A stretch of 64,000 bases of DNA from Candidatus Saccharimonadia bacterium (GTDB lineage Bacteria; Patescibacteriota; SICC01): contig JANWJF010000001.1 of the NCBI GenBank assembly GCA_025449535.1, positions 303,344-367,343 of the forward strand, in the 5' to 3' direction. The notes under the pieces were generated by a model. That model had not been told where the DNA came from. It ran no database searches and saw nothing but the letters and a program-made list of their open reading frames with translations. Positions 1 through 64,000 of the stretch are shown piece after piece; within the stretch, counting starts at the first letter, position 1, and each line of letters begins with the position of its first letter. The translations under genes were made by a program, and so were the position numbers.

Positions 1-3000
1 GTCGCTTTCGACCGGCAGGTCGACCGTTCGTGATCCTCCCGGGTAATCGACCCTGACCCGATAGCTGTCGTACCCCGGAGGCGGCGTGCCGTTCGGGTCG
101 GGGTTCGGTCGGTTGTAATAACCGAGCGTGAGGTCGTACAGACCCGGTTGGACGCCGTCGAGTTGATACGACCAGACCGCCGGAGCGTTGTTGGTACCGC
201 CGCATGCCCCCGGCAAGTTACCCGCTCCACCGCAGAAGAAGGATACGGAGTTGGGGTATGGAGCATAGTTGGTCAAACAGTAGGCATTGGCGCCGCTGCC
301 GAACTGGCAGCTATTGAAGTCACTGCCGTCCTTCGTCACCGACACGTTGTTCAATTGATCCGGATTCGTGCCGAAGTCGAGCTTGTAGCTGGCCTGCCGG
401 TCGTCACCGTTGCTGACCAAGCTCTCCGGGGTGTCGTTGAACCCGTTACTGCGGTTCGGGATCACCCGGGAGACCGTCGGCTGGACCCGCCGTTCCGTCC
501 CGTTATTGTATTGCACGGTGATCGGGAACTGCGGGTTGTCCTGGATCGGCTCGAAGTCACGAACGGAGCCAAGATAGTCGTAGATCTGATACCGCTTGGT
601 CGGCGTCTCGCCGGTGTTCCGGAGCGTCGTCTCCACCTGGACGGTCTGGCCGTCGGTCACGCTGTCCACCACCGCGCCGTTCAGGTCCTTGAACTTCTTG
701 GTGGAACCGGGCGGCAGCAGGTTGGGCCGGCTGTTCTTATGGAAGGTGGCACCGACCGGCGGGCCGAACCGGCGGTAGTTCAACGTGGGTTGGCTGCTGA
801 TCGGTATCGGGTAGCCCGAGTCGACGGTCGCCTGCGGGGTCGAGCGCGACCGGAAGAGGTCGGGGAGGGCGGGCAGCTCCGAGGCGCCGAACCGGTCCTC
901 GCCGCTGGCAGTCCAGGTCACGTCCGCACCTTCCGGCACGTCCTCTTGCAGGAACTGCGTGAGCGTCTTGTTCGGAACGCTCCGGGACGACCCGTTCACG
1001 GTCCAGCTCACGGGGCGCACGTCGTCGCTGGTATAGGTCCGGTTGTTGCCGCTCCCGTAACCGAAGGTACCGAGGTTCTTCAGCCAGCCGCCCCAGCTAT
1101 CACTGTTGAGTCCGCTGCGATTGAAGCTGGTGACGACGTTGGTCTGGCCGTCCTTCGTCCAGCTGATCGCGAAGTATGGCCTGACCTGGTTGTTTTCCGG
1201 GTCTTTCAGGACGATGGCCAGCTTGGAGCAGTTGTAGTTCACGTTGCCCGTGTTGGTAGGATTGTCCGGATCGGCCGAGACGATGGTGGCTACGGGACCC
1301 TTGTTCACGCGGAACTTGATCGCCGTGGTGCATTTTTCGACCGGACCGGGGTTCACGCAGGCCTGCCAGCTGTAATCGGTGTTCGCGCTGAAGGAATTCG
1401 CCTGGATCGGGACGCGGACCTGGTGCGTGCCCGGCTCGACGCTCGTGTTCGACTGGTCCACGCGGGCGACTTCTGCTCCGGTACTGGACTGGTTTACCTT
1501 GACGTAGTGCTTCACCAGCCCGCGGGTCTCCGGCAGCGTGTACTGGAACGCGAAGTCGATGATCGCATCGCCGGCGTTGTTCATCTGGTTGAAGTTCTCC
1601 CGACCGTTATACCGATACTTGCTGGCGTGCGCCTTGGGCGTGTGCGCGGTCACGCTGAAGTCGCTCGTGGCCAGGCACGTCGGCCAGTAGCCCCAGGTGA
1701 ACGGTGCGCCGCCTTGGGCCAGGTTGTTACCGTCGTTCCAGTGGTGGATGTTCAGTCGCCCGCTGAGCTGTTCGTTCGCCCGCCACAGGGGGTTGTAGGG
1801 GCTTCCTGACCCGGCCGGGTCATCAAGGAAAATGGCCCAGCCAGGATATGTCTGCCAAGTACCGCTGATTGAGCCGGAAGCAACTTGTCTCGTGATGCCA
1901 TCCGGCGCGTTATACCCGGAAGTGTTCAGGGTATTATTTTCGTTAAGCGTCCCGACGCGTTCCACCTGCGCGCTGATGTTTTGGTCACCCCCAGGTGGAG
2001 AACCTTCGAAGCCGCCCTTCGGTCCGTCATCCCAGTCGGCATTACCGGCCTTGAAGAGAGCTCCGCCACCGGTGGTTGGGCCGGTCGGTCCTCGATGTGA
2101 CCAATCATCGTTGCGACAACCTGCACCACCGGCCTGGAATCGCAAACCACGATACGACTGCCCGGCCATTTCCTCATACTCATGGTCCTGGCCCGGTTCG
2201 TTCGCCACCCCACCTACCGGACCGTAGCTGATATTGAAGGCAATGCTTGCCGGCGCACTGGCTAGGAACTCCTTGCCACCAGCCAGGTCCTTTGGGGTCC
2301 GCAAGAAATAGCCGTTCTGAACCAGGGGACCGCTAAGGTTGCGGCTCTGGGCGTACCGAAGGATGATTTCCGGACAGCGTAGCGTGTTAAAAGCAGCTGC
2401 GGTCAAGCAGCCATTATTCCAACTACCACTTCTTTGAATGTCATTAACATGTGTTACATACCCGTTAAAGCGGTCTTCAAAGACGACTGCCTTGATGAGA
2501 AACACGTAGTTTCCATTCAGGTTAGGGTAGTACGAACTCAAGAATCGTGCATTCGAATCCACTTGGCTAAAGTTTGCAGAACTCATTGTTCCGCTGTCAC
2601 CCCTAGTCCGGTCATAACAGAAGACGCGGTGCTCGTGTTCCTTGTTGGTGTGCGAACCGGGAACATCGCCGTGACTGTCCCAACCCCAGAAGCAGTTGCC
2701 ACCATCCTCGTAGTTACCAGGACTCCGATTGTAAAAAAGGAGCTTATTCGGATTCAGAAGATAGAAACCAGGGAATTGCTGAAAAGGACTTGCATCCGTA
2801 ATTCCTGAACCGTCCGGGTGGGAATGTGGGTCTCCGTAGTCGACCGGAACGTTATTTTCAAACTGGGCGCAGAAGACCCGGTGCGAATGCCAATTACCCG
2901 CATCGTCGCCAGCGAGAGTATTCGGGCTGTTCCACTCCCAGAAGCAGTTACCGCCACTTTGGTGGTTCGAAGGATGAGTATTGAACTGATCGTGGGCATT

Positions 3001-3909
3001 GTCGTTACGGTTCAACTGGCTCGTGTCTCCGGTTGCACTGCCGGGATTGTGGTGACTGTGCGGAGTATCACCGCTCCCGTGCTCATGACTCCGGCTATCG
3101 TTCTGCCTCACCACCCAAACGTGATCCGCCTCATGGACATGTGATTTATTGCTGTCCCGGCGCACGTTAAAGCATGGATCACTCCCCCCATACCGCCCAT
3201 CACAACTATCCTGTGCGGAGCCATCAAGCGTAATGCGGTTGGTTATTGCGCTACTGGGACCACCTGGTGCGTTAATTTCAAAGGTCCGCCAACAGGGGCC
3301 GTTGGCGCCATTCGAGTACTTGCACCCGTCGTTCGAATTCGGCTGGTTGTCGGTCGTCGGGAATATGTTACGGTCGCGCGGGTTGATGACGCCAAGCAAT
3401 CGGCCATCGCGCGGTCCGCCATTGGATAGCTGATACACCTCGTAGTACACCGGCGAGAGGAATCCGTGCTTCTTGGAAAGGTCGACTATCCCATCCACAT
3501 TCGCCTGGTCGCGGTCGTATCGATCCTGGCCTCCTGAATTATCCTCCGACCAATGCCCGCCACGCAGTTCAAACTTCACATTGGGCGTGGTCGAGCTGAC
3601 GAAGTACTGGTTTGGCATATAGGCCGCGGCCGTTCCGGCCGAGCCGGTCGGTCGATGCACAACTTGGCTCAAGCGCGCGCCGTCGGGAGAAGATCCACCG
3701 GGCGCTGATTGAGGCAATTGGTCCACCGGCGGGTGGATGACGTAATTATTGCGTTGGATCGTGTCACGAAAGTCGCCACCGCCCGTCCCCCACCACTGGT
3801 CACCCATGGCCAACGCGGTAGGTATCATCACGCCCAACACGAGAACGGCAACTGTGAGCAGTCGCCATCGCATGCGAAGTTTTCGTACCTGTAGTAGTTT
3901 TTGTTTCAT
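1..3909 (-). CDS. Very large secreted protein, C-terminus beyond the window edge (at least 1300 aa). N-terminal signal peptide, Asn/Gly-rich, with His-rich patches and repeated Cys/Trp modules (GGNCFWxW...HRVFC).
   Basis: Manual translation of the minus strand from ATG at 3907-3909 (MKQKLLQVRKLRMRWRLLTVAVLVLGVMIPTALA...) found no stop down to position 1. The frame fits the window edge. It is absent from the ORF track only because it lacks an in-window stop. High GC3 in most of the gene. Confidence 0.6.
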   Translation of the reverse strand, partial: MKQKLLQVRKLRMRWRLLTVAVLVLGVMIPTALAMGDQWWGTGGGDFRDTIQRNNYVIHPPVDQLPQSAPGGSSPDGARLSQVVHRPTGSAGTAAAYMPNQYFVSSTTPNVKFELRGGHWSEDNSGGQDRYDRDQANVDGIVDLSKKHGFLSPVYYEVYQLSNGGPRDGRLLGVINPRDRNIFPTTDNQPNSNDGCKYSNGANGPCWRTFEINAPGGPSSAITNRITLDGSAQDSCDGRYGGSDPCFNVRRDSNKSHVHEADHVWVVRQNDSRSHEHGSGDTPHSHHNPGSATGDTSQLNRNDNAHDQFNTHPSNHQSGGNCFWEWNSPNTLAGDDAGNWHSHRVFCAQFENNVPVDYGDPHSHPDGSGITDASPFQQFPGFYLLNPNKLLFYNRSPGNYEDGGNCFWGWDSHGDVPGSHTNKEHEHRVFCYDRTRGDSGTMSSANFSQVDSNARFLSSYYPNLNGNYVFLIKAVVFEDRFNGYVTHVNDIQRSGSWNNGCLTAAAFNTLRCPEIILRYAQSRNLSGPLVQNGYFLRTPKDLAGGKEFLASAPASIAFNISYGPVGGVANEPGQDHEYEEMAGQSYRGLRFQAGGAGCRNDDWSHRGPTGPTTGGGALFKAGNADWDDGPKGGFEGSPPGGDQNISAQVERVGTLNENNTLNTSGYNAPDGITRQVASGSISGTWQTYPGWAIFLDDPAGSGSPYNPLWRANEQLSGRLNIHHWNDGNNLAQGGAPFTWGYWPTCLATSDFSVTAHTPKAHASKYRYNGRENFNQMNNAGDAIIDFAFQYTLPETRGLVKHYVKVNQSSTGAEVARVDQSNTSVEPGTHQVRVPIQANSFSANTDYSWQACVNPGPVEKCTTAIKFRVNKGPVATIVSADPDNPTNTGNVNYNCSKLAIVLKDPENNQVRPYFAISWTKDGQTNVVTSFNRSGLNSDSWGGWLKNLGTFGYGSGNNRTYTSDDVRPVSWTVNGSSRSVPNKTLTQFLQEDVPEGADVTWTASGEDRFGASELPALPDLFRSRSTPQATVDSGYPIPISSQPTLNYRRFGPPVGATFHKNSRPNLLPPGSTKKFKDLNGAVVDSVTDGQTVQVETTLRNTGETPTKRYQIYDYLGSVRDFEPIQDNPQFPITVQYNNGTERRVQPTVSRVIPNRSNGFNDTPESLVSNGDDRQASYKLDFGTNPDQLNNVSVTKDGSDFNSCQFGSGANAYCLTNYAPYPNSVSFFCGGAGNLPGACGGTNNAPAVWSYQLDGVQPGLYDLTLGYYNRPNPDPNGTPPPGYDSYRVRVDYPGGSRTVDLPVESD

Positions 3910-3934
3910 CGGCAGGAACGTGGGAAATTAGGAA

Positions 3935-3963
3935 ACTATACCATCTATCTGCCTTAGTGTCAA
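3935..3963 (-). promoter_or_regulatory. Sigma70-like promoter for the giant secreted protein gene: TTGACA, 17-nt spacer, TATAGT.
   Basis: On the minus strand, TTGACA (3963-3958) and TATAGT (3940-3935) are separated by exactly 17 nt. This places a TSS about 18 nt upstream of the ATG at 3909. Confidence 0.45.
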
Positions 3964-4122
3964 TCTACCTGAATTTCGGCAAAACAAAAACCGCCGCGAC
4001 TCTGGACATCACCTCCTTTCAGGAGAGTAGACGATAAAGAGTGTACTATGCGTCGGTTCTTGCCAGTCGAAGCCCCGTAAATAGGACTGCAACTTAGATT
4101 GACGACCAAGCGGAACGCTTGA

Positions 4123-4923
4123 TCATGCGCGTTTCTTGACTACCCGGTTTGCACCATTCTTTCCCACGACCCACGGGATCTCGATGGCTCGCATGCGTCC
4201 TTGTATGGGGTCGTAATAGGGAACGGACTGTTGGACGCCCATCGACAGCCCGCACCATTTGTACTCGCGGCATAGCCGCTGGACGGCTTTCCGGTTAATA
4301 ACGAGCCGGATGACGTGATGGTTGCCAGCTGGCAATGCAGGCAACTCGACAACCTTTCGCTTTTTCTTGGGGTTGCCGACGAGCCTGCCGCCTTCGCGAG
4401 CACCCAGGGTGAGGTCGAACTCATTCTTGATCGTGGTCCGGCCTTCATAACTGACGATCGCCACGAATTGCTTCTTCGTCCTCACGATCCTGGTCTGGAG
4501 ATTATTCACTGAGCCAAGAGTCGACAGCGGGAAACTGAGGCGACCGACCTCATCCTGTGTAGTGGGACCAGACGCTATGGCCACCATGGTGAATGTGTAG
4601 TCTTCATCGGTTGGCCCTAGATCAGCCACCCAGCGACTCATGCCTCCTGGCGGCCCCTGTTCGACAGGGGTAACGCTTCGGATGACGAGAGACGGACCGG
4701 TAAACCCACCGTATTCCGCCACGGGTTCCGTGAGGTCAAAATATTGCGCCTCCGACACAACCCTGAATTCGAGTGACTTCGGCAGTGTTGTCGGCTGGCT
4801 GACGTCCGTCACCAGACAGATCTTGCCGTCTTCCGAGCACTGTTCGGCCTGGGCCGTACCTGCGAGCGCGATGCTGAGGACGAGCCCCAGCAGCGCGATG
4901 GTCTTGAATCGCTTGCTGCTCAT
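4123..4923 (-). CDS. Secreted hypothetical protein (266 aa) with a signal peptide (MSSKRFKTIALLGLVLSIALAGTAQA).
   Basis: ORF 4123..4986 trimmed to the ATG at 4923, which is preceded by a strong SD (AAAGGAGG). Classical signal peptide. Confidence 0.6.
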   Translation of the reverse strand: MSSKRFKTIALLGLVLSIALAGTAQAEQCSEDGKICLVTDVSQPTTLPKSLEFRVVSEAQYFDLTEPVAEYGGFTGPSLVIRSVTPVEQGPPGGMSRWVADLGPTDEDYTFTMVAIASGPTTQDEVGRLSFPLSTLGSVNNLQTRIVRTKKQFVAIVSYEGRTTIKNEFDLTLGAREGGRLVGNPKKKRKVVELPALPAGNHHVIRLVINRKAVQRLCREYKWCGLSMGVQQSVPYYDPIQGRMRAIEIPWVVGKNGANRVVKKRA

Positions 4924-5203
4924 TTGAGGCCTCCTTTCATCACGAAAGCAGACGGTAGTGCCTGTTTCCTTAGCCTCCTCACACACCCGAACACTCGGGG
5001 TCGCGAGGAGGCCAAGGATATCGCGTGCCTGTTTGTGAAACTGCGGGAACGGGGATTCAGTATATAAAAATCCCGGCCTGTTTTCGCCGGGATATCCCCT
5101 GTCCTCGTTGTAGCCGCACCATATCGCTACTTTTTACCTTTGTCAAGGTGTTTTTAGTCAAAATAGGAACGGTTTTCCACGTATGCGTTGCTAGAATAAC
5201 CCT

Positions 5204-5449
5204 ATGGCCGACGTCGCCAAGCTCATCCTCGCCCTGCATACGGACGTGACCCGCGGCTTCCGGTCGATGAACGTCCGGCTCGACGGGCATGACGACCGGC
5301 TGGATCGCATCGAGGCCAAGCTCGAGCAGCATGACCGGCGGTTCGTGGCTATCGACGACCGGTTCGATCGGGTGGACGAGCGATTCGACGGGATCGATCG
5401 GGAGCTCGAACAAATCAGGCGACGGCTTGGCGTATTAGAAACGACCTGA
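5204..5449 (+). CDS. Small coiled-coil protein (81 aa) with tandem DxRFDRxDERFDGIDRELE-type repeats.
   Basis: High GC3 typical of coding in this genome and balanced composition. Convergent with the FMN reductase gene. No clear SD. Confidence 0.4.
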   Translation: MADVAKLILALHTDVTRGFRSMNVRLDGHDDRLDRIEAKLEQHDRRFVAIDDRFDRVDERFDGIDRELEQIRRRLGVLETT

Positions 5450-6115
5450 CTACTTCTCGACGGTATTCCCCTCAGGCGGAACCGGGTTCGCCTTGAGGAT
5501 CCGGGCGACGTGCACGAGGTTGTGCGCGGTCCACTTGGCCGTACGCACGGTGTACGGATGCTGCTCCCCGCCGGCCTTAATGAAGCTGTCGCCCGGTCCG
5601 GCCGGACCGACCCAATACGTGTCGACGTTCGGTGGCACGGTGAAGCCGAGGTGGCCGAGGTTGTACAGCGTAGTCCCACAGGCGTCGTGCGCGCCGTCCT
5701 CGTTGCCGGTCACCGCCACGCCGGCGACCTTGTTGTACATCGGGAACTGCCCCACGTCGTTCGTCTCCATATACACGCCGTCAAGCCGCTCGATCACCCG
5801 CTGGGCGATGCTCCCGCGCACGCCGAACCAGATCGGCGTACCGAGCACGAAGATGTCCGCCGCCTTGATCTTGTCGAGTAGCTTCGGCCACTCGTCTTGC
5901 TTACCATTGACCTTTCCTTCATCGGAGGTCACGCCCGGCGGCACGTGGTAATCGACCACGCGGACCGTCTCGTGCGTCACGTCGAGGCCGTCGAAGTGCT
6001 TCGCGACCATCTTGAGCAGCGCCTCGGTGTTGGACGTCTCGGGAGACGCCTTGAGCGTGCAGTTGAAGAGGACGGCGGAAAGCTTAGGACTGTTTTCGAC
6101 GGGTCGCTTGGACAT
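5450..6115 (-). CDS. NAD(P)H-dependent FMN reductase / flavodoxin-like fold protein (222 aa).
   Basis: Motif KIKAADIFVLGTPIWFGVRGSIAQRVIERL is typical of the FMN_red/WrbA family. Start moved to the ATG at 6115 (MSKRP...) because the ORF-track N-terminal extension overlaps the tRNA-Pro gene. Confidence 0.65.
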   Translation of the reverse strand: MSKRPVENSPKLSAVLFNCTLKASPETSNTEALLKMVAKHFDGLDVTHETVRVVDYHVPPGVTSDEGKVNGKQDEWPKLLDKIKAADIFVLGTPIWFGVRGSIAQRVIERLDGVYMETNDVGQFPMYNKVAGVAVTGNEDGAHDACGTTLYNLGHLGFTVPPNVDTYWVGPAGPGDSFIKAGGEQHPYTVRTAKWTAHNLVHVARILKANPVPPEGNTVEK

Positions 6116-6165
6116 CGGATACAGCATACTACTAGCCGGGAGCGACAACCTATAAGCTATAGGTA

Positions 6166-6242
6166 CGGGGCGTGGCGCAGTCTGGCAGCGCGTACGGCTG
6201 GGGGCCGTGAGGTCGCCGGTTCGAATCCGGCCGCCCCGACCA
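6166..6242 (+). tRNA. tRNA-Pro (anticodon GGG), CCA encoded.
   Basis: Cloverleaf folded by hand. Acceptor CGGGGCG/CGCCCCG, D-stem GCGC/GCGC, anticodon stem TACGG/CCGTG with loop CTGGGGG (U33, G37), T-arm GCCGG-TTCGAAT-CCGGC, discriminator A then CCA. Confidence 0.85.
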
Positions 6243-6439
6243 AGTTTGCTAGCTCGGTTGACATGTTTTTTATTAGAGGCATAATGTGACTCACGTTCGG
6301 GTGTCCAGGGGCCTGGGTTCCACGGCATGAGGGAGAGTTACCGGAACCTGGGAGTGACAACCGAGCAAGCAGCGGACGATCGTCAGGGTTACACGTCGTC
6401 CGTCACCATCCGCTCCGTCCAATACCAATAGACTACCGT

Positions 6440-6584
6440 ACACCGACACAACGGCGGTCTTAGAAAAACGGGGGGAAATAGCGGAGCGGTAACACAGGGT
6501 CCGGAGCGGCGAGCTGATAAGGGAAACAAGGACCACCTCCCCTTCAGCCAACGCCCCCGGACCCGACTTCTTTGCACTACAAAA
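6440..6584 (+). ncRNA. Candidate structured ncRNA in a 340-nt ORF-free gap. It carries an SRP-RNA domain-IV-like string (CAGGGUCCGGAGCGGCGAGCUGAUAAGGGAAAC versus the E. coli/B. subtilis CAGGUCCGGAAGGAAGCAGC...AAGUGAAAC). Boundaries are uncertain.
   Basis: No credible ORF between 6243 and 6751. A strong intrinsic terminator lies immediately downstream. The motif resemblance to 4.5S/scRNA helix 8 is only partial (apical loop GGAG rather than GGAA). Confidence 0.2.
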
Positions 6585-6615
6585 CCGCGCGCTTCGGATG
6601 AAGCACGCGGTTTTT
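6585..6615 (+). terminator. Rho-independent terminator (CCGCGCGCTTC-GGAT-GAAGCACGCGG followed by TTTTT).
   Basis: GC-rich stem of 11 bp with one mismatch, followed by a 5-U tract, on the plus strand after the tRNA-Pro/ncRNA region. Confidence 0.7.
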
Positions 6616-6751
6616 CCTTGCGTCCGGAACCGGTATTGAAAACCTGGTGATAGCCAGGTGGGTGCCCGCAGTCGTAATCGCCACGGCGACCGACAATCTG
6701 AGGCTCCCGTTAACGAAATGAAGGTTCAATACGCGGCCGGACGCCCCGATA

Positions 6752-7429
6752 TTACACCAAGCCCGCTGGAAAGGCTTTGACGAAATAACCGAAGACGCCG
6801 ATGACCGGATCCAGTATCGTACCGAGGATGCGGGAGTCGAAGACGATCGCGGTCAGGAAGACGGCGATCAGGATGACCGGCCCGACCCGCAGATACTCCT
6901 GATAGGCATGCTGGAACCGGTGCGGCACCAGGATACCGATCGCCTTCGAGCCGTCCAGCGGCGGGATCGGCAGCAGGTTGAAGGCGGCCAGCAGGATGTT
7001 GATATCCGTCACGATGGTCGTGAACTGGAGCCAGGTCTGGTTGACCGCGGTGACGTCGCCGCCGGTGAGGTCGATGATCCGGAGCGGCAGCGCGAAGATG
7101 AACGCCACGACCAGATTGGTGACGATGCCGGCGATCGAGACGTAGAAGTCGCCAAGCTTGCCGTCGCGGAGGTTGGCCGGATTCACCGGGACCGGCTTGC
7201 CCCAGCCGATACCGGCGAAGAGGAACAGTAACGAGCCCGCCGGGTCGAGGTGCGCCTTGGGGTTCAGCGAGACGCGACCGAACATCCGGGCGGTCTGGTC
7301 GCCCTGCCGGGCCGCGACCCAGGCGTGGGCGAACTCATGGACGGTCAGTGCGATTACGATCGCGATCAGCACGAACACCGCCTGGAGCGGGCTGGCCGTG
7401 AAGTAATCGAGGATGAAGATTCCGGTCAC
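6752..7429 (-). CDS. Site-2 protease family zinc metalloprotease (peptidase M50).
   Basis: HEFAHA zinc motif in a transmembrane helix and the NLLPIPPLDG motif. Polytopic membrane protein. Confidence 0.8.
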   Translation of the reverse strand: MTGIFILDYFTASPLQAVFVLIAIVIALTVHEFAHAWVAARQGDQTARMFGRVSLNPKAHLDPAGSLLFLFAGIGWGKPVPVNPANLRDGKLGDFYVSIAGIVTNLVVAFIFALPLRIIDLTGGDVTAVNQTWLQFTTIVTDINILLAAFNLLPIPPLDGSKAIGILVPHRFQHAYQEYLRVGPVILIAVFLTAIVFDSRILGTILDPVIGVFGYFVKAFPAGLV

Positions 7430-7476
7430 GGCCTTTAGTGTACCTGGCGCCTGCGGTCACGCTATACTGGTGCGGT

Positions 7477-7806
7477 ATGTCATCCACGAGAAAGAACGCC
7501 CATCCCAAGAACAACCGGCGCAGCCGCAAGGCCAAGGCGCTGGCGAAGCTCGGTGTCGTCGAGAAGCGGCCGACCTCCGGTCATAACGTCTCGCATGCGC
7601 TGAACCGGACCAAGCGCCTCTTCCGACCGAACCTCCAGAAGACGAAGGTGCTCGTCGACGGCAAGCTGGTCAGCCTGAAGCTGGACGCGAAGACGATCCG
7701 CACCCTGACCAAGCAGCAGAAGGAGCGCACGCCGGTGAAGCCGAAAAAGCGCGCTCCCAAGTGGAACAAGAAAGCGGCCCCGAAAGCTGCTGCTGCCAAG
7801 AAGTAG
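7477..7806 (+). CDS. rpmB: 50S ribosomal protein L28 with basic N- and C-terminal extensions.
   Basis: RPTSGHNVSHALNRTKRLFRPNLQKTKVLVDGK matches the L28 core ([21 protein letters not shown]). Start set at the ATG at 7477. The ORF track begins at the GTG at 7438. Confidence 0.8.
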   Translation: MSSTRKNAHPKNNRRSRKAKALAKLGVVEKRPTSGHNVSHALNRTKRLFRPNLQKTKVLVDGKLVSLKLDAKTIRTLTKQQKERTPVKPKKRAPKWNKKAAPKAAAAKK

Positions 7807-7815
7807 CCGGGTCGT

Positions 7816-8466
7816 TTACTTGCGCGTCAGTTCCTCGTCGGGACGTTCCAGATAGTTCGGCGTACCGGCGGCGTCTTCCGTCCAGACGCGGCCAGCCAGG
7901 TCGTCCTCCTTGGAAAACCGTCCCGGCGTCCCCTTCAACCAGTTCCAGAGGTCCTTCGCCGCAGACGAGACGCTCTTGGTCTCGGTGAACGTCGGCTGGT
8001 GGTCGGCCGGCATGAACATGCCGTTGTCCTGCGGTTCGGGGGCCGGCAGTTCCTCGGGCGCGTTTTCGATCGCCTTGGTGGAGGACTCGCCCGCGATGCC
8101 CGCGGACCCCAGACGCCCACGCAGCTCCTCGAGTCGCTCCGAGACGTGCTCGGCGTCCGCCATCAGCCGATCGTACGTCACCTCGGCGATGAACCCGAGG
8201 TCGCGCGCGACCAGCAGCGAGTACTTCGTCTCTTCCAGCGTCGTGATCGCCTCCGTGATCCGGCTCGAGAACTCGGCCTCGTCCTTGCGGGCGTGTCCGG
8301 CCACGATGCTCGAGGCGACGCCGACGGCCCGCTTGCGCAGGTCCAGTCCCAGCGCCTGCCGCTCGTCCTGCGGAAGCTGGCTGGCCACCTTGTAGACGTC
8401 CAGCGTCAGCCGGTGGGCCAGCTTCCAGGTCTCGACGGCGAATTGGGTGGTCGACGGTTCGGACAT
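7816..8466 (-). CDS. Four-helix-bundle protein (23S rRNA intervening-sequence protein family) with an acidic C-terminal extension.
   Basis: WKLAHRLTLDVYKVASQLP...LRKRAVGVASSIVAGHARKDEAEFSSRITEAITTLEETKYSLLVARDLGFI matches the family. Start trimmed to the ATG at 8466. Confidence 0.6.
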   Translation of the reverse strand: MSEPSTTQFAVETWKLAHRLTLDVYKVASQLPQDERQALGLDLRKRAVGVASSIVAGHARKDEAEFSSRITEAITTLEETKYSLLVARDLGFIAEVTYDRLMADAEHVSERLEELRGRLGSAGIAGESSTKAIENAPEELPAPEPQDNGMFMPADHQPTFTETKSVSSAAKDLWNWLKGTPGRFSKEDDLAGRVWTEDAAGTPNYLERPDEELTRK

Positions 8467-8526
8467 CTGTCCCCGATTGTACATGAGATTCCTACAATCG
8501 AGCACGTTCGGGCCATACACGGGCAA

Positions 8527-8715
8527 TTATTCAGAACTTCTGACGAACGCCGGTAATTCCATGCCCAGTTCGGCAGCGATCTCTTCAAGAGTCCGGTCTT
8601 CCCCGCTCGCGGCTTGTCGCTCCTCAACTGTCCGGATGATAGCCCGGTTCTCCGGTGTATCATCCTCGGGTTTTACAAAGTCGATATCTCCTTCACCTAT
8701 GCTTTCCTCAGGCAT
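8527..8715 (-). CDS. Small acidic protein (62 aa), hypothetical.
   Basis: Perfect SD (AGGAGGTG) 5 nt upstream of the ATG at 8715. High GC3. Confidence 0.45.
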   Translation of the reverse strand: MPEESIGEGDIDFVKPEDDTPENRAIIRTVEERQAASGEDRTLEEIAAELGMELPAFVRSSE

Positions 8716-8778
8716 TTTCACCTCCTAGTGTGAATAACAAGTCAGCATACTCCTATCGGCCGGTTTGCCAAGCGGCCG

Positions 8779-9432
8779 TCAGGGACTGGGAAAGACGACG
8801 ACCTGCGACTCGTTTTCCGGCAGGTCCGAATGCTTCAGCTTGAACGTCTTCTTCTCGAGCTTCCGTACCTTGCCGCCGACCTGCCCCAGGAACTTGTCTA
8901 CCGCGGCCAGCTCCTTCACCTTCAGCTTCGGAACCTGGTAATGCATCGGCACGGTAATCCGCGGTTGGAGCAGCTTCACCACGTCGGCCGCCGCCTTGGC
9001 ATCGATCGTGAAGTGGCCACCGACCGGCACGAACAGCACGTCGACGTCGCCGAGCCGTTCGACGGTGTCCTCGTCGAGGACGTGGCCGAGGTCGCCGAGA
9101 TGCACGAGGTGCATGTCGTCGACATGGAACGAATAGACCGTGTTCCGGCCACGGTCGGCTCCCTGTTTGTCGTCATGGTAGGTCGGGATGCCTTCGATCA
9201 TCACGCCCTTGGACTCGTACTCACCCGGCGTGTCGACCACGTACGGATCGCCGCCCTCGCGACCGGATACCGCCGCGACGTTGGCATGGTCGAAGTGGTC
9301 GTGCGACACGAGCAGCACGTCGGCCTCGAGCTTCGGCTCCTTGAGTCCGATGTCCGCGAACGGGTCGACCGCGACCGTCGCGTCCTTCCCTTTCACTAGG
9401 AAGCAGGATTGTCCGTACCAAGTGATATCCAT
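8779..9432 (-). CDS. Metallo-beta-lactamase-fold metal-dependent hydrolase (UPF0173-like).
   Basis: MDITWYGQSCFLV...VDPF, HxHxDH-type motif (LVSHDHFDHAN) and a C-terminal motif typical of the family. Start trimmed to the ATG at 9432. Confidence 0.75.
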   Translation of the reverse strand: MDITWYGQSCFLVKGKDATVAVDPFADIGLKEPKLEADVLLVSHDHFDHANVAAVSGREGGDPYVVDTPGEYESKGVMIEGIPTYHDDKQGADRGRNTVYSFHVDDMHLVHLGDLGHVLDEDTVERLGDVDVLFVPVGGHFTIDAKAAADVVKLLQPRITVPMHYQVPKLKVKELAAVDKFLGQVGGKVRKLEKKTFKLKHSDLPENESQVVVFPSP

Positions 9433-9524
9433 CAGATTCAGTATACCGTGGCCGCTGGTGACTTTTCTCGTCCGGCGGCCATGAAGGGGAACGTACATGA
9501 TTGCCTGGTGTATCCTTGAGCGGT

Positions 9525-10241
9525 ATGACTTTGACCAGCGCCACCACCCACGTGCTTGCCGGGACCACTCGCCGCAGCGACGGCGATTGGGGCGAACAGC
9601 GCGTCCCCGTCCAGCTCGCCGAGCTGAAGCGGCTGGTGTCCCGCCGGTACGGCGGCGTGCCGCAGCGGATCGTCTGGATGAAGCAGGTCCACGGCGCCCA
9701 GGTGCACCCGATCACCGACGAGGACGGCGAGGTCGAGCCGGGGGACGCACTGATCACGGACCGCCCGGGTGTCCTCCTGACGATCCGGACCGCGGACTGC
9801 GTCCCGGTGTTCCTGGAATCCGAGGACGCGATCGGGATCGTCCACGTCGGCCTGGCCGGCGCCCTCAAGCAGGTCTTCCCGCGGGCCGTCCGGGCGATGC
9901 GCCGCGAGTACAAGGTACGGCCGGAGGAACTGCTGGTCCGGTTCGGTCCGCACATCTGCAGCTCCTGCTACGAGATGTCACCGAACAACCTGGCGCTGCT
10001 CGAGAAGTATCCCGAAGCGAAGCGGTACGCCAGTCCGCGCGGCGACCGGCGGTTCTTCTCACTGATCGACCTACTGGTCTCCCAGGCCGGGGAGCTTGGC
10101 GTGCGGCATCTGGAGGCGGACCCCCGGTGCACGTATCACGACAGCGACCTGTTCTCCGCCCGCCGCGGACATCAGGACAGCCGGCAGCTCTCGTTCGTGA
10201 TGATGACCCGTCCCGGCCAAGGCCAGCCCCCGCATGCTTGA
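9525..10241 (+). CDS. pgeF: YfiH/PgeF (DUF152, polyphenol-oxidase/laccase-domain) family protein.
   Basis: Conserved pattern HGAQVHPI...ADCVPV...IGIVHVGLAG...CYE. Start uncertain (ATG 9525 or TTG 9501). Confidence 0.7.
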   Translation: MTLTSATTHVLAGTTRRSDGDWGEQRVPVQLAELKRLVSRRYGGVPQRIVWMKQVHGAQVHPITDEDGEVEPGDALITDRPGVLLTIRTADCVPVFLESEDAIGIVHVGLAGALKQVFPRAVRAMRREYKVRPEELLVRFGPHICSSCYEMSPNNLALLEKYPEAKRYASPRGDRRFFSLIDLLVSQAGELGVRHLEADPRCTYHDSDLFSARRGHQDSRQLSFVMMTRPGQGQPPHA

Positions 10242-10665
10242 GACGCCACACAGCATCGTCGGCGGCGCGGTCGGGGCGGCCGTCGGCAATCCGGCCGGCG
10301 CCTTCGCGGCCGGGGTCGGCTCGCACTTCCTTGGGGACATGCTGCCGCACTGGAACCCGAACTTCCCGTTCAAATCCAAGGCGCTGTACGCCTTCGTGAT
10401 CGCCGACTTCGTGGTCGCGGAAGCGTTGGTCGTGCTGCTCTGGTTCCTGTTCCCCGACCGCCCGGAGGTCGCGATCGGCGCGTTCGCCGGGACGCTGCCG
10501 GACGTCCTGCTCGGCATCCGGTTCACCTTCAAGGTGCAACGGCTCCGCGCGTACGAGCGGTTCCACAGCCTGGTCCATTGGGAGGTGCCTATCCGCTACG
10601 GCCTCTGGCCGCAGTTAGCGGTTTCTGTACTGGGCTCGTGGTACCTACTCCAGCAGGTACAGTAA
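10234..10665 (+). CDS. Membrane-bound metal-dependent hydrolase, YdjM/DUF457-like.
   Basis: Overlaps the pgeF stop (ATGCTTGA). Hydrophobic protein with the HFLGDMLPHW motif. Confidence 0.5.
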   Translation: MLETPHSIVGGAVGAAVGNPAGAFAAGVGSHFLGDMLPHWNPNFPFKSKALYAFVIADFVVAEALVVLLWFLFPDRPEVAIGAFAGTLPDVLLGIRFTFKVQRLRAYERFHSLVHWEVPIRYGLWPQLAVSVLGSWYLLQQVQ

Positions 10666-10671
10666 AGTCAG

Positions 10672-11250
10672 ATGGCCTACCTCACGTTCCAATATTCCAG
10701 CGTCTACAACCGCTTTATCAAGCAGCGCAGCGACAACCCCGATGCGTATCCTGACCAAGCTACACTGACGAACTACCTCGGCGATGTCGAGAAGCTTTGG
10801 AGGCAGCGCGGTGAAAAAGTGCTGACGATTATCGAAACCCGACTCGGTATTCCTTGGGATAACAAAGAGCACGTCTGTTACGTAATGGGTCTGAAGCGGA
10901 GTTTCTCCAATCCTTTGTCGCTTGGATTCCTTCCCAACACTGAACGGGCATTCGATGTCCTGACCCACGAGATGATCCACCGGTACTTCATTCAGCGGGA
11001 TAGGAAGCTAGTCAAAACGGACGGCTTCCAGCAGTTGATGCAGCAATATGCAGACGAGCCGCTGCCGACCAAGAATCACGTTCCGGTCCACGCCCTACAC
11101 CAGCACGTGTACGAAAAGCTCGACCGTCAAAAAGAAATGCAGGAAGAAATTGCCAACTTAATCCGCGACGAATACAAACGTTCTTGGTACATCGTCCAGG
11201 AAGTCGGCGCGGAAAAGATTCTCGATAGGATTGCGGCCCGGCCTAGATGA
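10672..11250 (+). CDS. Hypothetical protein with an HExxH motif (LTHEMIHRY), a possible small zinc metallopeptidase. Moderately lower GC than its neighbours.
   Basis: HEMIH motif and ORF integrity. Lies 7 nt after the upstream gene. Confidence 0.5.
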   Translation: MAYLTFQYSSVYNRFIKQRSDNPDAYPDQATLTNYLGDVEKLWRQRGEKVLTIIETRLGIPWDNKEHVCYVMGLKRSFSNPLSLGFLPNTERAFDVLTHEMIHRYFIQRDRKLVKTDGFQQLMQQYADEPLPTKNHVPVHALHQHVYEKLDRQKEMQEEIANLIRDEYKRSWYIVQEVGAEKILDRIAARPR

Positions 11251-11881
11251 CTTTCGTCGGGACGCGCGTCTGGACGTTGAGTTCGTCGATGACGACCTTC
11301 TTCGGATCGGAAAGCATCAGGGTCAGGAAACGGTCGAACAGCTGGGTCCGGTAGGCGAACTCCGTCTCGCTCATGATCGTGTAGCGGATCTCGCCGTGCT
11401 TCACCTGGAGTCCCTTGAGGTAATCGGAGAAGAGGTCCTCGTCCGGTTCCCCGACGAGCAACAGGTCGGCCGGCGACTCCTTGGAGTTCACGAACTTCCC
11501 GTTCTGGACGACCAGCTTGACGTTACCGAGCGACGGCGGCGGGGTCGGCTCACCCGGCAGCGCCCCGAGGACCTGTCGCCGCGCGACTTCCTCGGTCTCC
11601 GCGGCCTGCGGCGGCATCTCCGCGAAGAGCAACCGCATCTCGTTGATGCCCGGCGCCGACTGGTCGAGCCGGTAATACAGCTTGCCCTGACTCTTCTTCT
11701 TGCTCACCAAACCGGCCGTCTCGAGGTTGCCGAGCTCGTGCCGGATCGCGTTGATGTGATCCGACAGCATCCTGGTCAGCTCCCGGACATAGTACTTCTG
11801 TCCCGGATCCTTCAGGAAATGACGCAGCAGCTTCACGCGCGTCTTGGAGCCGAAAAGAATGGTCAGTTGTTCGTTGGTCAT
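11243..11881 (-). CDS. Winged-helix DNA-binding protein with a C-terminal domain of unknown function.
   Basis: N-terminal wHTH (YYVRELTRMLSDHINAIRHELGNLETAGLV). Its 3' end overlaps the convergent 10672..11250 gene by 8 nt. Confidence 0.6.
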   Translation of the reverse strand: MTNEQLTILFGSKTRVKLLRHFLKDPGQKYYVRELTRMLSDHINAIRHELGNLETAGLVSKKKSQGKLYYRLDQSAPGINEMRLLFAEMPPQAAETEEVARRQVLGALPGEPTPPPSLGNVKLVVQNGKFVNSKESPADLLLVGEPDEDLFSDYLKGLQVKHGEIRYTIMSETEFAYRTQLFDRFLTLMLSDPKKVVIDELNVQTRVPTKVI

Positions 11882-11970
11882 GGGGTATCAGCGCTACCTA
11901 CGACACCGTAGCATATCGAGTGAATTTCGAATAAGCAAGTTGCGCGGCAACGATATCGCTGAGCAACTGG

Positions 11971-13353
11971 TTACGAAGGAATGCGCTTCACTTGTTCAGT
12001 GAAGAACCGGCCTCGATCAGTATAGCTCTTGAACCAACCGAAGCTGGTGGCGGCCGGCGAGAACAGGACGGTATCCCCTTTCCGGGCCAGCTTGCGGGCA
12101 GCCGGAACGATCTGCTGCTTGCGACGGATGTCGGTGACTTCGGGCATGGGCTTGCCGGCCTTGCGGAAGGCGCGGCGGAACGCCCGGACGATCTTCTCTC
12201 CTTCCAACGGCATGGCCACGATGCCGCGGACATCCTTCCGGGCCGCTTCCTCCGCCAGTCCTTCGAAGCGCAGGCCCTTCTTCTGCCCGCCAACGATGAG
12301 CACCAGCGGCGTGTCGATGCTGGCGACCGCCGGGGTCGCCGCCGTCTCGCTGGTGGCATAGGAGTCGTTGAAGTAGCGGACGCCTCCTTTGGCACCGAGG
12401 TACTCGAGGTGATACGGGAGCCCGCGGAACTCCTTGGCGGCCTTGGTGATCGCGGAGGTGCCGACGCCGCAGGCCGATGCGGCCAGGGCCGCGGCCAGGA
12501 CGTTCGCGCGGTTGTGCTCGCCGGGTACCTGCAGGTCCGATTCCCGGAGCAGCCGCTTGTTCCCGGCGGCCAGCCAGCCGTCTTTGAGCAAAGCGTCGGC
12601 TGGTTTCCGCGTCGAAAACCACCGGACCCGGCCCGGACCGCCCGCGAACGGCTTGCTTCCCGGGTCGTCCGCGTTCAGGACCGCCAGGTCACCGCGGCGC
12701 TGGTACTTCGTGATCGACCGCTTCGCGCCCCGGTACTCCCGGAGGCTGCGATGGTAGTCGAGATGGTCCGCGGTCACGTTAGTGACTACCGCCACTTGGG
12801 GTGACCGGTCCAGGTCTTGGAGCTGGTAACTGGAAAGCTCGAGTACGACCGTATCTCCGGACTTCACGTAGTCCAGGAAGTTCAGCATCGGTCGGCCGAT
12901 GTTCCCGCCGAGCCAGACGCGCTTGCGACCCATGTAGCCGGCCTTGAACATCCGGGCGATCAGCGAGCTCGTCGTGCCTTTCCCTTTGGTACCGGTGACG
13001 CCGACGATCCGTGCCGGGCAGCGTTCGAAGAAGACCTTGGTCTGCGAGGTCACCGTCACGCCTGCCTTCACGGCCCGTTGGATCTCCGGACTGAAGTACG
13101 GCCGGAGCGGCGTCCGGACGACGATCTCATAGTCGGTGATGCCCTTGAGGTAGTCCCGTCCGAACCGGAACGTCGTGATGCCGGCTTTCTGCAGGTCACG
13201 GACGGTCGTCCGGAGCTGGGCGTGCGACATCCGGTCGCCGACCGTGACGTCGGCGCCGTGGCGCTTGAACCAGCAAGCCGAGGACACGCCTTCTCGTCCC
13301 GCGCCCACGACCAAGACCTTCCGGCCGGCGTAGTCGGTCGAGCGGCCCGCCAT
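11971..13353 (-). CDS. murD: UDP-N-acetylmuramoylalanine--D-glutamate ligase.
   Basis: Rossmann-type N-terminus (KVLVVGAGREG), Mur ligase P-loop GVTGTKGKGTT, full length of about 460 aa. Confidence 0.85.
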   Translation of the reverse strand: MAGRSTDYAGRKVLVVGAGREGVSSACWFKRHGADVTVGDRMSHAQLRTTVRDLQKAGITTFRFGRDYLKGITDYEIVVRTPLRPYFSPEIQRAVKAGVTVTSQTKVFFERCPARIVGVTGTKGKGTTSSLIARMFKAGYMGRKRVWLGGNIGRPMLNFLDYVKSGDTVVLELSSYQLQDLDRSPQVAVVTNVTADHLDYHRSLREYRGAKRSITKYQRRGDLAVLNADDPGSKPFAGGPGRVRWFSTRKPADALLKDGWLAAGNKRLLRESDLQVPGEHNRANVLAAALAASACGVGTSAITKAAKEFRGLPYHLEYLGAKGGVRYFNDSYATSETAATPAVASIDTPLVLIVGGQKKGLRFEGLAEEAARKDVRGIVAMPLEGEKIVRAFRRAFRKAGKPMPEVTDIRRKQQIVPAARKLARKGDTVLFSPAATSFGWFKSYTDRGRFFTEQVKRIPS

Positions 13354-13357
13354 GATG

Positions 13358-13567
13358 CTACCGGTTCGCCAGGTAGACGATCTCGAACCCGAACGCCACC
13401 CAGGCCAGGATCATGAAGAACCAGACGATCGGGCTCTTCAACGACGACTTCAACACGGCCTTCGGGTCGTCATCGTGACGGAACCGCTTCAGGAAGATCA
13501 GCCCGAGCACGAACAACGCGACCCCGAACAGGCGGCCGAAGAGCAGAGGGAGCGAGTAGCCGAACAT
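13358..13567 (-). CDS. Small two-helix membrane protein (69 aa).
   Basis: Its start overlaps the ABC ATPase stop (TAATG) and it ends 4 nt before murD, indicating translational coupling in one operon. Confidence 0.45.
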   Translation of the reverse strand: MFGYSLPLLFGRLFGVALFVLGLIFLKRFRHDDDPKAVLKSSLKSPIVWFFMILAWVAFGFEIVYLANR

Positions 13568-14394
13568 TACTTCTTCTTTCGGTTCTTAGGCGCCAGCTTC
13601 CGAGGCTTCGTGGCGGGCCGCTTGCGTGGGGCCTGCCGCTTCTCGGGAACGACCTTGCCGTCGTCCATGTTTAGGACCCGGTCGGCGCGGTCGGCCACCG
13701 AATGGTCATGCGTCACGATCACGAACGTCTGGCCGGTCTGTTCGTTGAGTTCCTGGAGCAGGTCCATCACATCATCGGAAGTCTTGTGGTCGAGCTCGCC
13801 GGTCGGCTCGTCGGCCAGGACCACCGCCGGCGACAGCACCAGCGCCCGGGCCACGGCCACCCGCTGCTGCTCCCCGCCGGAGAGCTGGTTCGGCAAGTGG
13901 TTCTCCCGTTCCAGCATCCCCACCAGGCGCAGCGCCTCGCGGGCCTGCTCGCGGCCGGCCTTCCGCTTGCCACGGGCGTAGCGGAACGGCAGGTAGACGT
14001 TCTCGAACGCCGTCAGCGACGGGATCAGGTTCTTCTGCTGGAAGATCATGCCGACCTCGTTCTGCCGGAACAGCGGGACCTTCCGACGCTTCAGGTCGGT
14101 CACGTCGATTCCTGCGAACTTCACGGTCCCGGAGTCCGGCGTATCCAACAGGCCGATCACGTTGAGCAACGTGGTCTTACCGGAACCGGACGGTCCCATC
14201 AGCGCGACCATCTCGCCCCGTTGGACCTTCAGGCTCACGCCCTTGAGGACGCGGACTGGCTCGGCGCCGCTCTCGTACGTCCGGTGGACGCCGGTGACCT
14301 CCACCATCGGCGGCAGGTCCTTAAGGTCATCCTGCTTGGTGAAGAGCTTGCCCTTCATCCGTTGCGGCTTCTTCTTGCGGAACAAGGCCATCAC
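13567..14394 (-). CDS. ABC transporter ATP-binding protein (MacB/LolD/FtsE-like) with a basic C-terminal tail.
   Basis: Walker A GPSGSGKTT, signature LSGGEQQRVAVARAL, Walker B VLADEPTGELD, H-loop. Start either the ATG at 14394 (ATGA overlap with the permease stop) or 14307 (MVEV...). Confidence 0.85.
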   Translation of the reverse strand: MMALFRKKKPQRMKGKLFTKQDDLKDLPPMVEVTGVHRTYESGAEPVRVLKGVSLKVQRGEMVALMGPSGSGKTTLLNVIGLLDTPDSGTVKFAGIDVTDLKRRKVPLFRQNEVGMIFQQKNLIPSLTAFENVYLPFRYARGKRKAGREQAREALRLVGMLERENHLPNQLSGGEQQRVAVARALVLSPAVVLADEPTGELDHKTSDDVMDLLQELNEQTGQTFVIVTHDHSVADRADRVLNMDDGKVVPEKRQAPRKRPATKPRKLAPKNRKKK

Positions 14395-15593
14395 TCCTCC
14401 CTCAGCACCTTAACCGGCTTGATCCGCGTCGCCCGCCAGGCCGGGTAGAGTCCCGCCAGCACCCCAAGTACCACCGCAAAGCCGATCGACATGACGGCCA
14501 GCTCTGGCGTAAGCAGGAACAGCTCGAGGCCTTGCTGCTTGGTGATCGCATTGACGACGGCGGTCAGCGCCGCGCTGCCGAGGAACCCGAGGACGCCGCC
14601 GATCAGTCCGATCAATCCGGTCTCCGTGACCGTCTCCTTGAGGATGTGTCGCGCCCGGGCGCCGACCACCCGCTTCACGCCGATCTCCTTGCGCCGTTCG
14701 GTCACGCTCATGATCATCGTGTTGATCACGGACAGGCTGCCGACCAGCACCGCGATCAGGGCGCTGCCGAGGACGATCAGGTTGAACACCGCCGAGGCGT
14801 CCTCCAGCGTCTTCTTCAGTTGGTCCGGCGGCGTGCCGTCCACCCCGCTGATCGTCGACTCGATCTTCTCGGTCAGCTTCGTCGAGTCCACGCCCTCCTC
14901 CGGGAAGACGTTAATGTTCGTCACCAGTTCCTCGGTGCTGGTCGTGAACGAGGTGATATCCCGGGAGAGCGCCAGGGCGTCCGTCAGGGTGACCATGTAG
15001 AAGGAGTCCGGATCGGCGGTAGTCCGCTTCAGGATGCCGACCACTTCGAACTGCTTGCCGCGCAACGTGACCGTGTCGCCGACGTCGAGCTGCTTCTTCT
15101 GGACGACGTTCGAGCCGATCACCGTCTTGCCGGTGTCGCCGGCCTTCAGGGCCCGGCCTTCGCCGACCTCAAGCTGGAACTTGTCCTTGGCGGCCTCGGC
15201 TGGCGGCGCACCCTGGATCGTCTCCGGCGAGGACGCCACCGAGAACTCCGCGTCCGGTTCGGCCAGCAGCGACAACGTCGGATACGCCCGGTCCACGCCG
15301 TCGATCACCTCGATCCGGTCGGTGATACTGGACGGCAGCTGCGGCCCCACCGCGAACGGCCCGCCGAAGCCACCGCTGTCCTTAGTGACCAGGATCCGGC
15401 TGCTGAAGTAATCGATGCCGACCTGGATCGACTTGCTGAGGCTCTGCGACAACGCGCCCATCGTGGTCAGCGCGAAGATGCCGATCCCGATACCGAAGAT
15501 GGTCAGGGCGGATCGTGCCTTGCGGCGCCAGATGTTCCGGAGCGCTTCTCTCACAAGGGTTATTGTACCAAGTGGCGTATGATTGGTGCGCAT
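14391..15593 (-). CDS. ABC transporter permease, MacB/FtsX family, with a large periplasmic domain.
   Basis: N-terminal TM helix, a roughly 230-aa extracytoplasmic domain, then the C-terminal FtsX 3-TM bundle ending YPAWRATRIKPVKVLREE. An alternative GTG start lies at 15554. Confidence 0.8.
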   Translation of the reverse strand: MRTNHTPLGTITLVREALRNIWRRKARSALTIFGIGIGIFALTTMGALSQSLSKSIQVGIDYFSSRILVTKDSGGFGGPFAVGPQLPSSITDRIEVIDGVDRAYPTLSLLAEPDAEFSVASSPETIQGAPPAEAAKDKFQLEVGEGRALKAGDTGKTVIGSNVVQKKQLDVGDTVTLRGKQFEVVGILKRTTADPDSFYMVTLTDALALSRDITSFTTSTEELVTNINVFPEEGVDSTKLTEKIESTISGVDGTPPDQLKKTLEDASAVFNLIVLGSALIAVLVGSLSVINTMIMSVTERRKEIGVKRVVGARARHILKETVTETGLIGLIGGVLGFLGSAALTAVVNAITKQQGLELFLLTPELAVMSIGFAVVLGVLAGLYPAWRATRIKPVKVLREE

Positions 15594-16074
15594 GAATGGT
15601 CAAACTGTCGAGATGGCGAACGTTCCAGATAGGACCCGACTGACCTTAGACGTTGTCCGTCAATTAGAAATCATCGCCCTCGCCGAGGCCCTGGTGAATG
15701 CGCGGAGGATCGAGGACGAAGAGTCCCATGATTATTTCATTGAGCAGATTGCCAGGAGCGCGGCCAGTTCCGGTGAATACGAAGTCGCACGGTCCATCGC
15801 CCGGGAAGCCAAAGAATCACAGGTGACCGCATCGCTTGAAGCAAGCTTCGCGCGACAGGAGACCGATAGCGCGACGGAGGAAAATGACGAGGTGTTCGTA
15901 CCGGAACCGACGGATCCGGAACGGGATACCAATCGTTGGTTGGAAATCGCGACGCTGTTCGGAAGTCCTCGCGAAGAAGATGGCACCGTGGCGGCCATCG
16001 CCGACCTGATTCCAACAGATGACATGACCGGCTTGGAGCTATTCCAGACGGTGCTTGAGGCGGAAACGGCATAA
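15589..16074 (+). CDS. Acidic hypothetical protein (about 160 aa).
   Basis: ORF with high GC3, divergent from the ABC operon. No recognisable domain. Confidence 0.4.
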   Translation, partial: RMNGQTVEMANVPDRTRLTLDVVRQLEIIALAEALVNARRIEDEESHDYFIEQIARSAASSGEYEVARSIAREAKESQVTASLEASFARQETDSATEENDEVFVPEPTDPERDTNRWLEIATLFGSPREEDGTVAAIADLIPTDDMTGLELFQTVLEAETA

Positions 16075-16093
16075 GAAGAGCGAGAGGCGCTTT

Positions 16094-16741
16094 TTACTCC
16101 ATTAGACCAAGGGCCGTAGCATCCCGCAGGACCCGGTTCCGGACATTGCTGTCGCCGGACTTCTGAGCCCGACTTAGACATCGTTCCCGGATCGCGGAAT
16201 GCTTGGACCGCAAACCTTCCCGCAGGATCCGGCCGATCCGTTGCTCGCTGTCAAACGTCCGGGCGATATTCAATGCGAGGTTGGCTACTCCCTCGTTCTC
16301 GTTCCGGATACCGGCGCCCACCACCATACTTTGGTTGACGTCCCGCTTAATGTCGTCCACAGCGACCAGGGCCGCATGGGCGACGTACGTATCCGGGGAG
16401 CCGGCGGCGACCATCAAACCATCGCTGCGGTCATTCTCGCCTTCCACCTTGAGCAGGTGTCCGATCGCTTCCCGTCGGAGATCGGGATCTTCCGATGTCC
16501 GGATGACGTGAGTGAACACGTTCGCCCGGTGCTTGTCCAGCTCGAAGAACCGCGCCAGCTGCATACCCTCGCGCGTCGCGTCGCCGCCCTGCTCCACCAA
16601 CTGCCGCGCCATCGGCAGCAGGACCTTGCCCTCCTGCTCGGCACTCCACTTCCCGCCGTCCACGATGTCCTTAAAGAGTAATCGTTCTGCGTATACGAAT
16701 GCCTCGGTGCGAAGCGGGTGGTCGCCTAGTGGTTCGCTCAT
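16094..16741 (-). CDS. HEAT/PBS-lyase-like repeat protein.
   Basis: Repeated alpha-helical pairs of about 30 residues with conserved R/A/G positions, typical of HEAT-like repeats. Confidence 0.55.
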   Translation of the reverse strand: MSEPLGDHPLRTEAFVYAERLLFKDIVDGGKWSAEQEGKVLLPMARQLVEQGGDATREGMQLARFFELDKHRANVFTHVIRTSEDPDLRREAIGHLLKVEGENDRSDGLMVAAGSPDTYVAHAALVAVDDIKRDVNQSMVVGAGIRNENEGVANLALNIARTFDSEQRIGRILREGLRSKHSAIRERCLSRAQKSGDSNVRNRVLRDATALGLME

Positions 16742-16800
16742 AGCGCTGTATTGTCTCGGTCAAACCAGTGAGTGTCAACGAAAAAGAGCGAGGGGCGCGG

Positions 16801-17019
16801 TTACAGACCCTTAAACAGTTCCTCGGCCCTAATTCCCAATCCCTTACATATCGAGTAGACCGTGTTAAGGCTTGGCTTTGCGTTTCCCTGCTCTATGGCC
16901 GCGACATGTTTTTCCGCGAGTCCCGCCAAGTCCGCCAGACGAGCTTGTGTATACCCCTTCTCTTTGCGGTATGTAGCAATTCTTAGCGCAACCTCACTAA
17001 AGAAGTTCCCTCGGTCCAT
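16801..17019 (-). CDS. XRE-family (Cro/CI-type) HTH transcriptional regulator, 72 aa. Low-GC gene with atypical codons.
   Basis: Canonical HTH_3 (YRKEKGYTQARLADLAGLAEKHVAAIEQGNAKPSLNTVYSICKGLGIRAEELF). AGA/AGG/ATA codons are rare elsewhere in the window. Confidence 0.8.
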   Translation of the reverse strand: MDRGNFFSEVALRIATYRKEKGYTQARLADLAGLAEKHVAAIEQGNAKPSLNTVYSICKGLGIRAEELFKGL

Positions 17020-17054
17020 GCCCTAAGGGTAGGCAGATAGGTTGCCAGCTATGC

Positions 17055-17066
17055 TGTAATATTACA
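17055..17066. promoter_or_regulatory. Perfect 12-bp palindrome TGTAATATTACA in the divergent promoter region between the XRE gene and the small secreted-protein gene. Candidate operator.
   Basis: Seen directly. It sits between divergent start codons (17019 and 17108), the usual position of an XRE/Cro operator. Confidence 0.45.
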
Positions 17067-17107
17067 TACTTCCATCAAGAACTATTAATCAACTATAAGG
17101 AGGCTAC

Positions 17108-17485
17108 ATGGGCGAGGAAGTTAAAAAGAATTGGTTCGCGCGCCATAAAGTGCTGACTGGTATCGTCGGGGTAATACTGTTGTTGGGAATCGGTAGCGCA
17201 ATGAGTTCTACTGGGTCGGTAAGTACCGATACAGCAGATCAAAATCAGGGAGCAACACAAGAAGCACCAGTGAAGAAAGAGTCAAAAAAGCTCAGCTCTC
17301 AGGAAATTTATGAAAAAGTTCAGCCAGGCATGACCAAGGAAGAGGTTATCAAAATCGCCGGTCACGATCCGGACAACTGCATTAACTCTGACAGTGGTAC
17401 GTTTGGCTCCTCGGAAACCTGCTCATATGGGACCTTGTCTCTAATTTTCATGAATGGCGAATTAGAGAGTAAGACAAAGCTCTAA
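17108..17485 (+). CDS. Small membrane-anchored/secreted protein with a BamE/SmpA-OmlA-like (DUF3862-type) C-terminal domain. Low GC (about 43%).
   Basis: Strong SD AAGGAGG 5 nt upstream of the ATG. N-terminal TM/signal (VLTGIVGVILLLGIGSA). Motif GMTKEEVIKIAGHDPDNC. Confidence 0.7.
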   Translation: MGEEVKKNWFARHKVLTGIVGVILLLGIGSAMSSTGSVSTDTADQNQGATQEAPVKKESKKLSSQEIYEKVQPGMTKEEVIKIAGHDPDNCINSDSGTFGSSETCSYGTLSLIFMNGELESKTKL

Positions 17486-17497
17486 CTCTCTTTTAAG

Positions 17498-17547
17498 CAA
17501 GCTGCTAATATACAAAGGTGCAGCTTGGTAAGGTTGGTTTTTGTTTT
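17498..17547 (+). terminator. Stem-loop (CAAGCTGC ... GCAGCTTG) followed by a T-rich run between the convergent 17108..17485 (+) and 17546..18733 (-) genes.
   Basis: 8-bp stem with a 14-nt loop, then GTAAGGTTGGTTTTTGTTTT. Weaker than the other terminators here. Confidence 0.35.
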
Positions 17548-18733
17548 ACGACTCCGGCGTCGCGGTCGGGCTCGGGGACGGGGTCGGCGACGGGGTCGCG
17601 TTCTCGCCAGGGATCGGTGCGAACGGATCGCGGCGGCTGGTGGTGGCGGGCTTCAGCGGCGCACCGTACCGGTCGCGTGAAAGGATGCTCCGCCGTTCGT
17701 CGGCACTGAGGTCGATCGCCGGCGGGTTGTAGCCGGCGCCTTCCACGTCCGCCTGGGCCTTCTGGTTGAAGTACCAGAGCGTCCCGTAGGTCGACGTGAC
17801 GACGAGGACGGTCACGCCGGTCACCATCAGCGAGACCACGTGGCGCGAGGCGAACATCCGCGGAGTCAGCCGATTGTACTGCTTGAAGAAGTACAGCACC
17901 GCCCCCGGGATGAACAGGAACGTGACGACCAGCCGCCACTGGGTCTGTTCGACGGCCGTCGGATAGTCGCGGCGATAGCTGTCACGTAGCATCCGGACCC
18001 AGAAGGCCGTCGCGGCGAACGCCAGCACGGCCAGTGCGGCCACGACCGTCAGCTTCAGCGGAGAGAACGAGAGCACCATATCCCAGGCCTGCGCCGGCAG
18101 GCCGGCCAACGACCCGAGGTCCATGCCGCCCGCCTGTCGCAGGCCGAAGTGTTCTCCGGATACCACGGTGGCGCCGGCGACCAGCAGAACGCCTGCTCCC
18201 AGCAACGCCAGAAGTTCCCGATGCGCCTTATGGTCCGGGGTCATCGTGATCGAATCAAGCGCCTGCCGCTTCGCCCGCCTGGCGACGCGTTTGCGAACCG
18301 GCGTGGCAGCCCAGAGCGCGATCCGGCCGAGGAAGGACCAGGCGCCGAGCGCCCAGTAGGCAACGAGGGCCTCGACGGCCCGTCCGGACCGACCAGGTGT
18401 GCAGAAGACCGTGCCAGCCACCGAAGCGACCTCGGAGGCGATCTGCTTCAGTAGACCTTCTCCTGCCCGCGCGGTGCGCCGGGCAGGCTCGGCGACGGCG
18501 CGTTCCGCCGCGACCGCCTTGCGCGCGACGTCTCGCTCCACGGATGCGACCGCCCGGGTCGCCTTCCGTTCGTCCCGCCGGATCTGTCGAACTACGCGCG
18601 CGAACGCGCGCTCGGCGGCTTCGACGAACCCGACGACGCCGGCGTCCGCCTTGGCGACCAGCGCCTCCACGGAACGGTCGAACCGACGGAGTGTCCGTTT
18701 GGATGCCCTGCCGATCTGTGCGAACGGTCTCAT
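17546..18733 (-). CDS. Polytopic membrane protein (395 aa) immediately downstream of pilO. It has N-terminal amphipathic Arg/Ala repeats and a C-terminal Pro/Thr/Ser tail.
   Basis: Start is 2 nt after the pilO stop, so it is probably co-transcribed. Several predicted TM helices. No recognisable domain. Confidence 0.5.
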   Translation of the reverse strand: MRPFAQIGRASKRTLRRFDRSVEALVAKADAGVVGFVEAAERAFARVVRQIRRDERKATRAVASVERDVARKAVAAERAVAEPARRTARAGEGLLKQIASEVASVAGTVFCTPGRSGRAVEALVAYWALGAWSFLGRIALWAATPVRKRVARRAKRQALDSITMTPDHKAHRELLALLGAGVLLVAGATVVSGEHFGLRQAGGMDLGSLAGLPAQAWDMVLSFSPLKLTVVAALAVLAFAATAFWVRMLRDSYRRDYPTAVEQTQWRLVVTFLFIPGAVLYFFKQYNRLTPRMFASRHVVSLMVTGVTVLVVTSTYGTLWYFNQKAQADVEGAGYNPPAIDLSADERRSILSRDRYGAPLKPATTSRRDPFAPIPGENATPSPTPSPSPTATPES

Positions 18734-18734
18734 G

Positions 18735-19325
18735 TCATTTCCCCAAATACAGCGACTGCGCGGTGATGGTCGCCTTCACTTCTCCTGACGAATCCTCCTG
18801 GACGAACTCCAGCGCCGTGACCCGGGTGAAACGATTCATGGTCTCGAGCCGGTTCACGAAGTCCAGGACGTTAGCGTAACTGCCGACGATGTCGATGCTG
18901 ACCGGAAAGGCCGGGAATCCGCCGACGTTCAGCTTGGTCTGCGCTTGGCCGGGGTTCCCGCCTTCCTGCTCGCCGCTGGTATCCACGGTAACGAGGTCCA
19001 CCCTGGTGAGCTGGGCCAGCGCCTCGAGCTCGGTTTGGTACCCGGCGATGTCCTCATGCTTCGGGACGCTCTGAAGTACCGGCGCGTAGACGGCCTCCGT
19101 CGCCGGGAGCGTCTTCTTCACCTCACGCAGGGTGTCGGTCTTCTGCCGGGCGGCGGCGATGTCCGCCTTGGCCGCGGTAATCTGGTCGGCGTGTTCCGCA
19201 AGCAAGCCCATGACCGGCCGCAGGACGAAGAAGCCGATCAGCGCGAGCACAAGGACATTCCCCGCGATCAGGTAGTAGAACCGCTGTTCGGGCTTGATCC
19301 GGAAACCGCTCAGCGCGACCTTCAT
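18735..19325 (-). CDS. pilO: Type IV pilus assembly protein PilO.
   Basis: N-terminal TM, coiled coil and C-terminal ferredoxin-like region with the PilO-typical pattern. ATGA overlap with pilN. Confidence 0.7.
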   Translation of the reverse strand: MKVALSGFRIKPEQRFYYLIAGNVLVLALIGFFVLRPVMGLLAEHADQITAAKADIAAARQKTDTLREVKKTLPATEAVYAPVLQSVPKHEDIAGYQTELEALAQLTRVDLVTVDTSGEQEGGNPGQAQTKLNVGGFPAFPVSIDIVGSYANVLDFVNRLETMNRFTRVTALEFVQEDSSGEVKATITAQSLYLGK

Positions 19326-19915
19326 GACTGCGACCCTTCCAGTTCCTTGGTGTTCACCTTGATCCCGACCGTATACCGGATGACTTTGCCTTCACGGGTC
19401 GTGTTCAGGATCTGTGCCTCCTTGATGAACGGCGACTGGGCCAGTGCCAATTGGAACTGGCCGAGCGCCCGGCGGCTCTCGGTCACGCCGGTAATCTCAC
19501 TGGGATCGCCGTTCCCAGGCTGCGCGGCCTGCGCACCCGTCTGTTGTCCTTGGAACTTGACCGTCTTGATCGAGACGCCGTCGGGCGTCAGGCTCCGGAG
19601 AGCGGAGACGAGCGCCGCCCAACGGGTCGTCTCGCCTTCGGCTTTCTTGAGCTCTCCCAGCTGGAGCGCGAGCTGGTCGGCGTCCTTCTCCACGTCGAGA
19701 TATTCCGCCGCCTGGGCCTCCGCGAGCTGCTGCTCCGCCTGAAGGCTGGTCAGGTTGGCCTTGTAGACCTGGTCGAAGATCAGGAGCAGTCCGGCCATCA
19801 CCAACGCCCCGGTCACGGTCGCGATACCCGCGACGAGCGTGTAATAGTTGAGCAGGTCCGTCTTCCGGCGGCGTTGCTCCTTGTGCGGAAGCAGGTTTAG
19901 CGTGTGTGAATACAT
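19322..19915 (-). CDS. pilN: Type IV pilus assembly protein PilN.
   Basis: NLLP motif right after the start (MYSHTLNLLPHKEQRRRK), one TM helix, coiled coil. Start trimmed to Met21 of the ORF-track model (TTG at 19975). Confidence 0.7.
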   Translation of the reverse strand: MYSHTLNLLPHKEQRRRKTDLLNYYTLVAGIATVTGALVMAGLLLIFDQVYKANLTSLQAEQQLAEAQAAEYLDVEKDADQLALQLGELKKAEGETTRWAALVSALRSLTPDGVSIKTVKFQGQQTGAQAAQPGNGDPSEITGVTESRRALGQFQLALAQSPFIKEAQILNTTREGKVIRYTVGIKVNTKELEGSQS

Positions 19916-20012
19916 GCGTGTGTGTTTACGGGTGGTTGCTGCAAAATTAGACAACCATAACATTATCGGGCCCAAATGTCAATGCTCTCGCGTGCGGTAC
20001 AATGGGTCCAAT

Positions 20013-20756
20013 ATGTCCGGACACAGTAAATGGAGCACCATTAAGCGAAAAAAAGGTGCAGCCGACGCGAAGCGCGGCGCGGCCTTCACTCGCTTGGCAA
20101 ACCTGCTTTCCGTCGCGGCGCGCGAAGGCGGCGGCGACCCGGAGATGAACGTCCAGCTCCGCATGGCGATCGACCAGGCCCGGGCCGAGAACATGCCGAA
20201 CGCCAACATCGACCGCGCGATCAAGCGCGGCACCGGCGAACTGCCCGGCCAGCGACCCCCGGAGTCCGTCACCTACGAGGCCTACGGCCCCGGCGGAGTG
20301 GCGTTGCTCGTGGATTGCCTGACGGACAACAAGAACCGGACCGTCTCCGACGTCCGGTCCGCGGTCACCAAACGGGGCGGTTCGCTCGGGGAGACCGGCT
20401 CGGTCGCGTACCTCTTCGACGAGAAAGGGATTCTCAAGGTGGGCAAGACCGCCGACGAGGACGAACTGATCCTGGCGGCCGCGGATGCCGGCGCGACCGA
20501 CGTGGCGGTCGCCGAAGACGCGTACGAAGTGGAGACGAGCCGGCAGGACCTGGCGAAGGTCCGTGACGCCTTGGCTGCTGGCGGATTCACGGTGCAGGGC
20601 GCGGAGTTGGCGAAGGTGCCGAAGACCGAGGTCCCGGTGACGGACGCCAAGACGGCCGAGGCCGTGGTATCGCTGGTCACCGACCTCGAATCGCTCGACG
20701 ACGTGTCCGACGTCTCGACCAACGCGGACATCGAGCCGGAGCTGGTCGGTGGCTGA
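20013..20756 (+). CDS. yebC: YebC/PmpR family DNA-binding transcriptional regulator.
   Basis: MSGHSKWSTIKRKKGAADAKRG...AIKRGTG is highly conserved in this family. Start trimmed to the ATG at 20013. Confidence 0.85.
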   Translation: MSGHSKWSTIKRKKGAADAKRGAAFTRLANLLSVAAREGGGDPEMNVQLRMAIDQARAENMPNANIDRAIKRGTGELPGQRPPESVTYEAYGPGGVALLVDCLTDNKNRTVSDVRSAVTKRGGSLGETGSVAYLFDEKGILKVGKTADEDELILAAADAGATDVAVAEDAYEVETSRQDLAKVRDALAAGGFTVQGAELAKVPKTEVPVTDAKTAEAVVSLVTDLESLDDVSDVSTNADIEPELVGG

Positions 20757-21243
20757 GTTGCGGGTCGCTGGGTTCGACCCGGGGAACGCCCGGACCGGTT
20801 ATGCCATCCTCGACGTCGACGGCAAGGACCTCCGGCTGGTGGAGGCGGGACTCATCTCCACGGAGAGCGGCGAGACCCCGGAGCGACGCCTCGCCCATAT
20901 CGCCCGCGACGTCGAGGCGGTGCTGAAGAAGCACCGGCCGCACGGGGTCGCGGTGGAGGAGTTGTTCTTCTCGAAGAACGTGACGACCGCGATCCGGGTA
21001 GCGGAAGCGCGCGGCGTCATCCTGGCGGCGGTGGCGGCAGCCGGCCTGTCCGCCGCGGAGTACGGCCCGGGGACCGTCAAGCAGCAGCTGACCGGGTTCG
21101 GCCGGGCTTCCAAGGACCAGGTCTCGACGATGGCCTGCCGTCTGGTGGGACTGCAGGAAGCGCCCAAGCCGGACGACGTCACTGACGCCATCGCCGTGGC
21201 GATCTGCCACGCGTTCCGGTTCAAGCTGGCAGCGACGGGTTAG
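20749..21243 (+). CDS. ruvC: Crossover junction endodeoxyribonuclease RuvC.
   Basis: RVAGFDPG...TGYAI with catalytic acidic residues. GTG start overlaps the yebC stop. Confidence 0.85.
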   Translation: MAELRVAGFDPGNARTGYAILDVDGKDLRLVEAGLISTESGETPERRLAHIARDVEAVLKKHRPHGVAVEELFFSKNVTTAIRVAEARGVILAAVAAAGLSAAEYGPGTVKQQLTGFGRASKDQVSTMACRLVGLQEAPKPDDVTDAIAVAICHAFRFKLAATG

Positions 21244-21638
21244 TCCGTCTCCCGGAGCCACTCGATCGCCCTGGACTCGTCCTCGAAGACCTCGATCCGG
21301 TCCTGCCGGTTCGCCATCTTCACCATGAAGTGGAGGACCACCCGCAGCGTCGGGTTCATATGGACGATCGCCATCCGCTTGAAGTCGCGAGTAGCCATCA
21401 GGCGTCGCCAGGCCTGCACCTCCGGCTCTCCGAAGGCGCCGAGCTCTCCGACGTCGACGAGGATCATCACCGGCTCTCCCTGTTCCCGGAGCTGCTCGGC
21501 GAACTCGTCGGACTGCTCGCTGAGCTTCACGATGCCCTCCGCGGTCTGCTTGCCACGATAGTACATCCGCATGATGCCGTCGCGCCCCATCGTGACCTCG
21601 TTCTTGCCAGGTTGTTTCGTTCCGTCGGTCATGGTCAT
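21240..21638 (-). CDS. STAS-domain (SpoIIAA-like anti-sigma-factor antagonist fold) protein.
   Basis: PVMILVDVGELGAFGEPEVQAWRRL...RMAIVHMNPTLRVVLHFMVKMANRQDRIEVFEDESRAIEWL follows the STAS pattern. Confidence 0.5.
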   Translation of the reverse strand: MTMTDGTKQPGKNEVTMGRDGIMRMYYRGKQTAEGIVKLSEQSDEFAEQLREQGEPVMILVDVGELGAFGEPEVQAWRRLMATRDFKRMAIVHMNPTLRVVLHFMVKMANRQDRIEVFEDESRAIEWLRETD

Positions 21639-22642
21639 GAATCCTGTCTCAGTGCGTGCGCCGCGTCCTCGGGAAATACCGTCACTACGATGATCCCGGT
21701 GGAGATTTCCAGCCCGCCGGGAATCGCCAGGTGCGGCAGGATGTCGATATGCCAGCGGAAGCCCCGCAGTTCCTTCTCGGTGACGTCCACCGGCGCCGTC
21801 CGGATATACGCGTTGTACGGCGGGACGCCCGCGATCCGGTTCAGTCGGCGGGACACCAGGTTGAGGATCCGCGCCAGGTGCTCGAGCTGCTCCTGCGTGA
21901 TCTCGTGGAAGTGCGATCCCGCTTGCTTCGGCATGATCCGGATATGGTAATCGGCGTAGGGCGCGAACGGGCAGTACACCAGGAACTTCGAGTTCTCGTA
22001 GATGACCCGGGACGCGTCGTGGATCTCCCGCTGGACCTCGTCCTCACCCAGTTTGCCGCGGCTCCGGTCGTAATGTTCGGCCGCGGCCTTGACCAGCCCC
22101 TCGATGTACGGCGGGACGACCGGCAATGCCACGATCTGGGTGTGCGGGTGCACGACCGAGGCGCCGGCGTCCTTGCCACGGTTGGTGAAGATTTGCACGT
22201 GCTTGATGTGCGACATGTGCGAGATGTGGTTGTACCGCTTCAGGTAGAGCTCCAGGACCGCCTGGGTCTGTTCGGGCGTGAACGAATCGAAGTCCTGGTC
22301 GGGGTCCGGCGAGTGGATGACGATCTCGTGCACACCGAAACCGTCGCGGACGTGTCCCGTATCCCGCGGCTTCCCGCCGCCGCCTTTGCCCACGAACGGG
22401 TACAGGTTCTTGATCGCCATCGCTTTCCAAGTGCTCGGCGTCCCGTACGTGGTACCGTCGTTGTTCGGGATTACGTCGACGATATCCTCCTTTCGGATGT
22501 TCTCAGGCGAGAAGGGATCGCGCCGGACCTTGGGCGACGCATGGTCGACATAGTCCTGCGGCCGCTCGGCTCGTCCCGAGGCGATCAGGACCCAACGCTT
22601 GTCCATGTGGCCGCGACGCAGTTCTGAGGGAAAGTTTTCCAT
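21635..22642 (-). CDS. galT: Galactose-1-phosphate uridylyltransferase (HIT superfamily).
   Basis: N-terminal ELRRGHMDKRWVLIASGRAERP and the HPHxQ active site (VHPHTQIVALP). Start trimmed to the ATG at 22642. Confidence 0.8.
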   Translation of the reverse strand: MENFPSELRRGHMDKRWVLIASGRAERPQDYVDHASPKVRRDPFSPENIRKEDIVDVIPNNDGTTYGTPSTWKAMAIKNLYPFVGKGGGGKPRDTGHVRDGFGVHEIVIHSPDPDQDFDSFTPEQTQAVLELYLKRYNHISHMSHIKHVQIFTNRGKDAGASVVHPHTQIVALPVVPPYIEGLVKAAAEHYDRSRGKLGEDEVQREIHDASRVIYENSKFLVYCPFAPYADYHIRIMPKQAGSHFHEITQEQLEHLARILNLVSRRLNRIAGVPPYNAYIRTAPVDVTEKELRGFRWHIDILPHLAIPGGLEISTGIIVVTVFPEDAAHALRQDS

Positions 22643-22700
22643 GGTTTGAAAATTGCTTAACCATAACACAATAGTGCTTAATAGTCAAGACTCGAGGTCG

Positions 22701-23834
22701 TTATCGTGCGAGCGTCCGGTAGGCCTGAAGATACTCCCGGCCCATCTTTTCCCATGAGAACCGCTTCGTCCGGCGCTTCCCGAGCCGTTCCAGTTCCCGC
22801 CGCCGCGTCTCATCTGTGGCCAGCCGACGCATGGCGGCTGCGATCGAGTCCGGGTCGCCTGGATCCGTAAACTCAGCGGCATCGCCGGCCACTTCACGGA
22901 ACGGGAGGATATCGGAACACACTACCGCCCTGCCGAGACTCATCGCTTCCAGTAAAGGAAGTCCGAAACCCTCGTATCGGGATGGATAGACGAAAAAATC
23001 AGCTTCGTTCAAAAGGACCGTCTTGTCCACGTCATCCACGTAACCGGTACACACCAACCGATCGGACTTTCCCGCTGCGGCGAAGGCCGATTCGACCACC
23101 TTGCGCGTCTTGAGCGTTTCCGGACGGTCGAATTTGGATATGAGCACCAGTTGGTGCGGAATGGAATCCGCTATCTTGAGAAACGATTCCGCGAGCATCG
23201 GAAGGTTCTTGCGTCTCGTCCCACTGCCTACGTACAACACGAACGGTTCCGTGATGGCGTACCGTTTTTGCAGCTTCAGGAACTGGTCATGTGACTTGGG
23301 CGGCGTCAGCGAATCGAATCCGTTATGGATGACGGATACTTTACTCGCCGGGAAATCCGGACATAGCGCCGACAACTCACGCTTGGTGAATTCGGTGATA
23401 CAGACAACACTGTCGGCATTGTCGAGCGACCGGCCGAATGATTCCTTGAACGTCGCCACCTGCTGGCCGCTCAATTCGTCTTCTCCGCGCAGCGGGATCA
23501 GGTCGTGGACCGTCAGTACCGTAGGTATGGAAAGCGCGGGCGGCAGGCCGAATCCGAACGGGTTATGGAAGGCGTCGGGCCGGTCCCGCTCGATCACCGC
23601 CGCGAACCGGTCCTTCTCATATGTCGCGTTCTTGCCGGAAAGGAAGGCGGTATCGAACGGGACGAACCGCAGGTCTTTCCGGGCGATCCCGGGAAGATTG
23701 GCTGCGTACGCCTCCTGGCAGTAGACGACGAGCTCCAGGTCCTGCTTGCTCAATTCCGCGAGAAGGTTCCGGACATAGTCGTTCAACCCGCTGGTGCGAT
23801 CCGTAACGTTACGTGCGTCGACCCCTACTTTCAT
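22701..23834 (-). CDS. Glycosyltransferase family 4 (GT-B, RfaB-like).
   Basis: EGFGLPLLEAMSLGRAVVCSD motif and GT4 architecture. 4-nt overlap with the upstream GT4 gene. Confidence 0.85.
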   Translation of the reverse strand: MKVGVDARNVTDRTSGLNDYVRNLLAELSKQDLELVVYCQEAYAANLPGIARKDLRFVPFDTAFLSGKNATYEKDRFAAVIERDRPDAFHNPFGFGLPPALSIPTVLTVHDLIPLRGEDELSGQQVATFKESFGRSLDNADSVVCITEFTKRELSALCPDFPASKVSVIHNGFDSLTPPKSHDQFLKLQKRYAITEPFVLYVGSGTRRKNLPMLAESFLKIADSIPHQLVLISKFDRPETLKTRKVVESAFAAAGKSDRLVCTGYVDDVDKTVLLNEADFFVYPSRYEGFGLPLLEAMSLGRAVVCSDILPFREVAGDAAEFTDPGDPDSIAAAMRRLATDETRRRELERLGKRRTKRFSWEKMGREYLQAYRTLAR

Positions 23835-24943
23835 GCGAGCTTTCGATAGACGTTTTCATAACCGTCGATCATGCGTTCCATCGAGAACCGCTCCCGGACC
23901 TTGGCATGGGCGGACTCGCGTATCGTCCGGTACTCTTCGCCCGGCAACGAATACACCCGCTCGATCGCTTCTTGAAGCCCCTGGATCCCGGTCGCCTTGA
24001 CTTGCCAATCGCCACGGATGTCCGCGTCCGACGGGTTCACGAGGAAGCCGGTCTTCCCGTCCTCGATAATCTCGGGAGCAGCGCCGCGGGCGAACGTGAT
24101 CACCGGGGTGCCGGCGGCCATGCTCTCGATGAACGTCAGCCCGAACGGCTCTTCCCACTGGATCGGGAGCAGCGCCGCCTTGGCATCCGCGTATTGCCGC
24201 ACCCATCGCTCGCTACCAAGGTCCAGGGCTCCCGCGAATTCGATTTTTTTCGATACATGGGGGGTGATTTCCTTCTCGATGAATTCTTCCCTGCCGACGC
24301 CGGAGACCCGGAGCGAGCGCCCCGTTCCCTTCGCAGCCTGGATCGCTTCCGCGACGCCTTTCTGCTCGACCAGGCGTCCGGCGAACACGAGTTTTTCGGA
24401 ACCGTTTCCGGCCGAGTCCGGAAACCCGTCGAAGCGCATGCCATTATAGACCGTGGCGGCGTAGTTAAGATCCGGAAACAATTTCCGTTGATAATCAGAT
24501 ATGGTCACCAAGGGTTGCTTCCGGAAATAGTCCAGAATCCGCTTTTGTTCCGATCGGAACGCGTTATGCACGGTGATGACGGTGGGAGTGCGAGACAGGG
24601 AGGCCAGGGGCATGCCGAGGTATACCGGTTCGGTATGGAGGTGGATGACGTCGAACTCGTCCGCGCGCTTGTACAGTTCGGTCAGGTACATGGTCTTCTC
24701 GCCCATGCTGTCCTTGGAGTCCCATTCCTGGTGCGTCAACGAGAAGTCGAAGTCGCTTGGCGGGAGTCCCAGATCCCGTACTTCCGCCTTGGACGTGGAA
24801 CCTTCCGGGGCAAACAACGTGACCTCGTGGCTTCGCTCCGCCAAGCCGTCCGCCAGCTCACCGGTCAACGCGGCGCTGGCGGCGACCATGCTCGGGTCCG
24901 GCGGGACGGTCGTCCGGTTGCTGGCGAACAGCGCGATCCTCAT
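23831..24943 (-). CDS. Glycosyltransferase family 4.
   Basis: EPFGLTFIESMAAGTPVITF motif. 4-nt overlaps on both sides. Confidence 0.85.
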   Translation of the reverse strand: MRIALFASNRTTVPPDPSMVAASAALTGELADGLAERSHEVTLFAPEGSTSKAEVRDLGLPPSDFDFSLTHQEWDSKDSMGEKTMYLTELYKRADEFDVIHLHTEPVYLGMPLASLSRTPTVITVHNAFRSEQKRILDYFRKQPLVTISDYQRKLFPDLNYAATVYNGMRFDGFPDSAGNGSEKLVFAGRLVEQKGVAEAIQAAKGTGRSLRVSGVGREEFIEKEITPHVSKKIEFAGALDLGSERWVRQYADAKAALLPIQWEEPFGLTFIESMAAGTPVITFARGAAPEIIEDGKTGFLVNPSDADIRGDWQVKATGIQGLQEAIERVYSLPGEEYRTIRESAHAKVRERFSMERMIDGYENVYRKLA

Positions 24944-26220
24944 CGGGCCGCCAACGTCGCGTATAATTCTTTGAACTGGCCGCTGATCTTCTCCCAGGGG
25001 TAATGGTTCCGGATGGTGTAGGCGGCATTGTCGGCGACCTTGCTCCGTTTCTTCTTGTTACGCAACAGCACCTTGACGGTCTCGGCCAACGCCGCACGGT
25101 CCCCCGTGTCGACGATGAATCCGTTCAGCTCGTCGACGACGATCTCGCGGCTACCCGCCACGTCCGAAACGATCGGGGGCGTACCACAGGCCATGGCCTC
25201 GATGGTGGTCAGGCCGAACGGTTCGTACCGGCCGGCCAGTATGAACAACTGGGCCTGTCGGTATAGCGCCGCCAGCTCCTTACCGTGCGCCACGTTCCCG
25301 AGGAACGTCACCCGCCGCTCCAGCTTGTGCTTCTTGATCAGCCGTCCCAGCTGCTTCTCCGTCAATCGCTCCTCCTCGCTCTGGAACTCGTCGTGGATCG
25401 ACCCACCCATGTAGAGATGGAACGGCAACTGCTTCGGCAACCGGGCGAGCGCTTCCACGACCCGGTCCAGCCCCTTGGAGGGGACCATCCGGCTCATGGT
25501 CAGGATCGCGTTCGGCCGCAAGCCGAGCTTCTTATCCGCCGCCCTGGGCTTGGGATTGAAGACCGCGGTATCTACTCCGGGGTAGATCACGTGCAGACGC
25601 TCAAACTGCACGTCGTAATGCTGCAGCAGTTGGATCCGGTTGGTCTCGCTCAGCACCACGGTGGCGTCGGCCTGCTTCAAAATCCGCTGCTCGATCTGGT
25701 TCCGCACCTGAAACCGATACATCGACCGCAGTTCCGCCGGCGGAGTGCCTTCTGCCCGCATCTCGAGGTTCTTCACCTTGCCGGACGAGTGGGGGGTGTG
25801 GACGTGCGGTATCCGCTCGGAACGCGACAACAGCATACCGGCATACCCCCCGTCCCAGTAATGGGAATGCACTACGTCGTACCGGATCCGCTTCCGTTTC
25901 ATCCAGACCCGGACGCCTTTCACCAGCGCGGGCACGGTCTCGAAGATCTTCTCCTTGGGGATAAAATCCGTCCCATGGGCTTCTATCCGAACGATCCGGA
26001 CATCCTTACCAATAGGTTCCAACGCCGGAAGGTCGCCGAGCTGTCGGGTGAAGATGTCCACCTTGATTCCCTGCTTAGCCAGGGCTTTGGCCAACTGGAA
26101 CACGTAGATGGTCTGCCCGCCGGTGTCGGTCTTGCCGAGCGGTGGCGGATACTCCACGTGCCCGTGGGGATGGAGCATCATGGCCCGTTTCGGATGTCTC
26201 GTTTTTCTTTTGGCAGCCAT
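24940..26220 (-). CDS. GT4 glycosyltransferase of the sucrose-phosphate-synthase-like subfamily.
   Basis: N-terminal LHPHGHVEYPPPLGKTDTGGQTIYVFQLAKALAKQG is the hallmark of SPS/mannosylfructose-P-synthase-like GT4 enzymes. An alternative start lies at the ATG at 26181. Confidence 0.8.
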   Translation of the reverse strand: MAAKRKTRHPKRAMMLHPHGHVEYPPPLGKTDTGGQTIYVFQLAKALAKQGIKVDIFTRQLGDLPALEPIGKDVRIVRIEAHGTDFIPKEKIFETVPALVKGVRVWMKRKRIRYDVVHSHYWDGGYAGMLLSRSERIPHVHTPHSSGKVKNLEMRAEGTPPAELRSMYRFQVRNQIEQRILKQADATVVLSETNRIQLLQHYDVQFERLHVIYPGVDTAVFNPKPRAADKKLGLRPNAILTMSRMVPSKGLDRVVEALARLPKQLPFHLYMGGSIHDEFQSEEERLTEKQLGRLIKKHKLERRVTFLGNVAHGKELAALYRQAQLFILAGRYEPFGLTTIEAMACGTPPIVSDVAGSREIVVDELNGFIVDTGDRAALAETVKVLLRNKKKRSKVADNAAYTIRNHYPWEKISGQFKELYATLAAR

Positions 26221-26291
26221 CTTTTAGGCCCTTATTCTACCTCGCGGGCCGGAAACCGGCACGGCGGATACACTACACTAGTATCATAATC

Positions 26292-27476
26292 GTGGAAACG
26301 GACAAGAAAACCCGGGAAGCGGCGACCTCCCTCAAGGGCACCCGCGTGCTTCATCTGAACGCGACGGCCAACGGCGGCGGCGTGGCCGAGATCCTCCGCT
26401 CCGAGGTGCCGATGCTTCAGGCGCTCGGCATCAAGGCGGACTGGCAGGTGATCAAACCGCCGGCCGGGTTCTTCGAGGTCACTAAGAAGGTCCATAACGC
26501 GTTGCAGGGCGACCACACCGGGCTGACTCCCACGGAATGGAAGTACTACGAGGACGTCAGCAAGGAACTCGCCGAGCGGGTCACGCCCGGGGATTGGGAC
26601 GTGATCATGGTCCACGATCCCCAGCCGGCCGCCATTCCCTACTTCCGGACGGACGCCAGCGACACTAAGTGGATCTGGCGGTGCCACGTGGACAGCTCCT
26701 CGCCGCATGACGGCGTCCGTAAGCGGATGACGAAGTACCTGCTGCCGTACAGCGGCGGCATCTTCAGCCTGGATTCCTACCGCCTGCCGGGCTTCCAGCC
26801 GGAACACCTGGCGATTATCCCGCCGGCGATCGACGCGGAATCACCTAAGAACCGGCCGATGGACGAGGACGAGGCGCAGGAACTGCTCCGCGCGTACAAA
26901 CTGGACCTGTCGCGGCCGTTCGTGGTGCAGGTCTCACGGTTCGACCAGTGGAAGGACCCGCTCGGGGTGCTCGAGGCCTGGCGGCTGGCCAAGCAGACCG
27001 TGCCGGAGCTGCAGCTGGTGTTGGTCGGCGACAGCGCCGACGACGATCCGCAGGCACCGATGATCCTGAAGGAGCTCCGGAGCGTCCAGGAGGCCCAGGA
27101 CGACGGCTTGCTGATCGTGGCCGACGAGGCGGACGATCGGACCGTCAAGGCGTTCCAGACATTGGCGGTGGCGGCGGTCCAGAAGTCGCTGCGGGAGGGT
27201 TTCGGCCTCACGGTGACCGAGGCGCTTTGGGCGGGAACGCCGGTGGTGGGCAGCAACGTCGGCGGCATCCCCCTGCAGGTACGGGACGGAGAGGATGGTT
27301 ACTTGGTGGAAACGATTCCCGAGGCCGCCGATCGGATCGCCGAACTGGCCGGCGATCCCGCTTTGGCCAAGCGCATGGGTGCCGCGGGACGGCGGATCGT
27401 CGAGGAAAAGTTCCTGATGCCGCGACTGGTGCGGGACGACCTGCGCATCATCAAGGCCGTGCTCGAGGACGCCTGA
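26292..27476 (+). CDS. Trehalose-synthase (TreT)-like GT4 glycosyltransferase, divergent from the GT4 operon.
   Basis: LHLNATANGGGVAEIL near the N-terminus and SRFDQWKDPLGV, which resemble TreT family signatures. The GTG start at 26292 is inferred; the ORF-track start at 26142 overlaps the divergent gene. Confidence 0.7.
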   Translation: METDKKTREAATSLKGTRVLHLNATANGGGVAEILRSEVPMLQALGIKADWQVIKPPAGFFEVTKKVHNALQGDHTGLTPTEWKYYEDVSKELAERVTPGDWDVIMVHDPQPAAIPYFRTDASDTKWIWRCHVDSSSPHDGVRKRMTKYLLPYSGGIFSLDSYRLPGFQPEHLAIIPPAIDAESPKNRPMDEDEAQELLRAYKLDLSRPFVVQVSRFDQWKDPLGVLEAWRLAKQTVPELQLVLVGDSADDDPQAPMILKELRSVQEAQDDGLLIVADEADDRTVKAFQTLAVAAVQKSLREGFGLTVTEALWAGTPVVGSNVGGIPLQVRDGEDGYLVETIPEAADRIAELAGDPALAKRMGAAGRRIVEEKFLMPRLVRDDLRIIKAVLEDA

Positions 27477-27492
27477 GGCCTATACTGGAACC

Positions 27493-28059
27493 ATGATCGC
27501 CCAACTCCGAGGAACGCTGCTGAGCAAGGAACCGTCCGGGGTCGTCCTCGAGACCGGCGGCGTCGGCTACCTGGTGACGGTACCCGTCTCCACGCTGACG
27601 GAGCTGCCCGCGGTCGGCGGCGAGGCGACGCTGCACACCCACCAGTACGTCCGCGAGGATGTGCTGGCGTTGTACGGTTTCGCGACCACCGCGGAACGGC
27701 GCCTGTTCACCCAGCTGATCGGAGTTTCCGGCATCGGCCCGAAGGTCGCGCTGGCGATCCTCTCGCTCTCGAATCCCGACGATATCCGCGCGGCGATCGC
27801 CTCCGGGGATGCGGAGTTCCTGGCCTCCGTGCCGGGCATCGGCAAGAAGACGGCCGAACGCGTCGTGGTCGACCTGCAGGACAAGATGGACATGGTGACC
27901 AGCGAGGGCGCGCCCCGCGGCCAGGACGAGGCCGTCGAGGCGTTGGTGTCCCTCGGCTACTCGAACGCCGAGGCCCGCAAGGCGGTGTCTGCCGTGGCCG
28001 CCGGCGCCGACTCCACCGAGGCCGTGATCAAGGCCGCGCTGAAGGAGCTGTCGTCATGA
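27493..28059 (+). CDS. ruvA: Holliday junction branch migration complex subunit RuvA.
   Basis: MIAQLRGTL...GVGY, HhH motifs (LIGVSGIGPKVALAILS), domain III. Confidence 0.9.
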   Translation: MIAQLRGTLLSKEPSGVVLETGGVGYLVTVPVSTLTELPAVGGEATLHTHQYVREDVLALYGFATTAERRLFTQLIGVSGIGPKVALAILSLSNPDDIRAAIASGDAEFLASVPGIGKKTAERVVVDLQDKMDMVTSEGAPRGQDEAVEALVSLGYSNAEARKAVSAVAAGADSTEAVIKAALKELSS

Positions 28060-29087
28060 GCGACCAGCCCGCCGAGGACCGGCTGCTCTCCCCGGCGACC
28101 TCCGAGACCGACGTGGCGCTCGACGTGGCGCTCCGCCCGAAGACGCTTAAGGATTACGTCGGCCAGGGGGACATCAAGGAATCGCTCGGGATCATGATCG
28201 AGGCGGCCAAGGGACGCAAGGAGACGATCGACCACCTGCTCTTCTACGGTCCGCCGGGACTCGGCAAGACGACGCTGGCCGGGGTGATCGCCCACGAGAC
28301 CGAGGCGTCGCTGACCACCACTAGCGGGCCGGCGATCGAGCGGGCCGGCGACCTGGCCTCCATCCTCACCAACCTCGGACCAGGAGACGTGCTGTTCATC
28401 GACGAGATCCATCGGCTGCCCAAGGTCGTAGAGGAGATGCTCTATCCGGCGATGGAGGACCGTAAGATCGACATCGTGCTCGGCAAGGGCCCGGGCGCCC
28501 GCTCGGTACGGCTCGACCTGGAACCGTTCACGATCATCGGCGCGACCACCAAGGTCGGGGCACTGAGTTCGCCGCTGCGCGACCGGTTCGGCGCTACGTA
28601 CCAACTGGCGTTCTACTCGGACGACGAGATGCGGAAGATCCTGGCCCGCTCCGCGAAGATCCTCGGCGTGCAGTCGGACGCGGCGGCGCTAAAGGCCCTG
28701 TCCGGACGCAGCCGCAGCACGCCACGCGTGGCGAACCGCCTACTCAAGCGCGCCCGCGACTGGGCGCAGACCCGAGGGAACGGGACGGTGGACGGCCCGG
28801 CCGCGGAGGAATCGCTCAAACTGGAAGGCGTGGACGAGCTCGGCCTGGACGCCACGGACCGACGCCTGCTCGAGACGGTGATCAAGAAGTTCAAGGGCGG
28901 ACCGGTCGGACTGGGCACGTTGGCGGCCGCCGTCAGCGACGAGGCGGAGACGATCGAGGAAGTCTACGAGCCCTTCCTGATCCAGCTCGGACTGATCGAA
29001 CGCACCCCGCGCGGCCGGAAGGCCACGGAGCGGGCGTTCTCCCACCTCGGCATCCAGGCACCGACGGGTCAGAAGAAACTGATCTAG
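28056..29087 (+). CDS. ruvB: Holliday junction branch migration DNA helicase RuvB.
   Basis: AAA+ Walker A (LLFYGPPGLGKTT), LRPKTLKDYVGQ, sensor motifs, C-terminal winged helix. Confidence 0.9.
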   Translation: MSDQPAEDRLLSPATSETDVALDVALRPKTLKDYVGQGDIKESLGIMIEAAKGRKETIDHLLFYGPPGLGKTTLAGVIAHETEASLTTTSGPAIERAGDLASILTNLGPGDVLFIDEIHRLPKVVEEMLYPAMEDRKIDIVLGKGPGARSVRLDLEPFTIIGATTKVGALSSPLRDRFGATYQLAFYSDDEMRKILARSAKILGVQSDAAALKALSGRSRSTPRVANRLLKRARDWAQTRGNGTVDGPAAEESLKLEGVDELGLDATDRRLLETVIKKFKGGPVGLGTLAAAVSDEAETIEEVYEPFLIQLGLIERTPRGRKATERAFSHLGIQAPTGQKKLI

Positions 29088-29126
29088 GTTGCTAATCCCG
29101 GCCGGCGGCGGTACGCTCGTAAAACC

Positions 29127-29330
29127 ATGGCAACTGTCATCATTTCTTACCTGGTGTACCTGCTCGCCATTGCCGGATTCGCGGTCGCCGGGATTTACCA
29201 CGCCCGGAAGTTCGGATTCCCTGGGGACAAGACCACCCTGGCCTCCGGTATCTACCTGTTCGCGCTGATCGTCATCATCATCGGCACCTTCGTCACCCTG
29301 GGCGGCGTCCAAGTCTCGGGAGGAGTTTGA
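29127..29330 (+). CDS. Small two-TM membrane protein (67 aa).
   Basis: Overlaps the next gene by 4 nt. Hydrophobic. Confidence 0.5.
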   Translation: MATVIISYLVYLLAIAGFAVAGIYHARKFGFPGDKTTLASGIYLFALIVIIIGTFVTLGGVQVSGGV

Positions 29331-30043
29331 TGGAGTACTTCCCCGGCCAACGCCCCGACGAGAAGATCCTGACGATCGCCCGGCCCCACTGGCTGAACCT
29401 GCTGCCCGCCATCCTGATGACCCTCCTATTGGCCCTGGCGCCGATCGGCGCCTTGATAGTGATCTCGGTGAGCGGCTTCGAACTGGACGGCCTGGACAAT
29501 GCCGTGGCCACGGCGGTCGTTTCTGCGTACTACCTGGCGTTGGTCACGTACTTCTACATCCGCTGGCTCGACTTCTACCTCGACGTCGCGATCGTGACCT
29601 CGGACCGGATCGTGGACATCGACCAGAACGGCCTGTTCCGCCGGACCATCGATGAACTCGACTGCAAGATGATCCAGGACGTCAGCGCCGCCAAGCACGG
29701 CATCCTGCAAACGCTCTTCAATTTCGGCACCGTGGAGATCCAGACCGCCGGCGAACGCCGGAACTTTACCTTCGACGGCGTACCGGACCCCAACCATGTA
29801 CAGCAACTCGTGGCCAAGGCCCAGGGCATGGGCGAGGCCGAGGAACAGGCGGATACCGCCAAGGAGAACGCGGAAGCCGCGGCGGCCAAGGCCAAGGAAG
29901 CCGCGGAAGCGGCGAAAGCGGCGGCCCGGGCTACTAAGGCAAAGGCCGCAGCCGATCAGCCCGCTTCTCCGGCGGACGGAACGAAGAAGCCGGAAAGCTC
30001 GAAGTCGCTCGACTCGCAGGACCTGCCGCGAGAATTCGAGTAG
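29327..30043 (+). CDS. Bacterial PH-domain (bPH_2/YdbT-like) membrane protein with an Ala/Lys/Glu-rich C-terminal tail.
   Basis: Two TM helices followed by the bPH_2-like segment (VAIVTSDRIVDIDQNGLFRRTIDELDCKMIQDV). Confidence 0.55.
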   Translation: MMEYFPGQRPDEKILTIARPHWLNLLPAILMTLLLALAPIGALIVISVSGFELDGLDNAVATAVVSAYYLALVTYFYIRWLDFYLDVAIVTSDRIVDIDQNGLFRRTIDELDCKMIQDVSAAKHGILQTLFNFGTVEIQTAGERRNFTFDGVPDPNHVQQLVAKAQGMGEAEEQADTAKENAEAAAAKAKEAAEAAKAAARATKAKAAADQPASPADGTKKPESSKSLDSQDLPREFE

Positions 30044-30862
30044 CTACCGTTCCGTCGAAAAACTGATCCCGGAACTGGAGATCGTCGCCGTGACGGTCCC
30101 GTGCCGGTCCGTCCGCACTACCCGACAACCAGACGCGCCCAACCGCCGTACGGTATCCGGATTAGGATGACCATAAGTATTGCCCGTGCCGGAAGAAACG
30201 ATACACCACGTTGGGCTTGTCTCCTTGATGAACTCATCGGTCGAGGACGTCCGACTGCCATGATGCGGCACTTTCAGCACCTCGGTGTCCAACCCGGGGC
30301 GGCCGAGCAAACGACGTTCCTCGGCTTCTTCCGCGTCTCCGGGAAAAAGGAACGAACGACCATGCAGCGTGACTCGGACCACGACCGACGCGTCATTCGC
30401 GTTTTCGTAGCGTCTTCGTTGCCGGGCCGTCGGTTCGAGTATCTCGACCGTGCCGCCATGGATTCCCACCCGCTGTCCCGCCGCCGTAACGAGTCTGCTA
30501 TGTGAGTCGGCCTCCACGACCAAACGTTCGTACGGCCCGTCTCCCGCCTGGTTCACGAGCACCGTCCCGACGTCGTACCGGGCGATGACGTCGACCAAGC
30601 CGCCATAATGATCCAGGTGCGGGTGGCTCAGGATGACCAGCTCTATCCTCCGATCGAACCGCGGCATCGCCTTGCCTAGACCGCGCAATACGGCACGGTC
30701 AGGCCCGCCGTCGATCAAGATTTGCGTTCCGTGGCCGTCATCCACCAAGGCGGCATCCCCCTGTCCGACATCAAAGAAACGGACGGTGGCCCGCGAATCG
30801 GAAGCTGTTGTCCAGATACTGAACGCCAAGACGCCGACGATCGCGATGGCTGCCTTAAACAT
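30044..30862 (-). CDS. comEC: ComEC/Rec2 C-terminal metallo-beta-lactamase domain as a separate ORF with its own N-terminal TM helix.
   Basis: ILSHPHLDHYGGL and KVPHHGSRTSS motifs. Overlaps the upstream ComEC membrane-domain ORF by 8 nt in a different frame. Confidence 0.75.
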   Translation of the reverse strand: MFKAAIAIVGVLAFSIWTTASDSRATVRFFDVGQGDAALVDDGHGTQILIDGGPDRAVLRGLGKAMPRFDRRIELVILSHPHLDHYGGLVDVIARYDVGTVLVNQAGDGPYERLVVEADSHSRLVTAAGQRVGIHGGTVEILEPTARQRRRYENANDASVVVRVTLHGRSFLFPGDAEEAEERRLLGRPGLDTEVLKVPHHGSRTSSTDEFIKETSPTWCIVSSGTGNTYGHPNPDTVRRLGASGCRVVRTDRHGTVTATISSSGISFSTER

Positions 30863-32234
30863 GCGCCCTTGGCCTCAGGCGGACCGCACAAAGCCCGACG
30901 GTCGCGGCGAGCAGCAACGCTATCGGACCTTTCAGGTTCCCGAACGAGACGGATGCTACCGGTAACGCGGCGGTACGTTCTACGCCAGCCAGCAACAGCT
31001 CCGTAGCCGCGGCAACGAGTACCGCTGGCCACGCGGCCACCCCCGGCAAGACGAACGAGATAGCGGTACCGACGAACCCGCCGAGCATGAGCAAAGGGAT
31101 CGCCGGCACCACGAACAGGTTCGTCAAAGGAGCCACCAGGCTGGCCGTCCCGAACGTCAGGGCGATGAGCGGCGCGGTCGTGATGCCGGCGGCCAACGTC
31201 CCAGAGACGATGCCGCTGACGGAGTCCGGAACCCATGGCAGACGGGTTCGGATCCCCGGTTCCAGCCACAGGATGCCGAGCGTGGCCAAGAAGGAAAGGT
31301 CGAATCCCAGGTCGTATCGCAACGCATGGGGTTGCAACAGCAACATTCCCGCGGCCGTCAGGACCGTGGCGAACATCGCCGCTTGGGGACGCCCAAAAAG
31401 CTGACCTAACAACAGGAAACCTCCCATCAGTGCGGCCCGTGCCACCGATGCGGAAGGTCCCACCATGAGCACGAAGCACGCTATCAAGAGCAACGAGATG
31501 ACCAGCGCCGCTGGCTTCCGACCCAGTACCCAGACGATCGCCGTGATGATGATACTGATATTGAACCCGGACAGCGCGAGGATATGCGTGGTGCCGGTCC
31601 GGCGGAACGCCTCGATGTGAGCGTCCGACAACGTCGACCTTTCGCCTATCAGGATACCCAGCATGAAGCCGGCCGTCGGTTCGGGAAAAGTACGCTCGAC
31701 TTGCCGTACCCAGGTCCTGCGGACGGCATAGAACAAACGGCTGACCGTGAGATGGCTTCCTTCGACCCGGACGTCGGCTCGGCGCAGTATCGAATGGATA
31801 CCGTCCTTCGCAAGGTAGCTACGATAGTCGAACTCATCGTCAGCCTTCGGCTCGGTCAGCTGCCCCGTCACCGATACCCGGTCACCCGGTGATAACTCGG
31901 AAAACGGATCAGTCCTGACTAATGTCCTGCCGTTCCGTCCCATCGTCTCGCCGGTCACCACGAACTGCTGGTACTCACCGCGATGCTCGGGGAACGAATC
32001 GACAACGCCGAGTATCGTTCGTTCCGTTCCCGCCACCGTGACAAGGTCGGAGACCGGCGGATCCAAAGGACTTACTAGTATCCGTAGTGCGCCGATCGCC
32101 ACACCCAGGGCCGCCAACGGGCGCCAACCCAGCAGAACCAAGCCCATCCCGACTGCGACGGCGGCCGGCAACCAGGACGCCAAGGCCACGCCGATAATCA
32201 CACCTGATGCCAATAGTAAGGCTGGTTGCTTCAT
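30855..32234 (-). CDS. comEC: ComEC/Rec2 N-terminal part: DUF4131 and the competence membrane channel domain.
   Basis: GFMLGILIGERSTLSDAHIEAFRRTGTTHILALSGFNISII is the conserved competence-domain core. Multiple TM helices. Confidence 0.8.
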   Translation of the reverse strand: MKQPALLLASGVIIGVALASWLPAAVAVGMGLVLLGWRPLAALGVAIGALRILVSPLDPPVSDLVTVAGTERTILGVVDSFPEHRGEYQQFVVTGETMGRNGRTLVRTDPFSELSPGDRVSVTGQLTEPKADDEFDYRSYLAKDGIHSILRRADVRVEGSHLTVSRLFYAVRRTWVRQVERTFPEPTAGFMLGILIGERSTLSDAHIEAFRRTGTTHILALSGFNISIIITAIVWVLGRKPAALVISLLLIACFVLMVGPSASVARAALMGGFLLLGQLFGRPQAAMFATVLTAAGMLLLQPHALRYDLGFDLSFLATLGILWLEPGIRTRLPWVPDSVSGIVSGTLAAGITTAPLIALTFGTASLVAPLTNLFVVPAIPLLMLGGFVGTAISFVLPGVAAWPAVLVAAATELLLAGVERTAALPVASVSFGNLKGPIALLLAATVGLCAVRLRPRAHV

Positions 32235-32363
32235 GCAACCATCTTACAGTACGGCAGCTTGCTAATCAGTCACGCAAGATTGCACGGATCGTCTCGTCCG
32301 CCAGCCGCTTGGTCCCCGGTTCGTCCCGGACCGTCTCCGGGGAGTCCGTCCTTTCACCCATGG

Positions 32364-35300
32364 TTACAGCGTACCGACGCTGGCGCCGGTGTAGTAGAAC
32401 TGCAGGATCTGGGCGTAGCTCTGTCCGCTCAAGGCGCGACGGTAGGCTCCCCACTGGCTCATGCCGATGCCGTGGCCGAAGCCCTTCCCGTTGAACACGA
32501 AGTTGTTCCCGCTCTTGCTGACGCTGGTCACCTGCGAGGACGGCAGTCCGAGGCGACTGCGGTGGGTATCCGCGGTCAGGGTGTAGTCGTGGTTACCGCA
32601 GCTGCCGGCCAGGCGGACCGTCCGCATTCGGTCGCCCGGGTGCTTGGAGATGATACCGACGCCGGTCACCGTGCAGCCGAAGCCGTAGTTCGAACGGATC
32701 GTCTCGCGCGAGGTAGTGTCCGGCCAGAGATGGTCGGTGTCACCGACCTGCGAGAAGGAGTCGGCCTTGCCGCGGAGATAGCTGATCGGCGAGCCGCCCC
32801 AGACGTCCTCGTTGTCCGCGGTATGACCGGCCGCGTTCGAGCTGTAGAACGCTTGCACCAGCGAGCCGCTGTACTTGACCACCTTGCCGTTGGTGGCGCC
32901 GACCGCCGTGACGTGGTTCGGCTTGGCGGTCTCGTTGTTGTACCCGTTGTAGACCTGGTCCCGGGTATCATCGTAAAGATCGAAGCTGTCCGCACGTGGA
33001 CTTTGGATCTTCCGAGCCGCGTAGGTCCGGGCCGCCGTCACCTGCGCCTTGATCGCCTCTATCGGCCAGCCGTCCGGGACTTCGCCGAGGCCACGCAGGT
33101 ACTCCTCGAGGTTGACCGAGTTCACCAGGTGAGTGCCGGCGCTGCCGGTACGGATCGCCATCGACCCGCGGAAGTAGTCCTGGCTGGCGTTGTCCGCCAG
33201 GTTCGTCACCACGAACCGGTTGCCCGGCGCCTGCTCGGCCGTGAGGATGCAGCAGGAGTTGACCGTCCCGCTCGGCAGGACCGCCTGGTAGTTCGAACCG
33301 TCCTTGCGCAGGGTGAAGTTCGTGGCCGGGGCGACGGTGCCGCGATTGGCCCCGTTGATGTCACGGATGGTGACGGTGTTCGTGCCCCGCATGGTGGCGC
33401 TGGACTGCGCGGTCAAGGCGACATCGATCGGGTTCTCGATCGTGATCGACCAATGGATGCCGATGTCCTTCATCCAGCCGACGCCGTTCACGACCGGCCG
33501 GAAGTACTCCTTGTACGTACCCGGACCGGGGTTGGCGACAATGTCGAACTCGAACTCACCGATCTCGCCCGGTGCCACGCTGGTCTCGCCGCCGACGTTC
33601 TTGGCGGGATCGGTCACGTTGCTCCCCAGCTTCACCCGGTTGGAACTGAGCCAGCCGGCCGCCGTGCCGCCGTCGGAGAAACCGCTGCCGCGGTCCTGCG
33701 GACGGTCGGTCCCTAGCCGGACCGGCGTATCGCCGTCGGACTGCCAAGTGGTATACCCCATGTTCCGCAAGCGGATGAAGAGGGTATCGGTCTCATCCTG
33801 CGACAGATACCGGTAATGCGAGGCCTTGCTCACGTAGTCGTAGTCGTAGGCACGCGTCGGCACCGTCTGCGTCCAGGACAAGCCCAGGTCGTGCTGCCAG
33901 CCGAAGTTCTCGATGACCGAGCTAAAGTATTCGGTGTACTTTCCGCCCTTGGCCGGTGCTTTCAAATCGAACGACCAACGGGCAGTCTCCCCCGGAGCGA
34001 TCGCGTTGCCCGGCGTCACCGTGCCGTCCTCGACCTTACCGACAAACTTGCCGAGCCGATTACGTGACTGCCAGGTCGCGCTGTCGTACCACGCGCTATT
34101 GTGGTCCATCGGCTTGATGGTCCCGATGTTCATGTCATAAGCCGTGTCGTTGCGCCAGGTGGCGGTGCCGATGTTCTTCACGTCCGCCGTGACCGTGCTC
34201 TTCTCTCCCGGGGTAACAACCGAAGGCGGGTTGGTCTTGTCGACCAGCTGTCCGCGGTAGAACCGGCCCGGCACCGTCGTGGTGATGTACTTCGAATGGT
34301 CTTCGAGCCAGGTGACGCCGTCGATCACCGGCTGGAAGTACTCGCGCAGGGTCGCGGTGGAGGTCCGCGGCGGCGAGGTCATCGTGAAGGCGAACCGGGC
34401 GGTCTCCCCGGACTGGATGGTATCGGTCGTCGTGACACTACCGTTACTCTCGACCCGTCCCGTGAAGCTGGTGACGCGGTTCTTGGACTGCCAAGAAGCG
34501 TTGTAGAACGGCGACTTGTGGTCCTTGGGGTGGCTAGTGCCGAGCCGGATCGCGTCCGCACCGGTGTTCGACCAGGGTTCCAGGCCGACGTTCTTGTAAT
34601 CAACGTAGACCGATCGGTCGGTACCGGAGGTCGCGGAAGCGGACGCCGACTGCCGCACCCACTCCGCGGAGTATTCCTTCACCATGGCTTGCGCCCCGTT
34701 GGCGTCCAGCCGGCCATGACCGTAGAGGTTCGTCCGGGACGCGCCGTTCATCCCGGACACCGTGTCCGCGGAACTCCGCAGGACGGTCCGGACCCGCGAC
34801 CAGGAGATGTCCGGATCCAACGCCCGGAGCAGGCCCGCTACGCCGGCCACGTGCGGCGCGGCCAGGGAGGTACCCGATGCCGAGACGTAGCTGGTGTTCC
34901 CGAGCCCCGCGCCACGAACGCTGGAACCGGGAGCGACCAGGTCCAGCTGCGAGCCGCCGTTCGAGTACCCCGCCCGGGCGTCCGAGGATCCGGTCGCGCC
35001 GACGGAGATCACGCTCGGGTTGATCGCCGGGTAGTTAATCGAGTTCGTGTACCCGTCGTTGCCGGACGCCGCCACGAGGATCGTCCCGTCCGCGATCGCC
35101 TCGGTGATGGCCTGGTCGGTCATCGCTTCGGAAGTGAGTCCGTCCGCACCGAGGCTCATGTTCGCTACGTCCGCACCGACGACTCCCGCGTACCGGACGC
35201 CTTCCGCGACATCCGAGAAGAACCCGTTGCCGGCGGAGTTAAGCACCTTGATCGCGATGATCTTCGCGTTCCAGTCGACGCCGGCAACGCCGAGGCCGTT

Positions 35301-36053
35301 GTCCGTCTCAGCGGCAAAGACGGACGCCGTCAGCGTCCCGTGGCCGTTGTCGTCGGTAGGACCGTTCGCGTCGTTCTTGAACACGCTGAGCACGTGGGTC
35401 CCGTTAACGAAGTCCATGCCGTCGTGATCGTCGATATATCCGTTGCCGTCGTCGTCGAGGTTGTTATCGGGAGTCTCGTCGTCGTTCGTCCACATCTTGG
35501 CGGTAAGGTCCTGGTGCGAGGCGTTCACGCCGGTGTCGATGCTGGCGATGGTCGTCGAGCTCGACCCCACGGTACGGTCCCAGGCGGCCGGCGCCTTGAT
35601 CTTAGGCAGGGCCCACTGGTTCGGGTAATGTGGATCGTCCGGGGTACGGGAAGCGGTGACGACGAAGTCCGGCGTCGCGCTGCGGACACCCGGCAGCGCC
35701 GAGACCCGGTCGTCGGCTTGCTCGACCGGTTCGTCGATGGACAGTAAATACGTATCGGGAATAGTAGTCCCGGTCAGGCGGTCGCCGAACTGCTGCTTCG
35801 CCGCTTCATCCCGCAGACGGACGACCAGCCGACCCTTCGCGGCCTTGGTCCGCTTGCCGTTCTTGAGCGTGACCGTCTCCAGCGGCTGGCCGTGTACTTC
35901 GGTCAACTTGTTGATTGCGTCGCCTGCCTGCCGGACGGACGGTTCCTTCTCGACCGGTGCGTCGGGAGCCTTTCCGAGTACCGTGATGGCCGCTATGCCC
36001 ATTAGCCCGACGACGGCCGCGGTGAATACCTTCTGTAGGACGTTTGTTTTCAT
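32364..36053 (-). CDS. Giant secreted multidomain protein (1229 aa): N-terminal subtilisin-like S8 peptidase, about five repeated beta-sandwich domains, and a C-terminal SpoIID/LytB domain.
   Basis: Signal peptide. S8 catalytic Asp/His/Ser motifs: IDTGV, HGTLTASVFAAE, GTSLAAPHVAGVAGL. Repeated segments of about 100 aa. C-terminal SpoIID motifs LEEYLRGLGEVP...AIKAQVTAARTYA...VYNGYNNE...FYSSNAAGHTADNEDVWGG. Confidence 0.85.
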   Translation of the reverse strand: MKTNVLQKVFTAAVVGLMGIAAITVLGKAPDAPVEKEPSVRQAGDAINKLTEVHGQPLETVTLKNGKRTKAAKGRLVVRLRDEAAKQQFGDRLTGTTIPDTYLLSIDEPVEQADDRVSALPGVRSATPDFVVTASRTPDDPHYPNQWALPKIKAPAAWDRTVGSSSTTIASIDTGVNASHQDLTAKMWTNDDETPDNNLDDDGNGYIDDHDGMDFVNGTHVLSVFKNDANGPTDDNGHGTLTASVFAAETDNGLGVAGVDWNAKIIAIKVLNSAGNGFFSDVAEGVRYAGVVGADVANMSLGADGLTSEAMTDQAITEAIADGTILVAASGNDGYTNSINYPAINPSVISVGATGSSDARAGYSNGGSQLDLVAPGSSVRGAGLGNTSYVSASGTSLAAPHVAGVAGLLRALDPDISWSRVRTVLRSSADTVSGMNGASRTNLYGHGRLDANGAQAMVKEYSAEWVRQSASASATSGTDRSVYVDYKNVGLEPWSNTGADAIRLGTSHPKDHKSPFYNASWQSKNRVTSFTGRVESNGSVTTTDTIQSGETARFAFTMTSPPRTSTATLREYFQPVIDGVTWLEDHSKYITTTVPGRFYRGQLVDKTNPPSVVTPGEKSTVTADVKNIGTATWRNDTAYDMNIGTIKPMDHNSAWYDSATWQSRNRLGKFVGKVEDGTVTPGNAIAPGETARWSFDLKAPAKGGKYTEYFSSVIENFGWQHDLGLSWTQTVPTRAYDYDYVSKASHYRYLSQDETDTLFIRLRNMGYTTWQSDGDTPVRLGTDRPQDRGSGFSDGGTAAGWLSSNRVKLGSNVTDPAKNVGGETSVAPGEIGEFEFDIVANPGPGTYKEYFRPVVNGVGWMKDIGIHWSITIENPIDVALTAQSSATMRGTNTVTIRDINGANRGTVAPATNFTLRKDGSNYQAVLPSGTVNSCCILTAEQAPGNRFVVTNLADNASQDYFRGSMAIRTGSAGTHLVNSVNLEEYLRGLGEVPDGWPIEAIKAQVTAARTYAARKIQSPRADSFDLYDDTRDQVYNGYNNETAKPNHVTAVGATNGKVVKYSGSLVQAFYSSNAAGHTADNEDVWGGSPISYLRGKADSFSQVGDTDHLWPDTTSRETIRSNYGFGCTVTGVGIISKHPGDRMRTVRLAGSCGNHDYTLTADTHRSRLGLPSSQVTSVSKSGNNFVFNGKGFGHGIGMSQWGAYRRALSGQSYAQILQFYYTGASVGTL

Positions 36054-36142
36054 GTGTGGAAAATTGCCTTAATATAGCAAAAAATGAACCCTCTGTCAAG
36101 CCCCCAGACGCCCGGGGCGTCTCGTATTGGTATCCTGGTCCC

Positions 36143-36685
36143 GTGACTGATAAACCGACCATCCTCTACGGCCTGGGCGTAATCGTCTTAGACGATCTCT
36201 CGCTCAGCGTCGACGACATCGCCGAGGGACTCGAGCGCTCTCCCGATGACGTCGCCGCGGCGATCGCGGATTCCAAGCCCGCTTACGACCGCGGGGAGAT
36301 CACGCAGGTCGAGCACTGGGGTCGCGCGGCGCTGAAGCTCGCCCTGGAGGACGTGGACGTCCTGCAGGCGTTCGCGATCAACGCCGCGACCGTGGACCAA
36401 CAGGTGCTCGGGAAGATCCGGGTCCAGTCGGCGAGCCATGTGCTCGGGCTGGTCTCCGACGCCACGCCGGACTTCGTCGGGCAGTTCCGGAAGCGCTATC
36501 AGCTGGACGAGCTGCTGCACGTCCATGTGATCGGTTCCGAACTGGACGAGGAGCGCGACTACGCGGGTTTACTCCGGCTCTCGGCCGAGCGGCTACAGGC
36601 GACACCGGGCGACATCACGTTCGTCGATCGGAAGCCCGCGCACGTCGAAGCTGCCCGGACGCTCGGGTTCCGGGTTCCGGGCTAG
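36143..36685 (+). CDS. HAD-superfamily hydrolase-like protein (short).
   Basis: Motif I-like ILYGLGVIVLDD and C-terminal ITFVDRKPAHVEAARTLGF. The GTG start at 36143 is inferred. The ORF-track start overlaps the convergent giant gene. Confidence 0.5.
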   Translation: MTDKPTILYGLGVIVLDDLSLSVDDIAEGLERSPDDVAAAIADSKPAYDRGEITQVEHWGRAALKLALEDVDVLQAFAINAATVDQQVLGKIRVQSASHVLGLVSDATPDFVGQFRKRYQLDELLHVHVIGSELDEERDYAGLLRLSAERLQATPGDITFVDRKPAHVEAARTLGFRVPG

Positions 36686-36691
36686 GAGTTC

Positions 36692-37402
36692 CTACCGCAA
36701 CCGTCGGCCGACTCGCCTGATGCGTTCAAGCTCGGCGGCTTCCTTGTCCTCCTCGTAGACAGGCTCGCCATCGGGGTCGGGCGCTTCGCTGCAATTCGGG
36801 CAGTACGGTTTTTGTTCCGTGACCACGCGACCCGGTCCGGCCAGGGGCATCGCCTTCAGGCGGACGGGGTGGCGTACTTCCGCGGCGGCGACCATGGTGC
36901 CGCAGTGATGCATCCAACGGGAGGTCTCCGGATCGAACACCGACTCCGCCAGCACCGGATCCTCGGTATCGACGTCATCCGGGGTGCCCTCGAACTCCTT
37001 GTGGACGCTCTGCGCGTCGATCTCCTGGATGCCCAGGATCTCCGAGGCACGGACGCCGACCCTGCGCGTCACTTCGTCACGGTCGGTGGTGGCATCCGCC
37101 GGCTGCTCGACGGTCGGGTCGAAATACCCGTTCGGAGGCATCGGAGCCTGCTCGGCAAAGTCCTCCAGCTCCTCCTCGACGGACGTACCGAGCCGCGAGG
37201 AGAACCGGGCGACCTCTTGTCCGGTCTTCATGACGCAGAACGGGCCGACGTCGCCCGGATTCAGCACGGGACAATCATGCGGGAAGAACCGGCATGGCTC
37301 CCGTTCGTCCATGCGCTCCCGATGCTGGGCCACGGTGTCGACGCCGTCCATGAAGTCCCCTTCACAGACGCTGCCATCCTCGATGAGTTTCTTGTCGCGC
37401 AT
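36692..37402 (-). CDS. Cysteine-rich hypothetical protein (236 aa) with N-terminal C-x21-C-x6-C-x10-C and C-terminal HHCG...CPNC clusters. Probably metal-binding.
   Basis: Cys spacing, acidic central region. Start trimmed to the ATG at 37402. Confidence 0.5.
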   Translation of the reverse strand: MRDKKLIEDGSVCEGDFMDGVDTVAQHRERMDEREPCRFFPHDCPVLNPGDVGPFCVMKTGQEVARFSSRLGTSVEEELEDFAEQAPMPPNGYFDPTVEQPADATTDRDEVTRRVGVRASEILGIQEIDAQSVHKEFEGTPDDVDTEDPVLAESVFDPETSRWMHHCGTMVAAAEVRHPVRLKAMPLAGPGRVVTEQKPYCPNCSEAPDPDGEPVYEEDKEAAELERIRRVGRRLR

Positions 37403-37412
37403 GGCGAACGAG

Positions 37413-37892
37413 TTACGACTCGTACCAGAACGCGTCGGTCCGGCGGATGGTGAACGCGTAGGCGCCGGCCAGCCCGGATACCACGAGCAGCATCCAAAGC
37501 GGCCAGAGCGGCTGCGGCTCCCTTGTCGCACCGGCTACTTCCACCTTGGTCGTAGCGGGATTGACCGTGGCTGGCTTCTTTTCCTTGACTGCCGACTTCT
37601 TCTTTTCAGGCTCGCTCACGGCCTGCTGGTCAGTCTGGGATGCGGATTGTACTTGGCTTGAATTGAAATTCGTTTGGGGCGGTGCTGCTTGAGCATTCTT
37701 TTGTACAGCATGGCTGGTACTACCAGTACTTGGAGGTCGGCCACTGCAGTCAGGAGGACCGTAATACACTGGGTCACCCCCACAGTTCGTCACGAATTGA
37801 ACCGGCTCCTCGGCTTGCGCCGTACCCACGCCGACTACCCCCGCGAGCAGGAACGCGAAAAGGACGGCAGATATGTTTCGGGCTTTCTTCAT
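37413..37892 (-). CDS. Secreted protein (159 aa) with a signal peptide, a Cys-containing N-terminal module and a C-terminal TM anchor.
   Basis: Signal peptide MKKARNISAVLFAFLLAGVVGVGTAQA. C-terminal hydrophobic segment plus RRTD. Immediately upstream of the Cys-rich gene. Confidence 0.55.
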   Translation of the reverse strand: MKKARNISAVLFAFLLAGVVGVGTAQAEEPVQFVTNCGGDPVYYGPPDCSGRPPSTGSTSHAVQKNAQAAPPQTNFNSSQVQSASQTDQQAVSEPEKKKSAVKEKKPATVNPATTKVEVAGATREPQPLWPLWMLLVVSGLAGAYAFTIRRTDAFWYES

Positions 37893-37965
37893 CTGTCGGT
37901 CGTCATCAGGCCATTTATGCCTGAGCAATGGGACTATACGCTCGTGTTCACGCGATTGCAAGGGA

Positions 37966-38553
37966 CTATTCGACGGGTACCGCGCGCACTACGAACCGCT
38001 TAGAGTCCAACCAGCCCGAGCAGGTGTAGACCGTCAGGACTTCCTTCTTGGTCGGCGCCAGGACGCCCACCTGGTCGGTCGTCACTTCCTTCAGGCTCGT
38101 AATCCGGTACTCGTGCTTCCGACCGCCCTTGGTCGTGAGTACGACACGCTCGTTCCCCTCCAGGCCGAGGAGCGGCCCGAAGACGTCCTTCGTGTTGTGT
38201 CCGTAGACGATGATGTTGCCCTTCTCGTCCGGTTTGGCGGAACCGTTCATGTAAGAGCCGGCGTGCTTGGCGACGGTCCACTCCCCGTTCTCGTACTTCT
38301 GCGGTTCGAGCTTCTCGTCCACCACGCCAGAAATCCGCAGTCGGACCGGTCGGGTCGAATCAGTCGATTCCGCGGCTACCGGCGCTGCCACTCTAGGCTG
38401 GAGCGCTCGGTCATAATAATAGTTGTTAGCGCCGCTATAGAGCAGTAGCGCCAAACCGACGACGATCAGCACTATCGGCCAGTGCCGCAGGAAGAACTTC
38501 GGAGCTGAATCCAAAGAGCGTCCTTTGCGTCGCGAGCGGGAACGCTTCGCCAT
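37966..38553 (-). CDS. Sortase (transpeptidase), class E-like.
   Basis: N-terminal TM anchor, catalytic His (IIVYGHN), TLxTC-type active-site Cys (LTVYTCSG) and a conserved Arg. Start trimmed to the ATG at 38553. Confidence 0.8.
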   Translation of the reverse strand: MAKRSRSRRKGRSLDSAPKFFLRHWPIVLIVVGLALLLYSGANNYYYDRALQPRVAAPVAAESTDSTRPVRLRISGVVDEKLEPQKYENGEWTVAKHAGSYMNGSAKPDEKGNIIVYGHNTKDVFGPLLGLEGNERVVLTTKGGRKHEYRITSLKEVTTDQVGVLAPTKKEVLTVYTCSGWLDSKRFVVRAVPVE

Positions 38554-38557
38554 GGAC

Positions 38558-39397
38558 TCAGTTCCGGAGTCGCCGTCGCGTGGCTGCGTACGCGCCGATG
38601 GAAACCAGCGTGGTGCCCAGACCGGCCAGCGAACCAAGTCCCGTGTCCGCAAAGCTGAGCGGGACAATGCTGCCGCCCGTGGCCGGGTCTGACGGATCAC
38701 TCACGCTTCCTTGGGAGTTCACGCCCGGATCATCGGTCGGATCGGGACTCCCTTGGGGATCCACGGTCGGGTCGGGATCAGGACTTCCCTGCGGGTCTGC
38801 GGTGGGATCCGGAGTCGGGGTGGGATCAGGACTTCCCTGCGGGTCTGCGGTCGGGTCAGGGGTAGGAGTGTCCGAGGGGGTTTCGGTGGGGGTCGGGGTC
38901 GGTTCCGGAGTCGGGGTACTTTCCACCTCTACCGTAGGAGTCGGGGTGGGGGTTTCGGTTGGAGTAGGAGTGTCGCTCGGTGTAGGCGTGGCAGAGGGAG
39001 TCGGGGTCGCAGAGGGACTCGGCGTGGTATAGATCAGGCAGTAGTGGATGTGGCTCAGCGCAGGAACCTGATTGCCACCATTCAGGGGAGTCACGCCAAT
39101 ACCAACCAAATAGTCGTACGTAGCTCCATTACCCCCTCCGTACAACTCGACCGTGCCGCTGATTCCGTCCTCCACGTTCCAAACCACTGTACCGGAGCCG
39201 GCCGGGGTCTCAGTGAACGTTATCGTAACCCCGTTGATTACTATCGAACCGTCGCCGCTCTCGGCCACCTTCGCGCAGCCGGGCCGGGTCTCGTTGTGGG
39301 CAAACGCGATCGTTCCAAACATTGTCGCCCCTACAAACACGGCGGCTGCCAGCAAGGCAGGCACCAACCGCTTTCGATATATCGCTCGTTCGCTCAT
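38558..39397 (-). CDS. Sortase substrate: secreted protein with a Thr/Pro-rich stalk and a C-terminal sorting signal (LSFADTG, then a hydrophobic helix, then RRRLRN).
   Basis: Signal peptide. About 90 aa of (TP)n repeats. The LAxTG-like FADTG motif precedes a TM segment and a cationic tail. Confidence 0.75.
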   Translation of the reverse strand: MSERAIYRKRLVPALLAAAVFVGATMFGTIAFAHNETRPGCAKVAESGDGSIVINGVTITFTETPAGSGTVVWNVEDGISGTVELYGGGNGATYDYLVGIGVTPLNGGNQVPALSHIHYCLIYTTPSPSATPTPSATPTPSDTPTPTETPTPTPTVEVESTPTPEPTPTPTETPSDTPTPDPTADPQGSPDPTPTPDPTADPQGSPDPDPTVDPQGSPDPTDDPGVNSQGSVSDPSDPATGGSIVPLSFADTGLGSLAGLGTTLVSIGAYAATRRRLRN

Positions 39398-39435
39398 AAA
39401 AATAAAAAACCGCCCAACGACATTCTTTTGGGCGA
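39398..39435 (-). terminator. Intrinsic terminator (CGCCCAA...TTGGGCG stem followed by a U-tract) downstream of the 39521..39868 gene.
   Basis: 7-bp GC-rich stem with a T-run on the minus strand (complement of AAAATAAAAAA). Confidence 0.5.
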
Positions 39436-39520
39436 CTTCCTTATTGCTCAGGTATTCTGTCCCCGATACGGCTGATTGTCAACAGATACCGTCACAAAGG
39501 GATTTTGAATCATTGGCCGC

Positions 39521-39868
39521 TTACCGCGCTTCCCCGACGGCCCGACGCTCGATCATGGACAGTACCTCTTCCTTGCTGGCGTATGCCCGATGCTTCAGCA
39601 GCTCGCGCACCTGCTCCTCGACGAACGGATAGCAGACGGCCGGCACCACGACCGCCCACTCCCGGCGCCCCGGGTCGCCTGGCGGCATGGAGATGACGCG
39701 CAGGGCCTCGTCGGGCCTGCACTGCGCATGGCCCATCAGCTCCAAGGCCCGGTCCGGCGAAGCGACGAGTGCGAATACGCATACTTCGGCCGCATCCGCG
39801 GTCTCGACGCCGTTCTCGGCGACTCGTTCGATCAAGGATTGGTGGGGTTCTCGTTCCATGAAAATCAA
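39521..39868 (-). CDS. Hypothetical protein (115 aa).
   Basis: ORF with high GC3. No domain recognised. Confidence 0.4.
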   Translation of the reverse strand: MIFMEREPHQSLIERVAENGVETADAAEVCVFALVASPDRALELMGHAQCRPDEALRVISMPPGDPGRREWAVVVPAVCYPFVEEQVRELLKHRAYASKEEVLSMIERRAVGEAR

Positions 39869-39871
39869 AAA

Positions 39872-39895
39872 ACCGCCTGGTGGCGGTCGATGAGC
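39872..39895 (-). terminator. Intrinsic terminator (CGACCGCC-ACCA-GGCGGTTTTTTGATTTT) downstream of the PurH-like gene.
   Basis: GC stem CCGCC/GGCGG with a U-tract on the minus strand. Confidence 0.55.
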
Positions 39896-40012
39896 GGCTA
39901 CTGGTCAGTACGCGCGTCTCACCGCCGCCGGAGGCGGGTGGCGAGCAGCCCGAGCTGGCGCGTGCGTGTCATACGCACACGATACGGGGTAGCACGCGGG
40001 AAGTAAAACGAC

Positions 40013-40747
40013 TCAGGATTCCTGCAGGGCGGTATCCGGGCCCTCGGCTTCGTCCCCAGGCTCCAGCCACTTCGCGATCTGATCGTCATGCCTGGCGGTG
40101 CATTTGAACGCGTCCACCGCCAAGCGGCGGCTGATGCTGGGATGGACCCCGCCGGTCCGCTCCAGCGCGGCGATGACTCGGTGATAATCGAGCAGACTGG
40201 AGACCGGAACCACGCATTCGTGGTTCTTGCCGGCCGCCCGCAGCATCGCGGACCCGCCGATATCGATCTTCGCGGTCGGGTCACCGTCTTCTTGGTACTG
40301 GACGTGCTGCTCGAACGGGTACAGGTGGACGCAGACCAAGTCGATCGGCTCGATGCCCGCCTCCGCCAGTTCCCGCATATGGCCGGGGTCGTCGCGGTCC
40401 GCGAGGATGCCGATGTGGATGCTCGGATGCAGCGTCTTTACCCGGCCGTCGAGGGTCTCCGTGAACCCGATGACCTCCTCCAGGGACTTCACGGGGATTC
40501 CCGCCGCCTGCAAGTCCCGACAGGTGCCCCGCGTGGCAATTAACTCAGCGCCGTGGCGGACCAGATCACGGGCGAACTGCAGGAACGCCTCGTCCCGCTC
40601 GGAGACGCTGAGCAAAGCACGCTGGACCGGCAACTCAGAGCCATCCTTTTCGGGAATCTCCGGCTGCTCCTCGGTCGGCACCTCCGGCTCTTCCACACCG
40701 GGCCGATCGACGACGGGAACTGGCTGTCTGGATCCGTTCATGACCAA
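40013..40747 (-). CDS. PurH-like protein containing only the N-terminal MGS-like IMP cyclohydrolase domain, with an acidic Pro/Glu-rich N-terminal extension. No AICAR transformylase domain.
   Basis: RALLSVSERDEAFLQFARDLVRHGAELIATRGTCRDLQAAGIPV...TLDGRVKTLHPSIHIGILADRD matches the PurH N-domain. The ORF ends after the linker, at about half the length of bifunctional PurH. Confidence 0.65.
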   Translation of the reverse strand: MVMNGSRQPVPVVDRPGVEEPEVPTEEQPEIPEKDGSELPVQRALLSVSERDEAFLQFARDLVRHGAELIATRGTCRDLQAAGIPVKSLEEVIGFTETLDGRVKTLHPSIHIGILADRDDPGHMRELAEAGIEPIDLVCVHLYPFEQHVQYQEDGDPTAKIDIGGSAMLRAAGKNHECVVPVSSLLDYHRVIAALERTGGVHPSISRRLAVDAFKCTARHDDQIAKWLEPGDEAEGPDTALQES

Positions 40748-40783
40748 TCATGCTACCACCGCCGCACGCATGGCAGGCAACCG

Positions 40784-41290
40784 CTACGCGGACTCGGCCG
40801 GCGTTTCACGCGCATAATCATCCGCCAGACGAACGATGTCGTCCTCATCCGATGGATGCTCCGGATCGGTGTGCGTCCAGATCTCGGCCACGATACCCCA
40901 ACTATCCAAGCCGATCAGACGGTGCCGCTCGCCCTGGACGATCTCGACTTCCTCACCTTCCTGCAGGACCCGCGGTTCGACTTCATCGTCCGTTTCCGAG
41001 ACCGCTACGCCGACCGGCCCGCGCAGGACATGCCAATGCTCGCTCCGCCGGTGATGGAACTGCCAGGACAACCGTTCGCCGGGACCGACGATCAGCAGCT
41101 TGGGGCTTCGTTTGAGGTCATCGCCAGGCAGCTCGAGCTTCGGAAAGAACGCCGTGGCAAATTCCCTGACCTCCGATTCACCAAACACCAGGAACCCGCC
41201 CCAGGGACGTTCCAGGTCTCGGTCCACGACCTTCACGCCGGCATCAGCGGCGATCTTTTCGGCTTCGGAAAGCGTTTTCTGTTCAACCAT
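40784..41290 (-). CDS. Cupin-domain protein related to the mannose-6-phosphate isomerase C-terminal domain (ManC-like).
   Basis: RPWGGFLVF...KLLIVGPGERLSWQFHHRRSEHWHVLRGP is the type II PMI cupin signature. Confidence 0.65.
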   Translation of the reverse strand: MVEQKTLSEAEKIAADAGVKVVDRDLERPWGGFLVFGESEVREFATAFFPKLELPGDDLKRSPKLLIVGPGERLSWQFHHRRSEHWHVLRGPVGVAVSETDDEVEPRVLQEGEEVEIVQGERHRLIGLDSWGIVAEIWTHTDPEHPSDEDDIVRLADDYARETPAESA

Positions 41291-41358
41291 GGCTACCCGG
41301 CCATTCTACACGCATCGCGGAGACGGTTCCGGACCCGAAGCGGGTATACTGGACCGTT

Positions 41359-42279
41359 ATGAATCCTGGCGATAAAACAACCGAACTCGACGAACGCCGG
41401 TTCGCGGCGGCGCTGGAAGGCGACGCACCGACGCGGGCCGACGCGGCGGCCGCGCTCGTCGAACAGGGGGATTACGAGCGTGCCGAGCAGCTTTTGGCAC
41501 CGTTGTTCGACGATTGGGCCGAGGAGTCGGACCGCTGCGAGCACATGCTGAACCTGATGCTGCTCGACGAATCTTACTTTCCGCCGGAGGTCGAGCGGGA
41601 TGAGGACGATTGCCTGGTCTTCGTGACGAAAGGCCGGATCAGCGCGCTGATGGCCGAATGCGTCACGCAGACCCGGTCATACGGCTCCGACGACTTCCAG
41701 GTACGGGAGACCTGCCGCTACCTCTGGTACCGGGCCGCCGAGCACTACAGCGGCGCCATGGGGTACGAGTTCGACGACGGGAACTTCGAGTTCCACCCTT
41801 TGCAGCACGAGGCGGCGCTGGGAGCGGTCCGGGCCGCGCACGCGCGGTTGGGTTCGTTCGTGGAACATCCCGACGATGACTCTGCGTGGGACCGCATCGG
41901 CTTGAACCAGATCGGCCGCCTGATCGGCAACCCGCCGCCTGAGATCGTCAAGCTCGAACAGGAAGGGAATTATCCGCTGACCCGCGCCTGGGTAGCGTAC
42001 ATCGTCGAATCCCGCGACTTCGGCGTCGCCCGACGTGCTGACGGGGCTATCTCGGCAAAAGAGCTACGATTCGACCAACTGGAGGGGGCTGCCTGGATGC
42101 TGGACGGTGCACTGAGCCGGACAGGTTACGAAGTCGCCGAGTCGCTCAGGCAACCGGTCTGCGAACGATTAGGCGAGATCATCGCCGAACTGGAGGCATC
42201 GGATCGGTACGGCGGTATCGAGCCGTACCGGCGCGACATGATTGAAAAGGCCAAACGGGAGATAGCCAAGTTGCTATAG
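41359..42279 (+). CDS. Hypothetical acidic protein (306 aa).
   Basis: ORF with high GC3. No domain recognised. Confidence 0.45.
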   Translation: MNPGDKTTELDERRFAAALEGDAPTRADAAAALVEQGDYERAEQLLAPLFDDWAEESDRCEHMLNLMLLDESYFPPEVERDEDDCLVFVTKGRISALMAECVTQTRSYGSDDFQVRETCRYLWYRAAEHYSGAMGYEFDDGNFEFHPLQHEAALGAVRAAHARLGSFVEHPDDDSAWDRIGLNQIGRLIGNPPPEIVKLEQEGNYPLTRAWVAYIVESRDFGVARRADGAISAKELRFDQLEGAAWMLDGALSRTGYEVAESLRQPVCERLGEIIAELEASDRYGGIEPYRRDMIEKAKREIAKLL

Positions 42280-42293
42280 GTACGGTTTGGGTG

Positions 42294-42366
42294 TGCCCCG
42301 GGAGGGTCTCGAACCCCCGACACATGGGTTAAAAGCCCACTGCTCTGCCAACTGAGCTACCGGGGC
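42294..42366 (-). tRNA. tRNA-Lys (anticodon UUU). CCA not encoded.
   Basis: Folded by hand from the reverse complement. Acceptor GCCCCGG/CCGGGGC, D-arm GCTC-AGTTGGCA-GAGC, anticodon stem GTGGG/CCCAT with loop CTTTTAA, T-arm GGGGG-TTCGAGA-CCCTC, discriminator A. Confidence 0.85.
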
Positions 42367-42496
42367 AGCCGTTTCATCTTACCTCAAGCGCCGGCTACCT
42401 CGTGTCAGGAAACGCTTAGTATCCAGAAATAAGGAATTCCCTCGGTCAAAAAAACGCCGAGAAGGCGTTTCCAGCACGACGGTAGCTGGCGCGACC

Positions 42497-43024
42497 TTAC
42501 TCTTCTTCGGGATCGTTCACGAACATCATCACGACGATCGGCAGCACCGCCCATATGAAGAGCGCCGTGTTCGTGGCGAAGAGGTTGCTCGTGAACGGCA
42601 GCAGTCCGGCCTGTCGCGCCTCAGGCACGAACGACAGCACTATCGCCACCAGCAGACCGGCGTGCAGGATCGAGAACGCGATGATCTGCCAGGCCTTGCC
42701 TTGGACTTCCTGGGCCGCGAAGGCCTTGCGGAGCGCCGAGTTGGACAGGAAGAAGAAGATCAGGAGCATCGTGGCGATGAACGCCGTGATCTGGACGATG
42801 AAGAACGGGCTGGAGCCGACCGTCACCGATTGGGAGCCTTGCAGGAACGGCGCCGTCTCGACCAGCGCCAGCGCCATGTAGGTGCTGATCAGCAGTACCA
42901 TGATCCGCGACCGCCCCAGCGTGAAGCCGTAGACGAACGTCGCGACGATGAAGAACAAAAAGATGAACAAATCCCAGCTGGGGCTGTTTACATCAAGTCC
43001 GGTCAAGAATTGTACGGGTATCAT
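42497..43024 (-). CDS. Polytopic membrane protein (175 aa).
   Basis: Five to six hydrophobic helices, high GC3. Confidence 0.55.
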   Translation of the reverse strand: MIPVQFLTGLDVNSPSWDLFIFLFFIVATFVYGFTLGRSRIMVLLISTYMALALVETAPFLQGSQSVTVGSSPFFIVQITAFIATMLLIFFFLSNSALRKAFAAQEVQGKAWQIIAFSILHAGLLVAIVLSFVPEARQAGLLPFTSNLFATNTALFIWAVLPIVVMMFVNDPEEE

Positions 43025-43107
43025 GTTTCTTTTTGCCCCTGGGCGGTTTTCCCAAAGTTAGTCTCATACTATACGCCTGAGGCGCCAAAGCACAACAACC
43101 GAACAAG

Positions 43108-43194
43108 AGAACAAAATCAAGAAGCGTCCAAGAGCCGCGGGAGCGATGATGGACGCTTCGGGGTGGCTTCCCCGGCCGGATTGCCGGGGAAGCC
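43108..43194 (-). terminator. Tandem hairpins followed by a U-tract downstream of the 43204..43836 gene: a perfect 11-bp stem GGCTTCCCCGG/CCGGGGAAGCC, then GAAGCGTCC...GGACGCTTC, then TTGATTTTGTT.
   Basis: Seen directly on the minus strand immediately after the stop at 43204. Confidence 0.55.
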
Positions 43195-43203
43195 GAAAGG
43201 CCG

Positions 43204-43836
43204 CTATTGGTGCTTGATGGCAAGATAGTCGATGTCCGGTTTCACCATGTCGGCACTACCAACATGCAGGCTTGAACCTTTCATGATGGGTATGGCGCGA
43301 GATCCCCCTTTGGATCCCGGCAACGTCCCTACCGTTCCCAACACACCGACGGGCTTTCTGTCGAACATCCAGGGATGTTCGATGTAGCAAAAGATCAGCT
43401 CCTCGAGCACTGCCGGACGCAATTTATGACGTACCGTTTCTTCTCGCAGTTGCTTTGACTCGATCGAACCTGATCGAACTGTTACCAGCCTGGCCCTGTG
43501 CCACCCAGGACTCACAACGAAGGGCGCTGCGTCTGGCCAGTCGTGCTTTCGGAACTCGTCCGTTAGCTCGATTCCAGGCGTTCGAAGCAATCGTGCCAGT
43601 TCGTCATGAGGGGGTCCCTCTACCGGGAACGCGAACGGGTCGTCGGCGGTCGCTAGTACCAACAGGTCCGCGATTTTCTCAGCAAGACCCTCCTCGCTGC
43701 GCAATCGCAGAAAGTGCTCCCCCGTGCCGCCGAGGTCGCTGACCGCATGAGCAATTCTTCTCGCAACTTCGTAGTCTGCACCGAAGCCGAGTTCCTTCAG
43801 GATAGATATTCCTGTGTCAGGCATTTCTTTCTCCAC
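43204..43836 (-). CDS. Hypothetical protein (210 aa) with atypical composition and codons (AGA, ATA, about 54% GC).
   Basis: Intact ORF with its own terminator and an upstream repeat array. No domain recognised. Confidence 0.45.
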   Translation of the reverse strand: MEKEMPDTGISILKELGFGADYEVARRIAHAVSDLGGTGEHFLRLRSEEGLAEKIADLLVLATADDPFAFPVEGPPHDELARLLRTPGIELTDEFRKHDWPDAAPFVVSPGWHRARLVTVRSGSIESKQLREETVRHKLRPAVLEELIFCYIEHPWMFDRKPVGVLGTVGTLPGSKGGSRAIPIMKGSSLHVGSADMVKPDIDYLAIKHQ

Positions 43837-43844
43837 TCTCAGGC

Positions 43845-43935
43845 GTACTGCGTGCCCTACACGAGGGTTACAGCGTACCTGTTCCGATACTTTCGCTGCG
43901 TACTCCGTGACTACAGGAGCGTACAGCCTATTGTT
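43845..43935. repeat. Four tandem iteron-like direct repeats of about 22-26 bp sharing a GCGTAC-N9-10-TAC core, immediately upstream of the 43204..43836 gene.
   Basis: GCGTACtgcgtgcccTAC, GCGTACctgttccgaTAC, GCGTACtccgtgacTAC, GCGTACagccTAT. Spacing of about two helical turns. Confidence 0.5.
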
Positions 43936-44044
43936 GCCTTGGCGGTTGCCGCAGCGGTCGACGAACGAGACTCGCGCGCCCGCCGCTACGGCTTCGCGAT
44001 GTTAACGAGCCGATAAAAATACCACCACTTGGCTTTTTTATCAA

Positions 44045-45187
44045 TCAGAGCCCGAGCTTGTCCAGGAAGCCCTTCTTCGGCTTGGGTCCTTCCTTCTTCC
44101 CGAGCTCCTCGACCAACCGCTTTTCCTCGGCCGTCAGCTTCTTCGGCACGGAGACGTGGACCGTCACCTTGAGGTCGCCCGCGCCGGCCGCGTTCAGCTT
44201 GGGCATGCCCGCCCCCTTGATCGTGAACGTCTCGCCGCTCTGGGTGCCGGCCGATATCTTGAGCTCCGTCTTGCCGGTGGCCGTCGGTACCTCGACCCGG
44301 TCGCCGAGCACGGCCTGCGGGAAGCTGATCGGGACGGTCACGCCGAGCGTAAAACCGTTACGCTCGAACATCTTCGACGGCTTCACGTGGACGATCACGT
44401 AGGCGTGGCCGGACGGCGCGCCGCGCTGACCCGCCTCGCCGGCGCCCTGGATCCGGATCGTCTGACCCTCGTCGATGCCGGGCGGGATCTCCACGGTCAG
44501 CGTCTCCTTCTTCTGCTTCCGGCCTTCGCCGCCGCAATCCGGGCACGGCTTCTCCGGCCGCTTGCCCTCGCCATGGCACTCCGGGCACTCCGTGACCTGT
44601 GCCATCGTGCCCAGCACCGTCCGCCGGGTGACCTGGACCTGCCCCTGGCCGCCACAGCGTTCGCAGGTGACGATCTTCGCTCCCTTCGCCGCGCCGGTGC
44701 CGCCGCAGGTCTCGCAGGTCGTCCGCCGGTCGATCGTGAGCTCCTTGGTCGTGCCTTTGACGGCCTCGTCGAAGCCGATGGTGACCGTCATCTGGAGGTC
44801 GGAGCCGCGGGACGGTCCGCGCTGCCGCGTGCCGCCGCCGAACCCGCCGGTGAACATCTGCTCGAAAATGTCGCCGAGGTTGCCGAAGTCGAATCCCTGG
44901 GCATTGAAGTCGTTCGGATTGAATCCGCCGAATCCCGCGCCGCCCGGCCCACCGCCGGCGCCCTGGGCACCGGTTTTGCCGAACTGGTCGTAGGCCGACC
45001 GCTTCTGCTGGTCGGACAGCACCTCGTAGGCTTCCTGTACCTCTTTGAACTTGCGTTCGTCTTCCTTGGTACCGCCCTTGTCCGGGTGGTACTTGTGGGC
45101 GAGCTTCCGGTACGCCTTTTTGATGTCGGCGACGGAGGCGTCCTTGCCGACGCCCAAGATATCGTAATAATCCCTGCTGGTAGGCAT
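44045..45187 (-). CDS. dnaJ: Chaperone DnaJ (J domain, G/F region, four CxxCxGxG zinc-finger repeats, C-terminal domains).
   Basis: DYYDILGV...HPDK, Gly/Phe-rich linker, CETCGGTG / CERCGGQG / CPECHGEG / CPDCGGEG. Confidence 0.95.
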
Positions 45188-45226
45188 AGCGTTCCCAGTC
45201 TACGGAAAAACCGCCGCGCAGTCAGG

Positions 45227-46264
45227 TCAGAACGGCAAGCCGAGGATCTTCGGGTCCACTACCATCCCGAACAGCATCCCGACCACCAGCGCCGCCAGGA
45301 CCATCAGCACGATGATGATGTTCTTCACGGACGCCGAGGCGTAGCTGGCGTAGGCCGCCAGGTTGGGCGGCTTGATTGAGCCGGCGATCATACCGATCAC
45401 GAATCCAGTGAACGCGCTCCAGCCGAAGGCGGCAGCGGGTTGGCCGGAAGCGGTCAGGATCACGCCGAGTCCGGCGCCGACGAACGCGCCCACTGCGCCG
45501 ACCTCGGCGCCCCGGACCAGCGTGTAGAACAGGTTGAACCGGCCGGCCCCGGAGCGGAGCTTGTCGACCGTGTCGCCGTCGGAACCGGCCACCGCGCCGG
45601 CCAGCACGCCGAGCAGGATTAGCGGCAGGGTGAACGCCTTGGTATCCGCGGCGGCGTCGATCGATCCGCCGAGCAGCCCGCCGTAGTACGCCAGGCCGAG
45701 GCTCATCAGGATCGTCCGCGCCAAGGTGTAGCTCCGTCCCAGCCAGCCCGTCCCCAGGAACGACTCCACCTTGAAGTTGTAGTCCGCTCCCCACAGCAAG
45801 CCGACCAAGAGGCCCGGGATCGCGCCCTGCACCGCTTCCGACACAAGCAGCTTGGATTCGGTCAGGAATCCGAGCGCCGCCGCTAGCAGACCGCCGGCCA
45901 GCGCCGCGATCAGCCCGAACATGAACGTCCGGAGCAACGCCGCGCGGAGCAACGCCCGGCGGTACGGGCTTTCCGCCGCCGCCGCCTCGGCCTGGGTCGC
46001 CCCGGACGGAGCGCCGCCGGCCGGGGCGGGTCCGCCATGCCGGACACCGGTATCGGAGAGCGACTGGTCGTAGTCGGCACGCTTCAGTGAATCCGACAGC
46101 GTGCCATACGCCTCGTTGATCTTCTTGAACCGCTCCTCAGCCTCCGGTCCTTTGTTGACGTCGGGATGGTACTCTCGCGCCAACGTCCGGTACGCCTTCT
46201 TGATGTCGTCTTCCGTGGCTGTCCGTGAGACGCCGAGAATGCCGTAATAGGTTTCCTTCGCCAT
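45227..46264 (-). CDS. J-domain protein fused to a Gly/Ala/Leu-rich polytopic membrane domain. A DnaJ-like membrane co-chaperone.
   Basis: N-terminal J domain ([34 protein letters not shown]) followed by about 250 aa of hydrophobic helices. Confidence 0.8.
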
Positions 46265-46274
46265 TACTTACAGC

Positions 46275-46706
46275 CTACCGTACTTGGCCGGGCCATTTGA
46301 TCGCCGGGCTATAGGTCTCGTGGTTCCGCGCGTAACACAGACGGCCGAGCCCGACCAGGATCGTCGCGTCGATCCGTAACCCATGTTCCTCGCTGGCACC
46401 GAACAGTTCGCGGAGCCGTTCGGAGAGCCGGACTTTGGTAGGAGGATTTTCCTCGCGTAAGAACGGGACCCCCGCATCCCGGAACGTTTGCCCCATGAGC
46501 GATCCTCTCCTGATCTTTCGGTCGATCGCCGGGTAGGCAGCGGCGCCCGCCGGGTCGAACGAGACGACCGCGTATTCCAGGACTTGCCCGGTGCGCCGTA
46601 CCTTGACCGCTACTTCGCGCCGTCGGCGGGTCTGCGAGAGCACCTCGGCATGCACCGGTCCGAACTGGGCTTCCATGATATCGGTCGTGAGTAAGTAAGG
46701 ATTCAT
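46275..46706 (-). CDS. Hypothetical protein (143 aa), downstream partner of the oxygenase/FolE genes.
   Basis: ORF with high GC3, 10 nt after the upstream gene. Confidence 0.45.
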   Translation of the reverse strand: MNPYLLTTDIMEAQFGPVHAEVLSQTRRRREVAVKVRRTGQVLEYAVVSFDPAGAAAYPAIDRKIRRGSLMGQTFRDAGVPFLREENPPTKVRLSERLRELFGASEEHGLRIDATILVGLGRLCYARNHETYSPAIKWPGQVR

Positions 46707-46715
46707 AGTTAGTCA

Positions 46716-47354
46716 TTATGCTGGTGCTTCCATCCGGAACACCAGTGCCGTGCGACTGCCTCCCGCGTTGCCACCGCTGACCTGGTGGAGCGGCCGGCCG
46801 TCCTCCATCCCCGCGAATCCCGGGGCGCGCATCAGCATCAGGTCCCCCGGCGTGGTCTCCCAGCTGCGTATGATCGGCGCGGCGCGGCGCGCGTTCACCA
46901 CCTTGTGCGAGGGCAGCTTCCGTTTCGGATCCGGGTCCTCGACAAGCGAGAACTCGGCCGATCCGTGGACGGTCAGGGCCGCGATCAGGACGCGGTACTT
47001 CTTGAGGTCGTAATGCGGCGTGATCCCGACCTCCCCCGCCGCGTAACGGTGTACCGACACGTGTTCCGGATCGTAGTCCTCGAACCATTGAAGGCTTTCG
47101 GCGATCGCGCGCACGATCGGATGACGTGGGAACGGCGGATGCAGCTCGTAGCTCTCGATGTTCTGGATCGACCTCCCATAGTCCCGTTCCTGCGGCTCGA
47201 ACTCCGCGGCGGCCAGCTCTACCAGTAAGGGATGGAGCAGCTCCTCGGGAACGTAGCCCGGCAAGAACGCCGCCCCGTCGCGCCGCAGGCCTACCCAGGC
47301 CTCCGCGAACGTCCCGCGTTCGGGCAGCGGGAACTCGGCCTGTCGGTCAGGTAC
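46716..47354 (-). CDS. Fe(II)/2-oxoglutarate-dependent oxygenase-like protein.
   Basis: HxD...H triad candidates (ITPHYD ... LTVHGSAEF). The ORF-track N-terminus is Arg/Ser-rich junk, so the start is trimmed to a GTG at about 47354 that overlaps the folE stop by 8 nt. The start is uncertain. Confidence 0.45.
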   Translation of the reverse strand, partial: VPDRQAEFPLPERGTFAEAWVGLRRDGAAFLPGYVPEELLHPLLVELAAAEFEPQERDYGRSIQNIESYELHPPFPRHPIVRAIAESLQWFEDYDPEHVSVHRYAAGEVGITPHYDLKKYRVLIAALTVHGSAEFSLVEDPDPKRKLPSHKVVNARRAAPIIRSWETTPGDLMLMRAPGFAGMEDGRPLHQVSGGNAGGSRTALVFRMEAPA

Positions 47355-47826
47355 GGTATCGGTCCCCCTTTCTCGATTCGACGGTCTTCGTGACGATACC
47401 CGCCTGCCGCACGCCGCGCATCCGCATACAGAAGTGCTCCGCCGCGACCTCGACCCGCAACGCTCTCGGCTCCAGGGTCCGTTCCAACGCATCGGAAATC
47501 TGCCGGGTCAGCCGTTCCTGCGTCTGCAGGCGTCGGCCGAAGATCGAGACGACCCTCGCGAACTTCGACAGGCCGAGGATCCGGTCTGCCGGTTCGTACC
47601 GGACGGTCACCTCGCCCGCGAACGGCAGGACGTGGTGCTGGCACAGGCTCGTGAACGGGATCGGCCCGACCGTCAGCTCGCCGGAGAACCCGGCGGCGTC
47701 GAAGGTCCGGACCTGGTCCTCGGTCCGTTCCCGGTACCCGCCGACCAGCTCGCGATACGAATCCGCCACGCGGGCGGGCGTGGCGTCGGGTAATTCTGAT
47801 TGGGGAACTCCGGAGCGTTGCAGCAA
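47347..47826 (-). CDS. folE: GTP cyclohydrolase I (FolE, type I).
   Basis: CQHHVLPF...GLSKFARVVSIFGRRLQTQERLTRQISDAL is the conserved FolE active-site region. Confidence 0.8.
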   Translation of the reverse strand: MLQRSGVPQSELPDATPARVADSYRELVGGYRERTEDQVRTFDAAGFSGELTVGPIPFTSLCQHHVLPFAGEVTVRYEPADRILGLSKFARVVSIFGRRLQTQERLTRQISDALERTLEPRALRVEVAAEHFCMRMRGVRQAGIVTKTVESRKGDRYRT

Positions 47827-47964
47827 TTCGCGGACGAGATCCGCGGTCGAAAGGAAGTTCAGCTTGGCGTGTGCGTGCCCATTGAAAGTATCTCCAGCTT
47901 ACCATGGCGCTTCGTGCGAGGGACCTCGTACGGTACGCTTATTGGACGGGGGCAAGGATACGTC

Positions 47965-48834
47965 ATGCCCAAGAAGCCCCAAAAAGACCTGTTTTCCGAC
48001 GCTGCCGTCCCCGAGACGGAAGCTCTGGCCGCCGACCGGCGGCAGGCGGAGCTATGGGAGTACGCCGAACTGCCGCTAGGGGCCTCGGTGGCACGGGTCC
48101 TCCGCGAGACCCCGACCCGAGAATGCTTACGTCATGCCAGGATGGCGCTCCGGGCCGGAGCCCCGGAACTAGCGTACGAGATTTACCGCGTCGCGATCGA
48201 ACATGCGTGGGGCTTCGAGAAGACGGCCGGCGAGCATGATCCGGTCGAACGGGCCTGGGGCCACGCGGGATGCGCCGCCTGCTGCGAAAAGCTCGGCTGG
48301 TCCGGACTGAAGGAGGACCACCTGCTGCTCGGATTGCAGGACCTGGCCATCGGGACCCAGGGACGGCATCCCCGCTACCGCCACGTATTGCCCGCCCGGG
48401 ACATCGAGCAGGACCGGTACGCCGCCCGGGTCTGCTTCGTGGCCGTGAAGCTGACGGGCGACGGCGCGGTATACGAGCGGTACGAGGAGATCTGCGAAGC
48501 GCTCCAGGACTTTTGGACGAAGCGGTACCGCGGATCCAACGCCGAGCAGGAACTGTACGACCGGATCGGCGAAGTCTCTCAGTGGGCCGAATGGACGAAC
48601 CGCTCCGACGAGCCCGGGCAGAAGACGATCTTTCCCGAAAGCGAGGCGCACCGCACGCCGCAACGACAGCGCGAGCCCTCGGAACTGATCAGGAGCGAAT
48701 CGGCGGACCGGGCGGACGGTCCCGTGCCGCAGCTCGAGCTGTTCGAACGCGCGGAGCTCCCAGCCTTGAACCACGTATCCACCGCACTAGAGCAGGCGGA
48801 GGGAGCGGAGCCGGCCGGGCCCGACGGCGGATGA
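47965..48834 (+). CDS. Hypothetical protein (about 290 aa).
   Basis: ORF trimmed to the ATG at 47965 (MPKKPQ...). No domain recognised. Confidence 0.45.
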   Translation: MPKKPQKDLFSDAAVPETEALAADRRQAELWEYAELPLGASVARVLRETPTRECLRHARMALRAGAPELAYEIYRVAIEHAWGFEKTAGEHDPVERAWGHAGCAACCEKLGWSGLKEDHLLLGLQDLAIGTQGRHPRYRHVLPARDIEQDRYAARVCFVAVKLTGDGAVYERYEEICEALQDFWTKRYRGSNAEQELYDRIGEVSQWAEWTNRSDEPGQKTIFPESEAHRTPQRQREPSELIRSESADRADGPVPQLELFERAELPALNHVSTALEQAEGAEPAGPDGG

Positions 48835-48838
48835 CGCC

Positions 48839-49471
48839 CTAGGGCCGCTTCGACTGCTTCTTGAAGTCTATCGCCTCGGTCTCGGCGTTCACGTAGATCT
48901 CCAACCGGGCCTTGGTGCCATCCCCGGCGTCGTACTGGAAGAACCACTGCAAGGGGTGGGCGCCGACCTTGGAAAGCTGCTGGAGCAACGTATAGCCGGC
49001 CAGGTGCTGCTCGCGGAAGGCCTCGCCGCCGGCTTCCTCGGCGAGCCGCAACGCATCGTCCGGCGCCACCTTCCACTGGGCCACGTTAATCGGGTTGAAG
49101 AGCAGCTCGAACGGCTGCTTCTTCGTCGTGCGTTCGCTGACGTCGTCGCCCTGATAGACCACCTCGAATGTCGACTTGGGATCGGCCAGGGAAGAGAACG
49201 CGTACATCAGCGGCGTCGGTGAGGACGGCGCCAGGGTTCCCGAGAATTTCCGGTGGACACGGACCAGTTCCGCGTTGCTCTGCCAGCGCTTGGCGCGTTC
49301 CAGCGACTCGGTGTAGCGTTCCTTCGATTGCTCGATCGGGCTTGGCGTCTTGGTCGCGATCACGTCCGGGGACGGCTTGTCATCCGGCTGCTTGCCGCAA
49401 CCGGCGATGCCGAGTGCCGCCGCCGCCGCGACGGTGATTCCGGTGATGCGCGCTGCCTCCCTTATCCGCAT
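48839..49471 (-). CDS. Lipoprotein (signal peptide with lipobox LGIAGC), hypothetical.
   Basis: MRIREAARITGITVAAAAALGIAGCGK is a type II signal. Confidence 0.6.
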   Translation of the reverse strand: MRIREAARITGITVAAAAALGIAGCGKQPDDKPSPDVIATKTPSPIEQSKERYTESLERAKRWQSNAELVRVHRKFSGTLAPSSPTPLMYAFSSLADPKSTFEVVYQGDDVSERTTKKQPFELLFNPINVAQWKVAPDDALRLAEEAGGEAFREQHLAGYTLLQQLSKVGAHPLQWFFQYDAGDGTKARLEIYVNAETEAIDFKKQSKRP

Positions 49472-49527
49472 GGGATTATCGTATCTCGCGGTCCGGTGCT
49501 CGGCGAGCGCCGGACCGCTGCGACCGG

Positions 49528-51534
49528 TTACTTCTGCTCTTCCTTGCCGTCCGCCTCGGACGTGTCATCCTCGGGCTTCGCGTCGTCCGAGCCGGACTGG
49601 TCGTCGGAAGCGTCGGCGTCGGAACCATCGGACGCGCCTTCTGATCCATCGTCCGTGCTCTGGTCGGCCGAGGTCGTATGGTCCACGCCGTCTCCGGAGG
49701 ACTCTTCCGTCTGTCCCTGCTCAGTGCCACCACTCTGCTGGTAGATCGCTGCGCCAACCTTCTGGATCGACTCGGACAGCTCGTTCGTCTTCGTCTTGAT
49801 CGCCTCGACGTCCTCGCCGTCCATTACCTCGCGAAGCGCTTTGATCTTCTCGTCGACCTCGTTCTTATCGGTCTCCGAGACCTTGGCGCCGGCGTCCTTG
49901 ACCGTCTTCTCGCTGGAATACACGAGATTGTCGGCCGCGTTCCGGGCTTCGATCAGTTCCGCCTTCTTGGCGTCGTCGGACTCGTGCTCCTGCGCCTCCT
50001 TGCGCATGTTCTCGACCTCCGTGTCGGAAAGGCCGCTGGAGCCCTGGATCGTGATCTTCTGCTCCTTGCCGGTGCCCTTGTCCTTGGCAGAGACGTTCAG
50101 GATGCCGTTGGCATCGATGTCGAAGGTGACCTCGATCTGCGGCACGCCGCGCGGGGCCGGCGGGATTCCGTCCAGTACGAACCGTCCGAGCGACTTGTTG
50201 TCCCCGGACATCTTGCGTTCGCCCTGGAGGACGTGGACGTCCACCGAGTTCTGGTTGTCGGCCGCTGTCGAGAAGACTTGGCTCTTGCTGGTCGGGACGG
50301 TGGTGTTCCGTTCGATCAGCGGCGTGGACACGCCGCCGAGCGTCTCAATTCCGAGCGTCAGCGGGGTTACGTCCAGAAGCAGCAGGTCCTTCACGTCGCC
50401 GGAGAGGACGCCGCCCTGGATGGCCGCGCCGAGCGCGACCGCCTCGTCGGGATTCACGTTCTGGTTCGGCTCCTTGCCAAAAATCTCCTTCACCGCCGCG
50501 TGGACCGCCGGCATCCGGGTCATGCCGCCGACCAGGATCACCTCGTCGATGTCGCTGGTCTTGAGACTCGCGTCCTCGAGCGCCTTCTTGCAGGGCTCCT
50601 GGGTCCGCTTCACGAGGTCCGCGGTGAGCTGCTCGAGCTTCGCCCGGGTCAGCGTCAGGTTGAGGTGCTTGGGACCGGAGTCGTCCGCGGTGATAAACGG
50701 GATGTTGATCTCGGATTCGCCGGTGGTGGAGAGCTCGATCTTCGCCTTCTCCGCGGCTTCCTTGAGCCGCTGCAGGGCCTGCCGGTCCTGCGACAGGTCC
50801 ACTCCCTGGTCCTTCTTGAACTCCGCCACCAGGTGGTCGATGATCGCCTGGTCGAAGTCGTCGCCGCCGAGGTGGGTGTCGCCGTTAGTCGACTTCACCT
50901 CGAAGACCCCGTCGCCGAGCTCCAGGATGGTGATGTCGAAGGTCCCGCCGCCGAGGTCGAACACGGCGATCTTCTCTTCCTTCTTCTTATCGAGTCCGTA
51001 GGCCAGCGAGCTCGCCGTCGGCTCGTTGATGATCCGCTTCACGTTCAGTCCGGCGATCTTGCCGGCGTCCTTGGTGGCGTTCCGCTGCGAGTCGTTGAAG
51101 TACGCCGGAACGGTCACCACCGCGTCGGTGACCTTCTCTCCGAGGTACGCTTCGGCGTCCGTCTTGATCTTCTGCAGGATCATCGCGGAGATCTCCTGCG
51201 GCGAGTAGGACTTCTCGCCCATCTTCACCTTCACGTCGCCGTTGGACGCCTCCTCCAGCTTGTACGGAAGCAGCTTCGCCTCCTTCTGGACGATCGGGTC
51301 CTTGAACTTCCGGCCCATCAGCCGCTTCACGGAGAATATCGTGTTCTCCGGGTTGGTGACCTGCTGCCGCCGGGCGACCTGCCCGACCAGCCGTTCCTTG
51401 TTCTTCCCGAGCGCGACGACGGACGGGGTCAGCCGGCCGCCTTCCTTGTTCGGGATGATCTTCGACTCGCCGCCCTCAAGCACGGCCGCCGCCGAGTTGG
51501 TGGTACCGAGGTCGATACCGATGATTTTAGTCAT
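49528..51534 (-). CDS. dnaK: Chaperone DnaK (Hsp70) with an acidic Asp/Ser/Glu-rich C-terminal tail.
   Basis: [41 protein letters not shown]. The SD AAAGGAG lies within the 3' end of the upstream small gene. Confidence 0.95.
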
Positions 51535-51535
51535 A

Positions 51536-51871
51536 TTAACTAGCTCCTTTCTCTAATGGTGCCATGACTCCGAATTCTCTCATGGCCTCAATAATACGAA
51601 TCTTTTGTAATTCCAAACCCTTTCCTGTTCTTTCGGCCTGTTTTAAAGCCGGAATAATTTCTTGAAGACTTCTTGTGAACCTGCCTCCGCCCATTACTTC
51701 ATTCAGGGTAGGGTCACCTCCGGAGTGAGCAGCTTGGCCTACCATTTCTTGGAAGTGTTCTGACCAACTCTGGCCTTTCTCCTTGATTCTTTCTTCAACC
51801 GCTTCTAACAGGGAAGCCACAGCCCGGGCTTCTAGCAGAGCTTCTTCTGATCTTTCACTATCTTCGCTCAT
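51536..51871 (-). CDS. Small protein (111 aa) of unknown function, encoded by a low-GC (about 48%), atypical-codon segment between grpE and dnaK.
   Basis: Overlaps the grpE 3' end by 14 nt and ends 1 nt before the dnaK ATG. AGA/TTA/AAA/ATA codons contrast with the flanking 65% GC genes. Confidence 0.55.
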
Positions 51872-52490
51872 TTTCCTTCTTTCCGCTTGATACTTGCACC
51901 TTCGCCGGGCGGACGACCTTGTCGCCCATCCTGTACCCGGCCGCGAACTCCTTGCTCACGACGTCCTTGTCGTACTCGTCGCTCGGCTCGTGGCCGAGCG
52001 CCTCATGGAGTTCGGGGTCGAACGGCTGCCCGACGGCTTCGACCCGTTCGATCCCGAGTTCCGTGAGAATGTCCGCGAACTGCTTCCGGATGCCTTCGAT
52101 GCCCGCGTACCATTGGTCTCCCTTGATCGCCTCCGGCACATGTTCCGCCGCCCGGTCGAAGTTGTCGATCACCGGCAGCAACTGCACGGCAAGATCGCCG
52201 TGGGCATCCTGGACCATCTGCAGGCGTTCCTTCTCCATCCGCTTCTTGAAGTTCGTGAAGTCGGCCTGGAGCCGCGCCATCTGCCCGCGCAGATCCTCCG
52301 CTTCGGGAGACGGACCGGCGTATCCGGCGGCTTGGTTGGCCTGGTCGGCCGTTTTCCCGGTCCGCTTGTCCGAGTCCTTGGCCGGATCGCGCTCGAGGCG
52401 TTGGCCCTTCTTCTTGATCGTGACCTTCGGACCCTTGGGCTGGTTCTGATCCCCCGGCTCGGAGGCCGGGCGGTGCTTATCCGTAGACAC
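51858..52490 (-). CDS. grpE: Nucleotide exchange factor GrpE with a basic N-terminal extension.
   Basis: RLQADFTNFKKRMEKE, LLPVIDNFDRA, C-terminal beta domain. 14-nt overlap with hrcA. Confidence 0.9.
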   Translation of the reverse strand: MSTDKHRPASEPGDQNQPKGPKVTIKKKGQRLERDPAKDSDKRTGKTADQANQAAGYAGPSPEAEDLRGQMARLQADFTNFKKRMEKERLQMVQDAHGDLAVQLLPVIDNFDRAAEHVPEAIKGDQWYAGIEGIRKQFADILTELGIERVEAVGQPFDPELHEALGHEPSDEYDKDVVSKEFAAGYRMGDKVVRPAKVQVSSGKKENERR

Positions 52491-53181
52491 GGGTAAGCTC
52501 CTTCCTGCCGTAATCGAACAGCGCGGTCAGTCGCTGATATGGCATCCGGGTGGAGCCGATCACGCCGACGCGCGACTCGTAGTGCTTGGCGGACTTCAGC
52601 TTGAGCCCGAGGATCGCGACGGCCCGGGCCCGGAAGTCCTCGTGCTCGGCGCCGATCCGGATGCCCAGCCGGGTGGTCCGGCCCGCCAGCTTCGGGAACC
52701 AGTCCTTCGCCCGATCGAGCAGTTCCGCCAGGTACGACGCCACGTGCGGATCCTGGAATTCCGGTTGGCCGAACACGTTGGCCAGGTTGAACAGCTGCAC
52801 GCCGTCGGCATCCAGATGGATGCCCGCCGCGCCGGCCGTCTCCGACAGCTGCTCGGTCAGTCGTCGGCTGGCCTGTGGAGCGGAGCCGGCCTGCTCGATC
52901 CGGCGCGTCAGCTTCTGCTGCTCGGAGAGGGCCGGATCCTTGGTGGGCGCGCTCTCCATGAACAGCCGGAACGCCCGGTCCGTCGGCACGCGGCCGGCAG
53001 AGACGTGCGGCTGCTCCAGGAAGCCCGCCTCGGTCAGGGCGGCCATCACGTTGCGGATCGTGGCCGGGGACACGCCGAACCCGTACCGTACGCGCAGCAC
53101 CCGCGAACCGACCGGCTGGGCCGAGTTCAGGTACTCGTGGACGATCGCCCGCAATATCTGATTTTCGCGTGCACTGAGCAT
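52477..53181 (-). CDS. hrcA: Heat-inducible transcription repressor HrcA (short form, 234 aa).
   Basis: N-terminal wHTH (LSARENQILRAIVHEYLNSAQPVGSRVL) and C-terminal VGVIGSTRMPYQRL motif. CIRCE lies 24 nt upstream. Confidence 0.8.
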   Translation of the reverse strand: MLSARENQILRAIVHEYLNSAQPVGSRVLRVRYGFGVSPATIRNVMAALTEAGFLEQPHVSAGRVPTDRAFRLFMESAPTKDPALSEQQKLTRRIEQAGSAPQASRRLTEQLSETAGAAGIHLDADGVQLFNLANVFGQPEFQDPHVASYLAELLDRAKDWFPKLAGRTTRLGIRIGAEHEDFRARAVAILGLKLKSAKHYESRVGVIGSTRMPYQRLTALFDYGRKELTRVYG

Positions 53182-53204
53182 GCTAGGGCCAACCTATCAG
53201 ATTC

Positions 53205-53231
53205 TTAGCACTCTGTCAATGAGAGTGCTAA
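53205..53231. promoter_or_regulatory. CIRCE operator (TTAGCACTC-N9-GAGTGCTAA), a perfect match to the consensus, upstream of hrcA-grpE-dnaK.
   Basis: Seen directly: ttagcactc tgtcaatga gagtgctaa. Confidence 0.9.
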
Positions 53232-53321
53232 AAAGCTAAAATACTGGACATGTTGACGTGCCCTAGCCTGCCTGCGCACAATAGGAGCAGCAACAAGGCG
53301 TAACCAAAGGAGGAGTAACTT

Positions 53322-53570
53322 ATGCCGCATCGTACCGTATTTCAGTGGGGAAAGAACCACGCCCATCCGTTCACGACGTTCCTGGGTGGATTCATCGTCG
53401 GAGGACTGGTGGTAGGCGCCGTCGTCTACGCCTGGCAACTGGCCGACGAGACCAGCGACGTCGAGATCGAAAGCACCGTCGTCGAGCCGGTGGTTGACGA
53501 GACGGCCGCTCCGGAAGCGTCCGTCGAGCCGTCGCCGCAGGCCACGGCCGCTGCGGACGTCCAGTTCTGA
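53322..53570 (+). CDS. Small membrane protein (82 aa) with an acidic C-terminal tail.
   Basis: Strong SD AAAGGAGGAG 5 nt upstream of the ATG. One TM helix (FLGGFIVGGLVVGAVVYAW). Confidence 0.65.
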   Translation: MPHRTVFQWGKNHAHPFTTFLGGFIVGGLVVGAVVYAWQLADETSDVEIESTVVEPVVDETAAPEASVEPSPQATAAADVQF

Positions 53571-53592
53571 TTCCGGTTTATCTTGCCTTGAT

Positions 53593-53625
53593 GACAGCCC
53601 GCTTCGGCGGGCTGTCTTAGTTCTG
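53593..53625 (+). terminator. Stem-loop GACAGCCCGC-TTCG-GCGGGCTGTC followed by a T-rich run, between convergent genes. It abuts the lepA stop codon.
   Basis: 10-bp GC-rich perfect stem with a UUCG loop. The T-tract is modest (TTAGTTCTGCTT). Confidence 0.5.
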
Positions 53626-55416
53626 CTTCAGCACGGCCACAAACGCCTCCGGCGGCACCCGGACGCTGCCTTCGGCCTTCATCCGGGCCTTGCCCTTCTT
53701 CTGCTTCTCCTGGAGCTTCCGCTTCCGCGTGACGTCGCCGCCGTACAGCCCGGCGGTCACGTCCTTCTTGCGCGGGCTGATGTTCTCGCGAGCGATCACC
53801 TTGCCGCCGATCACGGCCTGTAAGGCGATCTGGAACATCGCCGGCGGGATGACTTCCTTCAGCTTCGCCAGCACCACCCGTGCCCGGCGCTCGACTTCGT
53901 CGCGGTGTACGATCACCGATAGACCGGAGACCGCGTCTCCGGCCACCAAGAAGTCCAGACGGACCAGCGGCGCAGCACGGAAGTCCCGAAGTTCGTACGA
54001 GAGCGAACCGTAGCCGGCGGTCGCGCCCTTCAGCTGATCGTAGAAGTCCGCCACCAGGTTCGCCAACGGCAGCTCCGCCCGCACGATCACCTGCTCCGCG
54101 GCGGCGAAGCTCGTGTCCGCGAACGTCCCGCGCCGATCGGCGACCAGCTGCTGGACGGCGCCGAGGTCCTGGGACCGACAGACGATCTCCAGCTCCGCCC
54201 AGGGCTCGCGGATCTCGGAGATCCGGGTGACGTCGGGCAGCTCGGCCGGGTCGGTCAGGGTCAGTCCGCTGCCGTCGGTCAGCTCTAGCTCGTACGGGAC
54301 CGTCGGCGCGGTGACCACCAGCTCGAGGTCGAATTCGCGCGTCAGCCGCTCCCGGATGATGTCCAGGTGGAGCAAGCCGAGGAAGCCGGCCCGGAAGCCC
54401 TGGCCGAGCGCCTGCGACTGCACCGGCTCATAGCTGAGCGACGCGTCGTTCAACGCGAGCTTGCCGAGCGCCTCGCGAAGCTTCCCGAAGTCGCCACTTG
54501 AGCCACTGGCGGATACGCCAGACGACTCCAGGAAGATTCCCGCGAAGACCATCGGCGAGACCTCGCGGTAGCCGGGCAGCGGTTCGGAAGCCGGGGCCGC
54601 GGCCAGGGTGACGGTGTCGCCGACCCGGACCTCCGCGATCGACTTGAAACCGGTCACCAGATAGCCAATCTCTCCCGTCTCCAGGCCTTTCCGGGCCTCC
54701 GGCTGCGGCTTGAGCACGCCGACGTCGTTCGCCTCCGCGGCCTTACCGGCGGCCATCAGCTTGATCTTCGTCCGCCCGGGCAGCGCGCCGTCGACCACGC
54801 GCACCGACGCGACTACTCCCTGGTAGGAATCGTACCGCGAGTCGAAGACTAGCGCCCGGAGCGGCGCGGCAGCGTCTCCTTTCGGCGTCGGGACCCGGTC
54901 GACGATTGCCCGCAGGACCTCGTCGACCCCTTCGCCGGTCTTGGCGGATATGAATAGCACGTCGTCCTCGGGCAGCTCCAGCGTCTTGGCGACCGCCTTG
55001 GCGGCGTCCTCCGGCTCCGCGGCCGGCAGGTCGATCTTGTTGACGACGGGAATCAGCGTCAGTCCCTGGGCCTTGGCCTGCGTCGCGTGCGCCAGCGTCT
55101 GGGCCTGGATGCCCTGGGTGGCATCCACCAGCAGCAAGGCGCCTTCGCAGGCAGAGAGCGTCCGCGAGACCTCGTACGAGAAGTCGACGTGGCCCGGCGT
55201 GTCGATCAGGTTCATCACGGTATCCTCGAACCGCATGGTCACCGGCTGAAGCTTGATCGTGATGCCCCGTTCCCGTTCGAGTTCCATCGAGTCCAGCAGT
55301 TGCTCCTGCATGTCCCGCTTCTCGACCGTACCGGTCAGCTCGAGCAGGCGGTCGGCCAACGTCGACTTACCGTGGTCGATGTGGGCGATGATGCAGAAGT
55401 TGCGGATATTGCGCAT
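53617..55416 (-). CDS. lepA: Elongation factor 4 (LepA).
   Basis: FCIIAHIDHGKSTLADR, DTPGHVDF, NKIDL, LepA-specific C-terminal domain. Confidence 0.95.
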   Translation of the reverse strand: MRNIRNFCIIAHIDHGKSTLADRLLELTGTVEKRDMQEQLLDSMELERERGITIKLQPVTMRFEDTVMNLIDTPGHVDFSYEVSRTLSACEGALLLVDATQGIQAQTLAHATQAKAQGLTLIPVVNKIDLPAAEPEDAAKAVAKTLELPEDDVLFISAKTGEGVDEVLRAIVDRVPTPKGDAAAPLRALVFDSRYDSYQGVVASVRVVDGALPGRTKIKLMAAGKAAEANDVGVLKPQPEARKGLETGEIGYLVTGFKSIAEVRVGDTVTLAAAPASEPLPGYREVSPMVFAGIFLESSGVSASGSSGDFGKLREALGKLALNDASLSYEPVQSQALGQGFRAGFLGLLHLDIIRERLTREFDLELVVTAPTVPYELELTDGSGLTLTDPAELPDVTRISEIREPWAELEIVCRSQDLGAVQQLVADRRGTFADTSFAAAEQVIVRAELPLANLVADFYDQLKGATAGYGSLSYELRDFRAAPLVRLDFLVAGDAVSGLSVIVHRDEVERRARVVLAKLKEVIPPAMFQIALQAVIGGKVIARENISPRKKDVTAGLYGGDVTRKRKLQEKQKKGKARMKAEGSVRVPPEAFVAVLKQN

Positions 55417-55484
55417 AGCTATCAGTATACTGGTTCCCCGCTCCGCGACGGTCCCAAACTCGCTTATACTTGGGACGAAAACAA

Positions 55485-55967
55485 ATGATCACAACGGATA
55501 ATCGGGGTTATACGCTGATCGAGGTCCTTACGGTCGTAGCGATCATCGGGATCGTTACCGTAGTCGCTTTCAGCCTGGCCGGCGGTGATAAGACCGCGCG
55601 GTTCGGGCAGGACTTCGACGAACTGGCAGCCAATCTTCGTGACCTCCAAGCGAATGCCCGGGCAGCCAAGGACAATCGCGAGTACGGGATGTGCCTACGG
55701 TCCGACGGTTGGTCATCGTTCGCGGTCCAGAGCGATACGACGGCCGATCCCTGCGCGACCGGATATCCAGAGCAGATTAAACCGGTGAACTTCGAAGTCG
55801 CGTCGATGAGCGCGGCCGTGAGTCCATCCACCGACCGGGTCGTATTCGAACGCGTCACTGGTCGGACCAAGGACGGCAGCACCGCCACGCTTACGCTCAC
55901 GCTCGACAATCCGGCCCGGACCCGTACGTTAAGGATCGAAACCAACGGAGCGATCCATGAGCAGTAG
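55485..55967 (+). CDS. Type IV (pseudo)pilin with an N-terminal prepilin cleavage/methylation motif (leader MITTDNRG, mature start YTLIEVL).
   Basis: Gly(-1) and Glu(+5) rule satisfied, hydrophobic N-terminal helix. Start trimmed to the ATG at 55485. Confidence 0.7.
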   Translation: MITTDNRGYTLIEVLTVVAIIGIVTVVAFSLAGGDKTARFGQDFDELAANLRDLQANARAAKDNREYGMCLRSDGWSSFAVQSDTTADPCATGYPEQIKPVNFEVASMSAAVSPSTDRVVFERVTGRTKDGSTATLTLTLDNPARTRTLRIETNGAIHEQ

Positions 55968-56466
55968 GGTCGCGCAGCGTGGATTTACCTTGCTCGAGGC
56001 GGTGGTCGCGATCACCGTCTTCACGATCGGAGTGGTGGGAATGGTCCAGATCGTCCTGGTGGCCCGATCGACCTCCGACCAGGGATCGGACCTCGTAATG
56101 GTCAGTGGCTACCTGAAGGAAGGCATTGATGCCGTCCGGATCATCCGGGACGACGATTGGGAAGCTATCGCTGTCGACGGTTCATACCGTCTTTCGGCCC
56201 AGCCCGGCACCACGCCACCCTGGACCTTGCGGAACGGCAGCGAGACGATCGGCAAGTTCACCCGTCGCGTCGGCATCGCATCGGTCCGGCGTAGCGATAC
56301 CGACGGCAACGGAACCTTGTCCGCGGGCGATCTCATCTGCCAGGGGACGAACTGCGGCAGCTTTGAAGACCCTGAGACCAAGAAGGTCGCTGTCACGGTG
56401 ACTTGGCAGCAGGGCTCCCAGCAGAAATCGCGAAACGTATTCGGTTACCTCACCAACTGGCAATGA
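55957..56466 (+). CDS. Type IV minor pilin (prepilin-type N-terminal domain: QRG|FTLLEAVVAITVF).
   Basis: Leader, cleavage motif, Glu+5, C-terminal beta-rich region with a Cys pair. Confidence 0.7.
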   Translation: MSSRVAQRGFTLLEAVVAITVFTIGVVGMVQIVLVARSTSDQGSDLVMVSGYLKEGIDAVRIIRDDDWEAIAVDGSYRLSAQPGTTPPWTLRNGSETIGKFTRRVGIASVRRSDTDGNGTLSAGDLICQGTNCGSFEDPETKKVAVTVTWQQGSQQKSRNVFGYLTNWQ

Positions 56467-56957
56467 AACGCCATCTCCAATCCGGCCTTACTCTGGTCGA
56501 ACTGCTGGTCGCGATCTCGATCCTGACGCTACTGATCCTGGCAGCCGGAACGCTTTATGTGACCGTGATCCGGCAACAGGTCGGTGACCGGCTCGTCCAG
56601 AACCTGCAACGCGAGGTCGATCGGATGACTGCCCATGTCGAACGGAACGTCGCCACGAGCACGGAGGTTTCTGGTAGTACGACCTGCAATCTGCAGGCGA
56701 CCGACCGGATCGATCTCGACTCGCCGGACGGTATGCTCAGTTACCAGCGGAACGGCAGCCGACTGGAATTCAGCAAGGCGGGATCCATCGAAGAGGTCTC
56801 CTCGCCAGGTATAGCGGTAAGCGGGGTACGCTTCTTCCCGACCTGTGATGGTACGAGGTTGGTATCGGTCAAGTTCGAGGCGACCTTGACGAAGTCAGCG
56901 GGCGGCCAGACCAAAACGACTAGCATATCCACTACGACCGGGACGAGGCCGCAATGA
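56463..56957 (+). CDS. Type IV minor pilin (QSG|LTLVELLVAISIL).
   Basis: Start trimmed to the ATG at 56463, which overlaps the previous stop (ATGA). Prepilin motif present. Confidence 0.7.
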   Translation: MKRHLQSGLTLVELLVAISILTLLILAAGTLYVTVIRQQVGDRLVQNLQREVDRMTAHVERNVATSTEVSGSTTCNLQATDRIDLDSPDGMLSYQRNGSRLEFSKAGSIEEVSSPGIAVSGVRFFPTCDGTRLVSVKFEATLTKSAGGQTKTTSISTTTGTRPQ

Positions 56958-58771
56958 CGCAGCATCTCAGAGGACAGTCCGGCGTCATAGGCATCTTGGC
57001 CGTGCTGATCTTCTCGGCGCTGATCGTGGTCATCGGCAGCGCCATGGTGGCAACCTCCGTGCTGACGTTCCAGCAAAGCCAGGAGCGGATCGATTCGACC
57101 CAGAGCATCGTGGATGCCGAGAGCGGCGTGGAAGACGGGTTGCTCCAAGTCAGGCGGAATCCGAACTTCGGAGCAAACGACGCCACGGTGAGTATGTCCT
57201 TCGATACCCGGAATCGCACCGAATATACTATCAGCACGGTCGACACCCAATCGTGTCAGGACGCCCGGCGGGTCACCGCCTCCGGATTCCTGGACACGCT
57301 GGTTCGGCGAGTCCAGGTGGATAACTGCCCCCAGCCGTCCGTCGATGCCGACTTCGTATACGCCCTGCAAGCCGGGAGCGGCGGCATCGACATGTCCAAC
57401 AATTCCCGGATTATCGGCAGTACGTACTCGAACGGCAACCATACCGGCGGCAACGGGGCTAGCGTGACGGGAGACGTGTGGGTGGCGGGTGCGGCAGCTC
57501 CGAACCCCACGCCTCAGTACGACCCCGCGACGGTGACCGACTTCCTCTTCGGGTCATCCACGAACCCGAACGCCATTGACGTAGCGCAGTCATTCGCTGC
57601 CGATACCACGCAAAGCAATAAGTTGGTCAAAGTGGCACTCAAGGTGAAGAAGATCGGCAACCCGGCGAACGCGACGGTCCGGATCGTTACCGATAACAGC
57701 AATCAACCCTCCGCGACCCAGGTCGCCAGCGGAACTTTGAACGCCTCTTCCGTCGGGTCTGCACTGCAATTCATTGACGTGAGCTTAAGCACGCCGCCGA
57801 CCCTGGCCAACGGTCAGAAATATTGGATCGTCGTAGACGCGTCTTCTTCCGGATCGAACTATTGGTCCTGGGGCATCGCGGACGACAATGGGTACCCTGG
57901 TGGCAGCGGCAAGAACTCCGACCGCTGGCGGAGCAGCGGGGCAATGAGCTGGTATCCCGTCGGCAAGGATTTCGCTTTCAAGGCTTTCATGGGGAGCCCG
58001 CCGACGTACGCCCAAAGCCTTACGGTCGGTGGTGACGTCCATGCCAACACCATCACCAGCCTCAGCGTTGCCAAGGATGCCTACTTCCAGACGAATAATG
58101 GATCCACCGTCGCAGGCAGCAACTTTCCCGGCAGCCAGGACCCACCCCAGCGCGATCTGCCGATCACCGATGCAAACATCAATGACTTCAAGACACAAGG
58201 GACTTCCGGAGGCACACAGACAGGAGACGTGACGGTCCCACTTGGCAGCACTGCCACGATGGGACCACTGAAAATCAACGGCGACCTGGTCGTCGAGAAT
58301 AATGCGACCCTGCGGATTACCGGCACGCTTTACGTGACCGGCACGATGCTGTTCTCGAACAACGCCAAGATCATCCTGGACCCTGGATACGGTTCAGACA
58401 GCGGAGTCATCGTAAGCGACGGTGCCATCACCATTTCTAACAACGTGACTTTCACGGGTAGCGGATCGGCAAACAGCTTCCTGCTGCTGGGCACTACCAG
58501 CACGTCGGACGCTGCGATCGATGTCTCTAACAACGCCACCAATATCATCCTGGCAGCTCCGAACGGGACGATCCGCCTGCATAACAACGCTGGAGCCAAC
58601 GCCCTGACCGCCAACCGCCTGATGCTTGATAACAACGCGGTAGTGACCTACGTCTCCGGCCTGGCCGATATCCACTTCACCAACGGACCGGGCGGCAGCT
58701 TCGCCGCGAACGGCTGGCGCGAGATCGTCTGCGACACCGACAGCGGACCGTGCACACCAGTCGTCGAGTAA
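56954..58771 (+). CDS. Large pilus-associated protein (605 aa, PilX/PilY1-like role). N-terminal pilin-like TM helix and a C-terminal beta-helix-like array of Asn-rich repeats.
   Basis: N-terminus MTQHLRGQSGVIGILAVLIFSALIVVIGSAMVA. C-terminal repeats (NNATLRITGTLYVTGTMLFSNNAKIILDP...NNVTFTGSG...NNATNIILAAPNGTIRLHNNAGAN). Last gene of the minor-pilin operon. Confidence 0.6.
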   Translation: MTQHLRGQSGVIGILAVLIFSALIVVIGSAMVATSVLTFQQSQERIDSTQSIVDAESGVEDGLLQVRRNPNFGANDATVSMSFDTRNRTEYTISTVDTQSCQDARRVTASGFLDTLVRRVQVDNCPQPSVDADFVYALQAGSGGIDMSNNSRIIGSTYSNGNHTGGNGASVTGDVWVAGAAAPNPTPQYDPATVTDFLFGSSTNPNAIDVAQSFAADTTQSNKLVKVALKVKKIGNPANATVRIVTDNSNQPSATQVASGTLNASSVGSALQFIDVSLSTPPTLANGQKYWIVVDASSSGSNYWSWGIADDNGYPGGSGKNSDRWRSSGAMSWYPVGKDFAFKAFMGSPPTYAQSLTVGGDVHANTITSLSVAKDAYFQTNNGSTVAGSNFPGSQDPPQRDLPITDANINDFKTQGTSGGTQTGDVTVPLGSTATMGPLKINGDLVVENNATLRITGTLYVTGTMLFSNNAKIILDPGYGSDSGVIVSDGAITISNNVTFTGSGSANSFLLLGTTSTSDAAIDVSNNATNIILAAPNGTIRLHNNAGANALTANRLMLDNNAVVTYVSGLADIHFTNGPGGSFAANGWREIVCDTDSGPCTPVVE

Positions 58772-58774
58772 CGG

Positions 58775-60022
58775 TCAGGCGAAGACCGGCCCTTCCTGGC
58801 CGACTTCAGTCTCCTCGTCCTCGATAAGTACCCGCATCGGGGTGCCGGCGTACGTCTCGGCGACGCGATCCCGCGGGATCGCGACCGGCACTTCGCCGGA
58901 CTCGTTCAGTCGGAAAGCCCGCACGAAGAATTCTATGGTGTCTGGATTGCAGATGCGCATCAGAGCCAGGCCGATCTTGCGGTTGTACCGCGTGTCGAAG
59001 GCGATTCGTCGGACGGACTGCTTCTTGCCTATCTTCACCTTTGCTTCCTTGGAAATATCAAGCAGAGTCCGTTGCTCTTCGTGGATCCTGGCAGAGCGAT
59101 CATTAAGACGCTTCCTGGCTTTCTTCATCTCGTCATACGCCTCGTCGCCGGTCCGCTGACGGGAGATATATTTGACGTAGTGACCGGCCAAGTTCTCGTG
59201 CCGCGGGTCGTCAGGCTCGATGACGTTATCGTACTTGAACCAGTGATGGTAGGCCTGCGACTCCGCGCCGGCACGGAACAGCAGCGCGGCGATGAACTCG
59301 CGGTCCTCTAGGAATTGCGCGTCCTGGAAGCTGCCTTCCACCCATTCCGCGTTCCTGAGGGCTTCCGTAATCCGTTCCTGGAAGCGCTCCACCAGGAACT
59401 GCACCTGCTCCTCACAGGTCCGCAGGTTCCCCTTTTCCGAATCCTTGAGGTCCTTGTACCCCCGCGGCCGGCCTTCGACCGCCTCGTCCCATTCCGGATC
59501 GTGCGGAAAACGGAACCGGTCCAGTTCGAGGCACAGCTCCTCCGTGATGAACGCTTCTGCCTCCTCGGAATCAAGATCGGCGGTCTGCCCGAGAATCTCC
59601 GCGTACCGTTTACGGGCTTCCTTCTTCCAATCCTTGTCTTCCGGCTGCGGGTCCTCCTGGAGGTCCTCGAAAGTCGGGAATCGGTCGTATGGCAGAGGCT
59701 CTACCTCGCATGAAGCCAGCGCTCGGTCCGCTTCCAGGGGGTCGTCGGGTCCCTGCTGGGCGGTATCTCCAACCGCCAGCCCGTCGTCCGCGGGGTCATA
59801 GCGCGGCCATTCGTGGTCGCTGCCGTCGTCGGGTTCCCTGGTCCGCTCCGGAGTAGAGCCGAAGAAGCCGCTGGCCCTTTCCGTCCATGCACGGAGTTCC
59901 TCGACGCTCGCGCCCTCGCGTAGTCCGTCTGTGCGAGGATGGCCGTCAAAAACAGGAGCTTCTGCCCCTGCTCTTCCCTCCATCGCGCCCCGTTCGATGT
60001 CTGTCTTTACGTTTGTTTCCAT
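58775..60022 (-). CDS. Acidic hypothetical protein (415 aa).
   Basis: ORF with high GC3, downstream of rnj. No domain recognised. Confidence 0.45.
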   Translation of the reverse strand: METNVKTDIERGAMEGRAGAEAPVFDGHPRTDGLREGASVEELRAWTERASGFFGSTPERTREPDDGSDHEWPRYDPADDGLAVGDTAQQGPDDPLEADRALASCEVEPLPYDRFPTFEDLQEDPQPEDKDWKKEARKRYAEILGQTADLDSEEAEAFITEELCLELDRFRFPHDPEWDEAVEGRPRGYKDLKDSEKGNLRTCEEQVQFLVERFQERITEALRNAEWVEGSFQDAQFLEDREFIAALLFRAGAESQAYHHWFKYDNVIEPDDPRHENLAGHYVKYISRQRTGDEAYDEMKKARKRLNDRSARIHEEQRTLLDISKEAKVKIGKKQSVRRIAFDTRYNRKIGLALMRICNPDTIEFFVRAFRLNESGEVPVAIPRDRVAETYAGTPMRVLIEDEETEVGQEGPVFA

Positions 60023-60089
60023 GAGGCGACTTTGTTGTTACGAATCCATTATCGCACCAACGGAGAAGCCGAGGGAAGCAAGCGACAAC

Positions 60090-60116
60090 GAAGGCCTGTG
60101 GTTTCCACAGGCCTTC
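60090..60116. other. Perfect 11-12-bp GC-rich stem-loop (GAAGGCCTGTGG-TTTC-CACAGGCCTTC) in the rnj-downstream intergenic region, without a U-tract.
   Basis: Seen directly. Lies between the rnj stop (60133) and the next gene start (60022). Confidence 0.5.
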
Positions 60117-60132
60117 GTACCGGATGGACGGT

Positions 60133-62139
60133 TCAGACCTCGATGATGACCGGAATCACCATCGGCCGGCGTTCGGTCTGGTCGTAGAAGAAGTCACCCA
60201 GGTCGTCGCGTAACTTGTTCTTAAGCACGTCTCGTTCGGGTTGCCGACTGCCGGAAGCCTGGGCGATCTTCTTGATACGGTTCCTGGCCTGGCCGATCAG
60301 CTTGCCGGATTCCTTCAGGTAGACGAAACCGCGGGAAATGATGTCCGGGCTGCCGATCAGCTTGCCGTTCCGCCGGTCGATCGTGGCAATCGCCACCACC
60401 ATGCCGTCCTCGGCCATGTGCTTGCGGTCACGCAGCACCACTTCGCCGATGTCGCCCACCCCGAGTCCATCGATCAGTACCAGTCCGCCGCCGACCCGCT
60501 CCTTGCTGAGCCGGACGTCATCCGGACCGCGGACCTCGAGCACCTTGCCGTTGTCGAGGATATGCACGTTCGCGGTCGGAATGCCTTCCTCGTTCGCCAA
60601 CCGCCCGTGGAGGACGCGTTTGCGGTATTCGCCGTGGATCGGCATGAGGTGCTTCGGCTTGAGCATCCGGAGCATCTCGCGGAGCTCGTCTTGCTGGGCA
60701 TGTCCGGAGGTGTGGATGTCGTAAATCTTGTTATAGATCACGTCGGATCCGAGCCGGAACAGGTCGTCCATCATCTCCTCGACGGCACGCTCATTGCCGG
60801 GCACCGGCGAACTGGAGAGAATCACCGTATCACCGGCTTTGATCTGGATCTGCTTGTGCTCGCCCGTCGACATCCGCAGCAACGCGGAGTACTCGGTGGC
60901 CTGCGAGCCGGTGCAGATCACCAGCAATTCGCGGTCCGGGATGTTCTTGAGCTTCCGGACGTCGACCGTGATCCCCTTCGGGATCTTGATGTAGCCAAGC
61001 CGTTGGCAAGTCTCGACGTTCTTGAGCATCGAGCGACCGACGATGCAGACCTTGCGGTTCGTCTTCTCCGCGGCGTCGATCGCTTCCTGCAGCCGCGCGA
61101 CCAAGGAGGAGAACGTCGACATGATCACGCGGCCAGGGGCCTTGCGGATCTGTTCGGTGAGTTCCTTCTCGATCTCGATCTCGGACACGGTATGTCCGGG
61201 CTTCTCGACGTTCGTGGAGTCGTTCAGCGACATCAGCACGCCGCGCTCGCCGATGCGCTTGATCTTGTCGAACTGCGCCGGCGTATCCGCGATCGGCGTC
61301 TCGTCGAACTTGAAGTCGCCGGAGTGAGTGATAACTCCGACCGGCGTGGTGATCGCAAACCCGACGCCTTCGGGGATGTTGTGGTTCACATGGAACGCCT
61401 CGACGCTGAAGACGCCCGCCTTGAGCACGTCGTCGAACTTAAAGCGGGTCACTTCCACGCGGCGGTCGAGCTTATGCTCCTCGAGTTGGTTCTTGATGAA
61501 CCCGTCCGTCAGCTTGGTCGCGTACACCGTCGGGAAGCCGAGCTTCGGAATCAGGTACGGCGCGCCGCCGATGTGGTCGAGATGCGCGTGAGTGATGAAG
61601 ATCCCGCGGATCCGATCCTTCCGGGCCTCCAGATAGGAGATGTCCGGAATCACGTAGTCGACGCCCGGCATCGTCTCGTCCGGGAACATGAAGCCCACGT
61701 CGATGATGATGATGTCGTTGCCGAACTCCAGCGCGGTGCAGTTCATGCCGATTTCGCCGAGACCGCCCATCGGGATGATCCGCAGGTGGTTCGGTCCCGG
61801 CGGAGCCGGCTTGTTCGTATCGATCTCGGCTCGGCTGAGGTTCAGTCCGGTCGATCGGTTCGGCGGCGGGCCGTTGCGGCGGCGGCGGTTCTTGGATCCG
61901 CCTCCGCCCGGACGTCCGCCCGGTTTGCCGGGAGTGTTCCCCCGCCCGCCCGGGTTCCCGGAACGGTTAGGTCGGCCGGGACGGTTGTCGCGTCCGGGGC
62001 CGCCCGGTTTGCCGGACCGGCGAGGTTGGCCCGAACGGTCCGAGCGTCCTCCGGACGGTTGCCCGGGGGCATCGGAACGGCCGGCTTGGTCAGGCCGGTT
62101 CGGCTGGTTAGGTTGATTCGATTGGCTAGGTTGGTTCAT
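60133..62139 (-). CDS. rnj: Ribonuclease J (beta-CASP metallo-beta-lactamase RNase) with a low-complexity N-terminal extension of about 115 aa (Gly/Pro/Arg/Asn-rich).
   Basis: HAHLDHIGG zinc motif, beta-CASP and C-terminal domains. Confidence 0.9.
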   Translation of the reverse strand: MNQPSQSNQPNQPNRPDQAGRSDAPGQPSGGRSDRSGQPRRSGKPGGPGRDNRPGRPNRSGNPGGRGNTPGKPGGRPGGGGSKNRRRRNGPPPNRSTGLNLSRAEIDTNKPAPPGPNHLRIIPMGGLGEIGMNCTALEFGNDIIIIDVGFMFPDETMPGVDYVIPDISYLEARKDRIRGIFITHAHLDHIGGAPYLIPKLGFPTVYATKLTDGFIKNQLEEHKLDRRVEVTRFKFDDVLKAGVFSVEAFHVNHNIPEGVGFAITTPVGVITHSGDFKFDETPIADTPAQFDKIKRIGERGVLMSLNDSTNVEKPGHTVSEIEIEKELTEQIRKAPGRVIMSTFSSLVARLQEAIDAAEKTNRKVCIVGRSMLKNVETCQRLGYIKIPKGITVDVRKLKNIPDRELLVICTGSQATEYSALLRMSTGEHKQIQIKAGDTVILSSSPVPGNERAVEEMMDDLFRLGSDVIYNKIYDIHTSGHAQQDELREMLRMLKPKHLMPIHGEYRKRVLHGRLANEEGIPTANVHILDNGKVLEVRGPDDVRLSKERVGGGLVLIDGLGVGDIGEVVLRDRKHMAEDGMVVAIATIDRRNGKLIGSPDIISRGFVYLKESGKLIGQARNRIKKIAQASGSRQPERDVLKNKLRDDLGDFFYDQTERRPMVIPVIIEV

Positions 62140-62140
62140 A

Positions 62141-62986
62141 TCAGAGTAAACTTTCTTGGTTAGTAGTATCTTGTTTTGCCAGCTCGACCGGTGCGGTCGG
62201 CTTGGCGTCCTGGTTCAACATCTTGCGCACTTTCAGCTTGAAGACCGGTTCGATCTCCGGACTTTCTTCCGGCAACTCCCCGATCTTCTCAAGCAACTTC
62301 GGGATTTGCTTGAAGTCGTCGAGCAACGTGTCCTTCAGCGAGCCCGTGTAGAGCGCGGCGGCGGGATGGTACACCGGAAGGTAGGCTTGGCCGCGGAACC
62401 GCTTCGCCCGGCCGTGGTCGGCCGAGATCTTGAGGTCGGGCAGGAACCAGTCCATCGCGTGGCGGCCCAACAGCACGATCAGCTTCGGCCGGATGGCCGT
62501 AATCTGGTCGCGCAGCCAGGGCCAGGAGTGCTCGATCTCCTCCGGCTTGGGATCGCGGTTCCCCGGCGGCCGGCCCTTCAGGACGTTGGCAATGAACACG
62601 TCGTCCCGCTTCATGCCGATCGAGGCGATCAGCTCGTCGAGCAGTTTTCCCGCCGCGCCGACGAACGGCCGGCCCTGCAGGTCTTCGTTCTTGCCCGGCG
62701 CCTCGCCGATGAACAGCACGTCCGCGTTCGGGTTGCCTTCGCCCGGTACCATGTTCGTGGCCTTTTCACACGGCTCGAACCCGCACCCCTTGTGGGCGCG
62801 GATTTCGTCCGCGATCTGGTCGATTGTCTTCAACTGCTTCTGTTCCGCCCCGCACGACGGACCAGCAACATATCCTCCTACTTGAGGAGGGCGTTGTCGG
62901 TTGCCGTAGCTGATGGCGTCGGAGTCTTCCTGGAGAAGGACCCCGTCGCCGCGAGGCTGTGAGCGAGCGCGGTGCTTGGAAACCAA
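62141..62986 (-). CDS. Uracil-DNA glycosylase, family 4 (4Fe-4S type), with N- and C-terminal extensions.
   Basis: GEAPGKNEDLQGRPFVGAAGKLLDELI and a Cys cluster (CGAEQ...CGFEPC). Ends 1 nt before the rnj start. Confidence 0.8.
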   Translation of the reverse strand: MVSKHRARSQPRGDGVLLQEDSDAISYGNRQRPPQVGGYVAGPSCGAEQKQLKTIDQIADEIRAHKGCGFEPCEKATNMVPGEGNPNADVLFIGEAPGKNEDLQGRPFVGAAGKLLDELIASIGMKRDDVFIANVLKGRPPGNRDPKPEEIEHSWPWLRDQITAIRPKLIVLLGRHAMDWFLPDLKISADHGRAKRFRGQAYLPVYHPAAALYTGSLKDTLLDDFKQIPKLLEKIGELPEESPEIEPVFKLKVRKMLNQDAKPTAPVELAKQDTTNQESLL

Positions 62987-63180
62987 GTGACGGCGCTCCT
63001 GTTAAGTGATGCCATGGTACCCCATCAGGCCTTTCGTGTCAATGAAGGAGTTTATCCGAATAGAACATTTTTCCGCTAACCCCATGCAAGAAGGAAGCCA
63101 GATGACTTCCCGTAATCGTCATACGTTTGACAACCGGAGTAGAAGCCCATATTAAGTAAGCAGCCGGAACATCTCAAAAA

Positions 63181-64000
63181 ATGAAAAACGCCATCGAACG
63201 AATACGCACGATACGCTTTCCCTTCCGGGCGTCGATTGCCGCTGTCATCGCGATAGGCATTACTGCCGCAATCGTGACATTTGCCGCCCCGGGGCAATAT
63301 CAGAACAAGTACCCCAACATCATTTACGTGATCACGGATGACCAGACGTTCGAGTCGCTCAACAAGATGAAGTTCCTCACCCAACAACCGGATTGGATCA
63401 AGTTCAGCAGGGCGTATGCGAACACCCCAATCTGTTGTCCCGCCCGCGCTACGCTGTTGTCCGGTCAGTATTCCCACCACACGGGGGTAGAAACCAACAA
63501 GGAAGGCTGGAAGTTCAACGACCGATCGACCGTCGCCACTTGGCTCAAGGTCGTCGGGTACCGGACGGGCTTCGTCGGCAAGTACTTGAACGAATACCCG
63601 TGGAGCGAGCCGGGTACTTTCGTACCGCAAAGCGCGGTAAGGCCGGCCAACTACCGCCCACCGGGGTGGAATACATGGGTCGCGTTTTCCGGACCGCCCG
63701 GCTACTTGAACTACACGCTCAATATAAATGGCACACTGGTCAATAAGGGTGGCGAGGAGGCGGACTACTCCACCGATGTCCTGACTGACCAAGCGGCCCG
63801 GTTCATCTACGACAACAGCCGCGGACCGGCTCGCGAGCAACATCTGTTCCTGGTGTATGCCCCGTACGCGCCGCATACTCCGTCCACGCCGGCCGAACGT
63901 CATAGCGGTCTGTTTAAAGGCCTGAGCATTCCGCACGCTCCGAACTACAACGAGACGGACATTAGTGATAAGCCGAAGTGGTTACAGGAAAACCACGCGC
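63181..64000 (+). CDS. Sulfatase (formylglycine-dependent arylsulfatase family), 5' part only. The gene continues past the window edge.
   Basis: Manual translation from the ATG at 63181 found no stop to 64000. Signal peptide/TM, YVITDDQ, CCPARATLLSG (C-x-P-x-R FGly motif). Absent from the ORF track for lack of an in-window stop. Confidence 0.7.
   Translation, partial: MKNAIERIRTIRFPFRASIAAVIAIGITAAIVTFAAPGQYQNKYPNIIYVITDDQTFESLNKMKFLTQQPDWIKFSRAYANTPICCPARATLLSGQYSHHTGVETNKEGWKFNDRSTVATWLKVVGYRTGFVGKYLNEYPWSEPGTFVPQSAVRPANYRPPGWNTWVAFSGPPGYLNYTLNINGTLVNKGGEEADYSTDVLTDQAARFIYDNSRGPAREQHLFLVYAPYAPHTPSTPAERHSGLFKGLSIPHAPNYNETDISDKPKWLQENHA

Follow-up and report, generated by a model that had tools for sequence, protein, structure and literature searches.

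Cultivated CPR bacteria live attached to other microbes, and they need type IV pili to bind their hosts and to move (PMC11623550). The proteins with which CPR bacteria recognise their hosts are mostly unknown; in Nanosynbacter lyticus TM7x, PilX1 and PilX2 have been proposed as tip adhesins (PMC11623550). The pilus adhesin PilC/PilY1 supplies the last β-strand in trans, and MshQ is predicted to do likewise, by AlphaFold only (PMC13533445). In PilC/PilY1 it is the final ~10–12 residues that dock into a PilK-family minor pilin by β-strand augmentation. ComZ, a GspK-like tip pilin, has an ice-binding-type β-solenoid directly ahead of its last strand (PMC6561018). CPR bacteria lack the secretin PilQ and are enriched for the MdbA/VKOR disulfide system (PMC6744442). 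A counterpart of PilC/PilY1 has so far not been described for them; the family presented here, which heads pilM–pilN–pilO in distant CPR lineages, may be that counterpart, and offers a concrete candidate where an adhesin or assembly factor has been missing.

One member lies at the edge of the stretch of Candidatus Saccharimonadia DNA that was analysed (64,000 nucleotides; the window), where it is the first gene of a type IV pilus cluster of an ultra-small CPR/Patescibacteria bacterium. Its first 1303 codons occupy positions 1–3909 of the minus strand and are open from the ATG at 3909 up to the window edge, as judged by translation of 1–3909. The complete gene has 1814 codons, of which the window carries the first 72%, the other 511 lying past the edge. 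A full-length copy (P0001, locus L001) is 100% identical to the window protein and is 1780 aa long in the JGI call, or 1814 aa when read from ATG 3909. Both the JGI call (MGDQ..., past the signal peptide) and that of NCBI (M13) start later than this ATG; the ATG-AAA (MK...) start is aligned across five lineages. Upstream is a sigma-70-type promoter (3935–3963, minus strand), composed of TTGACA (3963–3958), a 17-nt spacer and TATAGT (3940–3935) with a TG extended −10. It scores 11/12, is the sole such instance in the window and was found in none of 100 shuffles; across five lineages with protein identities of 34–62%, the alignment preserves TTGACA, the 17-nt spacing and a TATnnT −10 box.

The product, of about 194 kDa, begins with a Sec (type I) signal peptide (residues 1–34; 3808–3909, minus strand), read from the sequence: a K/R-rich n-region leads into a hydrophobic core of 18 residues and a predicted cleavage after ALA (ALA|MG), and relatives conserve this N-terminus. 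At pI 5.3 the mature protein is acidic, with abundant Asn, Gly, Ser and Thr; overall, Asn makes up 9.2% and Gly 10.5% of the protein. A sequence-only reading of the window had proposed a giant secreted protein with a signal peptide, encoded by a long frame running off the edge, rich in Asn and Gly with a His-rich stretch, and driven by a TTGACA-17-TATAGT promoter. All of this is borne out, and the protein is probably exposed on the surface. The same reading missed what is most informative, the C-terminal domain and the pilM–pilN–pilO genes, which lie outside the window.

The linkage to pilus genes is strict. At all five giant-gene loci the order is giant gene, pilM, pilN, pilO and a gene of about 94 aa, and on the contigs that reach further (L003, L004 and L006) it goes on with pilB, pilT, pilC, the pilin and pilD. 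Five distant members that share the C-terminal domain alone lie directly 5′ of pilM or, if pilM has been relocated, of pilN, so that family genes are directly upstream of pilM or pilN at 10/10 sampled loci; at none of the ten is the gene beside minor pilin genes. The gene downstream of pilO encodes a small single-pass membrane protein (88–97 aa; 94 aa here) with a conserved C-terminal NPF motif, present even in the distant locus L007. At L009, the family gene remains by pilN–pilO and an 88-aa gene despite the relocation of pilM; here a 527-aa CBM60 protein, another candidate adhesin, is encoded next to the minor pilins. Between the giant gene and pilM lie 85 nt in which no hairpin and T-run could be seen by eye. 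Neither the protein nor the family nor the loci gave a Pfam match to the secretin PilQ or to PilP, and a scan of the 30 larger ORFs of the window turned up no secretin. NCBI's copy of the protein carries the label Patescibacteria group, and further family members come from Falkowbacteria and Nomurabacteria.

On the other side of the giant gene lies a conserved neighbour that evolves fast, a Sec-secreted protein of about 265 aa (4123–4986, minus strand). Translation probably starts at the Met at 4923, and the gene forms a separate transcription unit. A neighbour of like size and position, with a signal peptide in common, is found at all five giant-gene loci (19–71% identity); it has no Pfam match.

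The protein is laid out as an N-domain, an optional insert, a β-sandwich core, a second optional insert and a C-terminal domain of about 290 aa. The N-domain (residues 35–240; 3190–3807, minus strand) has many invariant alignment columns, is 38–70% identical to relatives and includes the CKYSNGANGPCW disulfide loop; C206 and W207, both within it, are invariant across the family. The core (residues 446–1180; 370–2574, minus strand) is defined by alignment conservation and by BLASTP to about 25 full-length-type relatives, and confident segments of the AF2 models predict β-sandwich domains at about residues 783–868, 871–1005 and 1050–1140. Insert 2, which is found in 4/8 relatives, starts within the window (residues 1181–1303; 1–369, minus strand) and runs on outside it into a β/γ-crystallin domain (PF00030; P0001 residues 1310–1368; 37.8 bits against a gathering cutoff of 25, E 2.2e-9), followed by the conserved C-terminal domain. 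Among the relatives compared, this lineage alone has the crystallin domain, from which NCBI's name for the protein derives.

Insert 1 (residues 241–445; 2575–3189, minus strand; 68% identity to P0002) is the His-rich part of the protein, with a His content of 9.3% against 1.2–1.9% in the remaining regions. All six H-x-H motifs of the protein (1.6 expected, P = 0.0028) fall within it, and all six are kept in the orthologue P0002. It also contains the recurring CFW...HxHRVFC module described in the sequence-only reading, a 29-residue GGNCFW…HxHRVFC unit present in exactly two copies: GGNCFWEWNSPNTLAGDDAGNWHSHRVFC (residues 319–347; 2869–2955, minus strand) and GGNCFWGWDSHGDVPGSHTNKEHEHRVFC (residues 403–431; 2617–2703, minus strand). 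The copies match each other with an E of about 2e-8 and 49% identity across 35 aa, and the skeleton pattern of the module occurs twice in the window versus not at all in 100 shuffles. A supposed third, related motif, NDGCKYSNGANGPCW, is not a copy; it is part of the conserved N-domain and occurs in relatives without modules. The expectation that the module would match no common repeat was correct, since residues 241–445 gave no Pfam, NCBIfam or PDB sequence match at E<=1; the metagenome scans likewise returned no relatives of the module. In the low-confidence AF2 model, FWEWNS of copy 1 is paired with HSHRVF as a hairpin. Metal binding is plausible from the H-x-H motifs, and the module may be a metal-dependent binding hairpin. 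Insert 1 is common to P0002 only, with different 4-Cys repeats in its place in P0003–P0007 and no insert 1 in P0008, P0010, P0011 and P0015. The module, located in an optional insert shared with P0002 alone, is a small orphan of one lineage and not the defining feature of the protein.

The gene is a recombinant mosaic in which GC3 is low in the 5′ third. A central segment of lower GC had been noted from the sequence, and the drop is real (GC 0.48–0.51 at 2251–3000), but it is the trough of a wider GC3 depression that spans the first ~700 codons. This ends in a step at codons ~690–720 (1750–1842, minus strand), where codon GC3 goes from 0.49–0.69 on the 5′ side to 0.84–0.93 on the 3′ side. Clade affinity switches near the step, at residues ~750–850 (window ~1360–1660), and the N-terminal half swaps between lineages.

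The C-terminal domain, beyond the window edge, is the widely conserved part of the protein. In an exhaustive HMMER search (E<=1e-3), at least 380 protein clusters carry it, well over 100 of which match the last ~290 profile positions and nothing else; the non-conserved part of family proteins ranges from about 200 to 1500 aa. The domain is about 25–30% identical between very divergent CPR lineages and ends within 11 residues of the C-terminus in 139/139 proteins. Past an invariant DGR..PPG motif there is a tail of 15–18 residues in 128 of 159 proteins, with the consensus (F/L)xDFxxxLPxWxExxP. This tail is the best conserved part, yet has a pLDDT of only 28–47 in the monomer model; the PilC plug shows this behaviour too (10.64898/2026.09.18.752573). 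A prepilin N-terminus was found in none of 159 family members, and the N_methyl Pfam model has no match.

A medium-confidence model predicts for the C-terminal domain an ice-binding-type, ComZ-like β-solenoid fold, an assignment that comes from a segment of about 160 residues (pLDDT 60–88). Overall, both AF2 models are poor (mean pLDDT 39 and 47) because their alignments had only 8 sequences. DUF7305, choice-of-anchor A and bactofilin, all matched weakly, agree with such a fold. Pfam DUF7305 (PF23981) weakly matches 5/32 C-terminal domains (best E 1.2e-4), none of which reaches the gathering score of 27 bits, and the window protein's own domain has no match; for DUF7305, ice-binding-like (DUF3494) and choice-of-anchor A (TIGR04215), every match is under the gathering score. 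Moreover, DUF7305 spans just the last ~150 residues of the domain, and neither the N-terminal half of the domain (PWLxTxxGxIYS...NATYxIxAxG) nor the pilM linkage belongs to a described family. By these searches, the C-terminal domain defines an undescribed CPR family much wider than the giant proteins. It merits its own domain model, as the NCBI name reflects the incidental crystallin insert alone.

We consider it about an even chance that the protein is a non-pilin, PilC/PilY1-like pilus adhesin whose variable N-terminal part points outward. Traits in common with PilC/PilY1 are a very large size, a type-I signal peptide, a non-pilin sequence, and a variable N-terminal joined to a conserved C-terminal part. 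The C-terminal β-solenoid and its length-constrained tail would couple the protein to the pilus, most likely by the tail giving a β-strand in trans to a tip minor pilin, in the manner of a 'split ComZ'. The lineage-variable N-terminal part would then be the host- or substrate-binding end, in which the CFW...HxHRVFC modules may act as disulfide-stapled hairpins displaying His/Asp-rich loops, possibly in a metal-dependent way. The many close Cys pairs of the protein agree with the enriched MdbA/VKOR disulfide system in CPR (PMC6744442). The family would have a constant pilus-coupling end and a swappable outer end. A bolder version is tentative, and we lean somewhat against it: that this family fills the role of PilC/PilY1, otherwise missing, in secretin-less CPR type IVa pili, the solenoid tail completing the tip-pilin sheet in trans, licensing assembly and holding the protein at the tip, and the recombining N-terminal halves, with orphan cassettes such as the His-rich, disulfide-stapled CFW...HxHRVFC hairpins, serving as host-recognition heads that set host range in these episymbionts. 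No PilK/GspK-like partner minus its last strand was identified in the pilus clusters. Also counting against an adhesin are the missing β-propeller that defines PilY1, the second candidate adhesin at L009, and the linkage to the alignment subcomplex pilM/N/O, more readily expected of a partner in the basal body than of a protein at the tip. Against this last point, the pilC genes of Neisseria are also not known to be linked to minor pilin genes.

The main rival to the adhesin reading is an envelope-spanning component of the pilus machine, whose C-terminal domain and tail would dock on the extracytoplasmic parts of PilN and PilO and on the small membrane protein. It would form or anchor the outer part of a secretin-less machine across the wall and S-layer, a functional stand-in for PilP/PilQ, with its variable N-terminal part reaching the surface next to the pilus exit. 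The position directly 5′ of pilM/pilN at 10/10 loci and never by minor pilins, the grouping with pilN, pilO and the 88-aa gene at L009, the co-occurrence of the NPF-motif protein even in L007, the absence of PilQ from CPR (PMC6744442) and the lack of a visible hairpin and T-run before pilM all speak for such a role. We nevertheless think it unlikely. Non-conserved parts of such variable length, optional inserts and inter-lineage recombination are commoner in exposed adhesins than in ring or scaffold subunits; there is no likeness to secretins or PilP, the solenoid is nearest to a tip pilin domain (ComZ) and adhesins, and the constrained free C-terminal tail fits the plug logic of PilC/PilY1.

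Two other readings sever the protein from the pilus structure. It could be a free-standing surface adhesin or coat that shares a transcript with the pilus genes and nothing more, its C-terminal solenoid keeping it on the wall or S-layer. Its promoter, close to consensus, points to high expression, the acidic, Asn/Gly/Ser/Thr-rich composition would suit such a protein, and a precedent exists in tapirins, cellulose-binding β-helix proteins encoded close to a type IV pilus locus (10.1101/359786). This is improbable, since adjacency to pilM/pilN is kept across very divergent CPR lineages, which seldom results from co-regulation alone, and Pfam scans found no wall-anchoring motif (LPXTG, SLH or LysM); furthermore, the tapirin solenoid binds the ligand, whereas here solenoid and tail are conserved and the rest varies. 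A Sec signal peptide, a place in a pilus operon and a conserved terminal domain would also fit an exoprotein that the pilus machine releases as a TcpF-like secretion substrate, with the C-terminal domain as its recognition signal. Some type IV pilus systems export proteins encoded in their operon. CPR bacteria, however, have no outer membrane to cross (PMC6744442) and, as secretion signals go, a 290-aa solenoid is large, which makes this reading very improbable indeed.

Among known systems, the tapirins of Caldicellulosiruptor, compared by description, differ in gene position, and their β-helix is the cellulose-binding part, whereas in the family the helix is conserved and the N-terminal part varies. 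PilX1 and PilX2 of the saccharibacterium N. lyticus TM7x are, like the family, large proteins of a CPR type IV pilus locus without PilD signal peptides; by description they are pilin-like, with an N-terminal helix and globular pilin domain and a C-terminal accessory domain (jelly-roll or 7-bladed propeller). ComZ, the competence pilus tip pilin of Thermus thermophilus (PDB 6QVI), has an N-terminal hydrophobic helix and a GspK-like domain, in contrast to the Sec signal peptide of the family and its lack of a pilin domain (0/159); no sequence similarity between the two was detected, ComZ not being listed in a family profile search against PDB sequences. When the family is compared with PilC/PilY1 (IPR008707, PF05567) of diderm type IVa pili, its gene differs in sitting upstream of pilM/N/O and not with the minor pilins. 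The β-propeller model PF05567 found no match at E<=0.1 on full-length proteins or at E<=1 on 32 C-terminal domains, the family domain being modelled as an ice-binding-type β-solenoid, not a propeller; the family host is a secretin-less, monoderm-like CPR bacterium, and a plug role is putative. Nevertheless, both PilC/PilY1 and the family consist of very large non-pilin proteins with a type-I signal peptide, encoded with type IV pilus genes, and in both the extreme C-terminal tail is conserved and disordered in monomer models (10.64898/2026.09.18.752573, PMC13533445).

The minus-strand frame that opens at the ATG at 3909 is free of stop codons as far as the window edge (1303 codons, by translation of positions 1–3909), as the sequence-only reading had claimed, and the complete sequence that it called for was obtained as P0001, a copy of 1814 aa counted from ATG 3909 and 100% identical, on contigs of 0.68–0.81 Mb. 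The NCBI copy carries the name ‘beta/gamma crystallin-related protein [Patescibacteria group bacterium]’. The predicted secretion of the protein is also borne out: the N-terminus, MKQKLLQVRKLRMRWRLLTVAVLVLGVMIPTALA followed by MGDQ after the cleavage point, combines a basic n-region with a hydrophobic core of 18 residues and a cleavage site at ALA, features which make it a Sec type-I signal peptide. Database gene calls are shorter, the JGI call beginning from MGDQ, past the signal peptide, and the NCBI call from Met13. The promoter proposed for the gene, TTGACA (3963–3958) and TATAGT (3940–3935) separated by 17 nt, includes a TG extended −10 element and scores 11 out of 12; it is the single match in the 64-kb window, and 100 shuffles yielded none. 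TTGACA, the 17-nt spacing, a TATnnT −10 box and an ATG-AAA start are aligned in four further lineages whose proteins are 34–62% identical, and this conservation supports both the promoter and the start codon at 3909. The leader (3910–3934) is short, the −10 box and the ATG being 25 nt apart; no Shine-Dalgarno-like sequence is present, and a conserved TAATTTCC / TTCCTGCCG element in it is common to the relatives. A plus-strand ORF at 148–1809 (553 aa) was dismissed as a shadow of the giant gene, since its GC1 of 0.86 and GC3 of 0.54 mirror the GC3 of 0.85 of the giant gene.

The giant protein alternates conserved and variable regions. After the signal peptide (residues 1–34) come a conserved N-domain (residues 35–240), variable insert 1 (241–445), a conserved core with several beta-sandwich domains predicted by AF2 (446–1180), variable insert 2 (1181–1430) and a C-terminal region that is conserved (1431–1814); the window stops at residue 1303. 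Insert 2 contains a beta/gamma-crystallin domain (PF00030, E 2.2e-9) in the lineage of the giant protein alone, and the minimal scaffold, exemplified by the relative P0015, is about 1200 aa long with both inserts missing. Full-length relatives are few: an indexed search of 5.8 billion proteins found 8 clusters, and searching that index again with a profile gave these 8 once more. When a profile covering the core and C-terminal region was run exhaustively with HMMER, it matched 380 clusters (50% identity) at E<=1e-3, about 25 of which are full-length-like and well over 100 of which match the last ~290 profile positions alone. Sequence searches of Pfam, NCBIfam and the PDB with the window-encoded part produced nothing meaningful (Pectinesterase at 0.064, two PDB matches at E>0.1). 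AF2 models built on alignments of 8 sequences each have a mean pLDDT of 39 (residues 35–870) and 47 (871–1814), and a Foldseek comparison of the latter model with the PDB gave matches at a TM of about 0.2 only, which are meaningless.

Insert 1 harbours the CFW...HxHRVFC module. Two copies are real, GGNCFWEWNSPNTLAGDDAGNWHSHRVFC at residues 319–347 and GGNCFWGWDSHGDVPGSHTNKEHEHRVFC at residues 403–431, each of 29 residues and matching one another at E of about 2e-8. The segment taken to be a related copy, NDGCKYSNGANGPCW, does not belong with them; it is part of the conserved N-domain, whose C206 and W207 do not vary, not even among relatives that have no module. Outside the giant protein, insert 1 occurs in its nearest orthologue, P0002, only: its place is taken in P0003–P0007 by a pair of 4-Cys repeats, each about 100 aa long, and P0008, P0010, P0011 and P0015 are without it. 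The suspicion that the module belongs to no known family was upheld, insert 1 having no Pfam, NCBIfam or PDB match. The suggested paralogues did not appear: no further module copy turned up in the window or among the loci fetched, a scan of JGI metagenome contigs with insert 1 found no other copy, and a scan of metagenome contigs for the module's skeleton pattern gave 3 matches, all in stop-filled frames. The module is an orphan, lineage-specific cassette. With 68% identity to P0002, equal to the conservation of the remaining protein, insert 1 is not junk. Histidine makes up 9.3% of insert 1, versus 1.2–1.9% in other regions, and all 6 H-x-H motifs in the 1814-aa protein fall inside it, where its own composition predicts 1.64 (P = 0.0028); every one of the six is kept in position in P0002. 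Metal binding by insert 1 is a plausible, putative function. AF2 leaves insert 1 unmodelled (pLDDT about 22) and pairs FWEWNS at low confidence with HSHRVF as a hairpin. On that pairing, a C322–C347 disulfide would staple the hairpin, W324, W326, H341 and H343 would come to lie on one face, and a variable acidic, His-rich loop (14 residues; 20 in the second copy of P0002) would sit above it. For the second copy of the giant protein a C406–C431 disulfide is predicted. Many Cys pairs in the giant protein are spaced 9–25 residues apart, and the enrichment of the MdbA/VKOR disulfide-forming system in CPR genomes (PMC6744442) makes disulfides in this protein plausible.

The lower-GC central segment noticed by eye is real, but it is the trough of a wider depression in GC3 rather than a separate feature. 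GC3 is 0.49–0.69 over codons 1 to ~700 of the giant gene and 0.84–0.93 in the remainder, with the step at codons ~690–720 (window ~1750–1842). The 3' values agree with the background, which is 0.87–0.92 in the five neighbouring genes measured at the locus (L001) and, for the eight window genes measured, 0.80–0.89 in all but the upstream secreted-protein gene, which has a GC3 of 0.67. One recent transfer of the 5' part from a low-GC donor was considered and is refuted by the presence of the depression in all five lineages examined. Indeed, it recurs in each of the four relatives examined (the genes of P0002, P0003, P0005 and P0008, at loci L003, L004, L005 and L006) and is thus a property of the family. 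Across the wider family the step is likewise no boundary at which modules are swapped, because the match of relatives to the core already begins at residue ~445. Candidate causes are recurrent exchange of the N-terminal half, reduced biased gene conversion, or selection. Independently of GC3, clade affinity changes along the protein, which identifies the giant gene as a recombinant mosaic: residues 35–775 are nearer to the P0003/P0004 clade (49–74% identity vs 28–58%), residues 815–1560 are nearer to the P0005/P0006 clade (51–72% vs 33–60%), and the switch at residues ~750–850 (window ~1360–1660) marks a recombination breakpoint. N-terminal halves are exchanged between lineages, a pattern that fits a recognition end exposed to the outside. 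Close strain variants of the giant protein are identical save one residue, and diversifying selection is therefore not readable from them.

The C-terminal domain ends no more than 11 residues short of the C-terminus in 139/139 proteins, and the tail that follows an invariant D-G-R...P-P-G motif is 15–18 residues long in 128 of 159, with the consensus (F/L)xDFxxxLPxWxExxP. No stretch is better conserved than this tail, but its pLDDT in the monomer AF2 model is 28–47, while the ~160 residues ahead of it reach 60–88. An ice-binding-like solenoid is predicted for the domain from a segment of medium confidence, in a model that is poor overall. Short typical members of the family (~500–600 aa; P0031, P0033, P0037, P0045, P0055, P0071 and others, at loci L007, L008 and L011) have Trp-rich ‘GWAWSxNxGWIxF’ repeats, often with Cys-rich stretches, before the C-domain. 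These repeats have no Pfam match; at least three are present in 82 of 144 proteins, and the giant subfamily is without them. P0173, a DUF7305 protein, is encoded on a contig too short to show its gene neighbourhood, and literature searches on DUF7305 turned up nothing relevant.

All five giant-gene loci share one gene order: a small, fast-evolving secreted protein, the giant protein, pilM, pilN, pilO and a membrane protein of ~94 aa. Where contigs extend further (L003, L004 and L006), pilB, pilT, pilC, pilin, pilD and minor pilin genes follow. The cluster, contiguous in relatives, is interrupted in the L001 genome, where aspS, inositol-phosphatase-like, MFS transporter and EamA genes (L001 18374–22861) lie between the 94-aa gene (L001 17972–18256, outside the window) and pilB-pilT. 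Five distant members that share the C-domain alone (25–33% identity to that of the giant protein), among them proteins of Falkowbacteria and Nomurabacteria, are encoded directly upstream of pilM or, in L009, where pilM is relocated, of pilN. Linkage to pilM/pilN therefore holds in 10/10 loci, a count of sampled loci and no census. The 85 nt that separate the giant gene from pilM show no hairpin and T-run. In eight of the ten loci (L001, L003–L007, L009 and L011) the gene after pilO encodes a single-pass membrane protein of 88–97 aa, the contigs of L008 and L010 stopping short of that position. Its C-terminal NPF motif is conserved in six aligned sequences and lengthened to DPNSPS.VNPF in giant-gene loci, and it may be a PilP-like adaptor. 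The upstream secreted-protein gene (window 4123–4986, minus strand; ~265 aa, Sec-secreted) is its own transcription unit, and its true start codon is probably the Met at 4923; its product, 19–71% identical across the five giant-gene loci, has no Pfam match. In L009 a 527-aa CBM60-containing protein (10903–12486), encoded after the minor pilin genes, is another candidate pilus adhesin, and is relevant to whether the tip adhesin is the protein encoded upstream of pilM.

The remaining window genes are ordinary CPR housekeeping genes, and no secretin was found among the 30 larger window ORFs scanned. A 1229-aa protein (32364–36053, minus strand) combines subtilase S8, N_BRCA1_IG Ig-like and SpoIID domains and may be a wall-remodelling or host-attacking enzyme. 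ComEC (30855–32234, minus strand; Competence and DUF4131 domains) is without a fused metallo-beta-lactamase domain, a trait reported as typical of CPR (PMC6744442). A tRNA-Pro(GGG) at 6166–6242 (plus strand) overlaps the 5' end of the mechanically called FMN reductase ORF (5450–6328, minus strand), so the start of that gene must lie farther downstream; a promoter-like TTGACA-16-CATAAT site is at 6258–6285 (plus strand). Two ORFs of 605 and 415 aa (56954–58771, plus strand, and 58775–60022, minus strand) have coding-like GC3 (0.77 and 0.74) and no Pfam match.

PilC/PilY1 proteins are large, with a type-I signal peptide, a variable N-terminal part and a conserved C-terminal part; two 2026 studies place tip retention and the licensing of assembly in their last ~10–12 residues, which monomer models show as disordered and which contribute a beta-strand to a minor pilin of the PilK family (10.64898/2026.09.18.752573; PMC13533445). 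The same strand addition is predicted by AlphaFold for MshQ, which is unrelated to PilC/PilY1 (10.64898/2026.09.18.752573; PMC13533445). In ComZ, an inserted ice-binding-like solenoid immediately precedes the final strand of a GspK-like pilin sheet (PMC6561018); the C-domain family has a predicted solenoid and the constrained terminal tail, but is without the pilin domain. By analogy, and at about an even chance, the giant protein would be a PilC/PilY1-like ‘split ComZ’: its C-terminal end would dock on, and so couple it to, the pilus tip complex, and its variable N-terminal end, with lineage-specific cassettes, would bind host or substrate as an adhesin.

The strict adjacency to pilM, pilN and pilO favours the main rival, in which the giant protein is a component of the machine that docks on PilN and PilO as well as on the small membrane protein and substitutes for PilP/PilQ; this is possible, though rather unlikely. 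A tapirin-type alternative, in which it is a free-standing surface protein that is co-regulated, ranks lower and is doubtful, and an exoprotein secreted by the pilus is very improbable.

Among known systems, the Pam pili of CPR, a donor-strand-exchange system, were considered and are unrelated. No description of the C-domain family was found in Pfam, NCBIfam, the CPR protein-family survey (PMC6744442) or the Saccharibacteria type IV pilus study (PMC11623550), within a partial coverage of the literature. TM7x PilX1 and PilX2, as described in the latter, are set apart by their architecture; TM7x PilX1 (locus TM7x_00415–00475) could be a member of the family. The giant protein is rated as one of the large non-pilin proteins associated with type IV pili, but its predicted fold and its gene position differ from those of the known ones.

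Follow-up and report, generated by a model that had tools for sequence, protein, structure and literature searches.

Organization of the locus

The window considered here is the whole stretch of DNA that was analysed, 64,000 nt (64 kb) in length, and the region of interest within it lies between a tRNA-Pro(GGG) gene, whose CCA end is encoded (6240–6242), and the gene of an M50 site-2 protease, whose protein sequence has exact matches in GCA_036560925.1, a MAG of Patescibacteria (CPR), and in an independently made Logan assembly. The approximately 500 nt that follow the tRNA were originally described as devoid of any credible ORF, and this description holds: the 509 nt from 6243 to 6751 contain no called or credible gene. 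What had been overlooked is that the right-hand part of this "ORF-free" stretch, approximately 140 nt, is occupied on the other strand by a 6S RNA gene. The stretch is a composite, formed by a strain-specific insert (6243–6611) and a minus-strand 6S RNA (6613–6751). The genes and features that define the locus are the following:

5450–6115, minus strand: FMN reductase, left of tRNA-Pro
6166–6242, plus strand: tRNA-Pro(GGG) (ARAGORN; Rfam tRNA, 57.6 bits), left border of the variable slot
6243–6611, no strand assigned: strain-specific insert between tRNA-Pro and the 6S gene, made up of a non-coding body and its own terminator stem
6613–6751, minus strand: predicted 6S RNA (ssrS) of a short form (approximately 140 nt), which begins directly after the M50 stop codon
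6752–7429, minus strand: M50 site-2 protease, right of the ORF-free stretch, with its stop codon at 6752
7438–7806, plus strand: ribosomal protein L28, right of M50

The G+C content of the window is 62% and that of the insert is 56%. Another stretch of low G+C (0.48 versus 0.62 for the window) is found at 5000–5200, and it includes, on the minus strand at 5118–5146, a 10/12 promoter match situated approximately 190 nt upstream of a 266-aa ORF (4123–4923, minus strand) that has no match in Pfam or PADLOC; a long leader, or a small feature of another kind, might be present here.

On the other side of the locus, the minus strand at 7816–8526 encodes a 236-aa four-helix-bundle protein of the TIGR02436/23S rRNA IVP family, with a long C-terminal extension. 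It is bAvd-like in one relative (L007), and its synteny with L28 and M50 is kept in all relatives. Owing to this gene, a DGR template RNA was considered, and it was rejected: neither a reverse transcriptase nor a DGR repeat was seen near 7816–8526, and a search of the 64-kb window with adenines as wildcards was negative, the best 40-mers having at least 7 mismatches at 24–30 non-A positions.

The neighbouring 6S RNA

The part of the window from approximately 6612 to 6750 is common to all relatives. On the minus strand, 6613–6751 matches the Rfam 6S model (RF00013, model positions 32–155) with 23.3 bits, below the gathering score of 46.4, so that standard annotation misses it; the copies of the relatives do not reach E ≤ 1 against Rfam in a 69-kb search. 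The reason why Rfam misses this gene is that its apical stem is truncated.

The structure of this RNA was derived from nine sequences of the lineage, for which RNAalifold gives a consensus of 42 pairs, with 96.5% of the cells paired. In this fold, a closing stem leads to a central bubble with a 17-nt 5′ side; the apical stem is short, and the 3′ side of the bubble bears a hairpin. Five of the pairs are changed on both sides, a number that is reached in 6 of 500 shuffles, while slid controls give 0–2.

A second line of evidence comes from primary sequence. The signature GACUGCGGNCACCCACCUGG is common to 6613–6751 and to 6S RNAs that pass the Rfam threshold, and a scan of genome collections with the invariant 20-mer CCAGGTGGGTGNCCGCAGTC retrieved 18 loci. 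In four Firmicutes MAGs (L012, L014, L022 and L028) the 20-nt motif falls within 6S RNAs that pass the Rfam threshold (54–68 bits) and are on the strand opposite to the motif. A covariance model built from the 6S sequences of the lineage (R1) gives 146.9 bits at 6613–6751 (minus strand) in the window. It also matches Rfam-verified 6S RNAs end to end (L014, 32.2 bits, E = 2e-5; L028, 26.8 bits, E = 4e-4; L022, 24.3 bits, E = 2e-3) and Parcubacteria/Paceibacteria loci (L026, 38.7 bits; L015, 30.7; L027, 28.0), part of each score being there by construction, since all the loci tested were selected by the motif. No match to R1 was obtained in six motif-bearing loci that are not 6S.

The 6S architecture, the covariation, the signature common to Rfam-verified 6S RNAs and the sub-threshold Rfam match together identify 6613–6751, as far as sequence can tell, as a short 6S RNA that is conserved across the lineage. 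Like the members of the ssrS family, it has the closing stem, the large central bubble, the apical stem, the hairpin 3′ of the bubble and GACUGCGGNCACCCACCUGG; unlike them, it measures only approximately 140 nt and its apical stem is much shortened. A similar short form occurs in Parcubacteria/Paceibacteria MAGs (L015, L021, L026 and L027), and the same 6S layout is found in loci of Parcubacteria, Paceibacteria and Saccharibacteria, two of the relatives with a neighbouring 6S RNA being labelled Candidatus Saccharibacteria. A metagenome scan with a 6S pattern specific to the lineage re-found the L007 type only. The literature search returned nothing linking 6S RNA with Saccharibacteria, and the only text in which 6S RNA and Patescibacteria are mentioned together is a mitochondrial SRP study, where each term appears once.

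Two observations concern the surroundings of this gene. The interval between M50 and 6S is also variable, forming a second slot in which L003 and L009 have an extra gene. In both of them a second copy of the last 13–38 nt of the M50 coding region is located immediately upstream of 6S (6496–6533 and 4641–4678 in L003; approximately 2964–2976 and 2011–2053 in L009), the M50 coding-end bases being at 6750–6789 in the window, where TAATAT overlaps the M50 stop codon. This duplication suggests that the bases in question may carry a promoter or processing signal of the 6S RNA. In addition, a 13-nt direct repeat of the 3′ acceptor strand of tRNA-Pro (6227–6239 and 6737–6749, 12/13 identical) brackets the insert and the 6S gene. 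Its interpretation as an att-site duplication was set aside as probably wrong, given that the repeat is at about chance level, lies inside the 5′ closing stem of 6S and is missing in the L004 group.

A bidirectional terminator between the insert and the 6S gene

The insert and the 6S gene meet at an intrinsic terminator:

6581–6616, both strands: intrinsic terminator (inverted repeat I4; arms 6581–6595 and 6600–6614)

In the original prediction this element was a textbook terminator with an 11-bp GC stem followed by five uridines. The strong hairpin and the U5 are borne out; the stem is not exactly as described, because its core has 10 Watson–Crick pairs (two of them U–A) and one C·A mismatch, with a GGAU loop. 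The predicted energy is −21.6 kcal/mol (z = −5.6) for the plus strand and reaches −25.6 kcal/mol for the minus strand, the z-scores of the two ranging from about −5.6 to −5.8. The presence of an A-run upstream and a T-run downstream, together with the greater strength on the minus strand, makes this a bidirectional terminator. A simple terminator scan does not flag 6581–6616, probably because of the C·A mismatch.

An evident terminator is found at this place in eight of the nine aligned relatives, with stem sequences that differ from one another, and none is evident in L007. Judging from this arrangement, the element is predicted to close two units, one on the plus strand (tRNA-Pro and the insert RNA) and one on the minus strand (M50 and 6S), and its conserved role would be that of ending the convergent tRNA-Pro and M50–6S transcripts.

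A hypervariable slot

The syntenic loci of the relatives were fetched by means of the M50 protease and the FMN reductase, and the comparison covers the syntenic site. There, no similarity to 6243–6611 was found in L003, L004/L005, L007, L009, L016, L023 or L030 (blastn with 7-nt words; tblastn). These relatives have a flanking protease that is 64–97% identical, and the tRNA-Pro is 95–100% identical in L003, L004, L007, L016 and L023. From 6612 on, towards the right, the closest relative, L030 (protease 97% identical), hardly differs from the window, and its homology ends exactly at the T-run of the terminator; the approximately 90 nt available to the left of the junction are unrelated to the insert (alignment score of 19 versus a shuffle mean of 17.8).

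What the slot contains in the relatives varies widely:

L004/L005 and L016: about 20–36 nt between tRNA-Pro and terminator, no cargo gene
L023: 66-aa membrane ORF
L007, L031 and L032: 98-aa membrane ORF, on the other strand
L009: 242-aa ORF
L003: several genes (RNHCP, DUF2268 and others)

According to Pfam and PADLOC, the cargo proteins do not resemble those of defence or mobility; the genes are accessory ones of various kinds, and neither an integrase nor a transposase occurs among them. The absence of the insert in the relatives and the presence there of other cargo indicate that the body of the insert is one variant of a hypervariable slot and not a conserved RNA gene. The comparison points to a 369-nt block, 6243–6611, that was placed between the tRNA and the T-run in this strain and would have been acquired recently. 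An insert that arrived recently and that the closest relative lacks might be a short-lived remnant with no function, a possibility that is weighed below with the folding data.

The only other copy of the insert that was found is identical and belongs to a Logan contig (L002), which spans the whole insert, the junction on the 6S side and the last approximately 29 nt of the tRNA. That an independent assembly contains the same sequence argues against an assembly artefact. No second copy is present within the 64-kb window, no blastn match was obtained in phage or plasmid collections, a 20-mer of the segment gave 0 matches in JGI metagenomes, and two of the three insert k-mers scanned against IMG/VR had no match. 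The third, an 18-mer, matched 34 low-GC prophages and was rejected as a chance match within one phage family, since the similarity runs for just 19–22 nt. The identity of 18–19 nt between 6419–6437 and these prophages is coincidental. As regards the prophages themselves (L033–L066, 34 related low-GC IMG/VR contigs), they have ACCAATACCAATAGACTACCAGAGACTAC in common, apparently in a local repeat region of the AGACTAC type.

Promoter and predicted transcript

The left part of the insert contains an element that, combined with the terminator, delimits a putative transcription unit:

6258–6285, plus strand: sigma-70-type promoter (TTGACA, 16-nt spacer, CATAAT; 11/12 match)
6292–6616, plus strand: predicted orphan non-coding transcript of approximately 325 nt, bracketed by promoter and terminator

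The resemblance of this promoter to the consensus exceeds chance: sites matching at least 11 of 12 positions number 3 in the 64 kb, versus 0.02 expected from Markov shuffles, and those matching at least 10 of 12 number 8, versus 0.93 expected. All eight strong sites have a perfect TTGACA; the spacer of the insert promoter is 16 nt long and that of the other seven is 17 nt. Several of the other strong sites (for instance 63014, 36071 and 16750) end 9–28 nt upstream of ORF starts on the same strand, and sites of this kind thus appear to be working promoters in this genome. From the position of the promoter and the terminator it is inferred that transcription would start near 6292 and stop at 6616, yielding an RNA of approximately 325 nt. 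There is no terminator between tRNA-Pro and the insert, so the insert sequence is predicted to be made also as a 3′ trailer of the tRNA.

The distances mentioned above are of interest in their own right. The near-consensus sites at 63014–63042, 36071–36099, 16750–16778 and 19954–19982 (all on the minus strand) end 9–28 nt upstream of the start codons of the longest ORFs, which hints at very short 5′ UTRs, or leaderless transcripts, in this CPR genome.

Coding potential of the insert

Between tRNA-Pro and M50 (6243–6751), the longest minus-strand ORFs reach 86 and 62 aa, and the longest plus-strand ORF has 34 aa; with a GC3 of 0.54–0.71, none of them has the codon signature of the genome. In the insert, GC3 is 0.54–0.63 in all phases, versus 0.85–0.89 in the flanking genes (GC2 is about 0.4 in the genes of this genome), and no codon periodicity was detected in the insert. 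A search of 5.8 billion proteins with the concatenated six-frame translation retrieved no homolog at E ≤ 1, and tblastn found no similarity between the insert and the cargo genes of the relatives.

With these data in hand, the possibility can be considered that the promoter drives an mRNA for the 34-aa ORF at 6327–6431 (MRESYRNLGVTTEQAADDRQGYTSSVTIRSVQYQ), with a 3′ UTR that is long and structured. This is the sole plus-strand ORF with an ATG downstream of the promoter, its GC3 (0.71) is the highest in the segment, and the relatives have small ORFs in the same slot. However, a GC3 of 0.71 over 35 codons is still under the values of the genes, the ATG is not preceded by a purine run resembling a Shine–Dalgarno sequence, the ORF has no homolog and it spans just a third of the transcript, all of which makes a small-protein gene quite improbable.

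Folding of the insert

The predicted transcript has a minimum free energy of −135 kcal/mol, with a z-score of −4.6 against dinucleotide shuffles (−4.2 for the minus strand). Measured against GC-matched native windows of the genome, the excess of foldability is 1.8 SD, with equal stability in 4 of the 192; overall folding is only moderately beyond chance. The minimum-energy structure of the plus-strand insert is a string of separate hairpins, with no rod with a central bubble. Besides the terminator, two hairpins were characterized:

6295–6366, plus strand: 5′ hairpin whose 10-bp core (CCUGGGUUCC/GGAACCUGGG) is perfectly paired and whose loop contains the ATG of the 34-aa ORF
6497–6564, plus strand: long imperfect hairpin of 68 nt (inverted repeat I2; −38.1 kcal/mol, z = −5.6)

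The significant folds of the insert are the 68-nt hairpin and the terminator; the 5′ hairpin, with a z-score of only −1.6, is not significant. The 3′ arm of the latter could pair with the region of the −35 hexamer instead of 6295–6306 (inverted repeat I1, 6247–6263 and 6355–6371), a pairing that would be available solely in transcripts reading through from the tRNA. Furthermore, CCGCUCCG has two possible CGGAGCGG partners, the three elements being located at 6410–6417, 6482–6489 and 6502–6509.

The moderate excess of folding is one of the observations that would be expected if the insert were a functionless remnant of a former cargo cassette, with a relic promoter, a noise transcript and incidental hairpins, in a slot that turns over by recombination. 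The unrelated content of the slot in every lineage, the absence of the insert from the closest relative and a G+C content lower than that of the genome are consistent with the same explanation. Against it, a near-perfect promoter and a strong terminator around an ORF-free stretch would be surprising in decayed DNA, neither remains of a coding frame nor homology to proteins were detected, and small CPR genomes are gene-dense and quick to purge junk. Such a remnant is a serious possibility, if one on the doubtful side.

Comparison with SRP RNA and other RNA families

The original prediction was based on a string that resembles the 5′ side of helix 8 (domain IV) of the bacterial SRP RNA (ffs; RF00169, RF01854), the helix that binds Ffh, and it considered that the segment might be a divergent SRP RNA, a 6S-like RNA or a novel sRNA. 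The string is indeed present, at 6495–6527. The resemblance is a short one (CAGG.UCCGGA...AAG.GAAAC), with no model behind it, and the evidence gathered since does not sustain the SRP assignment. At the gathering score, the matches to Rfam in the 64 kb are just two tRNAs, with no SRP family. At E ≤ 10, the 701 nt from 6100 to 6800 contain no SRP RNA (RF00169 or RF01854), RNase P RNA or tmRNA on either strand, and on the plus strand the only matches are the tRNA and one that covers nothing but the terminator, so that the proposed check against the SRP, 6S, tmRNA and RNase P models gives no plus-strand match for any of them.

The structural context of the string is also different from that of helix 8. 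The apical GGAG is not a GNRA tetraloop, and the residues that flank it, C and C, are unable to close the loop. The partner of GUCCGG in the minimum-energy structure is CCGGAC (6556–6561), about 55 nt downstream, so the whole string becomes the 5′ arm of the 68-nt hairpin. The only Rfam matches at 6497–6564 are miRNA-hairpin models, on the minus strand and below threshold; these, like a sub-threshold match to sraL on the same strand, were dismissed as a generic hairpin or terminator shape. Lastly, relatives whose protease is 64–97% identical lack the segment at the syntenic site, which is incompatible with an essential RNA. The insert lacks a model match, a GNRA loop and conservation, it adopts another fold, and it is not a member of the SRP RNA family; the probability that the string is a genuine helix 8 is vanishingly small. 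It had been stated beforehand that the absence of an Rfam match and of conservation in relatives would refute the SRP proposal, and both were observed.

As for a 6S-like RNA, the proposal was mistaken for the insert and for the plus strand: the 6S RNA of this locus is on the minus strand, at 6613–6751, and has the terminator in common with the insert. It can still be asked whether the plus strand carries some other housekeeping RNA, be it a divergent second 6S-like RNA or one such as RNase P RNA or tmRNA, considering that some bacteria have two 6S RNAs and that the segment is rich in hairpins. The Rfam searches at E ≤ 10 speak against this, as do the lack of a tmRNA according to ARAGORN, the lack of a match to R1 in the insert, the lack of the rod with a central bubble and the lack of conservation in the relatives, which leave this idea highly improbable. 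Even when they are added together, SRP RNA, a second 6S RNA and other housekeeping RNAs account, at most, for a very small share of the probability.

The insert as a candidate orphan RNA

Of the initial proposals, the one that has gained ground is that of a novel sRNA, which is now the leading reading, with one correction: the sRNA was thought to be co-transcribed with tRNA-Pro, and the insert has its own putative promoter, so co-transcription with the tRNA is not the only source of the RNA that is predicted. The argument for an orphan non-coding RNA of approximately 325 nt, transcribed independently, is formed by the 11/12 promoter, the strong terminator with its U5, the absence of coding signal and of homologs, and the structure z-score of −4.6; on these grounds we give this reading about an even chance. 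The insert is an orphan of a single genome.

According to this reading, a strain-specific non-coding block would have been acquired recently between tRNA-Pro(GGG) and 6S in a GC-rich CPR genome. RNA polymerase would start near 6292 from the block's own promoter and halt at 6616, and the product would be a hairpin-rich RNA of about 325 nt; transcription of tRNA-Pro would yield the same sequence as a 3′ trailer. If functional, this RNA might act as a trans-acting regulatory RNA or as a sponge specific to this strain.

Two types of known systems can be compared with the orphan RNA that is proposed. The insert resembles the strain-specific sRNA genes of bacteria in that it has its own sigma-70 promoter, a Rho-independent terminator, no ORF, an abundance of hairpins and a presence limited to one lineage; it differs from them in that it is a predicted RNA and that its length, approximately 325 nt, exceeds that of most trans-acting sRNAs. 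To our knowledge, essentially no sRNAs have been characterized in CPR bacteria. The other type is the tRNA 3′ external transcribed spacer, exemplified by 3′ETS-leuZ of E. coli, which works as an sRNA sponge. The insert is likewise located directly downstream of a tRNA, with no terminator between them, whereas its own strong promoter and its far greater length set it apart, and the relatives of this genome terminate directly after the tRNA.

A more ambitious version of the proposal is that the insert is a functional, structured regulatory RNA of approximately 325 nt in a single CPR strain, and that the interval between tRNA-Pro and 6S is a dedicated recombination hotspot for the swapping of cassettes. 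We regard it as unlikely. If it were true, small cargo cassettes (RNA genes or small membrane proteins) would enter the slot, each bringing its own terminator stem, and the junction of the cassette would lie exactly at the T-run of the 6S terminator.

Significance

If the main reading is right, little changes: one strain-specific sRNA candidate is added, and a false SRP lead is removed. The interval between tRNA-Pro and 6S offers a convenient marker for the turnover of cargo at the level of strains. The more useful and practical by-product is the shortened 6S RNA that standard annotation misses, since pipelines will report ssrS as lacking in the CPR genomes that carry this form, as in this Saccharibacteria-like lineage and in the Parcubacteria/Paceibacteria MAGs.

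Follow-up and report, generated by a model that had tools for sequence, protein, structure and literature searches.

The genomes of Saccharibacteria and other Patescibacteria are tiny, and the cells live attached to bacterial hosts; what few accessory genes they carry therefore probably function at the cell surface, in conflict with a host, a phage or a competitor. Among the protein folds relevant to the locus described here, the BLIP-like superfamily is known for protein-protein inhibition, whereas BamE and OsmE are structural or stress lipoproteins and not inhibitors. The Streptomyces proteins BLIP, BLIP-I and BLP (PF07467) and the 'putative BLIP' 3d4e of S. mutans consist of a helix-loop-helix and a four-stranded sheet and are extracytoplasmic. 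The same domain fold and, by prediction, the same location are found for a 125-aa protein encoded in a small islet of a high-GC Saccharimonadia genome, where its gene lies divergently next to that of a 72-aa XRE regulator. The window analysed comprises 64,000 nt around this islet. On balance, we lean towards reading the islet as a self-contained, acquired cassette, in which the XRE protein would control an exported BLIP-like binding or inhibitor protein acting on the cell envelope.

The limits of the imported DNA could be refined to positions 16801-17545 (745 bases). This stretch has the lowest GC content of the entire 64 kb, 0.42-0.47 versus 0.62. Measured in windows of 200 bp, GC is 0.435-0.51 at about 16800-17600 and 0.59-0.72 on both flanks. 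With windows of 300 bp the minimum of the 64 kb again sits in the islet, at 0.423, which is about 4 sd below the mean of 0.625 (sd 0.050). The HTH gene has a GC3 of 0.55 and the 125-aa gene one of 0.49, versus a mean of 0.77 for the 68 ORFs of the window and 0.84-0.90 for the neighbouring genes. Thus, the compositional outlier analysis and the GC3 deviation bear out the low-GC islet with foreign codon usage that the initial annotation had reported. The surrounding genes are MacB, orf163, orf215, orf395 and PilO, and Pfam matches to PilO (E 9.5e-10) and PilN (E 3.9e-8) agree with the reported location beside these type IV pilus genes. An Rfam scan of the window yielded two tRNAs only, both distant from the islet. 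At its 3' side the islet ends with an AT-rich tail (17484-17545, plus strand) made up of a hairpin, with a core stem at 17498-17505 / 17520-17527 on the plus strand according to the fold, and a following U-rich run. This terminator-like element reaches almost to the minus-strand stop codon of orf395 (17546-17548), at which homology to the relatives restarts. The hairpin folds at -16.7 kcal/mol (z -1.5); because 16 of 200 shuffles fold equally well, the fold lends the terminator-like reading weak support.

What remains at the left junction (16781-16800, minus strand) is one arm and the T-run of a long terminator hairpin, which read AAAAAGAGCGAGGGGCGCGG on the plus strand. Relatives have this hairpin between an M23-peptidase gene, which lies in the same interval there, and the MacB gene. 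Its complete form folds at -63 kcal/mol (z -8.8), and a 19-nt terminator motif is identical in the loci L007, L008 and L009, each of which has the complete hairpin. In the window it is truncated exactly at the islet start, leaving a single arm with a local fold no better than shuffles. The motif GAGCGAGGGGCGCGG was considered as a cassette end or att site and rejected: in relatives free of the cassette it is an arm of the native terminator hairpin and, therefore, is host sequence outside the cassette. A second, diverged copy of GAGCGAGGGGCGCGG is located at 16073-16090. Furthermore, orf215 is flanked in the window by two copies of the terminator arm AAAAGAGCGAGGGGCGC. Mobility functions belonging to the islet itself were not found: direct or inverted repeats flanking 16801-17545 gave only chance-level matches, Pfam detected no recombinase families among the flanking genes, and there was no target-site duplication that would explain mobility of the cassette.

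Six GTDB species representatives (L008-L012 and L014) retain the gene order MurLig-ABC-MacB ... orf395-PilO-PilN-YebC-RuvC. When these were searched by tblastn with the HTH and the 125-aa protein, no match to either was obtained, and hence orthologues of the same composition, which would have spoken against acquisition, are missing from the syntenic position in all six species despite their conserved flanks. In L007, which is closely related to L009, the pair forms a 732-bp insert that has the MacB 5' block on one side and the intact terminator on the other. The boundaries of this insert are at clean gene ends, and its insertion point within the MacB-orf395 interval differs from that in the window. 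A divergent XRE gene accompanies six of the seven closest homologues for which upstream DNA was available (the window, L007, L006, L054, L055 and L059, but not L056), and these copies of the pair occupy differing genomic contexts. The GC content of the module equals that of the host only in low-GC hosts (L055, 0.47 vs 0.47; L059, 0.42 vs 0.415); in the window, L007 and L006 it departs from the host value. A scan of JGI metagenomes for further copies of the module gave one distant, unpaired relative, L057.

One could argue that both genes are native and vertically inherited, that selection or small size keeps their GC content low and that the relatives lost them. Indeed, the identities of 82% and 64% between the window and L007 are in a range like that of host proteins compared with L008/L009 (MacB 83-84%, orf395 61-64%). 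But GC3 is 0.49-0.55 for the window copy and 0.62-0.64 for L007, against about 0.85 in the host, and since synonymous sites are saturated, a resident gene should have drifted to this host value. The two copies, moreover, sit at differing points relative to the ancestral terminator, and neither the absence from 6/6 syntenic relatives nor the unrelated contexts of the other copies fit vertical descent, which we therefore judge very unlikely. The deviant composition together with the absence at the syntenic site of relatives identifies the islet as horizontally acquired. The horizontally acquired regulator-effector pair that had been suspected from the sequence is thus supported by composition, six empty syntenic sites and recurrence elsewhere.

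The regulator gene (16801-17019, minus strand) codes for a 72-aa helix-turn-helix protein of the XRE/Cro-CI type without any further domain. The assignment as a Cro/CI-type regulator holds, as the protein matches Pfam HTH_3 (PF01381) over residues 14-68 at E 5.3e-12 and with 46 bits, twice the cut-off of 23; additional Pfam matches are to HTH_19, HTH_31 and HTH_26. It is 82% identical to its L007 partner, and the two genes are 86-89% identical at codon positions 1-2 and just 44% at position 3, the pattern of purifying selection. A homologue search with the HTH protein returned itself alone. Every score to a specific regulator family is below the respective cut-off: PADLOC reported a generic HTH match only ('Control_protein'), and the best NCBIfam match, to the Y4mF/HipB-type antitoxin subfamily TIGR03070 (E 1.8e-13), reaches 50.2 bits versus a cut-off of 71.65. 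This best match and the nature of the islet as a small mobile unit of two genes may be taken to indicate a toxin-antitoxin pair of type II or another addiction module, in which the XRE protein is the antitoxin and its partner a small membrane toxin. Such a pair is extremely improbable here, not only in view of the score below cut-off. The genes are divergent and not co-transcribed, many members of the family lack any XRE partner, and the partner in the window carries a predicted extracytoplasmic domain that is well folded and cysteine-paired, and it matches no toxin family.

Like the two genes, a block of the DNA between them is under purifying selection. This regulatory block (17020-17073) is identical to L007 at 49 of 54 positions (91%), versus 51% in the next 34 nt, while the genes on either side are saturated at their synonymous sites. 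The block contains two dyads. Dyad A, ATAGGTTGCCAGCTAT (17037-17052), has one mismatch in the window, whereas its L007 version (ATAGCTTGCCAGCTAT) has none. The -35-like hexamer with which dyad A overlaps belongs to a sigma-70-like candidate promoter of the 125-aa gene (17042-17070, plus strand), which consists of TTGCCA, a 17-nt spacer and CATACT. This site has 9 of 12 matches to the sigma-70 consensus and both hexamers are identical in L007; it is kept as a candidate only, because CPR promoters have not been validated. For the HTH gene, the consensus scan gave no promoter-like site; CPR promoters are poorly known. Dyad B, the candidate operator, is the perfect 12-bp palindrome TGTAATATTACA (17055-17066), which takes up the promoter spacer and reaches two bases into the -10-like hexamer. 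It occurs only once in the window, even with 2 mismatches allowed. It stands out from chance to a moderate degree only: among shuffled versions of the 88-bp intergenic region, 2.3% contain a perfect 12-bp palindrome, and about 9% have arms of at least 6 with spacers of 0-4. The initial annotation spoke of a perfect palindromic operator. The perfect palindrome is present, but it is not strictly conserved, its counterpart in L007 being TGCAATATTACA with one mismatch, and a second dyad adjoins. For these two reasons an operator function is something we infer.

In other copies of the module, dyads or repeats are found at the same position, namely GTAGGCTATAGCCTAC in L059, ATTAGGTAGCCTAAT in L006 and three CTKAC-WTAW-GTMAG sites in L055. 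No operator sequence common to all copies was found; the dyads vary and their position alone is conserved. A search for repeats with arms of at least 10 found nothing. The near-perfect Shine-Dalgarno sequence that had been noted before the 125-aa gene is read directly as AAGGAGG (17097-17103, plus strand), 4 nt before the ATG, and GGAGG or GGAA equivalents exist in L007, L006, L055 and L054. Most likely, a dimer of the 72-aa XRE protein binds dyad A, dyad B or both within the conserved block 17037-17066. As the dyads overlap the promoter-like site, this binding would repress the 125-aa gene and probably also the regulator's own gene.

The 125-aa exported protein (17108-17485, plus strand) begins with an N-terminal NWFxRHK motif, followed by a membrane helix (residues 9-30) and a low-complexity, disordered linker (31-60). 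The remainder (61-125) is a single BLIP-like domain, in which two cysteines, C91 and C105, are conserved. The reading frame is a real gene since it is conserved under purifying selection (76-80% identity to L007 at codon positions 1-2, just 36% at position 3). The doubt that such a short ORF might lack conservation is thereby removed, the more so as the protein is a member of a family comprising at least 91 clusters. A word-indexed search with the family alignment recovered 8 proteins only and was dominated by low-complexity candidates. No cysteine precedes residue 91 in the window protein (N-terminal sequence ...LLLGIGSAMSSTGS); thus a lipobox cysteine is absent, the protein is not a lipoprotein, and the idea of a small lipoprotein-like module can be dropped. 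Three family members place cytoplasmic zinc ribbons ahead of the helix, which argues for a retained anchor and not a cleaved signal peptide. The protein would then be inserted in the membrane through this helix, its N-terminus facing inwards and its C-terminus outwards, and would display one disulfide-stabilised BLIP-like domain on the outside of the cell.

This domain has the helix-loop-helix packed on a four-stranded antiparallel sheet that characterises the BLIP-like fold. Taken alone, the window protein matches Pfam BLIP with 15.5 bits, below the gathering score of 26.7, but among 42 family members ten match at E <= 0.01, the best at E 6.2e-6. When alignment A2 was used as a profile, it matched BLIP chains (1jtg_B and others) at E 2e-7; the match extends to both BLIP repeats, and the cysteine pair is aligned, NC...C of the family to ENC...C of BLIP. 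The match to Pfam BamE (SmpA_OmlA, PF04355) is restricted to residues 64-85 and reaches 17.8 bits versus a cut-off of 23.2, and DUF3862 was matched neither by the window protein (E <= 0.1) nor by the 42 family members (E <= 0.01). Of the BamE/DUF3862-like domain in the initial annotation, the relation to the BamE fold stands and the family assignment does not: judged by sequence profile, the closest relative is Streptomyces BLIP, and BamE and OsmE are fold relatives.

Nevertheless, the protein could be a BamE/OsmE-type factor for envelope integrity or stress, a structural accessory and no inhibitor, belonging to the envelope or to the adjacent type IV pilus, with the XRE protein as a stress-responsive switch. 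The islet adjoins the orf395-PilO-PilN genes, the distant family member P0026 lies inside a locus with pilin, PilD and PilC, and distant members without XRE are found in housekeeping-like contexts, for example beside MurT/GatD-like genes in L057. We consider this possible, albeit unlikely. Six related species have the same pilus operon without the gene, which therefore does not belong to the core components of pilus or envelope. An outer membrane is missing, and no BAM partner genes were found in the regions examined. The protein shares with BamE, OmlA and OsmE the weak Pfam match mentioned above and differs from them by the missing lipobox cysteine, a score below the gathering threshold and a profile affinity to BLIP. 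The adjacency to pilus genes in the window is the outcome of insertion into a variable interval.

A phage remnant and an abortive-infection or immunity module had also been suggested for this pair. Neither blastn of 16760-17560 against phages and plasmids nor tblastn of the 125-aa protein against phages gave a match, and a pattern scan of IMG/VR found no confirmed relative, so these collections provide no match or signature of phage or plasmid origin. The 125-aa protein is without a match in PADLOC and NCBIfam, and a signature of an abortive-infection or defence module was likewise not seen. Still, some evidence is consistent with a prophage immunity remnant. The XRE protein would then descend from a CI/Cro-type repressor, and the membrane protein would be a superinfection-exclusion or moron product blocking phage adsorption or DNA entry at the envelope. 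For the HTH protein, matches to phage repressor PHROGs range from E 1e-9 to 2e-11. The 125-aa protein weakly matches the 'BLIP' moron phrog_6148 (E 5.8e-4) and Sie-like families (E 0.004-0.025), these latter with the N-terminal helix and linker only. A distant member, P0039, is on a phage-like contig with many small co-directional ORFs and matches more clearly (phrog_6148 at E 2.5e-7, Sie-like at about 1e-6), and BFVD contains phage proteins of the same size and fold, such as the 'BLIP' of Bacillus phage Sam46 (133 aa, E 1.7e-4). Against this, no phage genes, integrase or att repeats surround the copies in the window, L007, L006 and L059, the 50,697 phage records of INPHARED contain no DNA or protein match, IMG/VR contains none either, and the insert in L007 is just 732 bp long with clean gene-end boundaries. 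Therefore, a prophage origin appears improbable.

For the preferred reading, an acquired XRE/BLIP-like cassette, the analogy to the BLIP-like superfamily suggests that the domain binds another extracytoplasmic protein and blocks or modulates this partner. The most likely partner would be a cell-wall enzyme, either a serine protein of the penicillin-binding/beta-lactamase fold or a peptidoglycan hydrolase; a candidate target gene adjoins the cassette in none of the contexts examined. Taking the observations together, one can also imagine a recombinase-free XRE/BLIP-like mini-cassette that circulates among Saccharibacteria and uses one hotspot, its protein being an immunity-type inhibitor, but this is a distinctly doubtful proposal. 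Such a cassette may have landed repeatedly in the terminator-bearing interval from the MacB transporter operon to the type IV pilus genes, possibly with the terminator arm AAAAGAGCGAGGGGCGC as recombination core, and the inhibitor may shield the wall of the episymbiont from a peptidoglycan-targeting enzyme, be it its own, the host's or a competitor's. A literature search found no paper linking Saccharibacteria, XRE and BLIP-like proteins.

The finding is a modest one, an ordinary islet of regulator plus accessory gene of known kinds, with no unusual mechanism demonstrated. Its value lies in being a clean, minimal case of recent gene gain, with defined limits, a conserved regulatory region and an exported protein, and in pointing to a variable hotspot beside pilus genes. 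Furthermore, the target of the BLIP-like protein, if identified, would give a function to a whole family of uncharacterised protein clusters.

Compared with known systems, the pair resembles generic divergent XRE units such as C-protein units and Cro/CI switches in its 72-aa HTH_3-only protein, similar to the PADLOC 'Control_protein' and to phage RstR, and in a divergent promoter region with dyad symmetry. Unlike in these units, no restriction-modification or lysogeny genes are near the islet. The phage 'BLIP' morons (PHROG 6148) and membrane-anchored superinfection-exclusion proteins have the same size and layout as the 125-aa protein, with a helix, a linker and a small extracytoplasmic domain, and they are likewise accessory, mobile and encoded beside a Cro/CI-type regulator. 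In contrast to these proteins, the window copy and its close homologues are outside any phage context, and the matches are weak. BLIP itself is a tandem pair of domains, freely secreted, and its concave binding surface is formed by both of them, so that a single domain cannot form it. The 125-aa protein has one domain of about 65 residues after helix and linker, is tethered by an N-terminal helix with the conserved NWFxRHK and, unlike BLIP, has its gene paired with that of an XRE regulator.

The two genes lie in the deepest GC trough of the 64 kb, with a minimum of 0.423 against a mean of 0.625 (sd 0.050; 300-bp windows). In 200-bp windows the GC content is 0.435–0.51 at about 16800–17600, compared to 0.59–0.72 on the flanks. 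The gene of the 72-aa XRE regulator (HTH gene; 16801–17019, minus strand) has a GC3 of 0.55 and its 125-aa divergent partner (17108–17485, plus strand) one of 0.49, whereas the mean over 68 ORFs of the window is 0.77 and the islet's neighbouring genes reach 0.84–0.90. The partner gene has the ribosome-binding site AAGGAGG (17097–17103, plus strand), 4 bases 5' of the ATG. These data bear out the initial annotation of a low-GC islet with two ORFs and a Shine-Dalgarno sequence. The 125-aa protein occurs in identical form in a MAG recorded as 'Patescibacteria group bacterium' (GCA_036560925.1), as well as on contigs of up to 0.81 Mb from JGI and Logan; a search with the MacB-type permease gave as closest relatives MAGs that bear the label Candidatus Saccharibacteria or Patescibacteria.

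Other stretches of the window are also low in GC. A 111-aa ORF (51536–51871, minus strand; GC3 0.38, local 300-bp minimum 0.44) is located between a GrpE-like (51858–52490) and a DnaK-like gene (49528–51534). It gave no Pfam match and may be another small foreign insert, here inside a chaperone operon. At 2212–3034, 3690–4247 and 62894–63448 (minimum 0.467–0.477) there was no confident ORF, family match or Rfam hit.

On one side of the islet are genes for a Mur ligase, an ABC ATPase and a MacB/FtsX permease (14391–15593), with orf163 (15583–16074, plus strand, GC3 0.63) and orf215 (16094–16741, minus strand, GC3 0.75) between the latter and the HTH gene. Beyond the partner gene follow orf395, PilO and PilN (all minus strand) and YebC and RuvC (both plus strand), in that order. 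The permease probably starts at a GTG near 15554, as in a 387-aa JGI gene call, and not at the ATG at 15593; in the relatives homology stops upstream of a block ending ...ttattgtaccaa. The product of orf395 (17546–18733, minus strand) is a conserved 395-aa membrane protein without family match and with a Pro/Ser/Thr-rich tail (...TPES). Its gene lies directly downstream of PilO here and in each of the six relatives compared (35–64% identity), and the protein is possibly a so far uncharacterised part of the pilus assembly operon of Saccharibacteria.

Window proteins were mapped by tblastn onto the corresponding loci of six related GTDB species representatives, with MacB identities of 83–84% (L008, L009), 76–77% (L010–L012) and 54% (L014). 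All six keep both flanks, MurLig-ABC-MacB and orf395-PilO-PilN-YebC-RuvC; orf163, orf215 and the two islet proteins found no match in any of them. In the three read (L008, L009 and L011) the interval measures about 2.2 kb and holds, in place of orf163 and orf215, genes for a secreted protein of about 190 aa (188–207) and for a protein of about 450 aa (433–457) in which an HLHYQL motif of the M23-peptidase type was read by eye. Horizontal acquisition, as initially proposed, is thus supported by the deviant composition together with the absence of both genes from six syntenic relatives; the same evidence is contrary to vertical inheritance with losses, which the tests run do not favour.

The limits of the insert can be placed on both sides. 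In L008 and L009 a long hairpin followed by a coding-strand T-run separates the M23 stop codon from the MacB start, which from its sequence reads as an intrinsic terminator; the L009 hairpin folds with -63 kcal/mol (z about -8.5 to -8.8). In the window a single arm of this hairpin survives, AAAAAGAGCGAGGGGCGCGG at 16781–16800, and is followed directly by the stop codon of the HTH gene at 16801. On the right, homology with the relatives restarts at the orf395 stop codon, 17546. From these two junctions we infer that the imported DNA is 16801–17545, that is 745 bp. No recombinase, inverted repeat or target duplication explaining the movement of the cassette was found around the islet. The very stable hairpin, about 85 nt between the M23 gene and MacB start, was located at 9905–10010 in L009, at about 9910–10000 in L008 and at 815–925 in L007, a further contig. 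Its inner stem reads GGUCUGCGGACC in L009 and GGUUUUCGAAUC in L007, with changes that appear to preserve pairing. The hairpin could have a role beyond termination, e.g. as a regulatory RNA located 5' of the transporter operon.

A second, diverged copy of the arm, AAGAAGAGCGAGAGGCGC at 16073–16090, lies between the stop codons of orf163 and orf215 and is identical in 16 of 18 positions to AAAAAGAGCGAGGGGCGC (16781–16798), so that the orf215 segment is flanked by 18-nt direct repeats. Two such matches arose in 1 of 100 shuffles; in the relatives the motif occurs as an arm of one complete hairpin. Recombination may have left the copies as a scar, or they may be an att-like core. Neither orf163 nor orf215 gave a significant family match (orf215 a weak HEAT_2 hit, E 0.01). 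Since these two genes are likewise absent from the relatives, the whole interval 15573–17545 looks like a hotspot rewritten several times, possibly by site-specific events at the arm core or by homologous exchange between relatives.

The pair recurs elsewhere. The 1,083-bp contig L007 belongs to a close relative of L009 (hairpin and M23 C-terminus are nearly the same in both) and codes for an HTH protein 82% and a partner 64% identical to those of the window. Its insert, of about 732 bp, has the MacB 5' block on one side and the complete hairpin on the other, which is a different point of the same interval. Between window and L007, codon positions 1–2 are 76–89% identical and position 3 only 44% (HTH) and 36% (partner); both are therefore genuine genes on which purifying selection acts, their synonymous sites being saturated. 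In L006 a partner with 48% identity is divergent from a 66-aa HTH gene and flanked by DUF3761 and deaminase genes, and in L055, L054 and L059 (43–47%) there is a divergent XRE gene each, in unrelated contexts. In L056 no HTH gene was found in the 279 bp upstream. Altogether, six of the seven closest homologues having upstream DNA are paired with an XRE gene. More distant, unpaired members are found on a phage-like contig (L049), adjoining MurT/GatD-like genes (L057), and tail-to-tail with an IS1595-family transposase gene (P0050, L051 4001–5748; P0014, L060 3001–4246). P0050 and locus L010 (one of the six relatives compared above) come from a single MAG. Another unpaired member, P0026 (113 aa; L052 3177–4342), is divergent from a pilin-like (N_methyl) gene in a locus including prepilin peptidase (PilD) and PilC-like genes; this echoes the islet's position beside PilO/PilN and may be coincidence.

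In low-GC hosts the GC contents of module and host are alike (L055, 0.47 and 0.47; L059, 0.42 and 0.415), whereas the module is an outlier in the window (0.466 vs 0.626), L007 (0.514 vs 0.616) and L006 (0.439 vs 0.556). Because the match is restricted to low-GC hosts, base composition points to low-GC donors. The GC3 of the window pair (0.49–0.55) is lower than that of the L007 pair (0.62–0.64), which suggests that the window lineage gained its cassette later and separately.

The 54 bp adjoining the HTH start (17020–17073) are 91% identical between window and L007, the next 34 bp only 51%. Within these 54 bp lie a sigma-70-like site, TTGCCA-17-CATACT (17042–17070), both hexamers of which are kept in L007, and two dyads: A, ATAG(G/C)TTGCCAGCTAT (17037–17052), perfect in L007, and B, TG(T/C)AATATTACA (17055–17066), perfect in the window. 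The latter is the 12-bp palindrome TGTAATATTACA for which an operator role had been proposed; it occurs once within the window. When the 88-bp intergenic region was shuffled, 2.3% of the sequences contained a perfect 12-bp palindrome, and about 9% had arms of at least 6 if 0–4 nt spacers were allowed. The palindrome is real, alone not compelling, and its role as operator putative. In other copies of the pair, different dyads or repeats occupy the corresponding place: GCTGACATAAGTAAGC is common to the intergenic regions of L055 (3889–4000) and L054 (127–225), and CTKAC-WTAW-GTMAG fits three sites in L055, with at least two related sites in L054, constituting a candidate operator type unlike that of the window. 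No consensus promoter was detected for the HTH gene. In the simplest model, XRE binding would block the partner's promoter and probably also occlude the regulator's own.

The regulator consists of an HTH_3 domain alone (46 bits, cut-off 23), and against Y4mF/HipB antitoxins, RstR, C-control proteins and phage repressor PHROGs all matches were generic or under the cut-off. For the 125-aa protein, single-sequence Pfam matches were sub-threshold (BamE 17.8 bits, BLIP 15.5 bits). When 1.84 billion cluster representatives were searched exhaustively, 91 clusters matched at E below 1e-3. The family shares an N-terminal NWFxRHK motif with a hydrophobic helix, a low-complexity linker and a C-terminal domain of about 65 residues with the approximate pattern YdkvQxGMTkxeV...AG..p.nC.eSe..G.G..e.C.YG....vtf.nGKV.SKtK, in which two cysteines are nearly invariant. 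A 42-member family profile matched solved BLIP chains at E 2e-7, hitting both BLIP repeats with the cysteine pair aligned. In the AlphaFold model residues 61–125 (pLDDT above 90) form two helices and four strands; Foldseek found the same BLIP-like set in the PDB and, among viral models, phage proteins of equal size annotated as BLIP or lipoprotein. By these profile and structure matches the domain belongs to the BLIP-like superfamily, comprising BLIP, SmpA_OmlA/BamE, PepSY, DUF2874 and DUF3192, whose members are periplasmic or extracellular and thought to work by binding partner proteins (PMC2954215). Cytoplasmic zinc ribbons preceding the helix in three relatives and a conserved juxtamembrane motif argue that the helix is kept as an anchor and not cleaved off as a signal peptide. 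The protein is not a lipoprotein, as its first cysteine is at residue 91 or later. Thus, of a BamE/DUF3862-like, lipoprotein-like membrane protein the membrane anchoring stands, and the domain is BLIP-like instead.

The best reading is a self-contained accessory cassette in which an XRE switch would govern an exported, membrane-tethered, single-domain BLIP-like protein; the latter would bind a partner outside the cytoplasm, a cell-wall enzyme being the most plausible. The tests run do not favour a structural or stress factor akin to BamE/OsmE. The same holds for the exclusion module of a prophage remnant, for which there were no phage or plasmid matches, and for a toxin-antitoxin pair, there being no defence or toxin family match; the phage or defence module considered initially has left no such signature. 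With these corrections, the interpretation as a regulator-effector pair is upheld. XRE-regulated accessory genes and exported proteins of the BLIP superfamily are kinds already known, and the islet is a further member.
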